DNA of 64,000 nucleotides from Balanoglossus misakiensis (taxonomy: Eukaryota; Animalia; Hemichordata), in NCBI GenBank assembly GCA_040954595.2, contig CM082593.2, positions 3,613,434 to 3,677,433 on the forward strand, written 5' to 3'. The first letter of the stretch is position 1, and every line of letters begins with the position of its first letter. The notes beneath the pieces are model-generated. The model searched no databases and was not told the origin of the DNA. It saw nothing but the letters and a program-made list of their open reading frames with translations. Positions 1-64,000 of the stretch are shown piece after piece. The translations under genes were made by a program, and so were the position numbers.

Positions 1-861
1 ATCAAGCATAACAGATCACTTGAACTATGGGATGCAAGTACAAAGACTGACCTACCATAAATTTCCATGTAAAGTGACCATACATTACAAGCACTGTACA
101 CCATACATGTACCTTTCCTGACCCTAGGCTGAGTGCCAGACATGGGCTAAATATAGAAACATGGTTCCTTTTTTTATGAGACCAGCAAAATTAACGACTT
201 AATGATCATAAATGTAGCTGGAATCTCATGTTCTTGGCTTGTTATGTTGTGGTTGTTGCCGTTGTTATCTTGGCCTTGTTAATGTTCTGTACATTTCAGT
301 CTTCTGTATTTTGAATTACAGTTGTATCCAATACTCAATAGTTTACAACCTTGAGCTGTCTGGAGCTCCTTTAGTTAACGCTGGCCTTGTCTTGTCTAAT
401 TTCTATTCCAAGGGACACTTATGTAAGTGGATCTGTTGTTACATGACGCGCGGTCTGGCGGTTCCAGACTTTGGCGAAACAGGTCCTGTTTTTTACTTGA
501 TGTTCATGTTTATATACAGCAAGCAAAAAAAAAATAACTGTCTCAATCACCATCATAATAACAACACTGTGTTTTGTTAGGAAGGGTTTTCTTCACTGTT
601 TTTGTCAGCTTGTGTTCGCCCTAGTGAATAAAATAGTGTCCGTCGCGTCGATATCTCGCCCGTGTGGTCTACGTGTACGCGTACGGCGCGCCGACGTGTT
701 CATTTCACAGGCGCTATGTCGCATTTCATTTATGAGAAGTGCGCAAAGCCGGGCAAACACGTGGTTGTTTGATGGATGTACATGATGTTTACGTGACACA
801 CAATATTAAACACATAAATACGTGTAGCTTATGAGAAATATTATACTAAAGTGAAACTCAC

Positions 862-1087
862 CGAAGACTGCAGTTTGCCATTTTAACGATGGAAACAAGA
901 AGAGCGCGTACAGTGACGCAACGTGCAGCAGCCCCATAAGAATAACATTTCTCCAGACGATCTGATACTTCCTCTTCTCCGGAGAATGGTAGTCGATTTC
1001 ATCCGGAATGCTTGTCGCATCGGGTGTCGTCGACCCATGCTCCTCCTCCGTCGCTATCGTTTGAAACACGTCGTTTCTTGGTGGCAT
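862..1087 (-). CDS. SCD: Stearoyl-CoA (delta-9) desaturase, first coding exon; gene continues beyond the left edge of the window
   Basis: MPPRND...KYQIVWRNVILMGLLHVASLYALF...KWQTAVF matches the SCD 'IVWRNVI...LH' first-TM motif. The exon ends at a G|GTGAGT donor (861). No further exon recognised in 1-860. Confidence 0.88.
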
Positions 1088-2663
1088 CTTGGTAGACCTT
1101 CTGAAGAGCTGTGATGATGGTCAACGGCGCGGCGTCAATGTATATACGGATCGGACGTTGAATCGAATATATGTTATCCTGCGCAGCTCAGGTTGTGAAA
1201 CAGGTCGCTGGCTTGAACTTTACTTTCAGGGTTTTGCTATTATTACAATGGGAGTAGAGGCGTTGAAATGACCTTAGATATCCGAACACACACTCTCATC
1301 AATCTAGAATATAGCATCAAAAAATTAAAACTTTTAATCGCATTTGAGTTTAAGATGTAGAGAAATTAATCTAGCACCGGGTTTTGTGATAAGTTTGGTT
1401 CCAATATATGAAAAACGAAAGACAAAGGAGGGGCCAGCTCTCTCACGCATATCACGGATTCATCCGTCGATTGATGCCTACCTACCTCGATAAAGATGGT
1501 TTGGACCAAATCATGTGACGTTTTCCAACAAGACTGCCACACAAATTGATCAGCTGACGGACTGCCTGTGTCACCGGCTTACAATTTTATGCGCCGTGTG
1601 CGTTTATAATTTTGGTGCCCGCTCAGAGATCATGACGCAGCTCAGATTCGATCATGCTCCTAAATTTAGACAGGGAACAATACGTTATATTCAAAGTTCG
1701 TGGGGTTGCGTTACAGTGCAGTGCGCTCAGCCCAGCCAAATCAACAATACGTCATCAGTCCAGGCTACGTACATGTGCTACAATTCAACCTTCTATGTAT
1801 AATAAGTGGGTTAGTTACGTACGAACACACGGTCGAATTATTCAATTACGTTGTATTAAACCATCCCTAAAGTAATCGTGGGGACCAAATAGACAGTCCG
1901 TTCGTATGTTTATTCATCAATTTCCCTTTTTGAAACGGATAAGGTCAATCACCAATTTCTCTTTTCGAAACATACATGTCGGGAAAACATGGATAGCTTG
2001 AGCTTATCATGTAGAAAGAAAATGCAATCTGGTGAGAGAGAAAAAAAAACAGTTGCAATTAAATTGCTTATCACAACACTGCACATATGCATTCACTTTT
2101 GAGAACTTTCTTTTCACGTTTTCTCGAACTTTAATCAAAACATGTCATGCGATTCTCTAGAGGGCGCCCCTACTACTGTGCAGATGTAGGAGGGACGGGT
2201 TAAAGGGCCATGATCGTCTTATGCGCTTGTGCCAAACCAGAGACTATGTTGGACTTCAATGCCTCATCACTTAACTAATAAATATAGAGGACCATATGTT
2301 AGCTCCGCATAGTCTTATTTTGGTCTTTGTCCATTTCGCACTCTCACATTCGAAAATGTGACGTATGGTCATGTATTTCCAATTCTCAAATACCCACCGT
2401 TTAATTGAAGGGTGCTAAAAACACAAGCGACCCATACGGTCCAACGCGCTTAACCACCTGTGAAATTTGCAGGCGCAGTCAGCGCATCATTATTCACTGC
2501 TAATAAGGTTTTTTTGTTCGTGTTGTTCTCAAGAGGTTTGCCCATTAACGCCGGTTGAAAAACATGTCTTGTTTGATCCTTTCAATGTCTTACCCTCAGA
2601 ATTAATGATGTACGGGATGACCCAAGCGACAAAGGTTTGTCCCAGGATGTGAACAAGTCAGTG

Positions 2664-2673
2664 GTCACGTGAT
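2664..2673. promoter_or_regulatory. GTCACGTGAT extended E-box (USF/MiT-TFE/SREBP type) in the divergent SCD/SOD intergenic region
   Basis: Motif lies ~125 bp upstream of the SOD ATG in a CpG-retaining region; function is inferred only. Confidence 0.35.
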
Positions 2674-2798
2674 AGGACGAATAAAATTCGAAGTCTAGGT
2701 GCGTAACCCCGGTAGTCTAATAAACCCCGAAACTTCTACATGTTACAGAACAGACTGTGTAGTAGGACACTCGGCGGTGATCGAATCGTATCGAAGCA

Positions 2799-5011
2799 AT
2801 GGCGAACAAATCTCTCCTCGTTCTGACAATCGTGTTAGGTAAGTAAGCCATTATTACAACCCAGCGTAATAATTAATTTTACTCATTTAGCGTGGAACAA
2901 AATCCACGCTAAAATATAAACCTTTTAAAATTATTATTGTTTCTGTAATTTCACCAGTATGGACGGTATTATACTGTACGACCAGTTCTTCAACATTCCA
3001 TTATCAGTTCGTCGTCATGGATGTTAAATTGTTTTGTTTTTTTATTTGATTGTCCAATAATCAGTATACTATCCTCACATTAGCTTTGATGAAGAAATTC
3101 CAAAGAGTCGAAAGTATACGTAAAGTACATGATCACCAATGGAATTACCTATCGTGGCATAGGGCCATAATGCCATACGAACATACACGGCTATGAACAG
3201 ATGTGTTTTACATCTTGATGTGTGCAGTTTAAAGCCGACCATCTGTAATTTCACAGTCTTGTACAATTTTAATTCCGTTGAATCAAAACAAGCGTTGGCT
3301 GCTCCGAATTGAACGAATAAATGACATAACGCATCGTTTTATTTCACTTTCAGCATGTGCTGCAGGCTGTATCAACGGTAAGCATAGTAACATTATGTTT
3401 GCGGAAAGTGTGATTTTAAGGATAAAATGTGGGGAAAAAATTATTTTCATTGTCAACATATGTCAGCGTAAACGCATGTTTCAAAATGGCGCAAATACAA
3501 CACAGAGAAGCTAGGGGCATAACTCTTATGAAGGCAGGTTTAGGAAAGTCACTTGACTGGCCGCCACTATAGACGGGTTTGACTGTATATGGCTATTGCA
3601 GTTTTGCCACCTTCTCACAAATTGAACGACATTTCTGTGTGTTTTAAAGGTGAAAAGTTCTACGGGTTCTGCAGTGTCATGCCCAACAAAAACTACGACG
3701 GTCCACAGGTAACAGGCGACATCAAATTGACACAAGAGGTGAGTGAGAGTGAAATAAGAATGTCACAAACTTCATTTTCTGTTATAGTTGCATTGTACCA
3801 ATAGCAGAGAAGCGGACAAATATTATAGGGTCATGCCGCAGCTCAGCTGGTCAACGTAAATTGTTTGGGGCATCTACGTTGCACACCTGTGCAAATAACT
3901 AATTGACCAATCACACGTGTTGTGATCTAGTACGGGAATGTATTGACCAATCAAAATTATTGGTGTCTAAATTAATTGGCCGAACGGTGACAATCGCGCG
4001 AATGTCGGTGCATGCTGTTTGTTTGCGCCGAAGGTCGGTCTATTTTTAACCGGAGCACAAAGTCAACGCTATTTCACAAGATTCAATGTGGCGTGTTCTA
4101 AATTACAGACCAGTACTTCCTTTATGTAATATTAATTTTATTTTTTTTGTGTTCCAGATTGGTCACCTGGCTACTCTTGATGAAATAACAATTGAAGTTA
4201 ATTTGAAGGGGTTTGATCCCACCAAGAACAAGTTACACGGCTTCCATGTCCACCAACACGGAGATCTGAGCAACGGCTGCCAGTCCACAGGTGGACACTA
4301 CAACCCATTCGGAAAAAATCATGGCGCTCCCGATGACATGGAAAGGTATAGCCACTGGAACTTTGATATGTCAACATACATTTGTGCACGCACACACGGG
4401 CACACACCACACACACATATATACATACGTACGTACATACATTCATAGATACATAACTTTATTTATTTTATATGTGCTCTCACCATAGACACGTTGGTGA
4501 CCTAGGTAACGTGGAGGTTGATTCTGAGGGAAACGTCAATACTGTAATCAAAGATGAGATGATTCACTTGGTGGGCAAGTACTCAGTAATGGGAAGAGCG
4601 ATCGTGGTGAGTTGATAATCAGTCTCTACCGTTTATTCATTTAGGCGAGATTTTGACTTCATATTCTACGAACGGGATGGAAGTTGTGTGCGGTCGAACG
4701 TTGATTCACTATATATCCACATGTAGAATAACGTACATAAACGGTGTCTTGTGTCAATCAACTAAAGATAGACTTTGTCCCTTTAAAGTTGGTTGGGTAT
4801 CCCTGAACAGTGAGAACAGTGCCAATGGTTAGTAAAGTCGCACACGCGCAGATCAGACGACCCTCTTTAAACGTTTGATGTTCTTGTTACACAGATTCAC
4901 GAGGGAACTGATGATCTTGGCAGAAAGGGCGGTGAGGGCAGCATGACCACCGGCAATGCCGGGCCCCGCATGGCATGCTGTGTGATCGGAACAAGTCCAG
5001 GTCCAAAATGA
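2799..5011 (+). CDS. SOD3: Secreted (SOD3-like) Cu/Zn superoxide dismutase, 6 exons, 191 aa
   Basis: Exons 2799-2838, 3354-3377, 3650-3738, 4158-4345, 4489-4606, 4895-5011 are all GT-AG and in frame (576 nt). Signal peptide [19 protein letters not shown]; metal ligands [27 protein letters not shown]; C-terminal [13 protein letters not shown]. Confidence 0.92.
4627..4786 (+). repeat. Interspersed repeat fragment, copy 1 (SOD intron 5)
   Basis: Shares blocks 'tttattcattt..gcgagattt', 'gttgattcactatatatccacatgt' and 'gactttgtccct.taa' with 32949-33112; ends ...gtccctTTAA like the end of a TTAA-targeting DNA transposon. Confidence 0.7.
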
Positions 5012-5941
5012 ACCCATGCACATTAAAATCAGTACCAGCTTTATCTACATGTCACAATAAGTATGCAGTCAGCCTCACCGCGTAGTTTGGTCAATACACA
5101 ACCCTTTCTAACCCCTGAACTGTCAGAGATTATTTATCCAATAGTGTGGTTATTGTCGTTGTACATTTTTTTTAACCACCAGAGAGAATATTAAAAGTCT
5201 TGATCAACATCCAGAAAATGTGCGCCGATTTGCATGCATTTTACGCAGCGCCCCTGCAGCAGAACGTCGCGAGTTGCGGCCGCGTTGATTGAAACCGTGC
5301 GAAACCCATCTTCGTTCCTTTCGACATATACTTTAAATATGGTTATAAAACTGGGGTTTCCATATAAATGGCAATTTTTGTTTCGATCAGTCAGTAAACC
5401 TTTATTACAACACATCGCTGAATCTTGCAGTGACGTCACTAAAGAGTTCACAACACAACTGTTTGCCGTTGTCGTGAGACCACGATTAGCAATCAAATAT
5501 TACATGTATTATAACATCTCGTGTCAAGAGTTCATACGCCTGTAGTCAATGGTTAACTAAAAAAGTCAAATGTCACGGAGAGACAGGGAGTTCCTTGCAA
5601 CATAATGACGCGCATGGGAAGACATTACCCGTATTATTACACCACAATCCAGGGATTGTAATCGTGATTACACCGTTGAACTACAGATGTGAAGAGATGA
5701 AGTTTGAGACCAGGTTTGCCTGTGATAGTCAGCGAACAGAACGATAACGTTCCCGGAGTCTTTTGGCTGCATTTCAAATACATACAGACACCAATTCAAC
5801 GTTCTGCAATTCAATTACAGTTTAACTATGCATGGAGGTGGGTGTTTCGGTCTCAGTGGAGCTGTACCCACCAACAGGTAATTGTGAGGTTGTGTCAGGC
5901 CACAGGTGGTCAGACAGGAAGTTTGACGTCATGGTTCTAAA

Positions 5942-7078
5942 ATGACACCTGTCTGGATGAACAGAAGGCGTAAGATGATGTCGATTGTAATGAGTGTGAC
6001 CGCCGTAATTTGTCTTCTGGCGTTCAGCAAGTCAACCCTGTTTCAAAAGCAATTATCAGCGGTGTTTATTAATGGTACTGGTTTGATATCCGACCAGACC
6101 TATTTGAAATTGGCCAAAGATGACGACGACGATTTGCGCCGCAGAATAAACCGTGAAACGCACACTCAAGAACACGGGCCTATGTTGCAAGCCAATATGA
6201 ACAGAAATTCTTCTGAGGAAAATAGCACTATACGAAGTAATACCATGCATCCGCGGGCACTAAAATCCCACCGACCAATCGTTCCGAATATTGCTCATTA
6301 CGTATGGTTTAGCAACCACGCGTTTCGCTTCGATCACTTAATTAGCATGTTAAGCGCACAAAAATTCATGCAGCCGGACAAAATTTACTTCCACACCGAT
6401 TGCGAACCTAACGGAGAGCACTGGGATGAGGCGAAACAGAAACTAGGGAGAGTTCTGCAGATTTTGAAAAGGGATAGACCTACCCGGGTTTTCAACCGCA
6501 CCTTGGTTCACCTGGAGCACAGCTCGGACGTGGCCAGGTTGGAGATCCTCGCCCAATATGGCGGCGTCTACATGGACCTGGACATCATCGTTTTGAAGTC
6601 GCTGGAACCTCTGCGCCGCTATGGCTTCGTGATGGGGCGAGAGAGCATCGTCGGCCTCAACAACGGGATAATCATCTCGTCCAAAGACTCAGAATTCCTC
6701 CAGTTGTATCACCAAGGTTACCGCCACTACAATGCAGAGTGCTGGAACTGTAATTCTGTGTTATACCCCCACAGTCTAGCCAAAGACTACCCTCATCTCA
6801 TCCACATCGAAGAAACATCTCTGGTGCAGCCGACACACAGGCAGACCGATTTAATATATTTTGGCCATTTCCCGTGGTGGGAAGGCCACTATACTGTCCA
6901 CACATGGATAAGACTTATCCTTAAAAGGGGACACATTCAGATCACATTCACAAGGGACAATATCCTGGCGTTGGACACAGCATTCGGGGAAATGTGTCGT
7001 TATATTTATCTGGGAAATGCAAAGATGACAGAAAATATCCATCACGTAGATGACGCATTCTGGACGCATGTAGTTTAA
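5942..7078 (+). CDS. GT32-family (alpha-1,4-GlcNAc/Gal transferase-like) DxD glycosyltransferase, type II membrane protein, intronless CDS, 378 aa
   Basis: Basic N-tail RRRK plus TM (SIVMSVTAVICLLAFS), stem, IVPNIAHYVW, HSSDVARLEILAQYGGVYMDLD (GGVYxDxD signature). AATAAA at 7171. Confidence 0.88.
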   Translation: MTPVWMNRRRKMMSIVMSVTAVICLLAFSKSTLFQKQLSAVFINGTGLISDQTYLKLAKDDDDDLRRRINRETHTQEHGPMLQANMNRNSSEENSTIRSNTMHPRALKSHRPIVPNIAHYVWFSNHAFRFDHLISMLSAQKFMQPDKIYFHTDCEPNGEHWDEAKQKLGRVLQILKRDRPTRVFNRTLVHLEHSSDVARLEILAQYGGVYMDLDIIVLKSLEPLRRYGFVMGRESIVGLNNGIIISSKDSEFLQLYHQGYRHYNAECWNCNSVLYPHSLAKDYPHLIHIEETSLVQPTHRQTDLIYFGHFPWWEGHYTVHTWIRLILKRGHIQITFTRDNILALDTAFGEMCRYIYLGNAKMTENIHHVDDAFWTHVV

Positions 7079-8118
7079 ACCCTCAGTTTAATCACCGTAT
7101 GGTTGGACCTTAAGAGGGAAATCGGATGTTAAAGGGGCATACATTATGCACAATTGACCTTATGTTTCCCAATAAAAAATTCCTGCACGTGCTAGCAGTT
7201 TTTATTTAAAGAAATGCCCTCGTCAACAAATATGAAGCAGCTCTTTAAAAGACTATATACCAAAACGCACAACCAAAAAACCAATTCAGCGAAATAGCTA
7301 GTAGCTTAAAAACCAAAAGAAGAAATCTAAAGCCCAGATATAGGGAACTCTTACCTGAAGAGTATATCTTTCTTTGAAGCCCGGGTATAAGGTAACTCGA
7401 CCATGTATATAAATACGCAGCTGTTTATTGGATTAAACTTGATTCTCTTTAGCTCTTTTCTTGCACTTTTAACATCTTCCTTGGTTTGTGTGCTAGACAC
7501 AGGAGCCGGGGCACATGGCAGTCGGAACCACGTCAGGGAAACGATAATTTCGACGCTGGGGGCGCTGTTGAGAAAGGGACACTCCAAAACTATTGAACAA
7601 CTAATTTGATTAGAAGATTGGAGCAACTTTTTTGTATTCCTCATTTTTATTTGACACCGTCATCTGCTTGGCAGGTTTTGCATTTCTGACGCTCAACTTT
7701 TGATGGTGAAATTGGACGAAGAAATATATGAAATATATACAACATCTTATGTGATATGAATGATGTTAATAATTAAATCAAAGAGGAAATAGACACGCGC
7801 CATAAAAATGTCATGAATTATGATAAATTGACCAGGCTTTTCCGATTTAATGATAGCCGATAAGTGCAAAATGTGATGCCATCGTCTATTAACAGGTGTT
7901 CGGTGATCAGTGGCCTTGAAAGCAAACAATCACTTCCTGGAATTCACATACACAGATTGCATCCATTAATATTTATGTGTTACGCATTTAATTTGTCAAG
8001 TTGTAATGTCTACTCCGAGGGTTAAAAATAGCAATGAGTTGAAAATTTATAATCGTACTATGAATCATCAACATAATTTCAAAATTTTGAAACCATAAAT
8101 GTTTCATTATTTATGAAT

Positions 8119-8143
8119 GTATGTATGTATGTATGTATGTATG
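8119..8143. repeat. (TATG)n microsatellite
   Basis: gtatgtatgtatgtatgtatgtatg just downstream of the caspase stop codon. Confidence 0.8.
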
Positions 8144-8309
8144 CAATAAAACTTTCCTTGGGGTTGCAGGTTTAGTACACCAATTTCTGTACTGACAGAA
8201 GCAATATTTACAGCTTCTGTTGAGATATATAACTTTTACACTCCAGAGAGCACAAGATTGTGTTCTTCAGGTAAATATTCCATGGTCTTATTTTCTATCT
8301 ATTTTCTTT

Positions 8310-8645
8310 TTACTGATTTTTGAAGAAGAGTCTTTTTCTCAGCGTGTACTGCGGCGCCGGTACCTGCACGTATCCCGTGCTGCTCTCCTGGGAGACGGTG
8401 TCATTTACGACCGTCAGGATGTCCAGGATGTGAAGCCGGTCACTGTACTTTTCCAGCGCTTCCACCAGCGCTCCGACGTACCAGGACCCCTGCGAGGTGT
8501 CCCGGTAGGAGACGAACCCCGGCACGGTGGCATAGCCCAGCAGGAAGTCGGCCTGGTCCGGAATGACGCTGGTCATGCCGACGGATTCCACTGATTCCAC
8601 GGAATCCTCCTCTATGCCTTCCTGTCTCTCCTCATTCTGGCATGC
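8310..8645 (-). CDS. LRR-caspase coding exon 3 (catalytic Cys, intersubunit linker, p10)
   Basis: Acceptor tttttctccag|GCA TGC CAG AAT = ACQN; linker EGIEED/SVES; p10 IPDQADFLLGYATV...QVPAPQYTLRKRLFFKNQ*. Confidence 0.92.
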   Translation of the reverse strand, partial: ACQNEERQEGIEEDSVESVESVGMTSVIPDQADFLLGYATVPGFVSYRDTSQGSWYVGALVEALEKYSDRLHILDILTVVNDTVSQESSTGYVQVPAPQYTLRKRLFFKNQ

Positions 8646-11600
8646 CTGGAGAAAAAAAAAATAGGAAAACGGGAAAAAAAGTCAGAAACTTGATAGACAT
8701 GCAGAGAGATTGATGATTTAAAGGTACTTTCATGAATGACAGGTTATTTCCCTCTACATCAAGACACACTGACTAACCATCAAACCAGCTTTGCAAGAAG
8801 CTTGCGAACGAGAAAAAAATAAAAACACCACCCTACATGTGGTTATGAAAAAATACTTTTTCCTTTAACCAAAATACAAACAGGAAAAATAGTGGACATG
8901 TTCCCACCTGGATGAAGAACAGTTTCGGTTTTCCTCTCAGAGTTGGACACCTTGACGACGTGAACGTCCCAGTGATGTCGCTGATTCTGACCGCGATCCC
9001 ATCACTGCCGTACACGGAACCCAGAGACCCATGCGTAAGGATACAACAGACAAAGGTGTCGTACGCCTTGTGGTCCTCTTGACTCATTCGTATCAATGCG
9101 CTCATCATGTCGTCGGAACTTAGATCCTCCAGGACCCGGACTTCGTACTTCAGTTGTGTGAAAATGGACGCTAGTTTCTCTGTGAAGTAAAAAAAAAATC
9201 AAAGGAAATATCAGTCAATTCTGTTACAAACACACGCATGAAACATGGTTTTAAAGACAAAATACATTATGATTTTTGATGGTCACCAGTAGCAGGGTCA
9301 TTATATACAAACTACAACCCATAATTGGTGTTTTTTCTATCCACTGTGAGTCATTAGAAATCGATTAATACTTTGGTTGACAAGAAACTTTAGACTCTGT
9401 TTTGAGTCGTAAAATACAATACATGGCTTCTTGAGGCATGATCTATTTGTATATCAGTATACTGAAATTAATTGAACCAGATTTTGCATCTACCTAATCA
9501 TGCAATACCAAAAACACATGTCGCCGACGCTAATCAATCAATATTGAAATCAACTGAAGTATGACTTCTGGCTGAGAGACCATTAATCAAACAATGCATG
9601 CACCTGTGATTGTGAATGTATGCGAGTCATTTTAATAGTACAAGTGAACTAGCTTTGAGGCTGAGATTATTGAACGACGGCCAACTTGAGTTACTTAACA
9701 GTAAACACCCAGAATGCAATAGTTGCCAGGGTCTATGGCTGATCTGCTGAGACTGTATGGACTCTTTAATACACTGTAGGCTGACATGATTATGTGATCT
9801 TCACGGGTTCAAAAGTCAGTCGTATGTTAGAAACCTAGGAATTTACATCGCTGGGAGTCTGAGCTTTAGCAGCCAGCTGACAGTTTAACCATGTTGGCGC
9901 CATTGTTTGGTCTAAGTTCATTTTAAGATAGGTTTGATCTGTAATATGTACTTAACCCTTTCACCCCCAGTTCCCTCTTTAGAAGGCCAACCTGACCATA
10001 GAAAACAATGGGTTTGGACTGAACCATGGCGGTGAAAGGGCTACAGGGACAGAAACTACCACCTTCAGATTCTTGTGTTTCTGTTTCTACAAAAGCAAAA
10101 ACGTTACACAATGTCCCAAGGAAAAACAAATCCCTCCTCTGACAAAGAGTAAAGTCTTGAAGGGTTTTAAGTTGAATGCAGTGCAAATGGAGTCAAAATA
10201 ATGAGATTTGTGTGTAACACTCGGAAAACACTGAACTCAGGATAGGTGATCCACCTCTATAATAGGGATGGCAATGTGTATTGTGTATTAATTAAAGATC
10301 ACACACTAAACACACAAATATTCTTCAGGTCAACAACAGTGATTATATAATATTCCTTTCCATTTCAATTCACGGTCAACATATGCCATAGAATTATCAG
10401 AATTTCACTCAACTGTCTCTGACTCTCCTATTCAATTGTGGCTGTACTACAGTTGTATCCAGTTCTTTTGTTGTCATGACAACATCAATTTGCAGCTAAT
10501 CATCTGCTCCATTATGCACGTAGAAAGAATCCATATTGATTCTTGTCGTACCAGAAAGTGACATTCAAATGATTAATTTGAGATAATGGTGGATGTAAGG
10601 CTGGATAAACCACCTGGATCAAAGGATTAGCAGATTTCCTTGAGTATATCTATTATGCATAAGCCTGGCACTAACTGGGGGCATTGAACTTTCATTGCGT
10701 TAGCCAGACAAAGTCCAGAAAATAATGTTTGGTCTTTTCAAAACCTGTAATGCATTTATACGCAGTGAAGCTGAAAATGGTGATAAATTTTTAGCTGACA
10801 GTGCAATAATAGTTTTTCAGCTTTTTTTCCTTTGTTGATGAACGGCTGACCGTTCCAGCACAATAAAGGATTGTTTGATGAGGTTTCTGTTGTACATGTA
10901 CGCACCACAGAACAGAATTATTCTTGCCAACTCTCCTATGTTTGTCCACTGGATGCCCTATTGTCCAGTTTTGCTTCAATGCAATGTCCATTATTCATCG
11001 CTGTATGGCCAGACAGACCCCGCCAGATCAGAAATCAATAGAATTGTGTGTGATGGGGTTTAGGAAGGCCAGCGAACGTACATGTAGCTACAAAGTGATA
11101 TAAAGAAGGAAAGTTGTTCTCACAATGTGGCATGCGAACACCCTGTATGACGTACAACACTTTGCTTGTTTTACAAATGTTTTTTTAAACTTTTGAATAT
11201 CAAATCAGATTCTTTGAATCAAACAGCAAACAAAAACAGCCAGTACAATGTTGTTGATGTTACCATGACTACAACTCGGCACCCTCCAGTTGACTATAGC
11301 CAGTTTAAAAATTGCTGGTTCATTTTAAGTGAGTGAAAATTGGAATTTTACCTCTGCTGGCAAGAGTCAATCGGCCCTTAGCTACCAAATTATGCACTAC
11401 TTTAAAGTGTAACTTACAGATCAATTTGCAGATCACGATCTCTTTGGGCTGTCAATTAAAATTGACTAATTAGCCGTGCATAATTGCTGGCAATCAATAT
11501 TAATTAAAATTTCATTAAGTACAGACAAACTCCTTGAGGGATCCAGACGAAGATTCTTTCAGTGGATGTACACTAGCTTTGATGTCTAAAGCAACAATCT

Positions 11601-14165
11601 GTTCATTTACTCATTATGTATATTGATTGTTTGTAGAAACCTAAGGATGTTGCTTTGAGGGAACGATATTGATTTTGATGGGGGTACAAGCAAAGTGAAT
11701 GGTGACGACTGGTAATGCTTTACACAGACCGACAAGTCCATTTTCCTTTGTTGGTCTTGGGTTCAACTCCACAAGCCAAGATTTATGGGTTATGTTTATC
11801 GTGTTTACAATGGCTGTGTCAGGTTGTCCTGGTGATCAGCTGATATCTGTAACCCCTTTTTTTCAAGGTCAATTCTGTGGGCAAAGGTACACCACCAGCA
11901 TATTGCTCAATGAACATCAAGCAGTTACATTCCCAAAAGATTTTATTTGATTTTTTATGCATGCAACCAAACAAAATGCAACATTGGGACTGTACATGTA
12001 AATCTCAGGGCCAAACTTTCTAGACTAGGCAGTAAAACATCAGCTAATAGGTTTCTGAACAACAAGATCGCTAATCATAAAATGGGAACTGGTATCGTAT
12101 ATGACTATCAGTATTGTACAGCATGTTCACAATAAAATTTTACTGTCAATGTGTCATTACTAGGTGATTCGGTTAATTCTTAAGGGAAAAACCACAATGG
12201 TGAAAAAAACTCACCAATGCAACCAGTATCTGCAGTGAAAAGTATCTAACTGTAGGCTGTCTAACATTTGGTTTGAAAATAACCAAACCATGAAATGACC
12301 ACCGGAATACAATTACAGAATACGAAACTCCCATCTGTAACTGGAGTGAACCAAATTGTTTGTTGTGTACATTTTCGGTGAATGTAACTAGTCGAATATG
12401 TACATGTACATACCCTTAGCCATTCCCCTATTTGAGATTATCTTTCAATGGGTGCCTAGATTTCACAGCAAATATCAAACTTCAAGAGACACTATCAACT
12501 TTCATGAAAAAAAATCAGATATTTTGTCCAATGACCCAATTTGGCTGAGCGTTTCAATTCATCATCAAATTCTCAAAAATAACCTGTTGAATTTGAGAAG
12601 AATGCAGACGCTTTGCTCCTTGGGTTGATGGATTTTTTTATTTATGGTACTTGGCGGTTTGTTTGACTACGTGTATGTATTGTCTGTTGCTATAAACAGC
12701 GAGTGCATTTATTGTTGACCATTTGGAAACCAAACCCTAGTTTCAGCACCAACCCAGTAGAGGTAAAATATACTTTGATAAATTGTGCAAATACGCTATC
12801 TTCCAAATGACACTAGATTGCCCATATATAACTGCTTTGTCTGGTATGGCTGAGTTGTATTGACTTTACTATGAGTGTATCTATAGACAAGTCTATCTGA
12901 AATACATCTCTGGAACTTTTGTGAATTCACTTTTTGTATTTTGCAATAAAGCCCCCTTCACCAATCAATACAATATTGTATTATTTGCTTTTAAATCGAC
13001 AATTTTTTGTAAAGATCTTGCCAATGCTTACAAATTGTTAAATTGTACAGAACAACCCTATAAGTTTATTATTATTAATCTGCTTTTGCCGTGACTGATG
13101 TATGGGTAGGAGAAACATATGGAAACATTTCTCACCTTTGTCAATTTCTGTGCCGTCTCTGTCAGGAAGTTGTCTGCTTTCAGTAGGCCGGGTTTCATCT
13201 TTTGAAAAGTGATGATTATTGACAATGACAGCGATTCCACGTGGTTCGCTTGTTATCTTGTAGGCGGGTATGCCGTCGATGCAATATGGTTCTTCTTTCC
13301 TGGGACTGGTGTTTGCGTTGGCTGTGATGTGCAGTTCTTTTACGTCGATGCTGGCCAGTGATTCAGCTCGGCCGTCGGCCTTTAGCTTCGCGATGTGCAT
13401 CTTGCGCGTGCCTTCAAGATCCGCCCTCTTGTCATCTTGGTATTTCTTGATGGCTTTGATCCCCTTCTGGCAAACAGCTAACGGCGGGATAGCCAACGGA
13501 TTGCCGTTCAGCTCCAGCAGCTCCAGGTGGATCAACTCCGTGCCGAACTCCGGCGGCAACTTCTTGATCTTGTTGTCCTTCGCTTTGAACTTCTCCAAGT
13601 TCTTCAGCTCGTAGAAGGTCTCCGGAATCTGCGCGATGAGATTGTTGTTGACGTTCAACACTTTGAGTTTCTTCAGACGGGAGATTTCATCCGGGATGCT
13701 GGTGATCTTGTTGTCATAGAGATGGAGCGCTTCCAGATCCCCCAGCTCCACGGAGCACAGCGCTTCCGGGAATTCCTGAAAGGCATTCCCGGTCAACCAT
13801 ATGTGTTTCAAGTTCCTCAACTGGGCGATCTGCGAGGAGACCGTCTTCAGCCGGTTCCGACTCAGACTCAGAACCTGGAGATTTTTCAACTGGCATATGA
13901 CCGCCGGAAATGTGTCGAAGGAGTTGAACGACACGTTCAACTCTTGGAGTTTTTTCAACCTGCGCAGCTGCGGCGGCAACTCTTTCAATTTGTTCCCCTG
14001 AAGAGTCAGTTTTGTGACATTTGTATCTTTCCATGCTTCCGGGGGAACCACTTTCAGTTGTTTCCCTCGGAGCATACACTCCACTTTTTCCACTTCATTT
14101 TTCCGCTCATCTTCTTCAACCGGATTCTCCTGGTTTTCTTGTTGGGGCTGTTCACCTTTCTTCAT
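8310..14165 (-). CDS. LRR-caspase: 8 N-terminal leucine-rich repeats fused to a caspase-8/10-like peptidase C14 domain; 3 coding exons, 545 aa
   Basis: Exons 14165-13136 (phase 1), 9179-8908 (phase 0), 8645-8310 total 1638 nt, open. Junctions rebuild RDGTEIDK-E-KLASIFTQLKYEV and KPKLFFIQ-ACQN. Catalytic His in ILTHG; p10 ADFLLGYATVPGFVSYR..GSWYV..TLRKRLFF. An in-frame TGA upstream of ATG 14165 in the same exon indicates this is the start. Confidence 0.9.
8908..9179 (-). CDS. LRR-caspase coding exon 2 (p20 core with catalytic His)
   Basis: Acceptor ttttacttcacag, donor CAG|GTGGGA; DHKAYDTFVCCILTHG...CPTLRGKPKLFFIQ. Confidence 0.92.
9952..10044 (+). mobile_element. ~90-bp MITE-like element with TTAA-CCCTTTCACC...GGTGAAAGGG terminal inverted repeats (piggyBac-like ends), copy 1
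   Basis: TIRs are visible; a close reverse-complement copy lies at 29277-29369. Confidence 0.75.
13136..14165 (-). CDS. LRR-caspase coding exon 1: acidic N-terminus, 8 LRRs, LRR C-cap, linker and start of caspase p20
   Basis: ~23-aa repeats VTKLTLQGN, LQELNVSFN, LQVLSLSRN, LKHIWLTGN, LEALHLYDN, LKVLNVNNN, LEKFKAKDN, LELLELNGN; cap NPLAIPPLAVCQKGIKAIKKY; then YKITSEPRGIAVIVNNHHF. Donor G|GTGAGA at 13135. Confidence 0.92.
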
Positions 14166-15691
14166 TTTTCCCCAAAGATTGTGCTTCTTTCAATCCTTTA
14201 ATTGTAACAAAAAAATAAGTAAATATTTTTACATTCACCAAGTCATAAAGTTTACTGGTATATCCAGACTAGAACAAGAAATCAGAGAAATCCTGAACAA
14301 GTAGCCAAAGGATAGAGGCACTATGACTTTAACCTTCTCATTCTAACCATTACTTTTGTAGCTAACACTTCTCTACTCATACAATGGCAGAAGGAACTAA
14401 AACCAGTTTATATGTTTGGTTTCAATGGTGATCTTGGCATTTCATTCACATCCCATGAGGGCGAGGCCAAATGAGACAATGCAACAATCTTTGGTCTTTT
14501 ATTATTCTGTAATCTGATTACCTCATTGATTATCAGATAAAGGTGACTTAAATGAAGCTCTATAGATTGAAAATTAAAATCTTAAGTAGGGAGGGATTAC
14601 CTGAGTTTGCTTTTGATCAGATTTTTACTTACTGATTATGTCATCCTAATGTGTTTCTGACAGAATACTAAATAAATCTGCTTTAATTACATGTATAGTA
14701 CAAACATCGTTGTGATGAAGAACACGATTTTTGTTGAATAGTCACCCGCACAATGCAATTAGGGTATTACACTCTGATCATTGGTAAATTGTGTTCCACA
14801 AGGCTATAGTGAACACTGCATAACAAGCTCAGTCATAGTCACTGAGCTGGAATGAAATATAGACTGTCTGGTTTGTGACTGAACGAAGTCATGAATGTAG
14901 CCCCGGGTATGTTTTAATATTGTCCACAAATACATCGTTGTTTAGTGCCGGTGGTAATGAGTTTCAGATCGCTGATTACGACAGGTAATATTATATTTTG
15001 GCAACGGTATCTGTAGCAGACGAAACTAAAGACGGAATGCAAACAGTTATATTTGCATTGCATAGCACGAATGCGTCTATCATAATACTGCGAGACATCT
15101 TAATTAATCAGGGCTGTCAATATCACTGCGTGACACTGAATTAATCAATTAGCGCACAGACAATAATTCCTCTTTTGTCTATCTCTAAGTGGTTAGCAAC
15201 ACGACCAGGTCATTGAATATGCCAGGATTCACTTCTCCTCGTATCCATGCCTGGTATGAGTTGGAATCCCTAGCAACGCAATGTTCACTAAGCAATACCG
15301 GAACTCGATGTTCCACTGAGTGAACGCACCGATGTAATATTTCCGTTCGTTTTAAATGCCAGCTTTAAATTTCAATAAAGTTGACTTGTGCACCATCAAT
15401 TAGAACGATCGGCTTGGCTGTTCCTTGATATGGTCCAGTTTTAAACCTGCAGCTCGTTTCCTGCGAGTTCTAGCTTTTCAGCATGCAGTGCTAGTACAAG
15501 ATCGTCGACTAATAATCACACCGTCGCGTCGAGGACATTGGAAACGGAGCTATTGAAATGGACAAATGGGGTATTCATTAAGGCTTAATCGATGCGAACT
15601 TGGTCCGCGATCAACGAGTGATCCCTGTCAAATAATGTCATGTTGGACAACTTCTGCATGTCGCACTGAAGTAAACAACATAGCTACTTAC

Positions 15692-16085
15692 CCCGTATTG
15701 CAACAAGCTTCGGTGCGTCTGAGCTCCGTTGAAATCTCCCTGTTATTAGAACATATGCTTAGTGCTTTCACAAGAAACTCATTAACACCGGGTCGCTAGC
15801 GTCTACCACCTGTTACCATGGTAGTAGGGACGAGGGGTGCGTTGGTTCGCCCTCTGGCACGAAAATTGATGCTTCTTTTGTTTTTGTCTGATGGACCATC
15901 TTCATGATCTTGGTCCATTATTTATTTGTGAACGCAGCTCTCCTAAAATTACTGAAATAAAAACATAAAACTATTTTACTTCATCTTATCAATGCCCTTT
16001 TTTAAAAACCTCAACCCGCTAACACAATAAATTGAAAGTAAAGATTCCTGATCTAAATTACCCATAAGCCTTTGTTCGTAGTAAA
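15692..16085. promoter_or_regulatory. Probable bidirectional promoter (LRR-caspase non-coding first exon on -, GRHPR on +)
   Basis: CpG-retaining region; minus-strand donor GGG|GTAAGT at 15691; X-box-like GTTACCATGGTAGT at 15812-15825; YY1-type AAAATGGCGGC at 16083-16093. Confidence 0.5.
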
Positions 16086-16108
16086 ATGGCGGCCTCCAGG
16101 TCGCTAAC

Positions 16109-18567
16109 ATGATTCTCAAACTGGTGCAAAGAAGTATAAACAAATTGACACGAATCAGATTGTATTCAAGTAATTTGACTGCTGATATAAGAAGGATGAG
16201 TTCTCAGGGGAGGTTTAGAGTCTTTGTTACGAGGAATATTCCCCAGCCAGCGTTGGACATCATCTCTGCCGAGTAAGTCATTCTCGAGCTCGCTCTAGAC
16301 TGTAGCCCGCTGTGATCGCAGGTCATGACTGTCAGTATCACAGCAACCATGCTATTTTTATGCCACAATCACGCGTGCAAAATTTAAAGAATTATACTGG
16401 TGGTTCTAGATCAAGAACGCCGTCTAAATAACATTTTCTACAGAAATTGAGAATCGACCTTTTGTAAGATTGCTATGTACATGTATGTATGTACATGAGT
16501 GTACATTGTATGTAGATATGTGTGCATTAATTTTGATTAAATGGCTATTTCTTACCTGCACAGGTGTGATGTCACACAGTGGAAATCAGACAGTCCAGTT
16601 CCGAGAGCAGAACTGCTCCGCCATATTCCTGGTATGCATGGGCTGTACTGTCTGTTGACAGACAGGATTGATGGGGCTGTGTTTGATGCAGCAGGTTTGT
16701 ATTCTCTGCATATCTTCTGCAAAAGTGGAGAGTAACTGCATCGATAAAGATAGTCTTTAAGAACCACTTATTGGTTAGAAATGAAATGTGGTACATGTAT
16801 GTTTCGTAGTAGATGAAACACTGAGTAGCGTGTGAGCGTGTTCTGTTGATATAAATGTGCATTTTCAGCCATTGCAATCTTTCTATCTGAACTCCAGGGC
16901 CAAACTTGCAAGTCGTAAGCACAATGTCAGTTGGCTTTGATCACATCAGTCTGGATGAAGTGAAAAGGAGGTATGTAACACGTACATGTATTAATCTAAT
17001 ATCACCACTGATATTCGTATCATTGGTAAACTGTCTTCCTATTGTTGAATTTGCAGGTAAACCAAAACCTGTGCAGAAGTTTACTGTCTCTCTGTAGAAA
17101 TGTTATTCTGCAAATCATATACATATATATACCGCATTGAAAACTCAAACCACGATACTGTCTACGTATTGTCACCACATATGACTGCATTGTTCTTTTC
17201 AGAAACATTCCCCTTGGCTACACACCGGATGTTTTGACAGATGCAACGGCTGAGTTGACAGTGGCATTGTTGCTCTCCGTGTCGAGGAGACTAATGGAAG
17301 CAGCTGACCAAGTTAGAAAGTAAGTCTGCATTGACAAAACTACATCTCCAGGGAAGTTTCATCGAATAAAACAAACACTGCTGGTTCTCCTTAAAAAAAT
17401 AAAAATCTAAGAAAACTTACCTGGTTGGCATTCATTTCTACAACTGTGCTATTTTTGCCATTATCTCTCCAGTGGTGGCTGGGGCACTTGGAGCCCTCTG
17501 TGGATGTGTGGCAGCGGTCTCTCAAACAGCACTGTGGGAATCGTGGGCCTGGGACGAATTGGAATGGCTGTTGCTCAGCGCCTCAAACCGTTTGGAGTCA
17601 AGAGGTTTCTATACACCAGCAGAAATCCCAGGTCTGATGCAGGTGTGCTACCTGCTGAGTATGGTAAGTGGATGATTCGTGGCTTCTGATTGGCTGTTGT
17701 TGGTAATTTACATACTGCATGTCTTGTTTGGATCAAATCACAAACATGTCTTGTCTCCATAGCTTATAAGAAAATATCAAAGTAACATATTCACATATTT
17801 TCTTTCTTTTTCATTACAGTGACCCTGGACATGTTGTTAAACCAATCAGACTTTGTCATTGTCTGTTGTTCACTCACGTCACAAACAAATGGACTTTTTA
17901 ACATAGACACATTCAGCAAAATGAAAAACTCAGCCATATTTATCAACACAAGCAGGTAAGTCTGACTCGTACCATGATGAATCTACTCTTAGTTGATTTT
18001 TTTCCTGGAAATGTACCTGTGATATTTTCTCCCGACTAAAGAAATCTAAACAGTGTACCCATGCCTACACTGTCTGTTTTTCAGAATATTCTCAAAGTAC
18101 ATGTTGTTGTCCTATTGATTTCAGAGGACCTATTGTCAATCAAGATGATCTTTTAGACGCTTTAGAATCAGGTACCATAAGGGCTGCAGGATTAGACGTG
18201 ACAACACCGGAGCCCATTCCTACTGATCACCCACTTCTAGAATTAGAAAACTGTGGTAAGTAGACCAACCACTTGCCACTTATCATCCAATAGTGGTAGA
18301 ATTTTCTACACCAAAAATTGAAATTTGTCAATGTCCATACCATCTGGATAATCTGTTGTGGACTTAAATTCAAGAATAGAGGAACTTGTTTGTTGTTGGC
18401 TTTCGTGAAATCTGATTATGTCGTTCTTGCTTTTCCCGAATACAGTCGTCTTACCGCACATCGGAAGCGCAACGGAAGCAACACGGAATGAGATGGCAGT
18501 TCTGGCAGCCAGGAATCTACTAGCCGGATTGAAGGGAGAGAAACTGCCCTGTCAAGTACAGCTATAG
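16109..18567 (+). CDS. GRHPR: Glyoxylate reductase/hydroxypyruvate reductase, 8 exons, 354 aa (325 aa from the second ATG at 16196)
   Basis: Exons 16109-16272, 16564-16694, 16898-16970, 17203-17319, 17473-17663, 17820-17955, 18125-18255, 18446-18567 (1065 nt, open). Motifs [69 protein letters not shown]. Confidence 0.95.
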
Positions 18568-21500
18568 TGGATCAAACTCATGATGGATTTGATTACAACA
18601 AAAATCACTGCCACGTATATCTTTCAAACTGTTCATACTACAGTTATTTTAGATAGTACGTTAGAAAAGCTCAGAGAATAGAAATCATAGGATAGACTGA
18701 TGGGAAAAAAGCTATTCCCGATGGTGTACAAATAGTCCGGTACCAATAAGTGCTACTTTAATACCCCCCCCCCCCCAACGTTGCAGTTGTTGGTTTAGCC
18801 CTATTGTTTCGGCTTCTAGGGTGGACCTCATTATGGGGAAATGGGGGAGGAAGGTTTATGATGTATTAGCGCACATAATTGTCTTGTGTCCCACCTCAGT
18901 AGATATGTGAATTTTTTCTTCTCATTCTTTAGATAGGACTAAACTTGAAGTACTTGGTAGCTAGCTTCCTTGTGTTATGTTATTTGGACCTTTATGTACA
19001 TTAATCATGTTATGTCAGGTTTTTGTTATAGGCACTAGAATAAAATTGATTTTTTTTCCCGATCACAGTTAGTCTCTGCCTTAAGATGGTTGTACAGAGA
19101 ATACTGTGAAATTTCATGTTAAATTTTAACTTCTGATGCTGGGATCATTTTTTATGTGCATGTATGAAAACATGAGGTAGAGATTATTTGAAATATCAAT
19201 CTTTTACTTTTGGTTTGAAACATCCGGGCTGGAATTTGTTTGCCTTAATTTCCTTCAATGACATTCAAAATTTGTGGTTGAGACCCAAATATCTGAAATT
19301 TGAATGCGACGATCAAAATGGCTGGAATTTTGTTGATTTTCTTGAAAATAAAATGTTTAACACCTTGATTTGTTTTTAATTTGAAATATCTTCGACCTGT
19401 GTTGCAGAAAAGTTGAAGAATCAGCCAAGGGTGTGTTCTTCTAGGTGAAGCATATTTTTGTCGTTCGTTACTCAAATGTTCTCTTGCAGACGAGATTTTC
19501 TCACCTGAAATAACTGAAACTGTACTGCTTGTGTTGACAAATAAGGGCATTTTCACGGTATTCTAGATGCACGTCACATCTTGTCGCTGCAGCTACTTTT
19601 GTATCTGGAACAAATACTTTCACTCTATGGTTAGAACAACTTTCAAGATCTGGAAAATAGAAAACAAAAAAAGTAGTGTGCATTTTGGGAGACAAGAAGC
19701 CTGCCATTTAAAGACAGTTTTCAGAATTTGTTGAAATTTTGCGAGTCATTTTGAAATGAGAAATCTTCACAAGTCAAGGAAGTATTTCATTGATGTAGAC
19801 TTTGATGCTCTGTCAATTTCTAACGATACAGCTTGGAAGGACAAGATCCAACTTATTTAATATGCATGTTCTTGAATCATGACATGAAATTTTCTTTTGA
19901 AGCTTGTCAAATAAACATTATACAGGAAATTGTTGAAATTGGCTTTTTTTCAATAAATTTGAAGTTGCAGAAAGTGGTTATGATCTCCTACTTATATCCT
20001 ATTTAACCTTTGCACCCTGACCCTCAATGACCCTGGTACTAGATACTGCCAACAGATACAAGAGTACATTGTAATACATGTACCATAGTATGCTGCCTCC
20101 TGTTGGGTCTGAACAGCACCCTCAAGCGGCAAAGCTTTCAACCTGGTGCTTCTGGTGTCTCATGTGATCTGACACTCCATTGTGGAAAATCACAATGAAG
20201 TTGGAAACTCCCGGACCCAGTCGACATGAGAATAAAGTTTTCCCTGCTTGTCTTTTGACAAAGTTGATATAGACTTTCGCTAATGATACCACAGGCACAT
20301 ACATACCAAGCATTCCTCAAATCACAGAGACATTTCTGAAATCAAACATTTGATTTTGTTTAATCATTACTCCAGAACAAGCGAATGCAAAATAAAATAT
20401 TACACATGGCATCTCAGGGCTCAGGCAGTGTTCAACAAAATTTATTTTACTACTTTCAGCGGCACTACCGGTACTTTATTACCCCTACCCTGTATTACCC
20501 CTTGAACCAACACAACATGGTCTATTCCCATTGGTTTTAATGCTGGGAATGGACCACTATTACCATGCAAAGGGGTGACAGAGATTGACAGAATATGTCT
20601 ATTTGGCAATCAGGGAATCTTAATTACTATTTTCACATTTCACTTTCAAATAATGTATCTTCTCTTTAATTACTCCCATAATTTTTCCGTTTCCCCCCTT
20701 GATAAAGTTTCTATCATTTTGCATCATCTTCAGTTGGCAAATTTTATTTTACTCTCAGAATTTTAGCCCAAAATATGGTGAGAGTTGATGCTATTTTTGG
20801 GTGTTATATATGTGCCAAAATTTTCAATATATTATATATTTGGAAAGAATGTGCAATTTACATATTTTTGTTATTGTAGACGGCATAGAAAAACAATCTG
20901 ATTTGGCCAGGTTCGACTTTATCTCATGCCTAATTTTTCCAGCTCAAGTATTTTTTCTGCCAAAATAGATGCTCTTACCTCTCTACTTCACCCATAAATA
21001 GGATATGTAGATTTTAAATGATATGATTTAATTAAATTTAGGGAATATATACTTTACAACGTTGTTCAAAAGCTGACAGTCAATGACCAAATCATGGTTG
21101 CTTGCAAAGTAATACTACTGCAATTTAGCATTGCGTGATTACTCGCATTTTGATTTTCCTTACACGTGGCAAATCAGGTGATATTACTTAATAAAATCTA
21201 AATATGGTCATATGAATTCCATATAAGGAAAAATCTTGATATGATGCTGTGCAGCAAAGCATCTTGGGCCATCTAAGACACTGAAGGCACATTGTTCTTC
21301 CAAATATTTGCATAATGAGTTGTAAAACAGTTATTGTGATAGAATACTCTCTATAAAACTTGCATTTACGAATAAATATTTGTAAAACTCTCCTGAAATA
21401 AAAACATGATAAATATATTACAGGACCATATCTCATATACAGCTCTTAGATAAAAATAGTCTTTTCGAGTTGTAATATCATACTTTGTAAAAATAATCCG

Positions 21501-22650
21501 CAACACTTGATATTATTTAATTTAAGGGGAGAAAAAACTTAAATATACACAGCATGCCTATAAAGTACTAACAAGAACTATTCACAGACAGAAAAAATCG
21601 TTTCTAATTTGAAAAGAAATTTACTAATAAACGGTGTAGTGTAAATGTCAGGGAAATTAATAAGCTAAAAATCTAAAAATGTAACACGAATTCTAGTACT
21701 TTTTTAAAATAATGAAAGCATTCCTTTCATGATTTTGGGGTAACATTTTATGTTTTCTTGAAAAATATTCACAAACTTGGCAAAAATTTAATAGTGTGTC
21801 GTCTAAAATCTGTACAAATAGCTGGGCATATTTTAAAACTTCAAGTGCATATGTGTTTTCTGAACAATGTCAGTTCAATCACAACTGACTGAACAGGCAG
21901 TGCATTTCAGGAAATGTACCACATTACTTTCAAAAATGAAGAATTTAGCCAGACAAAGTTATAATCATACTTTGCGTTTTTTCCATGATAATGCTGACTT
22001 TTATCAAGTTTATAATTTAGTCTTAACTGACACTGTACATATAGTACACATGGCAGTTGGGAATGGGGGGAAAATGCACCAGTATACACGCTACAAAATT
22101 TCCAATCCTTCAAAATTATACAAGCAGAATTTTCACACTCACAGAAACTTTGCAATGGCAATGAACACACACACAAACTCACACTTCTGTCATGGAGCTG
22201 TTACCACACTTGAGGTGAACATCGATACTGTCATTTTCTCGGTATGCAATATCACCGTTCCATAAATTCATTTTTTTTAACAATGAAAGGAGAATTTTGG
22301 TTCAATTGCTATCAACAAGCAGATGTTCCTGAAGTTGAGAAAGTGAAAGCAGGTATGGACAAGTCACAATCAAGCGGGTGACTCTCAGGGTGTTTTATGA
22401 TGAGAAAAAAAGTAGTGACTGGGAGTTTGACAACTCTCTGAGAGTTTGAGAGTTTCAGTCATTAGCACATTACAGACATGGTCACTGCCAGAAATGAATA
22501 TAGGTGAAGCCATCAATTGCTGTGCATGGATGCTATCGAACAGACCAGAGAACTTCCAGAGCGGGGGTGCGTGGGTCAGCTCGCAGGAAGTTCTGCAGGC
22601 TGCATCAGACGGCAACGGACGGTATAATGTGATATCACCACGGCGACAGA

Positions 22651-22995
22651 TTAAAGCGCCGTGGACTGGACGTCTTCCAGCATCCACAGACCGAGCCCGC
22701 TGTTCTTTAACATGATGGCCTCACGTAAATCGTCCTGCTCTGTTTCGTCCAGTATCGTCACCCCCTGCGCAGACAGCGTGTGTCCCCTGTTCCATGTCGG
22801 GTTCAAAACATACTGTCTGCCGTTAATGTGTCTCACAGTGTCATCTTGTTCACGCTGTTCAAATGATCGAATGTTCCCCTTGGGTTTGTGATTCACATGA
22901 TTGCTAGAAACATCTGAAGGATTGAAATTTTTATTCTGTCCTCTCCGATGTGTATTGCTGGGGTTTGTGTGCACCCTACCGTTTGGCGTAATTAC
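22651..22995 (-). CDS. PCDH15: PCDH15 terminal exon with class I PDZ-binding motif (-QSTAL*)
   Basis: Acceptor tatatttcag, phase 0; VITPNGRVHT...GLWMLEDVQSTAL*. Confidence 0.85.
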   Translation of the reverse strand, partial: VITPNGRVHTNPSNTHRRGQNKNFNPSDVSSNHVNHKPKGNIRSFEQREQDDTVRHINGRQYVLNPTWNRGHTLSAQGVTILDETEQDDLREAIMLKNSGLGLWMLEDVQSTAL

Positions 22996-25900
22996 CTGAA
23001 ATATAATTAAAACAAAATTTTTTTCAGCACGCGACTAAAAACTTTCACATTCTGAAATCAGAAAAATTAGCATATTGACATATTTACAACGAATATTATG
23101 ACAATTTTATGATAACACTGAGCAAAAATCTTACATTGCAGACATATTTATATAATTTTATTCACATACACTTAAAACAGGGAAATTTAAAAGATGGGGA
23201 GTACACCACAGAACATCGTGTTAAGTGACTATTTTGTGAAGCTTAACACATGCATGCAAACAATTAATTTGCTCGTCGACATGACATTGGGGCTGGAGAT
23301 TGTTAAATTTTCAGAATTTCTGGTTGAGACACCGCAATGAGACAGTTATTACAATGGAACATTTCTTAAAGTTAACTTTTGCTGTTAGTAATGTTTGATC
23401 AGTCCACGGCCTGGATTACAGAAATGGCAGACATTGCTGTCAATTGTTTATCACTACTGGTAACGCAAAAATTTAGCTGTTTTGGACAAACAAGAGTTTG
23501 GACTAGATGACGCGTGAAAACCCTGATGCAGCACTGTTAGAGTAACAGCACATTCTGGAAGATTTGATGTACTAGCATGTGGACACTTTACAAACAAACA
23601 ATGAAAAAGATGAGGTACACTACGAAATAAACATTGCATGTTCATTAACTGCATGTGCAAAGAAGCGTCAATAATGGTGACTTATACTGAGGTAATTATA
23701 AAAAAAAAGTGAAAACAAAATTCGAGCTTATACATGTATGTATATCATATACCTTACAATCACATAAAATTTGTGTTTCAAATCAAAACTTCAGCCAGGG
23801 CAAAATTTGGTGCCTTTTAGTGTCTTTGCGTCAGTGCACTTTTAAACAAACAGATACTGATGACATCACACCAAAAACTGATGACATCACAGCTATAAAA
23901 TCTGTGCAGATACCCTTTTTGCGCATGTTCTTGATAGTGTTAGTTTTGTCGTTGGACAACATGCCAGCGTCCCGTGCAGAATCAAAGTGAACCCTCTTTG
24001 AACTGGGTGAGGAAGAGTCACTACGCTTAAAACTACTTCGAAGAGGACCGTTACGCGGCAGATTATCGTTACTAACCACAATAGGAATGTTATTGTGTGT
24101 CATCATCTGAAAATACAAAATAAAGTTTGCAAAACAAACAACAATAAATGAAAGAGAACTAAAAGCAAGAGGCATGTAACTTAATGAAATAGAAACTTCA
24201 ATTGGATGCAGACTGATTGGATAACTTTACATGAGATTCTTTTCTTTGTTGACTGAAAATTCTTGCTTTGAACATGGACTGAGACAAGTATTGTTATATG
24301 TCGTAACCCAAATTGTGTTTCTGATTGCCTAGGTACGTGGACCAAGCAACTGAGCATTTAGTATGTTTCAGTGGTTAGAACAGCAACTGAACACCATTTT
24401 GAAATATTAAAAAACACACTATTGTACAACAGTTCCCTCTTCGTAAATTGTTAGTTCTGTTATCTCCTGTTAGATCATGAGAATTATTATTCCTAATAAA
24501 TGTTCACATGCAGCGTTGAAGCTAGGAGGCATGATTGAAGACCTACGTGGATGGCTAGAGACAGCAACGATAGCAAAATCCTACACAACACACTGCGTAG
24601 CAACAAAAGCAGCAAAAGAAAGCAGCAGGGAAAGAATGCAATAATTACAGTTACAATTACTGAAATCTCAACACAAAGTGTCTAACCATGAACCTTGCAT
24701 TTTTAAGTTTAAAAAATTTACATGCTCCCAGCAGATTTAAAGATCATCTTGACAACCTTACCTTCCCGTTTTGTTTTGGCTCAGCAGTTGCCAAAGTTGC
24801 ACCATTGGCAAGGGTTGAATCCACTTCATCTAACGGCCTCTTTTTCACTTCTTCTTCCCCTTCCTCCTCCTCGTCTACTGGCGGCTTTTTGATGTCATCA
24901 TCATCATCGCTCTCATTTTCTTCCAAGGCTGGATTCACCATACCTTCAGCGGCACTCCTGTTGCCCGCAAGACTTGCCAGCTTATCTGTACTGCCGTGAC
25001 TGGGTTCGCTCTGTTCTGATATGGCTTCAAGTGTATGACTGCAAGGGCGGTACAAGATTATAAATTATTCCATATGCTACAATATTTAAAAAAAATTCAA
25101 GATAATTTCCCCACACTTTCATTGTAGTCACTCGATATCCACACGTCAAAACTACAACAGAATGATTAACGAACTTACTCTCTGTACGGCAAGACCACTG
25201 AACTTTCAGGATCAACCTGTACGGAGAATTCTTCCCCCTCGCCAACCTCAGACGGATCAGCAAAGAAATCCATTGTAAACTCCTACAAAGACAAATAAAT
25301 TTCAAACATTTTATGCCATGATTATATACATCTACAACAGATTTTTCTTAATATTCCATAAAAGTAGTTTGTGAAAAACTTGACGGAAAATATTTAAAAG
25401 TTGCATACCTGAGCCTCGTACGCCTTTAAGAAGTGTGGCTCACCACTGTAAGATAAAAATGAAGATACACAATTTACTTTCTAAGAATCGTCTCATAACA
25501 GTTTACACAGATTTCCAAATTCAAGATGGCCGACATAATATCTAAGATGGCCGACATAATATCTAAGATGGCCGACAGAATGCTGAAAATTCAAGATGGC
25601 TGCTGAAACTGAAGAAACCGGCAAATCAACTTACTTTGGATAAAGGTCGTCACTGTGTGACATGTATAGATTTGCGTAATGCAATGGATCGATTGCATCC
25701 AGGTGTGGACACACGCAGAAGGTGGAGAGATTGCAGAAATAAAGAATGAAGCATATGGGTTAGATGGCAGAATATTTATTATGAATTAATTAACATTTAG
25801 CCGGGGAAGGATGCTTTTTATTTTTACTGGAAATCGGTCTATCATTAGCTGGCTGGATTTTAGCTGTATGGTTAGACTTTTTTCAATATGGTGACAGCAA

Positions 25901-28900
25901 AACCATTCTAAATACCCCAAAAACTCAGTGATAAATTTATTGCTGACTATGAATGTTAATCACTCACACTTGTATGGCCTGGTCGTCCAGAAACACTGGA
26001 TTGGGACTGCAAGATAGAAAAGCGATTTGAAAATGTTTTATGAGTAAAAGGAAATTCATCTATTGATATATCAACAGACAAAATTGTGTAAAATATTAGT
26101 ATTAAAAGATATAAATTTTACATGCAAAAGTTAGTGATAGTTATTCTACAAATATGTGATTTTTAAATTCATTGCTACTACTGGATAAAGGTAAAACTAG
26201 GAATTACACTTGTAACATTTATAATTTTATTTTAAGAATACTTGCAAAGACAAAATGTAACAATCATGTTTTTTACTTAAACATTTATTCAAAGGGATGA
26301 CTTTGAATCAAAAGGTAACGGAAACATCTCCAGTAAAATTTATGTTATTGCAGTCCAAATTTTTAAGTGTTTCTGAATTAGAATTTTAAAACAAACTCTC
26401 CGATCACCTAGTTCTTTTTCCACTAATTCTACACAGGCATTTATAATGAAATGGTCAGTTTCCTTAGCATTTACAGGCTATACCATTATATCTAATGGGT
26501 AGAATTATAATTTAGGGGATGTGCAGATTTATCCATTTACTTTCCCACTACGAATATATACACCCAGATCACCCCTTAACTTACTCAATAGTGAACACTG
26601 GAGTATCCATTCTGTGTACATGTATGCGAGTGTGTGAGTGTGGATGGGGAAAAAAGATGAGCAGTAAAAGATACCAGAAAAAAAGTTAGAAAACAGAAAG
26701 CCAGACAGAAGATGAGCAAGACAACCCTTGTACCTCTATAATTGGTCTCAACCCCATTGTTCATAAATGACAGGGTTTGAACCATATGCATAGAAATGGG
26801 GGTGAAAGGTTTATTAATAGAAGGGTACGCAGATATACATATTACATGCAAAAGTGTACATGTACGGTAGACAGACACTGAGACAGTAGTCATGGAAACA
26901 GAAGCAGGCAGATTATACTTAGAGGGGAAAGTTTCAGACACATTTATGTCAGTGGGATCACAGTGACATTATTTGCAAACTAGAAGAGAGAGACTTACAC
27001 TGGTTCTGGCATTCTTATGTGGCTTCTGTTAGTTGGGTGATCGGAAAGCAGAGGTGAGGGGTGTCAGGAAAACAAAACCAGTGGGTGAATAAATATACTC
27101 TTCACACTGGCACAAACACTCAAATTTGAGTCTATATATAAACTATGATTATATCTTTCAAGTTGAGCATATATCTCACAGATGAGGTTATATAAACTGC
27201 AATGTATTTAGAGATATTGTTTTGTATCACAGACTCGGAATGTGTCTGTACAGATATAAATCTGGTTCAAGTTCACATATATACATTGTAGGTATCCTTT
27301 GGTAGATTTTAATAGTCTAATTTCTCTCTGACTACATGGAAATGCCGAAAGAGCTTTGTGAGAATATGTAAACGTAGCTGATGATATAGGCAAGGGTTTA
27401 AAGGTAACAACTAACACCAAAACTTACATATCACTTGCATTGTTGCTATCATAGGCAGTGATGTTTGTGTACATTGGCAAATACAGTCTGGCGTTTCGTT
27501 GTTTTTCTGCTTCTCTCCTAAAAGAAAATTACAAATTTTAGAGTTTGCAAAGTACATCAATTAAAAATAAAAATAATCAACAGTGCAACATTGGTAAAAT
27601 TATATCATTTTAATACATTTTAATAACTTTCCAGTGAGTCCATCTCCTGAGCACGGTCAACTTGCATTGCTTTTGATATGGCATGCAAGAAGAACATTTC
27701 AATTGGTCTGTTTGGGTCACATGGTTGTCACATAAACAAATGAACCAATGGCGTGTTCATGTTCAGAAACCAAAGTTTTGACGTTAACACTTTGTACTTG
27801 GTTGCATTGTCACGTGGGTTACTTACATGTAGGTGAAATGTCATGAATGGATACATCAGTGAATAAACCAACAAATGAATGAATGAACGAATGAATGAAT
27901 GAATGAAGAAAGTCTTCACTGATACCACACTGGACTCAAAAATATTTCACAATATGACAATGAGATGTAACATCTAACAAAGTACACAACCTCATCCCTC
28001 TTCATCTTGCTTAACCCTAACACAGACAAATCTACAATTAACACCGAACACTGTTACATTTTCACCGGTCGGCTATATGCCCTTTGAGCTCTGACCTCCA
28101 GGTCACTATTCGGCCTACCACAGAAATACACATACAGTGAATGGGAACAGCGATTTTCAATTATGGCTACTAACTTTCTGTGATAGGTTTGATTGACACC
28201 ATCCCCGAGCATGAATGCATCACCACTATACATTCCACTGGGAAATTCCACCACTACCCTGTTTAATTTAATTCAGAAATCATCGGGTAAACGGCAGCTG
28301 AACGTTTTACCTAGTTTTGGTGCCATTTTATAAGATTTATTTTAGATAGAGACTAAATGACTTAGGAAATGTTTATCGTTAAGCCAATAGCTGCACAGAT
28401 CTTTCAAGAGAGAATTTACACTTAGGCTATGCGGCAGAATTTAAGACGACCAGTTCACATGACAGCAATTACATACACGACCAAGAAACAGAAAACTTTC
28501 CATTCACTAATTTACTTCTCAAAAGAAGTGTGATCACAACAGGTATAAACTCAGTAGCCATAGAAAGATATCTGAAATTACGCTTCAGTGAAAACTTATT
28601 TACAAAGTGCAAATAGTGGAAGCAATCTCTGACAATTAACAAAAAATCCAAACTCACTGTTTCCAAGAATAACAGATGACGATGATGGCAATACAGCTGA
28701 GTAGAAACAGAATACAACCCAAGGCGATGAGGGCAGCCTCTGTCGTCTGCATTTGGTAGTTTTTGACAACTGTGTTTTCCGGTGGGCGTATGCTGATAAT
28801 TCCACCATTGAGGAAACTACGAAATAGTTCGTCCAGTTCTTCTGAGTGTGCTTCCAGTATTCTGAAAAAAAATATGAGAGAAATGTCTGCTTGTTGACGT

Positions 28901-31900
28901 TGATTCTTCTAGAGTTGCAAAATTCCAAGAACCAAAAAGAAGTGCATTGACTGAATGTTCGTCCACTTGAAAGTTGGAATTTATTGAAAACATTTTGACT
29001 TTACCTCATTATTTCAACCGTGGTCAGTGGATTATCATTCTCATCCACTGCGTAGAACAAAATATCCGTTCCTGACGGATCTATTGAACTAAATTCATTT
29101 CCGTATTCCCGCGGACCGATCCGTTCGATCACAACCGTGGCATTCAAAATGAGCTCCAAGAGTTCAACGACTTTATCCTTGTTCTCCTCGATAAGTGTTG
29201 GTGGAACGTCCGCAACCAGTACGACTCTGTTCTCATTACTTATCAGTGAAATCTGCCAAAAGAAACATAGTTTGATTTAACACTTTCACCACCATGGTTC
29301 AGTCCAAATCCATTGTTTTCTATGGTGAGGTTGGACCTTAAAGAGGAAACTGGGGGTGAAGAGGGTTACAGTCAAAAGCGTAGGGAGACAAAAACGAGAG
29401 AGATAATAAGAGGAGATAAATTCTTACCACAACCGAGGCTTCTGTGGAAAATCCCCCTGCGGTATCCCTGGCAACGACAACAAACTGATATTTACGGGTA
29501 CTGCCAAGCTGCCTGTTGAGGACATCAGTTGTCGTGATCATTCCTGTGTTGATATCGATTTGGAAGAAACTTCTCTCGGTTTCTTCTGTGGAGTTGAGTG
29601 GCCCCATGGTGAAATTGACTTGACTGTTTTCATCACTGTCCACGTCAGTCACCTGCAAAAAATCGAAATAAATGTTACCTTGTGATATATATACACAAAG
29701 AGACAAACTTCCAAGTAAAAAAGGAAAATTCTGAAAGCTTGCATAAAAATGACTTGGAACTGTATCATTTGAGTTGAAATTAGCACTAATACTTACAAGG
29801 ATTTGTAAGACCTCCGTAAATGGGCTGGCATCATCAGCCACGCCTCCGACATACTTAGACTGTGTAAACTGTGGCGGATTATCATTGATGTCTTTCAGTT
29901 CTATGATGACTTCTGCTACGTTTGGTTCTGAAGGGGAAAGGAATCCACAGGGAGATTAGACTGAGGTTAAAGGCCAATACTAGTACAGATATAAACAATA
30001 CTAATAGACCCTTTGTCCGTGCACCAAACTTTTTATTGGGAAACCAAAATTAAACTTACCATCAGCTCTTCTCCTTCTGCCTGATGTTGTGTTTGTGTTG
30101 TTGTAGACACTAGCCAAAACCGTCAGCGTAAACATACTAACATCTTCTCTGTCAAGTACTCTATTTGTGAGAATCTGACCAACGTTGTCAACACTCTCGA
30201 TAAGAAAAGAATCTGCAGAAAGTAAAGGTCAAAATGATAATTCAGTAATCCTATGACAAGTTAAATGCAAAGAGTATCATAAATGCAAAAAGTATCATGA
30301 TAGACACATTACAATAATTAGGTACAATATATGCATAACTATTCATCAGCCGATGCACAAATGATTTTTAATATTTTTTTTTTACTGTGGAACTGAAGTG
30401 TGTTTATTGTTTAGTGTACTAACCGTTGTGATTTCCAGAGACGATCTGATAGGAAACTGAATCTCCTGCCCGGCCCACTGCTCTGACCTCTACAACAGGG
30501 GTGTAACTTGGCTGCTCTTCTAGCAAATCAGACACACTGTAATACAAGATGATGTGAAACACACAATTGAGTTGTTAGAGAACTCGATGCCTATTGGTTT
30601 TTATAAGTGACAGACATTACAAGCCAATATTGACTGGCCAAAAAAAAGAGAAATATCACTAACCTGTAAACAGATTTTTCAAATACTGGCTTTTCTTGCA
30701 CTTCTTCTCTGTCAGTAATTTCAATGATGACGGTTGTTGTGTCTGACAGTCTCTCCGATGGATCACCACTGTCATAGGCTTTCACCGTCAACTATAATTC
30801 ACACAAGAAACCAACCGTGAGATATCAGTGAATGTTTTTTTTACCAAAAGAGCGTTTTCCATTCTAAGACTAAGGACAAGAATGCTTCGATACATTGGTG
30901 AGGTGGAAGGGAAGACACATAAAGACAGTGATGCCTTTAACATTACGTGATACTCATCCTGTGTTGTTCTCTTCAAGCTTGTCTTTGTGACAATGACACC
31001 AGTTTGCGGATCTGATATTGTGAAGAATTCATTCGGTGGTTCAATCTGGTATGTGACCTGGCCGTTCAGTGTCTCCTGAAAATGTACGAAAACACAAATG
31101 AGTTACAACTAACTACTACTTTTTTTCTCCGACAAAACCTAATTAAAGCAATATGAATCAGCTGTTGCCCCCCAAACTGCTTATCAGACTTTTGTCAAAG
31201 GTCAGTTTTCACCTGATGCTAATATACAGGTCACCTCTAAAAGCTAGGTCACTTCTCTTACTCACCGGTAAGTCACCATCTGTTGCTAGGATACTGTCGA
31301 TGACCGTTGTTCCCAGGTCTGCATTCTCTTTCACTGAACCTCTGTACTCATCTTGAGTAAACACTGGTGGGTTGTCGTTCACATCCTGTGAAAATGAAAA
31401 ACAGAAATCATGTCAACGCACAAAAATGCTTTCCACAGCTTCCACAACTTGCAGTACTCACACAGACAATGTCCTAGTTTAGTAAAAAAAATTATAAGAA
31501 TTTAAAATTTAACTAACCATAACAGTAATGGTAACCACGGCATCAGCAGAAGCCAGAGACATATCTGTCTGATGGATGTCCGTGGCTGTGACTGTCAAAC
31601 TGTATGTCTGAACCATTTCATAGTCTAATGCCACGAGCAGCGATAGTGACCCGGTCTGGTTGTGAACGCTGAAAACACTGGTGTTCCCTGATGTGATTTC
31701 ATAACTCAGTATGGCTCCCTCGTCATTGTCAGTTGCCTAGGAGACAAACAAGATTTGGAACAAGGTTGGAACTACATTCATTTATTTTACAAGGTACAAT
31801 ATGATGCTGATCAGTTGGGTAGATTAAACAGAACTACAGTATCAGTGATGATACAGCAAATCTTACCTCCACCGTCAGAAAATCTCCTTCCATGACATTT

Positions 31901-34900
31901 TCTGTGATGGTATACTGATAATAGGAGGGATCAAATATTGGACCGTGATCATTCTGGTCTTGAACCACGACAGTGACTGTTGTAGTGGAACTTCTGGGCG
32001 ATGTGGCTTTGTCTTGCGCTGTCACGATCAGTTCATACAGAGATTCTTCCTCTCTGTCCAAGGCTACTTTGGTGTGGATCATACCACTGCTAGATTCAAT
32101 GCTGAATCTGGGTGAGTCTAGGAGGTACTCTACCTCTGAATTTGGTGTATTCGGTTCGTCGATGTCATAAGCCTGTTTGTGAGTTGATTGAAGAAGAAGT
32201 TAATGTAAAATACAATTCATCACCAGTGCAAATTTTAAACAAAAATGTGGTGACTCTCAAATGCTTCCCTTACCACAAAATGGTTTACACAGAGACTAAG
32301 TAATTGCTGAATATAAAGCCATTTACTATTGTCTTTGGATGCCAGGCATTTGATGAATGTGTATCATTAAAAGCTTGTCCACAAAAAAACATAACTCCCT
32401 ACCTGTACTTCACCAACATAGGCATTCTGTACGTTTTCAAAAACATAGAACGTTGACGGCCATGTTGAATTAAACTCTGGGTTGTTGTCGTTGATATCAA
32501 GAACAGTTACTAGGAGTTGAGTTGTCACAGTCTGGAAGTCAGAAAAAGAAAGAAACACCATTTGATGTCAATCATATTCAGTGAACTTTCGACCATTGAT
32601 AATTCGGAAGAATTTTGTTAAATCCGAGCTTATCAAGCAACTTTAAATACAGGCTTTCAACAGACCTCCACCGAAGGTGACACACAAGAGTTAGCAGTTA
32701 AAATGACAAAGTCTCTCTCTTGCTGCCCTTTTGTCTTAAAATTATGACTTTCAAAATGGCCGCCAAATTTGAGGTTCAAAATGGCCGCCTATATCTGTGC
32801 TTAGTCTATGGCATTCAAAATGGCCGCCAAATTTAGTGACTTTGAAAATCTCTATGGTAAACATTATGTAGAAATTTTACTCATAGTTCAACCACACACA
32901 CCTTCCATCCCACTTGTAGACGCGAGAGCAAAATGAATATTTGGTGTTTACCATTTATTCATTTTGGCGAGATTTTTACTCTCATATCCTACAAACGTGA
33001 TGGTTGAATGTTGATTCACTATATATCCACATGTGCATTAGCATAGACAGTGTAGTGAATCAAACATAATAAATGGGAAAAGAAGAGTGAGAGAGAGACT
33101 TTGTCCCTCTAATATCATGAAATGTCAGGAAAGTAAAGAGATGCTGGACATGGCTTATTCGAGAAACTTGAAGAGGCAATAATCATCCAACCTGATTTAA
33201 ATCTGTTGCTGTTATCGTCAGATTGTACGACGCCTGTCGTTCTCTGTCAAGCTCATTTACTATGGAAACTTCACCCCTGCAAAAACAAAAGGTGAGATGG
33301 CTATCAACAATAGATGGCAGTCATTTCTGCAGAAAAACAAAAACTATTTCAAATGTATGCATTGAGGGCGCTACAGTCAATCCTTGATGTTTGCATGTGC
33401 AATAAACATATTTTTTGACATAGAAAACATAGCAAATATTTCGATTATCAAAAATTCTAGAACACTATCTAGTAACTGGTAACTAAAGGAAAGTGTGGAC
33501 ATACCCCAATTCACTGATGGTAAATTCACCGTTTGGATCTCCAGCAGAGACGTTGTAATACACTGTGTCACCATCACCATCAGTAGCCTATGGGCAAGAA
33601 TTGACAGTGGCCATTAAAATACAATAGATAATGGTACCTGGAGGTTACTGAGGGATTTGGGTGGATTCAAAGACTTGCAGAAATGACTTACTGTGACAGT
33701 CTTGATCACTTGGGGCGGGTTGCTCTCACTGACGGAGACAAGGAATGGATTTTCTGCAAATACCGGAGCTCGGCTGCTCTCAAGGGGCTGCACGTCAACG
33801 GTCACGAACGCCAAGGTTGACCTATCAAAATATGCAAATGGGAAAGAATAATTTTAACATGGAATATTATGACTGCTTGAAGGCTATATCACATACACTA
33901 ATATACAGCATACTGTATCTAGTACCAATAGGTAAACATACATGTACATTTATAGACATCAACACAATGAGTGTAAGATGAGCTCCTATGGCTAACGGAA
34001 GCTGTTTTAAAATTCTTCTTTTCTTTGATTCCTTACTTTCTGTTAGTTTCTGGTCCCCTGTCTTCAGCTTTGACAGTGACAGTGTATTCCTCTCTGGGTT
34101 CCAACTCAGCCTTCGTCAGTGTCAGCGTTGCCGTGTTGTTGCCTTGTTCAATTCCGAACAGATCACTGTCGCCGTTGGCAACGTAGGAGATGGTGAAGTC
34201 AATCACAGCGTTGTCACCCAAATCACTGTCACTTGCAGATAACTACAAGAAACAAATGAAGAGAGGTTGTTTTACAAGAATGACAGAATTCGCACAATTA
34301 GACAAGTTAGACATGCATAACATACAGTCACAGTTGGCCCCAATAACAAACCAGTTACTTACCGTCATTATTGAAGACCCAACTTGCTTGTTTTCTTTCA
34401 CTCTAACCCGATACCTATTGACATCTGTACTGTACGCATTGGTGGCAAAGACCGGTGGGTTATCATTCACATCCAAGATGGTGACTGTCACTGGAACTGG
34501 GTCACTTTCTAAGGTTTCATTCGTTGCTGTTTCCGTGGCAATGACCTGTGGAAAAATTCAAGGGAATGAATGAGAACATTCCTTGTAAATTCAATTCATT
34601 TCTACAACTTTCCACCTGTGCACTCCACAGCGCTGGGTTAGTCTGTCACAAACTTTCAAACACAATCAATTTTTTTACGATTCAAATACACAATTATAGG
34701 CTAAAACAAATGAACAATACTCACAGAGAACGAATAACTTGAATTTGTTTCTCTGTCCAAACTACCGCTTACAACAATGTACATAATATCCCCGACTTTG
34801 CTTGGAGCAAATCTGTCGTCTGCTCCTATAAATCTGTAGTCCAGCTGTGGACTGACTCCCTGAGAAGACAGCATCAAAAATAAATCACTGAAGATCCACA

Positions 34901-37900
34901 GTCTAGTGGTTTGTTAGTCTTTGTCCCAATTGTTGTTAACAGTGCCCCGTATAGGCTGATATTACAATCTTTGGATGCAACACTACAATATTGCAACTCT
35001 CAACACAGTTTACAATTTTAGACAGTTGCATATCGTGAGTTTTTACTATAAGATAGTGACTCCCACATACTGGTCACAGACATCATTTGAGACAGTCTGA
35101 GATTGTGACTTGCTTCCAAAGTGCGACTTACACATACCAGTTACAGCTACCCTTCCTCTAACCCAACTCACAACACACCCTGTCTAACCAACCCCCAACT
35201 ACCAAGGGTTGTCACACTGGCTTGTTGCAAACATTCATTAACAGTTTCCTTTTTGAGGTATGATACAAGTCAAACACATGACATTTTGAGAAAAACAATA
35301 ACAAAGTCTGAGCATAGAAGCACAGAAAAGGCCATTCTGAGAAAACGAGGTTGTAAAATAGTCTTATTTTATTCTTTCAATTTTCCAATTTTATACAAAG
35401 TATTTTGAGCTTTTTGAATATTTTTACATGGACACATAATCGACTCCCAGAATGGCCTTTTCTGTGGAAAGGGAGTGCTTTAGCATGCATGGCTGGATAC
35501 ACAGAAATAAATTCATACACTATTAAAGATTGAAAACAAACCTCCTGTTTTTCGGTAGAAATAGCGTTGATGGTTGCCAAGGTAACAAAGCACAGAGGTA
35601 AAAAATTGCAGCAATGGTGGGATGCAGTAGGAAAGAGTAATATGCGTTAAATCAATGAATATGTGATGTACCGTAAAATTCCCTTTTTGAAGTCACTTTA
35701 TAAAGCCACAACTTGATTCTGAAGCCTCGCAATCAAGCTAATGTTTCCAATTGCAGACTTTCCTAGCCTGTCCATAATTAAACAGCATAAATGGACTTCC
35801 TGGAAGAATCCTGGAGAATGGCCTAGACAAATGTCAAGTTACCTAGCTTGAACTTCTGATTGGAATTTTACGGTACGTGGGAAAAACAATGAAAATGTGA
35901 AATTGTGGTAAAACTAGAGCGCAAATAAAGATAGGGAATGCAAAAATCATAATGGTTTTGTGAATTTATATTGTCTTCCTTTCAAAAAAGGCGAGTCCAG
36001 CATCTTTTAACAGTTTTGGAATTTATAACACTGCATCAGTATGCCTTTTATCTAGCAAGATTTCCTGGAACCTTGAGTAGAATTGAGAACATGGAAAACC
36101 ATTGAATCAGAAGTATAGTGCAACAGTCTTAAAAGTCAAGATAAATATGAATATTAATGAGTGAATGTGCATTGTATGGTGTACTAGTAGTACTAGTCAG
36201 AAATATGGCACACTTCAGCCAATGTTATTTGCATTTTCTCTCCTACCTGATCAACATCAGGATCCACTGCTTCCACTTGTAAGGGCATGGTTCCCATTGC
36301 CGTGGTGACCACAGTCGTCCCAAGACCAGCATTTTCATTCACAAACCCACTGTAGCTCCTTTGCGTGAAGTTTGGTTTGTTGTCGTTGACATCGTCAATG
36401 TAAATTTCAATATTTGCCGTGGCGTACCTTCCTGTACTTGTTGACGACATTTCCTCTGCCTGCAGAGTTATATATATGTGCAGTTTAGTTTACATGAACC
36501 AACTTTCATGTAGCTGAGTGAATTTCATCTTTCTTCTACTTTCCATCAACTACAGTTTTCACAGTAATATTACCTTGACAACAATCCTGAACAACTGGAA
36601 CAACGACCTATCGACTGGTTTCTTCAAAGTGATATTGCCTCCATTTGCATTGATTTCAAAGTATTCTTGGTATTGTGCCGGGTTTCCTGAAGTAACAATT
36701 CATTAAAAAAAGTTGAAAATATATTGTGTACTGTCACACATTGTCATTGTGTGTTTTCTTCAAATCACGTTTTTTGAAATTTGTTATCAATTCAGACACT
36801 GTGTGTAATCCAGTGCACACTTTTAAGAACTCATCCCCACCTTGGTTAAAACTATACTTGATGGTTGAAGGGTTTGGGACATCCTTGTCTTGATCTTCAG
36901 CATACACTGGTCCTGGACTGAACACCAACGGTGCTGTTATTGCCTGTGAGGAGAAAAGAAGCACACACTCAAACAAAAAGATTCAATTGAATAAAATTGA
37001 AATCCGGTCAAGGAAATCTGTGTTTCAAGACCACAAAGACATGTTGGTACAAAAGGTCAAAGGTTTATGGTCTCAACACCTCCCATTTAAATGGGTGAGT
37101 GGTCATGATTGATATGTGAAGACTTAAGGAGTGGAGTAAAGAATTATTTTTCAAGTTAGCTTACCTGTTTTTCTGGTATATGAGTTTTATAGGTGTTTGT
37201 GGTGCACACGTTATTGACTTCAATGCAAGGGACAAACTGAGGACCCAGGTCATCACCATCAATCACGGTCACTGTCAAAATTGTCGTGTTCACCTTCGGA
37301 TTTGTCACTGCACGGTCCTGTACAAGTCACAAAATATAGAAGTAAATTATTAGATAAGAATTACTGCCTCTACAAAAAATGATCAGTTTCTGTTACTGGT
37401 TGTAGCAATAAAAACATTTGTTGTGTGCATGTAGTATTAACCATTTAAATTATGCTACAGAGCTCTATAGAACACAAGACAGAAGTTGGCACTTACCCTC
37501 GCTTCAATCAATACATGCCACTCCGTTTTTGTTTCATAATCTAACGTCTTGTTTAGAGTAACTATACCCATTGCTGGTAGATTATTGATGAAATACTCGT
37601 CTGCGTCCTGCGACAGAAAAATTGATAGTGACAAGCAATGGTTAAAACAGAACCATTTGGTGACACGAACAGATAATCCTCTTGCAGCTGTAATCACTTC
37701 TTTCATAACACCCAATAGTTAGTAAAACCCAGTTTGTAAAACTGTAGGGCAGGCCAAGCTATCCCAATTTTGTCTTAGTTTATCTTGGCCTTTAACTAAA
37801 TCATATTATTTTGTTATTTGACCAAAATGAAAGTGGTCATTTGAAAAGAGAATATGAAATTCAACTTACCGGGTCCTCAGGGTTATTGACAACAAAATAA

Positions 37901-40900
37901 CTGACACTTCCATTTCTTCCACTGTCCGCGTCTGTCGCTAGTAAATTATTGAAAATAGTGCTGGACACCAGTGTCAGCTGTGAGAATAAATTCAAGTAAA
38001 ATCTAAGTTTCAAAAGTCTCTCTTAAAATTGAGAATAGAAATTGGAAGTCAAAATGCAGAAGTTTGAATGAGAGAGGCCAATTGACACGAATTTGAGATT
38101 CAAAATAGCCGCGAATCTCTATGTTAATGCTATGGAGAAATTAAAAGCCATTTTGAATTTGTATAAAATGTTTCGGACAGACTCACCTCACTTATTTCTA
38201 CATGGTAAGGTAATCCCTCAAACTGGGGTGTGTTGTCATTGATGTCACCAATGATGATGGTGATCGGATGTTCTATGTCAAATATAAACTGAGAAAGAGA
38301 AATATGTGGAAAAGTTATGAGGTTTTATTTGGTGACAGATGTTACTTTGGCATCAAAGGTTAAAGGGTATCACCAATCCAATACTTACATTTGGATTTGA
38401 CAGAGGTCTACATTTCACAGTACAAGAAAGTGATGTCATACCATCAGGACCCTGAAAGAAAAAGATGGAAATTTTATTCTGAAGTTAATTTCCAACCACG
38501 ATAATCTTTGAATCTAAAAATCACAAATATTTCCAACTGTTGCTAAGCAACCATTGATATGCAAACTTACATCTCTCTCCAAAGGTTTGGTTAAGTTCAG
38601 TGCCTTGGTGTATATGTCTAAACTAATGTACTCCGTACACTTGCCGTCGTTGGAGCTGACTAACTCTAACGAGATGGTGGGATTGGAACTGCCAGCAGTT
38701 CCCTGTATGTCTAAGACTCCTATTGTTTCGTCTGTGAAGAGAGAAAACGTGAAGAAAGCCATTGAATGGTGCATGTGCGATGATGTCATTGTAGGGTTTT
38801 GTTCAACCTTGCAACAAGGAAGCTGTACAAGTACAACCATGCTTCAAAGTTTGGATTGCTGAAACGTGCAAAAGAAGCCTTGACTGCCTTGTTTTTCTCA
38901 CCCTGAAATGCCTGTCCGTGACGGCTTGGTTACTATGGTAACCACCACGGATGGCAATGACAGCTGAAGTGATTTTAGTTTCACAGTGTTCAAGTCTATA
39001 TACAGACGTGCGGCCAATTGCATCATAATCACTCTTAACTGCTCAGATTTTATTTCACTTGTCAAATTATTTACCAGCTAGTCTCACCCACATCTCTTTT
39101 TCATGAAAAGAGAATAGAAAACTGTACAGCTGCATTTGAAGTGCTTACATTAGCAAGGGAAATGTTCTACGTAAGTGGTTTGTGTGTAATTCATTCAAAT
39201 GCCAAAAACTCACAGGACACCCATCCAATCATTTTACTGAAACTGTACTTACCAACTGGAAAATCTTCAGAAATAGTATAAAAAATATTCGGCCCATCTG
39301 ATCCAAGATTAACACAATCTGAGCAACAGCAAAAAAATTACAAAATCAATATTGGATCACAAGTTTAATTGAGTTTTTAATTTGACAGTAACTGCAAAGA
39401 CACCTCACTCAACCATATATATTCCATCGTTAAAACCGTCATGATATGATGGATTCTTCATAGAAGTGAAAGATGTTTTTTTAAAACATGCAGCAATTAT
39501 GTATGGACAGCTGGGGTGTAATATAGAGCTTGAATATTGGAATAAAAATGGCCAGAATAAAACGTCACATATAAACCCTGCAGTGATATATGTAAAACGT
39601 ATGCAGAAGAATGAGTAATATGATATAGCAGTACAAATACAGTGAGTAAGCGTGACATATGAATGTGAATATTTTCCCTGGCCATTTTATCACACTTTTT
39701 TTTCGTTCACCTATTGGGTGACATTGCTATCCTTTATACACACAATACCGTCCCCCTCCAACATATATCATGCATATGACACCTTCCTCTCAACATTAGA
39801 ATTTTCATGTCTGTCACATTTTCTTTGACATCCCAGAACACCCTAAGCAAACCATAGCAAATGGTCGATGAGCAAGCAGTGATGAGGGTTAAACTTAAAA
39901 GATGAAAATCAAATGGGTTTGATCAACCAGGCCAAAAAACATCTACAAAGCATGGAAAGTAGAGTAACAGCAACCAGCCACCTGGGTTAGTATCACTAAC
40001 GTGAAAATATTCTATAAACTACGAATTCTACATGCACTAAAATCTACAAAACTACCTGTTCTAAACCTCTAAAATCTAGCCCCGAAAATGGTTTCCTAGT
40101 AAAAGCAGGGGAGAAAAAATCACAAGCGATGGGTGAATGAATGATGAGGCTGAAAAAACGTGCTTTGAGGAAATTGGCCAGTTCATTCTGGTGTCTTGTT
40201 TCTTACCTCCACTAAAGCCTGTTACAAAATAATTGGGAAAAACAACACAGAGGTGAACAGTTAGAACATTATGGGAAGGGAACTGCCTTTATACAAACAT
40301 GCATGCAATAAAACTGGGTGGATGTCGGTAATAGTTACATGGTAAGTGTAAACAAATGATATTGTAAATGTAAGTGTCTTGGGAATAGATTCATAACCTG
40401 TTTTAAAATAATGAAAGATTTCATTCTGTGGGTTGAAAAATCCAACAAACATTAATGAATTCTCGACTTCTGTATGGTATGACATTTCATTTTTCAAAAG
40501 CAAAGAAAGCGCTATTTACAAAGTGGCCAGAGTATTTGAAAGTTACAGAACAAGAAATATAGTAGTTTGTCACTTTGTGCACCAACAAAAGTTATTGTTG
40601 AATATTAAATTAAATAGAAAAGAAACAGTCATCTGCACACAGAGGGCTTTGCAGGAGTCAAGTATAGGGAAAGATGCATCATGGGTAAAAAGGGAAACAC
40701 ATTGCATTATTGGTGAAATGCAAAGAGTGTGCTTGTTGTTTTTTCTTACCTCTGTCAAGGTGCAACTGAGGAAAGTCTGACATTGTGCAAGGGAAGACAC
40801 AGACAGTGAAAAATAAAATGTGCAGATTATGGAACAGCGAAAATGTGAAGCAGAATAAAAATGAAAAGAGTGCAAAAATGAGAAGAAAACGCTGTGTGCT

Positions 40901-43900
40901 AGATTAATGAAACTAGATATGGCAGGTTCAATCTGATGCAACAAAAATCAATCAGTTCTAAGGACAAGTTATTTCCCAGAAAGTGTTTTGACACCTCGCA
41001 ATAGAAATGTCAAAACCAAATCTATACAATCGTTTCTGTCTGTCGCCAGTCATATTGTCTCGAGCTATCTGAAAGTCTAGACTGTATGTTTTTGTCCTAT
41101 TTTCTGCAACATGAGGGGATTGTTTTAATTAGATATTCTCACCCAAAATGATTATGCTATTGATCTGGTTAAAGTGTAACTTTAATGTAATACATGTACA
41201 TTCTGAAGTATGTACACAGCTAAACACTCAAGTACTTCACTCCCATTAACTTTCACAGATATCAATTTTGCAGTCATGAATGCTCACGCTTAATTGGATA
41301 ACTAAAGGTGTTTTCTTAAAACTAGTGAAAAATTGCCACAGAAAAAAAATGAGATGACGTTAATTGGAAAAGATGCAAAGGTACTTCAAAATCCTGCAGT
41401 GCTAATGAGATTAACGAACTACTGATGGTTGGTGACAGCGAAATTCCATCATTAACAAAATGAAAGAACTGAGCGGACCTACAGTGGTGATGTCAATGAA
41501 GAAAAAACACAAAAGAAAAAATATATATTTTCGAAAATGCTGACTTCAGTTAGCATGATTAATAGTCTGCTTGTCAGAGTGACAATAGGTGCAATTTGGG
41601 GATAATTTAGATTTGTAGGGAGTCGTGCTAATGCTTGATGGAAGCCAGCGGCTGCTTTGATCACTTCTAGGCCACATCCATCTTGTCTAAAAATAAGCAA
41701 ACTTCCTTACTCTATTTATAATCTTGGAACAGAAACTAACACTCAGTCACGTTTACAGACCACTGCACCTCAAAATCGATTTAAACTTTTGTCTATTCTT
41801 TTCTAACTTGTTTTAAAATACTCTTTCAACCATTCTTTCAAAAATCCAAAAATAACTATAAACTACTCAAGCTTATTTTGTTGAAGTACAGATAAATTAC
41901 GTCTTACAATGTTAACATTCAAAATGGCCGAACTGCAAATACATGTATTTGGAATTCAAAATGGCCGAACTGCGCGCGTATGGGAAAATTCGAAAATGCA
42001 ATTTCTTGAGAGCAGAACTGTATTCCCCTCGTACATAGTTTCCTAAACAACTTCCAACAAGCTTGAATACAGCAAATACTTGAAGCACAATTGTCTGTCG
42101 TTTAAAGTTAGAACACCTATAAAAGACAAGAGGTATCCAGACATGTCCATGAGAGCCATATTCTACCCTATATTCCAAACAGACTTTCAAAAGCACTGGT
42201 GGGAAATAAAATGTCTGCTACACATGTAGCAATGAATCAAAATTAAAATTTAATGGATTAAACATTTATGGCATATTCAGTAACATTTGAGGCACTGGTT
42301 TTATGGGTATTTAATGACAGCTAAACTTGAGTTCCAACCTCCATTAAAACTCACTACTCGAAATTCAGTCAATTTTTGTAGTTGTTTCCAAAAAGCCTTT
42401 GGGACATATCATGAAAGGAAATTGTGTTGGTCGACTATTTTATTATCTCAATTGTTTTAACGTTCATGATACAACCATCATACCTTTATGATAAACAAAT
42501 TTTAAACAGCTTTTAATATAAGTCCATGTTGACGAAAACACATAACACTTGAAAAGCTTTTAACATGAGAGGCACACGTCAGAGACACTTTAACATAGAA
42601 CTATTTTGAGTAACAAACTACTTGTAAGCCTGTCTCAGTGTCAGTTGAATATGAGCATCCTTGTTTCCAAGGCAACAAACAGTGAGGAAATAACAGAAGT
42701 ACACATTCTAGACAAATTGAACACATTCTGGACATTGTTCCAGACTTCTGTTTATAGTAATCTGAGGTCAAGGGTCACCAAACAGAACAGATGTCATCGA
42801 AGACGCCACTCGTAAATATTTATGGCAAACAAGGTTTTATTATTGTTTTGTTTGGTAGGTTTACCAAGACTTTTATACAAACTTTGTCAACACAAACAAA
42901 AACTAGAAATAAACTTTGTGGTCTGCTGAATAAACTTGTAGCCGCAACTTGATATGGGTTAATTTCTATCCTAAATATTCGACAACCACAGCCAATGATG
43001 CCTTTTACGAGAGATCAGGTACAATGCAGTAAAAGGCTTTTATGGTCTGGGTACAATACCCCTTTATGTCACCATTACCAGCAACTGAGGCATCAGGTAG
43101 CCATTGTTGTAGGCAATGTGACTTTAAGTATCACTGGGGGTCAAAGTTGACAACTCATTTGCATTGGCTTTTTTACAGCTCAATCACAACACTTAATTTG
43201 TTTGAAAAATTCAACCACAATATGCTCAAGGGCAAGATTGCAATTTTCTACAAAAGAAGCAGATATTAAAATATAAAATCAACAGTCGCTGAAATGACAA
43301 AATGCACTGTAGGAAAGGTTTGAAAAATGAATCTTGATACATCTGTTACTCACAGTTTAAACAAACCCTACAATGATTGAGCTAAAATCTTTTTTTTATC
43401 AACGTTCACAGTTATCACACTTAGCGAAGGAGATGGGATAACAAAACTGTGTCAACAGATGCAGTCATTTGAGTTATGTGCCATCTGTGGCACTGTTACC
43501 ATGGAAATACAACCGATAGTACAACTGACAGAGGTACTTATGCATCATTAACAATTTTGACGGGAGGACACTTAATTCAACATGGCCGCCATAAAATGCA
43601 GTGTAAAGGAATAATAATCAAGCCTTGTTCTTTGAAAGAACAACTCATATTTTTGTAAATTAAAAAACAGCTGTCTGGACTTCAAAGTTGTCAAAGGTGT
43701 TAAAAATAACCCATTCATCTCATCAACCTACATATTTAATTTCCCAAGGGGATCTTCATCGCAACTCATCTTATATTCGTGACTCAAAATCAATGGATTT
43801 TTTTTTACCCCATTTAAATGAAAATATGGGTGGCGCCCATTTTGTGTGTGGGAGCAATATGGCCATTGATTCATGTATGTGTTGATCATGTGTAGTCAAT

Positions 43901-46900
43901 ATTGAAAGAGGAATCATATAAAACATATGGATCATTAAATTGATCGCGTGCAAACATACACTTGGCAAGGTGTTTGGTTGGTATATTTACCATGCCATGT
44001 CAGCTATCTGGAAATAGGTACACAATTTGGGGCTAGTTGATTCTGATTGCCCTTTAATTAAGACCTGCATGTTTTTTCCATAAATTTGAGCTGGGAAATT
44101 TCATTTTTAATTATTACTAAGCACCCCTGGTTCATATTTGACCTGGCATACGTTAATCTCAAGATTTCTGCAGAGCTGTCAATCACTGTTATTGGCAGTA
44201 GAAATACACAGGGATTAACTGGTATTATCAGCAAAGTTGAGCTGAACTCAATTCTGCGTACTAGTATTTCCAAACCCTGTATCTGACAAATTCTATGTAT
44301 TTCCAAATCCTGTGTTTGTTTTCCCCCGACATGTGTTTCCGCCTTTGTCCGAAGAATTGATTTTTTCCGGCTGAATTACAACCATTTATGTCCAAGTTCA
44401 CTCTTGACTAACCAGGCCATAACCCTCAAATGATGCCAAACAATGGACAAGTTGTCCTAAATGAAACGCAGCAAAACAACACCGCAGCTCGCTAATTCAG
44501 TTACCTTGTACTCTTTGTATTGATCTCCCATCTTGCCAATTAGGGCAAAGTTGAATTTTTTCCTGACCGGTAATTGCATTAGGAATAAACAGTTTTGTGA
44601 GGCTAAAAAATGCTAACGCTTACAGCCACTTTTTTCAATATCATTTCTTCAGGGAATTAACTGTGGATAACAGAAATTTAATTTCAGTAACTTCACTGGC
44701 TCAATCAGTAAAATGTTAAAAATTATGAATTCAAAGAGTTGGATATACATGTATAAATTGCCAGGTGGTTGATATGATGGGTTATTCGCATAGTGAATGA
44801 GCACTACAGCTTAATGAATCTTCCTTATCCAAAGTTCAAATGTATAAATGTCAAATTTTTCACTTAAATTTTACTGTAGATATCTTTCTTGTGATATATC
44901 AAAATTTACTCCCCATCTTCTAACAAACACACCTAGGTCAAGCAAAGACTTACTGTCTCTGTATGAAAGTTGATTTTACAGATTAATAATTGATTTTCAG
45001 AGGCAGGAAATTTGTACAATTCTGCTTTGTTGGAAATGTATGTACGTTCAGACACCTGTTTAGACACAGGCAAAGTGATTAACTATTTAATCATCTGTGT
45101 TGAAGGAAGTTGATTCCAACTCCATCAATAAACAGACTACTTCTGCTGTACACCTCCAAAATGCTGGTAAAAACCTGTCCTCCAGACATTATATGAGAGA
45201 ATAAAATTTGACAATGTGACTTTTACAAAGCCCTCAGAAAACTGTCAATAGTTCATTATAATTAAAATGGGGGTTTTCCTGTGATTAAATGTTTATGGCT
45301 TTCTACAATTTTCAGTGTAAGTGTACTGGTACATTTATGAGTATAATGATTACAAGAAAGTAATAAATATCACCAGAAAATGTCACAGAAGTTTTAAGGC
45401 ATAAAACTTCTTCAACACAAAACGCTCTGAGATAAAAATCTAAAAATCCGTTATCAGTGATTGGAACTTGATTCCTGAATGATTACAAAACCTGATGCAG
45501 ATTGAAATCTTATATCTCTTCAGTCCAAAATTCATTAAAATTTCACAAGCTCGCCAGAATAAAGTCAATTGGAGATCGTTATAAAGGAAATAATAACCCC
45601 TGGCTATGTTGAATTATTTAATTCTGTGTAAATGGAGGTTGCTTCTCTTGGTTAAAAAACCGCCACCTGCTACAGATCATTCAGGAAACCTTTTTAAGTA
45701 GAATTTTATATGCGTCATCTGTACATATACGAAATGTTAATCACATTATATAAATATGTTGTATTATATAAACCCTAAATAGTAAATTAATGATCTTCAG
45801 AAAACTGAACTTCAGTGATTGAATTATATCTATTTGATATTCTCAAAGACAAGGCAGGTGTGTTAATCTGACAACCAACAACAAAGTGTTTCAGCAAGAG
45901 AAAAACTTAGCTTCCAAAAACAAATTATGAAAAAAATACGTAAAATAAAAAGTGAACCAATAAAATATAAAAGTTTGATAGTCTTAAATCTGAAATCCGC
46001 AATGAAAATGTCAGAATTGATTGCTTTAATGGAGTAGCGTGACGTGCATGTGGTCTGACTGCTAGAGGCTGAGGAAACTTTTTTTTCGTTTCGTTGTATT
46101 TCCCCTTTCCTTAAACAGGATATTACTGTGCACAGTTTGCATATCTGAAGACAGGCCAAAAGACACAAGTCTAGACTGGTTAAGTGTAGTCATGTCACCA
46201 GTGAGAAATAAACAGCTAGTATTATACCCTTGATATTGTTTTATATTATTTCAAGCATAGTCCATTCTATTGAGTATTTTCTGCAAAAATCTCCAAAATC
46301 ACGTTGTCATATTTTGACATTGCATCAAGAAGCAGAACATTTTCAGTTTATCTTAACATTCTTTCTTTTTATGGACAAGTACCACCTTCACTTTTTTCCA
46401 AGACTGTATACCTATGTAAATATTTAAGATTTCAAACACATTCCATACATGCCGCTTAGGTTCTTGTCAACACAGGCTACATACAAGTGGTTGTTATGAG
46501 AGACGTTACGCTTAGGTCATGACCTTTGACCTTCAGATTATCGCTCACACCTTAGAAAGTCCTGAAGTAAAAAAACCTGTCTTGCTTTGTAATGCCACAT
46601 CACCTTTTCAATGCCAACCTGACATTTTATTGATTTTTTAATAAAAAACTGTGAAAGTTTTAGACGTGTGAAAATGAGCAAACTAGCTCACCCACATTTC
46701 AATACAATATTGGTCAGTCATGCTTATTTCAAATCTGACAAAGTTCAAAAGTTGAAAGTTGAGGTGAAGGGGTAACAGATGGCAAAAAAGTACCAGTAGG
46801 TTTTGAAGGAAATAGAATGATTGATTTTATTGTCATGGTTGAAAGACAAACAGAACACGAGACAGCAACGGGGGATCTGAAAGTTTGATGCCCTGGGGCA

Positions 46901-49900
46901 GTACAGGAAATAGGACGTTAACTACAGAATAACAAGACAATAGCCATGGCTGGTGTTCTGTTCATCGTCATCTGCCAAGGATGGATACGACGATTTAAAA
47001 AAAAACCAGCTAGAACTTTTCAATATTTTTATGCCTTAACCTGAACGCACTTTTATTACAGAATTTGTCGTCCGAATGTTTGCTTACATGGTACTTCAGA
47101 CAGCTGTGCCTCGTGTTAACATGACGTTTGTTTGATGAATGGATCTGCTATGCTGGGATATTAGAATATGTTGGACATGTTTCATAAAAGCCCAAACTGG
47201 TTATATCTGAATTCTTTCATATATAACAGAAATAAAGAATTTTTAATATCATAGAATGAAATCCCCTCCATTGATGGAACATGTCAGGTTGATAATACAA
47301 GTTCACACAAATACATGTACCCACTGAAACCACCTGTTGCACGAACTAAAGTCTTTCGTGATTGACAGCAAACATGAACTCTACCAATGACTGAACTGTG
47401 ACATTTACCGTCAACAGAATGTCGCGCGAGCGTGTGCATATAATGGCATGCAAACTGGTCGTGTAATTTTATCCCACAATACCGTGTGGTTGCACATTTC
47501 AAACAAAACACGGGCAGGACACAGCCAGGGTATTAAATTTGTATCATGGCTGGACGCCCCACTTAACATTCCGGCCTACCAGTGCAGTACACACGGCAGC
47601 TGCTGTCGCTGTGGTCTTTGTTTACAGAACAACAAAACAATCGATCAGGAGATATATTTCCTCCACCAACAAATTTACTGCATAAATGTCACGTTTCCCT
47701 TCGTCTGGAATAACTTAAATATTTACACGAACCCATGCAGTCTGATTACGGATATACATTTATGCTGACGAATATTTTAATTTTATAATACTGAAATCAG
47801 ACTAGCTGGTACACTTTTGAAAATGTCACCTGTGGTTGTGTTGATGGAGGACGTGGGAAGCAATTTCAGCAAATATCACGATACATTAATAATTTAATCC
47901 TTCCATGGAAAAATTAAATTTATCATATTGATTTAGCATCACGGCATACAAGCAAGAGTTTTTATTTTTATTCATTTTCAACCGGTAGCCATGATGCATT
48001 TGCAAATTTTAAGGCATTTTTCAACTTCATTTCAAGTCATTTACATGTTGTAGGCTGAAATGATTACAGCATGCAAGCAAGGTCATATCACAGTGCCAGT
48101 TTACAACTAGTTCTGCTTGTGGGGTTCATTATTTACAGGGGAAAATCGATACAGAGTTCAATGAACCCCAAAGTGACCCTCAGACTATGTTTGATAATAT
48201 CTTATCTAAAAGACTAAAAAAGATAGTGATTTAATAAAATCTAGCGTTTAGATCCCTATTAAACAAAGTAATAATTGAATCCTTTTATTTCATTATAATA
48301 GCGCATTCAACCAAATATTGCTGACTTTTCACATATTCCATAATAAATTCAAAAATTCAAAGAGAAATTGTCTTTGCCAACGTTATTATAGGTAACATTC
48401 TGACACGACTGCTGGTATAATTTTGACACTGATGCAAATGAGGTTATTTTTAACTTTACAGACGGTTGACCGACTTAACATTCTTGAAAGTAAACAAATT
48501 GATAGTTTCAAATTATATCATGGATGTTGAATATTTCATCAGTAATTGTATAAGCTTCACTGTCAGGTTTACAGGTCCAGAACATATGCACCGATAAAAC
48601 TATAAAATTGCAAAATAGCTCAACGTTTTGCATATTTACATAATGAGGTACGTCTGTGTGGTGACTATTTTTACAATACATATTTTACATGACCAGTTTA
48701 TGATTCCAAGATTTCTACAAAATGACACTCTTATTTAATATTTCACACGCATAAATGTTAGTCTCTCTTGCTAGGGGCTACAAATTTCCTGCCACAAACA
48801 ATGGTGTTGAATAATTGAACAACTAATCCCTCTATACTGTACGTCATACAGACAATATCAAAATCCCTAATCCTAAATTACATTGTGCAGCTATAGAATC
48901 CCTGTAGCACTTTCATCATCTCAATTTTTTCTCACAAAATCAGTTGGGATGTTGACAACATTTTCTCTCAACAGACATGACTGTTTCCAGAATTGGTGAC
49001 ACATTTTTAGATAAGTTATACTCTCAGGTTTAATTCTATTAATTCTATGAAAAAAGTTCACTTTTCAATATTTTTAAAATTTGATTAACATGTTGCCACA
49101 TCATGACCGATGAAAGTGTTAACCCTTTGAACAAAACACAGTAATGAAGCCACATTTTTATGTAAAAAACCTTCAATGCTAATTCTCAATTAATCCAAAA
49201 TAATCAATCTGAGATTTTTTAATTAATCAGGTGGCAGATTATACGAATGACACCATCGTGTGACTGACAATTTACTATAAATAATTCCTAATTAATATTT
49301 AGGAAATCAGATTGGTCCAAAATTTTTTCTTGTGATTAGAAAAATTTAGCAGCTAGCACAAAAATACTCTCATTTACTACACCATGCCTGACTGAGAAAC
49401 GAAAACATTATTCAAAGCCCAGCTGCCACTACTGAATGATTGATGGACAAAATTAACATAAACTTCATGACTCCACATTATTAATTTGCATTTTCATTTC
49501 CGTTCACCTTAAAACAACTTTTATGACAAGCTTTGACCGTCATTTAACGCACGACCAAATTCTGCAATTTGTGTGCATTTAATTTCCTCTCTTGTAGTAT
49601 GCAAATACACATTGTGGTGATCAACTTGACTTTTTCAGAACTACTTTTAGAGAAACTTCAAAAAAGAAATACAACAGTATGGTGATGCAGTTACAACTGA
49701 AAATTATAATTATAACATTCTTTAATTCAAATTGGAGCAATTTTACAGACCATTAGGAACTGATTTCAACTGTCCACAAAGATATATATTCTAGAGTACT
49801 GGGGTTAATATGAAAGGCCTGAACAGGTCCCAGACAAGCATAAAGGGTTCAAAGTTCACATCAAGCTGAGCAAAACACCAGAGGAGACATTCGCTCAGTG

Positions 49901-52900
49901 TGTATAACAGTTGTCATGGTGACAGTCTGACTCAGCTGAACTGATGCCATGGCGATTTACTGTGAGAAATCCCAAGAAGCCCTCCATTTTCATTACACTA
50001 ATCTGTGTCTAAGTGTAGAGCTTCCAGAACAGTGCAGTTTAAAACTATATATACCCAGCCTCTAGAGACATGAAGTCTCTTTCACTCAAAACTGTCTCTG
50101 AGTTGATTGGTTGAACAATTTGGTGAATCGTGCCTTGATTGAAATTCATTACAGGAACAAGGAAGTTCTCAATTCACATCAACTCTGTGCTTGGATGAAT
50201 GTTACCGCTAAATTAATTAGCCATCTTTCTTCCCTTGATACTGGTTGCCATGGCTACGTCGACATTCTCATGCAGTGTCATGTGCTGTATTGTCGTGTGC
50301 ATGGTTGTATTGTTTAAGTTATGCAATGCTGGGGCACCTATCAGGTAATTGGTCTGATCAATGCATGCATTGCTGTGAAAGTGTTCTATGTTGTAGGTGC
50401 TATTGTTCTATTATCCTTTGCTTCTGTTTTGTCGTGTGATGTGACGTGATGTGATGTGCAAGGGAGGGGGGATGACATTCGTAATAAAACAGTGTGCTTG
50501 ACATCATTTCATAAAGTGATGGTTGCCCCTTGACAAATTCTAGGCGTGCCAAACGTCAATAGAGGGCAAATCACCTGATCGCCCTGTCTATGCAAAACAC
50601 TGTATGCAACAATGTCAAACATACATGATATTATCTATGACATTTCGCACTGCTACGCTATTCCCAACTCAGTTGACCCTAAGCTGAGCTCACCTTCCTG
50701 TTTTCAAAGAGCGAGTTTATTACCATTTACCAAGAAATAGGGATGATGGGATTATCAACTGCCTCTCCGATAAAGCAAAGCGTAATCCTGACATATTGAG
50801 GCTAATGTCTCATCCCCTTCTAGTACATGACCCTCTCTCTAATGCATAGTTCAGTATGCCTTAAATTGGAACAGACAAACTCAAAATGGCAAACCAGAAA
50901 ATCTAAAACAGGAGGCGGTAGAGGCAATTAATCCATTATGGACAGTATCTATTCATACTGACTTTCCTGACTCTCAACGCAAGGATGGGCTTCTACTAAT
51001 TTTTATTCAGACAGGCACGTCTGCAGGTGAAAGCTGTTTGAACATTTTTGTAGCGTCGTTCAATGATGACACCTGAAAGCTCTTCCTGAGACGTTTATTT
51101 ACATCCTCTGTTGCTAAGAAACAACGGACGCAGATTGCACCCTTTTACTGCAGCCGACCATGCTCAATTTATACACTCAGGTATAACCTATATATCCAAG
51201 ATTCTTAAAAATAAAAACCTGCTATCTTTCACCTTTTAATATTTTATCTCCTCGCAAAACATGTTGAAAATTTCACTCAAATCTCTCACATTGAAACATA
51301 AAAATATTTGAATCCAATCACTCCTTGTTTATCAGTCTATTTCTGTTTACCGCTACTGCAGAGAGGGCAGTGACAAAGTATTGCTGTTGATATCGCCGTG
51401 GTGAAGTACGTGTAGCATGCCGTTGCCACAGCAACCATCGGCAAACTTGTGATGTTCACAACAAAGCTATCTCAGTGGTGTGTCTGGCAAGATTAACAAG
51501 CGAGTGAAGAAGGATATGATAGTGCCTCCCACAACAAACTCAAACCCTCGGGTAAACTCATACCTAAATGTCACCACAGGTACATCAATATTGTCTCCCG
51601 GAAATGAAATGATTCTACAGCAATACACGAAGGTTTTCTCCCTCAAAAGACTACCCTTTGGGTATCATTAAAGAAGCAAGGTAAATGTTTTTGTCACAGG
51701 AAATATGCAATGAACTTATTTCAGCACAAGACCTTGGGAGGAGATCTCTGCAGTAACTTTCAATTAGGGCTTTTAGTGAAATTACATTTTTTGAAGGGAA
51801 TCCGTGAACGCAGAGAGGGGGATTTCAACTCGTAAACCAGGTTTAACCTTTTAGAACTACCAGGATGTTATACTATTGGTATCGGTAAGCTAAAACCAGG
51901 TATTGCTTTAGGCTCTAGAATCAGACATTTACAAACAGAACGAAAATTCTGATCATGAAATCAAAAGTTAAATTTAGCTTAAGCTACATGAGCTAGTCAC
52001 TTAAGAAGTGAAAGCAACAGAAAAGGCTGCGTCGCATTCCCACACTGGTTGTTTTCCTGGAAGCCCCGTTTTCCGTTATTGACGTAATTCCGGAAAATTC
52101 TGAAGTAGCAGCTGCTTGCAAATGTAACTTTATTACGCACATTACATGTACGTGTAAAATAAATTGTGAAATACATCTTGTTAAGTTTACCTGATTTCCA
52201 TTACACAATTATAGTTAGCAGGGCCAGTATTATTTGTGCGTCACACACAGATTGTACGAATAACACAACATTGTAATTCCTTGCAAGTATTTTAGGAATT
52301 TATTGGATGGGCTCCTTGTAAATGAATATTACGTCATTCTGAATTGCACTTTTAATTTTAAACGGCCTTCAACTCACACCCAGCAGTTGTGGAAGTTACT
52401 TTGCATTATTAAAAGTATCATTAATTCCATAAAGTTAACTATCTGGCTTATTTCATTCTTGCATTTCACAAAGGAAATCTAGAAAACCATGTTGCTCTTC
52501 TAGTTTCAAATAAAAGCACAACAGCAATCTCATTTCTGTTCAAACCATCAAATCAAGTAATCCCAACTTCTCCGTTGGCATGTTTACAAGTCAGAAACAT
52601 GAGCCTTAAATCCGTGACTGACCTCAAGGGCAAAACACTGGAAAAGGATGAGCTGTCAGTGAAAACCCAAGCTTTCTTTTATCAGACCCTCTAAACATAT
52701 AGATTTACACTTAATTCGGGTACATTTTAGCTGACATTACACATCTCTCTGGAATATTGTTGTCTATTGATCCAATTAATTGATCAGCATAAAATGTTAC
52801 ATCCCTTTTGATGTTTGCCGACACACACAATATCACAAAGGTGAAAGTATTACCACTTGAACATAAAACTACATGGAATATATCATTTTCATATCATGCC

Positions 52901-54715
52901 AAAGACTTTCAAAATTCTTTTACTTTCGATTTAAAATTTATCAACATTCCTATGTGAGTGCCAAACCACCATAGTTATAATTTTAATGAATTCAGTTTAT
53001 TTTTTTTCACAGTTTCAACAGAGTATCAAAGTTTATTTTTTTACATGTAAATCATTAATGTAATTATTGCTAATCATATTGGACATTCCTTTGTATACAC
53101 TCTGCTGCTGATAAATATTTCATAATTGAGAACATATCAACCACGCAAAGTAATTTAAGCACACTGTGGAAATCAGACCACACCCAGATTTTCTATTCTG
53201 TGAGTCAAAATAAGTCTTGCTTCAGGCAGGTATGTGATAGATATCAATGCTACATCCAAGAAGTCAAAACATGTTTTTTTTTTTTTTTTTTTTGCATAGC
53301 CAGGATAATTCCCAGTGCAGCTGTACCGTCTCAAAAGCTATATGAAGGCAATATGGTTAAACATTGACAACAAAATACTTTTTTATTAAAATTATATTAT
53401 CATATTCTGTGAGACAAGACGTAAATTTTTTCCTGTATTTCTTAGCTGGTAGCCTGGAGGATGTGCCTTAATTTGAACCAAATAAAATTGGGAAATACAA
53501 CTAAAATCTGCCAATAGACAAACAACAGAACAACACCCATTTGACCCAGATACATCTTCATATTAGGAGATGGATACACAAAAGCAAGCAATTGATTCAC
53601 GTTCACTTTCAACTCTTTGGATTGGATTTCTCTCTGCTGGAGATTAATGCCACAACTGTTTCTGCCAATATGGCAACTTGCTTTAATCCCTCCATAATCA
53701 TTTAGAACCAAAATGGGGTCATCCCTTTTGGGGTCAGCTTGGTCCCATGTGCCACTTAACTGTGTCTAGTTTTACACTCATTGTTCTGGTCACAGCTGAG
53801 GGGTCCATTGTCTCTGCACACAAAACACAACAGCCAATGGCTATTGTTTCCCACTGCCACCATATTGCATTGATTTAGATGCTGGGAAGCACTTTTCAAC
53901 ACCAAATGCCATTGAAAAGACAGATTATGAACAATATGATGCATTAATAGCTTATTAAAATCAACCAGCCCCTTATTATGTTATACCAAATGTTGCAAAA
54001 ATCTTACTTCACATGCACACAGATTCAGAAAAAAACTGTGTCAGATGACATCATAATTTATGCGTCAAATTTACATATCGCTTGGACCAAGGTGCAACCT
54101 AGTTTATTTGAAGAGGTTAGAGCCTTTTCGGCATGGAAAGATTTCAGTAAAAATATTTTTATCATAACTTTGTTATAGTCTTTGAATCACTTGGTTATTT
54201 TTTTGAAAAACGAAATGTGCAATAGTCAATTCAAGGGGAAGTTTACTTCTTAGACACTATCCTCACAAACCACAAAAAGTGTTTTATTACCACCCTTCAT
54301 AATATCTGAATGTGTGTCATGATTGCATTGATTGGCTAGAACCTGTGAGTTAGAGAAAAGACAAGTAACCATGGAATCTTGTTTCCATAAGAAAGGGCAA
54401 GACTTCAGCTTAGCATTCCCCAGAACAAGATAGTGTCCAAAGAATGTAGGTTTCACACATATATTATATGGATGTGAAGAGAAGTCGTCTTGTTCTGGAT
54501 AAATATACTAAACTGTAATGATACCCATAATATACCTGTGAAAAGTGTATGATAAAAAAAACGGTGACTTGATTTCTCAACAGGAGGAGAAAGTGATGCG
54601 GAGGAAAGCAGTGAATTGTTGCCATGGAGATGTGTTACTCACCCTGCGACTGCACAAGATGCAGCGACGCCCACAACACAATGAGACATGGTGCTAAAAA
54701 CTGCAGTACAGGCAT
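22651..54715 (-). CDS. PCDH15: Protocadherin-15 / Cad99C orthologue: signal peptide, 11 EC repeats, MAD12, TM and cytoplasmic tail ending -QSTAL; ~1718 aa over 38 coding exons plus an optional exon
   Basis: Exons (5'->3'): 54715-54643, 39318-39253, 38731-38571, 38451-38389, 38288-38187, 37977-37870, 37607-37497, 37317-37165, 36943-36841, 36686-36574, 36459-36247, 34859-34725, 34545-34363, 34242-34037, 33821-33692, 33587-33505, 33276-33192, 32531-32403, 32172-31867, 31736-31518, 31385-31266, 31075-30947, 30791-30664, 30536-30424, 30212-30060, 29927-29797, 29652-29428, 29252-29005, 28861-28658, 27517-27428, 27025-26999, 26611-26585, 26006-25968, 25652-25635, 25445-25409, 25282-25179, 25038-24762, 22995-22651 (5157 nt, open). 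PCDH15-type motifs: IQGTAGSSNPTISL (EC1), IDGDDLGPQFVPC (EC2-3), DVPPTLIEE..VVIERIGPREYG (MAD12), TEAALIALG (TM). Confidence 0.92.
23856..23891. repeat. Short direct duplication (actgatgacatcaca x2, 21-bp period)
   Basis: actgatgacatcacaccaaaaactgatgacatcaca seen directly. Confidence 0.65.
23914..24106 (-). CDS. PCDH15: Probable alternative PCDH15 cytoplasmic exon (short form 24106-24077, long form to 23914)
   Basis: Strong acceptor ttttgtattttcag in phase 0, matching the upstream donor at 24761; candidate donors GTG|GTTAGT (24076) and AAGG|GTATCT (23913). Confidence 0.55.
25521..25606 (+). repeat. 21-bp tandem repeat with AAGATGGCCGAC (YY1-like) core in a PCDH15 intron
   Basis: aagatggccgacataatatct x2, then aagatggccgac, then a degenerate caagatggctgc. 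Confidence 0.8.
27876..27906. repeat. (GAAT)n microsatellite
   Basis: tgaatgaatgaacgaatgaatgaatgaatg. Confidence 0.8.
28658..29252 (-). CDS. PCDH15: PCDH15 MAD12 and transmembrane exons (29252-29005, 28861-28658); missing from the ORF track
   Basis: ISLISNENRVVLVADVPPTLIEENKDKVVELLELILNATVVIERIGPREYGNEF...; TTEAALIALGCILFLLSCIAIIVICYSWKQ. Confidence 0.9.
29277..29369 (-). mobile_element. ~90-bp MITE-like element, copy 2 (inverted relative to 9952-10044)
   Basis: Its reverse complement aligns with copy 1 along the whole length (ccatagaaaacaatgg.tttggactgaaccatgg.ggtgaaag). Confidence 0.75.
32749..32862 (+). repeat. TCAAAATGGCCGCC-containing interspersed repeat (3 internal motif copies); related fragments at ~38089-38160 and ~41927-42004
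   Basis: Recurring ttcaaaatggccg motif followed by ...ctatgg(a/g)aaa in all three places. Confidence 0.6.
32949..33112 (+). repeat. Interspersed repeat fragment, copy 2 (related to 4627-4786)
   Basis: Shared blocks as listed for copy 1. Confidence 0.7.
35669..35875. mobile_element. Tc1/mariner-pogo-type MITE with TA target-site duplication
   Basis: Perfect 15-bp inverted repeat gTAccgtaaaattcc (35668-35682) / ggaattttacggTAc (35862-35876) around ~180 bp of non-coding sequence. Confidence 0.75.
54643..54715 (-). CDS. PCDH15: PCDH15 signal-peptide exon (5' UTR part starts at the acceptor at 54875); followed by a ~15.3-kb intron
   Basis: MPVLQFLAPCLIVLWASLHLVQSQ with G|GTGAGT, phase 1, matching the phase-1 exon at 39318. 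A further upstream non-coding exon donor AAG|GTAAGC lies at 55767. Confidence 0.8.
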
Positions 54716-54999
54716 CCTTTTAATGTAAATGTGGGAGGATCTAATGTTCTCCTCTCTCTGTTTTTCTTCTCCCTTGGAAAATATTCAAAATCTGTTCACT
54801 TCCATTGGGCAAATCACACAAAGACGATCACGGCAGATGACGACCAGACAAGACAATAAAATCTGTGAGCAGATCCTGTGAGAAATGGAAAAAAAAAACT
54901 GTGAAAACGGGGAATAACCCATAACAACAAAGATAAACGCTGCGCCTATTGATTTCTATTATGCGCAAAGGGCATGAAAAATCTAAATCCGTCGTACGC

Positions 55000-57325
55000 G
55001 TAATTTCGTCACTTTCTTTACTTTTAAAACGGACATAACAAAGGACTTAATCCACCGCTCAATTTTGTCCGGGTCGCACACAATACACCACACACACGCC
55101 GGGTATACATACACACAGTGCAGTCTTTTTTATTTCCTATAGGGTCCCTATTTGCACCGAGCGGGACAGCTGTTCCGGAGACTGTGAGAGAAATTGGCGG
55201 CACGTACGTCGCATATAGTCTCTTTTCCCGGGACGCTTCAAGCCGGGATAAATTTTACAGTTATAGTCTGAATTTAAGTGACAGACCGAAGGGTGCAGAC
55301 CCGTCAAATAATATTACCGTTTTCGCATATTTTTTTAGGTTCACAATACATTGGTGGCATGAAATTTCGAATGTTTTGGTACGTGCATCCATGCGTAGCC
55401 AGCGACTTTTAGTCGACGAGCGTCTGACTATCACTATTCATACCAATACAAGAGACTTGCATTGAAACGCGTTGTGTTTTTTTGTACTAAAACACATCAT
55501 TTCACTAATTTTAAAGAAGGTATTCCTGTCAAGGAATAAATTAATGTTGTGTGCCGGATTAACAGAATTTTTGAATATTTACCGACGAGAATAAAACGAG
55601 CGACACAGCAGCTAATGAAATTGCATCCACCAGATAATAAAACAGCGAGTGTACCTACACGGACGCGCGCGTGTGCGCGATGATGAAAGCGCGAGTGAAA
55701 TGTACATCGCTGTATATTTCAAATACGCGTACGCGCGTCCAAAACAAATGATGAACAGCGCGCTTACCTTCAGTCGTGGTTTACTCCAATCCACTAGGAC
55801 AGCATCTAATATGTGTCCGTTCACATTATTCAACGGAGATTCGTTTTCTTTTTTTCGCGCGATGAGAATAAAGCCTGCATCACCAGCGTCTGGCGACTAT
55901 TGAAACGATGGAGTGAAAACCTACCACGCCTGTTTCATGAACCTTTTTGTTATGCAAATGAGTACAAAATGTCACGCACTCAGGTAAAATACAGCACGCG
56001 TCAGCGTTAGGGCGCGCGCGTCTACTTTCCCATTCAGCTGAGTGTGGACATAATTTTGGGTCAGCTGTCTTGTAAATTATCTCGACTGTTTCCTTATAAA
56101 AGAGATAAGTATTTAAATATAGGTGCATTTTTCACCTAAATAGTACTGAGGTTCCGTCACTGAGGATCGATGACAAAATTATAAGTTGATTTGATTTAAA
56201 TAACAAAAATAAAAGGACGCTTTCTACTAGCTTTTATCGTTAAAGATTCTCATAAACCTCCTAATCAATTAAAAGAAAACAAAAAACCTGAATCGGATTG
56301 ATGTCCAAATTTTACTGTCTCGAACAATAACCGTGACGAAACCACTGAAGTGCGTTATCTAACAAGTGACATCGATATTAAAACGAGCTCAGTGGGCGTG
56401 TAACAGACTTTTCAGTTGCGACTTAATCTCATTATAGAGGATATAGAGTACATGCTGTTACGTGTTAAAATAAAAAGCAATACGTGAAATCATCTTTTTG
56501 CTTCCGGTTGTTAGATATTGCTTCTTTAGTACTTTGTTTGCTATCGATGATTGATTTCGCAAAAGGCAAGACCGGATCGACCGCGCCCCGATGAACGAAA
56601 TGATGCAAAATGTGCGACATGCGAGCCGAGTGATTACACAAGAAGCTGACAACAAATTCGACCATGATCGAAGGTTAAGATTCTGGGTAGATTTCCTATT
56701 TTCGTTCACTTGTTTCTTTGGTACGTGAGAACTGCCATTTTCGCTTTCGTTAAACAATGATACGTTTGGCCACGAATACACAATAAATGCATTTGTCATC
56801 ATCAACAACACTGTAAACTGGCTAAAATAGTAAAGTCGATGTAGATTAGGGATATGATTGTCACGGATTAATTTAAAAACAAAGGCATAACTATCTTTCG
56901 ACGGTAATGGCGTACTGTTGAGGCTATTGCTGCGCATGAGCATAGTTCGATGGTTGTCATTAGCAACATGGGCGCTAACGTGACGAAATAAACATCTGTG
57001 ATCGATTCTAGAATGTATGTGGCCAGACTGTGATCGAGACGAGCGAGTCTAACGCAGACTATTCGCGTCAAATTTTGCATTTTTCAAGGTTTTGCGGTCA
57101 ATATGATACGCAAGCTTCGTTTGGGCAAACATCAGCGCTGAATCGACAAAGATCGCCTTGACAGAACGCTGTTTTTTCGCGGTGGTGTTCAGGAAGTAAA
57201 GCTATCTCCGCCCTCCATCTTGAAGCTTTGGAAGACTGAAGTGTGCCGAAGAAGTGTGCCACGTTCAGTGACAGTGTGTTCACAGATAACATTGCACAAA
57301 AAACGTTTGACAGGGAGCACTCAGA
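55000..57325. promoter_or_regulatory. CpG-rich divergent promoter region between PCDH15 (-) and STPG2 (+), including X-box GTTGTCATTAGCAAC at 56953-56967
   Basis: Dense CGCG runs compared with CpG-poor flanks; head-to-head gene starts; RFX-type palindrome ~360 bp upstream of the STPG2 ATG. Confidence 0.55.
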
Positions 57326-60300
57326 ATGTACGATCGAGCACCTCGCACTCTTACCGTAGCCGACGAGAGGACGGCCAGTAATGTCGGACCAGGCAGCTAT
57401 GAAACGCCAATAACAACGAACGCTTTGATCAGGGCAGGTACGTGAGACACTCTCTTGTACCCCCAATACATTTTAACTATTGGAATATATTTTGTGTTGT
57501 GTTGTGCACGACAAGGATAGCTTTGTTGTAAGTAGAAATGGGGTGCGTGATGAAGGAAACACTGATCTCGTTCACAGTACATTGTTTACATAATATACAC
57601 CTGAGCAGAGACCTGTAATGTTATTGTTGGATATTGGAATTTCAGTCAAAGGATCTGGATGATTGTTTAATAGTTTCTAATCATATCTTGAACCATTTCA
57701 CTGGTACGTGTATTTCGTTTTATAATGTTAAAACCCAAGGGTCAGTACAAACTTGTATTCATCACCAGTGTCTGTATTTTTGTTTGTCTTAAAGATGGCT
57801 ATGCTCCATTCTCCTCAATGACACCCAGGGAGTCCTTCCTGACAGTTCAAGATGCGGTCATTGCTGCTCCGGGACCGGGTCAGTACGACCCCGGATTCGC
57901 TCAGGATAATGTCAAAGGGGGTAGGACTATGGGCAACAAAGCCAAACGATTTGGCGACTCGACGACGTACACCCCAGGTCCGGGGTCCTATAATTTGTCC
58001 AAGAAAGACGACTGGGTTCGGAATTCTTCCAAGCCTGCTACTGCGCCTGCATCAATTGGAGGGAAAGAGGCAGGTGGCATGGTACGTTCAATAGTGTAGT
58101 CACTCGCAAAGTGGCAAAAATTTAGCATAATGGAATCTCTAACATCCTGTTAGAGAAGCTAGACATCATGTCGCTTTGATGATTGACTGCATTTCTTCCA
58201 AGTTGAAAGTCATTGCTCAGAAGTCTCCCTAAACTCTTGACTTTAATCTGACAAAGGTTGAATACAGATTTTTCTTGTGTCAGCTTAATTTATACGTCTT
58301 TAGTTTGGGTGATTTCTAAGCTTTGTCTCAGTCGCAGCACGCAGGCAAATATTCTCATCTTTGCATCAATACCATTCGTACTACTTTTACTTGATTAGTT
58401 GGTGACGAACCGCGTGAAATACCAAAGGAAGCCGCAGGCGCCCTCTATTCCCACTCCGGGACAGGCATACGGATATGAGGAAGGCACAGATGGAAGTTTG
58501 AAGAAGCAAGATGCTCCCCCTGTGGACAGGTCGATTGGACCAGCTTTTTATAATGTTTACCAGGTAAGTGATCCATTGTGGATAAAATCTGGGAAAAATT
58601 CAGGACTTGTTTCAGCTGCATTGTAAACCTTATGGTATTAAGAAAGTCTGTCTTACCAGTGAAGTGATATCCCTCTTGCAATTTTGCAGGGTAACACAAA
58701 GACAACCAAGAAATACCACGGCATTCACTTCGGGAACCGGACGTCGAAGAGGATGGATTTTGGCGGGAAGCACGGACCAGGACCCGGAGAATACGAGCCG
58801 TACAGAGACAGTAGCATCCAGGTTGAGAATCTGAACGCAAAGATGGTGGAGAAGGGATTCGACGCCAAACTGCCGCGATACCACGAAATGATCGTCCAAC
58901 AAGAAGAGAAAAGGGTGGGTATACATAGATTGGGTAACCGCGGTTCACCCCTGTTCTATTGCAAGAGCCTAAGAGGTTGTGCCTCACCCATGGAAATAGG
59001 CAGGGATCACACTACCCATTGATAGGATAGTAAAATACATCTATATCCCAACTTTTTCTAACTGAAGTTTTCTGAATGTGTTTTCCGTCTACACAGGCTG
59101 TTCCGGGACCTGGCAAATATGAAATTTCTAGTCAGTTTCATAAAAAAGCTCCAGCTATGAACACAGAAGGCGTCGAAGTGGAACACCCACCCTTTATGTC
59201 ACAGGCCAAGGTGAGATTAGAGATTTGTTTTTATACATGGAAAAATAATGAACGTATTATAAGCTGGGTTAGTAAAGCCAGAATCACTGTCTGTCTCTGG
59301 TCAGTCAATCTCTGTATTCTGTTTCATTCAGAGGTTTGAAGGCAAACTTTCCATAAACCCAGCACCCGGTTCGTACAACGACCCCAGACATTCCATGGAA
59401 GCGCTGAAGAGAATCACAGGACTGAAGAGAAGTCCGTTCGGTCAGACGGCTGTGCGATTTCCCCCAGAGCCACATATCAAGAAAACGCCAGGTAATATTG
59501 GAACAGAAATTTCATCAGAAAATGGAATGTTGCAATCCTGTATAGATTTTTGTAGTCCAGTCTCAGAATCGAGTCAAAGAAGTGGCATCTCAGCATAGCA
59601 GTTAAGTTCTTCACCTCAATGCAACTGTTTCCCATTAAAAGAAACATTTCATTTTTCTTCTATGTACTAGGCCCCGGAAACTACTCCTTCCCGGGAATAG
59701 CACAGGAGAGCGTAAAGAAGGCATACATGGAGAGCACAAGGAGAGGTGCTTTCGGCACGACGTCCGTCCGGATTCAACCAATGACAAAGAAACAGGAGAC
59801 GGCTCAGCCAGGACCAGCTCATTATCAAGTCAAGGAAAAACAACACTACAGCAGATATTCACAGAACGTGTCGGCTAATTTTGCCTCGCAGAGCAACAGG
59901 TTGCATTCGCCACCGCCTGTGATTAAGGTACGGAGATGGAGAAATATTGGTGTGTGTATCAGCACTTTAGAAAGACAGGCTAGGTCATCATGGAGAAACA
60001 AAAGCATCTATGAGATGTTTCATAGAGGGCACTATATCACAGCAATCGGAACCAGCAGTTGACAACATTTTTTTTTTCTCTTTTAGGATATTCCTCCTCC
60101 AGGGTCATACGAGGTGAGTAAATCTTACGACAAAACACAAACCAAAGTACAGCACGCTGGACCGAGGACACAAGAAGGGAAGAAAAAAGCAGGCGCTTTC
60201 TTGTCATCAGCCTCGAGATTTGTGCCGCCCCGAGATGTCATCATTGAGGAAACAGATCCAAGCAATCCAGGTGAGAGAAATCGCATTGCATTGTGGGTCT

Positions 60301-60835
60301 GAGGAGTCAACCCACAAACATACAGTACACTGTATCTTGTCAAAATAACTCTTAATACTTAAAAAGAGGTACATATTAAACGTCAGTGACTGTCATCAGA
60401 TTATTGACTTTGTCAAAATCATCCAAGTTGCTCTAATCATATTTTTCCCCCACTGTAGGTCCTGGTACATATGATCCATCTTTGAAGGAAAGTGTGAAAC
60501 TTGGTCGCATGGTGACAAGAGATGAAAGATTCAAAGCCGGGAAGAATGAAGTCCCTGGTCCTGGTGCTTATGAGGTAAGTTTTGAATGAATGTCCTGGAT
60601 TATAGTATGAGATCACTGTTTGAATGTGATAGTCACTGGTTACAGTGAATTGAGATGTGCTGAAGTTGTGGATGAACTGAACGTCTTTCTCTCGTTCCAG
60701 CTGAGTCCTCTGATGCAAGACACCGTCCTCAAAGGAACCTTCAACGCCACACTGAACAACCCAGTCATGCCGCACGCCGATTTCGACGGCAGGTCCACGT
60801 CGACAGCGAAACACGCATTCCTGCTTGGCGTCTGA
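57326..60835 (+). CDS. STPG2: Sperm-tail PG-rich repeat-containing protein 2 (SHIPPO repeats), 10 exons, 584 aa
   Basis: Exons 57326-57437, 57795-58081, 58399-58563, 58690-58914, 59097-59210, 59332-59491, 59671-59927, 60087-60270, 60459-60574, 60701-60835 (1755 nt, open). N-terminus MYDRAPR...VGPGSY...APFSSMTPRESF; many PGPGxY repeats; C-terminal LKGTFNATLNNP. Confidence 0.92.
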
Positions 60836-62395
60836 TGAAGAACACAATTTACAGGAGCGTTTCCCCGATACTTGTAAATACACCAAACTAGTATTTGATG
60901 ATCGGATTGTCACAAACAGTAAAGAGAATTCACATCAGCCGTAATGAAAATCATGTTTCAGGCTGTGTGGTATTCCGCAAACAGAACCGTCCATGTATTT
61001 ATCAAGTTCTCTAAAATATGCAGAAATCATGCCTATCAAAACAGAAAGTCAAATTTTCGTTTTCTGTTAGTTATCCCGAGGATAAGGAATTGTGGCATAG
61101 TCATTGAAGTGACCTAATAAATACTGGTTGTAGTTTATATAATTTGTATCAATTGTGATATTTTGTTTCTTCAATTTAAAAATATTACATAATGTTACAA
61201 GCTAATTCAAAAATATGTTTTGAAGACCCGCTGTGTGGCAATGCATTTGTATCAAGTAGCTGAAAGTAATTGAGTCTATTTTGGTAGGAAGTGTCTGATT
61301 CGTTCAGCTTCTATCATTCATATATCAGCAAATCAGTGTTTGTTTTCTGTTGTGTTGATATGAAACAGTAATGCACACCTCGACTCACACACAATTTTTC
61401 TACCTGTGTCTATGATTAAACCATCATGTTTTTGATCTCTGCTGAAGAAATAACAATGAATAATGAAGCAAATGCTAATTGTATATAAATGTATTTTTTA
61501 TCCGTTTTACACCATGTAAATATCTTCTTGAAAGTAATAAAAATGATTTTAGCCCGTGTCTATTGAAAAATTTTGTTGTATGAATTATTAAATGTGCACT
61601 TGCCTTTGAGGCTCAAAACTTTCTAGCAGATGTATTCGTTCTGGCTCTAAATTAAAATTTTGTAGTCACAAGCAAATCACACACAAGGTTTCCATTTCAA
61701 AGAACTTTACACGTTTAAAAATCATGGGGAGTCTGCCGATAGTTTAATCAGCCCTATAACCCACTCTACAATATGATACTTTAATAAGATAATTAAATAT
61801 GATTTAATAATCTCCTTGTAAGCTTTCTACAGAACGTGAGAAAGCTCGAATCATCCCCTAGCGAGTTCTGATATAACGCCATTATAGTAAAATTGAACAT
61901 ACAATCGATTACTGGTAAACCGTTTCAAAACGGAAATCGCTATGACGTAAATCAATTAGACGCATTTAAAAGGAAACAGTATAAAATTACATCGCGATAA
62001 AATATTCGGTAAAATATACCGGCAAAACGTTCTGTACAAGTACCCTGTGCTAACACCTTATACAATGATGACAGCAGTAACGCAAGCGAGGAATAGCGAG
62101 CACCGTAAAACATTATCGCCCTTTCAGAAAAAAATAAAAAAAGTTATCGACGTGGCCATTATGCATTGTAAAGCATCTTTCTAAAGCATTTACCCATTTA
62201 GAGGCATTTTAGTGCTTGATTTATTCATCATTGACGCTATTATGTATAAAATCTACTTCACCAGAGTAAAATTTGTTGAGTGGAAAGAATTGAATTTTAT
62301 ACATTATTTAAAATTAATATTAAGCTTACAGCTCCAATAAGAAATTTTATCCGAGAGTAAAATGCTTTTAGGTTTTTTGGTATATCATTCATTCG

Positions 62396-62467
62396 TCCGT
62401 CCGTCCAGCCATCCATCCATCCATCCATCCATCCTTCCGTCCCTCCCTCCGCCCCCCCCCCCCCCTC
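62396..62467. repeat. (CCAT)n/(CCGT)n microsatellite grading into poly-C
   Basis: Seen directly; it explains the spurious HPSIHPS..PPPP ORF. Confidence 0.8.
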
Positions 62468-64000
62468 TGATATCCGACTGCAGTCTGCAACTAACGGCTA
62501 TGCCCAATGTACGTGCTTTTCAAACAAATTATTCGCCAACATCAACGGACGAGACCGCGCTCAACCCTCGGCTATATTACTGCAGGACTATCTAGTTCGA
62601 TCATCTTCGTTTCACTGACCATGCACGACACAGCCACGAGACACGATATACGCATACATGTATCTGGATGTGTTAGCAATCGTGTTACGGCAAAATGATG
62701 CCCTCACAATCAACCGATAACTCGTTCAAGTATTATGACATCATCCGAGACAAATGGAAATTCTGTTTGACAGCTGAAGCGGATCATCTTGAAATTAAAT
62801 ATACGAGTCAGTGTGAAAGAAAAAGACGGCAGATAACACGAGTGCTAAACAGGATTTCGTTCTGTGGGACTTGGATAAAGGAAAACCCCATCCCAATGGA
62901 GATCGTGTCACTTGAAATCCCAATATCGTCCATCGGTCTTCACGCGGCCATGAAACATATAAGCGCTTACCTCGTGTAGTCACAGTCACATGGCCGGAAT
63001 ATACAACTTACACACAGACAATACACTTGGGTTTCGACTAGTTCTATCTAGTTCTGTTACTTTACTTACCGCGTCTTTTACAGCAAAATAAAGTTGTCTG
63101 CGCTCCGCATCAAAATGAAGCCCTTGTGCACTGAGCAGCGTGACCGTCCTTTACGAAAATGCCCGGATGGTAGACGGTTATTACCATGTCCAGGTAGTCC
63201 AGGTGACTCGAACCAATCAGCAACGAGATTGCTTATTTGTTTGAAGCTTTTTGAAAACGATTGCTCTAACCTGTCTCAAGTCAAGTGGCCTGTATCAAAA
63301 GTGATGTTACACAAAGCTGATGAAATTTCTGATTGTGTTTGTTTGTCGTTTTTGTCAGTTTCTTCGACCGTGGATTTGTGGGGGAGAAAGAAACTGACCA
63401 GTCCCTAAACACTCAAATGAATTCTTTCAGAGTAGCCATACTTACACGACGTTCAAAGATACAGTAAATTACTTGTAAACTCAACACGTTCAACAACGTA
63501 ATACACAGAACCGATATTTTACATATTTCCATTTGCCAAATTGCTTTTCTGTGTCCGTACCTTGTCAACAAAACCCTACGATGCTTTTACCAAGCCCTTT
63601 ATTCATACTATCCATTTTATCCGAGTGTGTACATATACATGAATTTTTCTTTTTTTACTAATCATCCGATTTGAAACGAAAGAATCCCTTAGCGGGCTGC
63701 ATCGGCACTTTCGCCTACTCAGTTTACCATCACAATTTCCCTCTAACCATTACCTTAATTTGTTTTGACCCCCATGCCTAGAAACACCGACTCCTCTTGT
63801 CTTCGGCTACATCCCAAATTACCCTTAACCTTCAATGAACCCAGTGTGATTACTAGGGTTCAGTTGGTCTACCTTCCCCTTCAGTATTTTCTATGCTTTT
63901 ATCCGCCGCTGTGACTGTGCCCTCGTTAAGGTAGGAAAGATAGTATGCGCCACGAAAATCACAGTCTTGAACTTTCAGTCATATTTTGCTGAAGCCAATT

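Follow-up and report, generated by a model that had tools for sequence, protein, structure and literature searches.

Gene structure and upstream region

The 64-kb window, that is, the whole stretch of Balanoglossus misakiensis DNA analysed here, carries on its minus strand a gene for a leucine-rich-repeat (LRR) protein joined to a caspase (Table 1). Its three GT-AG exons add up to 1638 nt and encode 545 amino acids followed by TAA, without internal stop; the acceptors are polypyrimidine-AG and the donors GT. A reading made earlier from the sequence only had proposed an open coding sequence of this length uniting eight LRRs with a caspase domain, and the three-exon frame and Pfam agree on it: exon 1 matches LRR_4 (3.5e-29) and LRR_8 (8.6e-25), and Peptidase_C14 is found in exon 2 (7.7e-24) and exon 3 (1.5e-25). 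The motifs that it had named, R336 (RDGT), H393-G394, Q434-A-C436, R482 (VSYR) and IEED448/S, are in place, and its view that the protein has neither signal peptide nor transmembrane segment is borne out by hydropathy (highest 19-residue value, 0.97; first 30 residues, -2.2). The two splice joins are predicted from splice signals and orthologues. Exon 1 by itself already encodes the RDGT arginine of the S1 site along with the first strand of the caspase, so the LRR-caspase fusion is independent of any splice call. Translated exon 1 matches the three orthologues described below at 61-77% in tblastn, and GC3 is high in the LRR and in exons 2 and 3 (0.63-0.77).

Table 1. Positions in the window of the LRR-caspase gene and its parts
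Feature	Position	Strand	Length or residues	Remarks
Coding exon 1	13136..14165	-	1030 nt	Acidic N-terminal tail, LRR domain, long helix, linker, first ~46 residues of caspase large subunit
LRR domain	13437..14081	-	Residues 29-243	N-terminal cap, 8 repeats, NPLxxPPxxVCxxG C-cap; net charge +11
Long helix after LRR cap	13377..13460	-	Residues 236-263	From AlphaFold2 models
Variable linker	13275..13376	-		Flanked by Asp-Gly sites D264 and D297, candidate prodomain-release sites
Coding exon 2	8908..9179	-	272 nt	Remaining large subunit; catalytic His393 (9033-9031)
Coding exon 3	8310..8645	-	336 nt	Cys436 (8642-8640), Asn438 (8636-8634), inter-subunit D448/S (8606-8604), R482, beta-6 Tyr534 (8348-8346), small subunit, stop
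Intron 1	9180..13135	-	3956 nt	Phase 1; GC 0.37
Intron 2	8646..8907	-	262 nt	Phase 0; splits QACQN between Q434 and A435
Acceptor-like poly-T tract and in-frame TGA 5′ of ATG	14166..14215	-		Likely end of a 5′ UTR intron

The absence of a death-fold prodomain had been deduced earlier from an in-frame stop upstream of the ATG. That stop alone is insufficient, with an acceptor-like tract about 30 nt before the ATG, but the conclusion itself holds for the window, where no DED or CARD was found. The strongest upstream AG (13/20 pyrimidines) would lead into the TGA; a pair of weaker ones (7/20 and 5/20 pyrimidines) would be open in frame. Profiles for DED and CARD were made from the fetched proteins, and the DED profile recovered all three held-out DED proteins; run against 2892 six-frame pieces of the 64-kb window, they gave nothing convincing (best DED E value, 0.59; no CARD matches). 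A 2-hydroxyacid dehydrogenase gene lies head-to-head with the LRR-caspase gene, starting at about 16109, and in the intervening 1.9 kb the longest open minus-strand frame has 61 codons. An upstream DED or CARD exon was rejected on the profile search of the window together with the short open frames in this gap. The three full-length orthologous models likewise begin with a short acidic tail followed by the LRR. Intron 1 (3956 nt) yielded no DED, CARD, LRR or caspase match; the two frames considered there as a hidden coding exon, of 37 and 53 amino acids, match no domain and were rejected. Pfam scans of the protein detected no NACHT/NB-ARC or other oligomerising domain and no ZU5, UPA or death domain. 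Roc-COR was likewise absent by Pfam from this protein and from its orthologue P0005, and is present in an amphioxus LRR-caspase.

Orthologues, paralogues and phylogeny

Both domains also occur together in predicted orthologous models from Ptychodera flava, Glandiceps talaboti and Saccoglossus kowalevskii, all of them acorn worms, and these three form one clade with the B. misakiensis gene at an SH-aLRT of 100 in a 40-row caspase tree. Of the three, Ptychodera is probably the nearest to the window. An older Saccoglossus model is the entire protein, of 542 amino acids, whereas the current RefSeq annotation breaks it at intron 1 into a separate LRR protein and a caspase. The Ptychodera model has an insert of 49 amino acids exactly at intron 2, which was treated as a gene-model error. 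Saccoglossus and Ptychodera are given a divergence of more than 370 My in the hemichordate genome paper (PMC4729200). The gene is confirmed as real and long-conserved.

Searching with the junction between LRR and caspase gave three proteins out of 135 candidates, every one from an acorn worm. In the wider set of 346 fetched proteins, where the matches listed were the best 120 of 1105, the best 120 of 301 and the best 150 of 18,993 at 1e-30, both domains occur together in at least 11: four records of the orthologue group, six other acorn-worm proteins (four from Ptychodera, one from Glandiceps and one from Saccoglossus) and one from amphioxus. The best 150 of 18,993 are mostly giant LRR proteins, and absence from other phyla cannot be read from that list. 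Ptychodera thus has at least five LRR-caspases, and the LRRs of its paralogues are 31-34% identical to the LRR of B. misakiensis. Ordinary DED caspase-8 genes are also present, separately, in acorn worms. In the window there is a single LRR-caspase copy, surrounded by housekeeping-type genes.

The caspase tree was built from 40 rows (44 chosen plus 6 new minus 10 redundant) and places the gene, with modest support, inside a 37-row caspase-8/10-like group with an SH-aLRT of 91; the outgroups are weak and long-branched, and the forks are open. Its root is weak, because a Patiria protein intended as a caspase-3-like outgroup adjoins a DED caspase. Four AU tests rejected nothing, and in this tree one origin is indistinguishable from several: monophyly of all 10 acorn-worm LRR-caspases gave p 0.585, the constrained tree being better by 2.0 log-likelihood units, the orthologue group with the single amphioxus protein 0.487, all 11 LRR-caspases together 0.456, and the orthologue group with the acorn-worm DED caspases 0.279.

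The LRR domain

The eight LRRs and their caps are modelled at pLDDT >90 and are followed by the long helix and then a low-confidence linker. In the full-length Glandiceps model (AlphaFold2), which rests on a shallow alignment, both domains are confident, and the pTM of 0.46 predicts no fixed packing of the LRR against the caspase. The fold neighbours found by Foldseek are Leptospira LRR proteins, RSU1 (target TM 0.80) and SHOC2, and the best PDB match by sequence is LRRD1. Since the top matches include Leptospira proteins as well, the fold does not name the ligand. An ESM Atlas search gave no usable match to the full orthologue, and residues 200-343 led to generic LRR clusters only. A two-copy complex prediction of residues 26-268 scored 0.00 (mark, 0.32; alignment unused, controls not folded) and is given no weight for or against pairing. 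Two Ptychodera paralogues and the amphioxus Roco-caspase have the same C-cap motif.

Identity of the B. misakiensis protein to the three orthologues is 82/69/73% in the LRR, 82/74/76% in the large subunit, 81/82/80% in the small subunit and 57/29/27% in the linker; the LRR (69-82%) is therefore about as conserved as the protease (74-82%), and the linker (27-57%) is not. Invariant positions make up 14 of 32 on the concave face and 54 of 100 at the other repeat positions, and this similarity argues that the LRR has no hypervariable face. The domain is strongly basic, with a net charge of +10 to +12 in all four orthologues. Its 4.6 charges per 100 residues are reached by two of 138 other LRR segments, a comparison made mostly with large unnamed proteins and not with a matched control. 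Taken from the sequences, this pattern is consistent with a single fixed partner, probably an acidic one, for this orthologue, either a host protein or an invariant foreign molecule, and with other partners for the paralogues.

The protease domain and its pentapeptide

The claim of a caspase-8-like domain is upheld by both sequence and fold, caspase-8 being the nearest caspase among solved structures on either count (4jj7, target TM 0.88). The caspase fold, His-Gly and the catalytic Cys are all present, as are the S1 residues that accommodate Asp (R336, Q434 and R482). R336, H393, G394, Q434, C436, R482 and the D448 site are retained in the orthologues, and D264, D297 and D448, each preceding G, S or A, are conserved in all four. 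In the alignment, Tyr534 falls on the phenylalanine of PTFTL in caspase-8. Aromatic residues on beta-6, F468 in caspase-8 and F404 in caspase-9, are described as marks of slow-dimerising monomeric initiators (bioRxiv 2023.01.04.522766; PMC1088972), and the acorn-worm enzyme is probably an initiator activated by proximity.

The active-site pentapeptide is QACQN and not QACxG, with Asn438 in every orthologue; this replacement was not remarked on in the earlier reading. At the same position 205 of 207 other caspase domains, mostly caspase-8/10, have Gly and two have Ala, and the seven other LRR-caspases found all carry Gly. A substitution at this position in CED-3, G360S, two residues after C358, is reported to be disruptive, leaving the active site dead (PMC9536578; PMC11522282). 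On the other hand, SfDredd is reported to cleave itself and its substrates with QACQV (PMC4792459), and one review gives the consensus QAC(R/Q/G)(G/E) (PMC2180229). The conserved change from Gly to Asn two residues past the catalytic Cys makes activity less certain than was first assumed; from its residues, the protein is likely, though not assured, to be an active protease. No description of QACQN was found in the literature searched, which covered few subscription journals.

Known systems with LRRs and caspases

LRR proteins stand upstream of caspase activation in the NLR-ASC-caspase-1 and PIDD1-RAIDD-caspase-2 systems. The acorn-worm protein differs from these in being one chain with a caspase-8-type domain and with no NACHT, ZU5/UPA or death fold. 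It resembles caspase-8/10 (MEROPS C14A initiators) in its catalytic domain, S1 residues, IPDxADF motif, aromatic beta-6 residue and acidic inter-subunit Asp site, and it differs from them in having an LRR and a helix instead of tandem DEDs and Asn instead of Gly in the pentapeptide. With cytosolic LRR proteins such as RSU1, SHOC2, LRRD1 and those of Roco type it shares the LRR fold, the C-cap being that of the amphioxus Roco-caspase. To our knowledge RSU1, SHOC2 and LRRD1 have no protease domain; Roco-type proteins differ by the Roc-COR or death domain that this LRR-caspase lacks. Insect Dredd acts through adaptors. It is caspase-8-like and, in the QACQV form mentioned above, active without Gly at the fifth pentapeptide residue (PMC4792459), but its prodomain is described as death-fold-like (PMC2180229; PMC3141678), unlike the LRR of the acorn-worm protein.

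The sequence-only reading could name no characterised protein of this architecture, but the architecture itself is already in the literature. In their survey of the amphioxus genome, Zhang et al. (2008; Genome Biol 9:R123, PMC2575513) describe hybrid genes that include LRRs-caspase combinations and put forward a possible direct link from recognition to apoptosis. LRRs directly joined to a caspase and the proposed shortcut are common to both animals, but every amphioxus LRRs-caspase is said there to hold QACxG, against QACQN in the acorn worms; the 2008 models were compared by their description only. The amphioxus protein in our set, BRAFLDRAFT_67388 (1609 aa), which may or may not be one of the 2008 models, differs in being an LRR-Roc-COR-caspase with QACRG. 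The literature searched contained no functional test of the amphioxus idea. With the same coverage, it likewise contained no description of acorn-worm LRR-caspases; apart from Zhang et al., variants of the LRR-caspase name matched a multiple sclerosis study only. An amphioxus caspase paper (PMC3196919) and a metazoan apoptosis paper (PMC10959488) do not contain the term LRR, nor do the main texts of two hemichordate genome papers (one of them PMC4729200) contain the term caspase. PMC8195603, in the part available, concerns TRADD-N proteins, the accessible text of PMC1903365 gives no vertebrate CASP8 intron positions, and the papers listed for Roco and caspase deal with LRRK2/Roco only.

A proposed model for LRR-dependent activation

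The account that we favour, with moderate confidence, is that of an initiator-type, caspase-8-like protease in which the LRR would stand in for the DEDs and dock on a single conserved partner in the cell, probably an acidic one. Docking is supported by RSU1 and SHOC2, the matches of the LRR model, which are protein-binding scaffolds. The zymogen would be a cytosolic monomer, and binding of its basic LRR to the partner or platform would cluster several copies. Their caspase domains might then dimerise and be cut at D448, and possibly at D264 and D297, which would release the protease. With a QACQN loop that would retune its activity or its specificity, the enzyme may cut a limited range of substrates during cell death or in immune signalling. 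Such a mechanism would make a death-fold adaptor unnecessary and would still need a partner molecule.

The sequence-only reading had pictured a one-component sensor-protease. What stands of it is a conserved, single-chain LRR-caspase without a death fold; the sensor part is weak, as the LRR is about as conserved as the protease and its fold is most like scaffold proteins and Leptospira LRR proteins. In the full form of that idea, which we regard as rather unlikely, the LRR is itself the receptor for a microbial or danger molecule, which is plausibly anionic, and the caspase clusters and becomes active with no other protein. The one-chain architecture and the strongly basic LRR speak for it, as does the set of at least five divergent LRR-caspases in Ptychodera, which is what would be expected of a repertoire, and the amphioxus LRRs-caspase was given the same proposal (PMC2575513). 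Conservation of the LRR is also compatible with a fixed microbial ligand. Nevertheless, no variable face accompanies it, the window has a single copy amid housekeeping-type genes, no NACHT or other oligomerising domain turned up in the Pfam scans, and the fold neighbours are of scaffold type. A broader and similarly doubtful scenario is that a receptor-protease made of one chain has persisted in acorn worms for more than 370 My, its basic LRR detecting an anionic molecule of microbial or danger type and firing a retuned QACQN caspase-8 without adaptor or NACHT; it might have expanded into an LRR-caspase family with differing specificities, possibly through loss of Roc-COR from a Roco-caspase like that of amphioxus.

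The unusual pentapeptide also invites the idea of an attenuated or inactive regulator of the cFLIP kind, which the LRR would position at a complex and which would pair with an active caspase-8 and tune it; for this role the DED caspase-8 genes of acorn worms supply possible partners. The constancy of QACQN among orthologues, set against the Gly or Ala of the other domains, and the dead CED-3 G360S enzyme favour it. The catalytic and substrate-binding residues and the D448 site are kept, however, whereas the active site of cFLIP is described as mutated, and the active SfDredd and the G/E of the review consensus weaken the argument from Asn. We consider such a regulator unlikely.

Less probable still is an autoinhibited tripwire, in which the basic LRR packs against either the dimer face or the acidic linker between the subunits, until the protease is freed by a cut between 264 and 297 or by a ligand that competes. 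The charges of LRR and linker are complementary, and conserved Asp-Gly sites flank the variable, low-confidence linker. Against this, the low pTM of the orthologue model predicts no fixed packing, which, given its shallow alignment, is weak evidence, and caspase-8-type domains are reported to be monomeric without their prodomain and to need clustering rather than release (bioRxiv 2023.01.04.522766). Finally, an artefact in which two adjacent genes or a pseudogene were fused by mis-prediction is scarcely credible: the current Saccoglossus annotation is indeed broken at intron 1, but a split there would strip the caspase of the first strand and S1 arginine encoded in the LRR exon, and the frames are open, with high GC3 and an identical layout in four species.

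Significance

The LRRs-caspase architecture and the main hypothesis attached to it are not new, having been in print for amphioxus since 2008. What is apparently undescribed is the acorn-worm LRR-caspase family with its distinctive active-site loop. The shortcut to apoptosis proposed for amphioxus was built on gene predictions; one compact protein of 545 amino acids makes the idea testable, with orthologues in laboratory animals. QACQN also provides a natural test of whether Asn can replace a near-invariant Gly in a working caspase. The gene shows, too, that beside the ordinary DED caspase-8 genes a caspase-8-like branch independent of the death fold exists in acorn worms.

Genes around the LRR-caspase

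The LRR-caspase gene lies on the minus strand between two genes, and four further features were annotated in the window (table). The 2-hydroxyacid dehydrogenase gene, which we take to be GRHPR-like, has two in-frame ATGs, the first of which adds a basic leader, and it possibly has a promoter in common with the LRR-caspase. The desaturase-like exon is similar to the start of an acyl-CoA desaturase; it gave no Pfam match above the cut-off.

Features annotated in the window besides the LRR-caspase
Feature	Position	Strand	Remarks
Desaturase-like exon	806-1120	-	
Cu/Zn superoxide dismutase exon	4050-4448	+	
DXD-motif glycosyltransferase	5927-7078	+	Single long ORF; N-terminal hydrophobic anchor; tail-to-tail with LRR-caspase
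2-Hydroxyacid dehydrogenase gene	16109-18570	+	Head-to-head with LRR-caspase, 1.9 kb apart
Cadherin gene, multi-exon	about 28600-38900	-	
SHIPPO-repeat gene	about 57700-60100	+	

Related and unusual caspases

All six further acorn-worm LRR-caspases (P0124, P0235, P0265, P0337, P0073, and P0088) carry the usual pentapeptide QACxG around the catalytic Cys, and P0235 and P0073 form an orthologue pair with a very long inter-subunit linker. The contig of P0124 and P0265 equals in size that of two Ptychodera genes for caspase-8 of the DED form.

Other unusual caspase models include a kinase joined to a caspase in Amphiura (P0137), a partial gasdermin-caspase model in Dreissena (P0120), and a 935-aa model in Antedon (P0047) with a long N-terminus in which no Pfam death fold was found.

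The amphioxus protein P0262 is Branchiostoma floridae BRAFLDRAFT_67388, a predicted gene model of 1609 aa with the architecture LRR-Roc-COR-caspase, in which the caspase domain, bearing the pentapeptide QACRG, stands at the end of a Roco GTPase. If this model is correct, its protease could be driven by nucleotide-controlled dimerisation.
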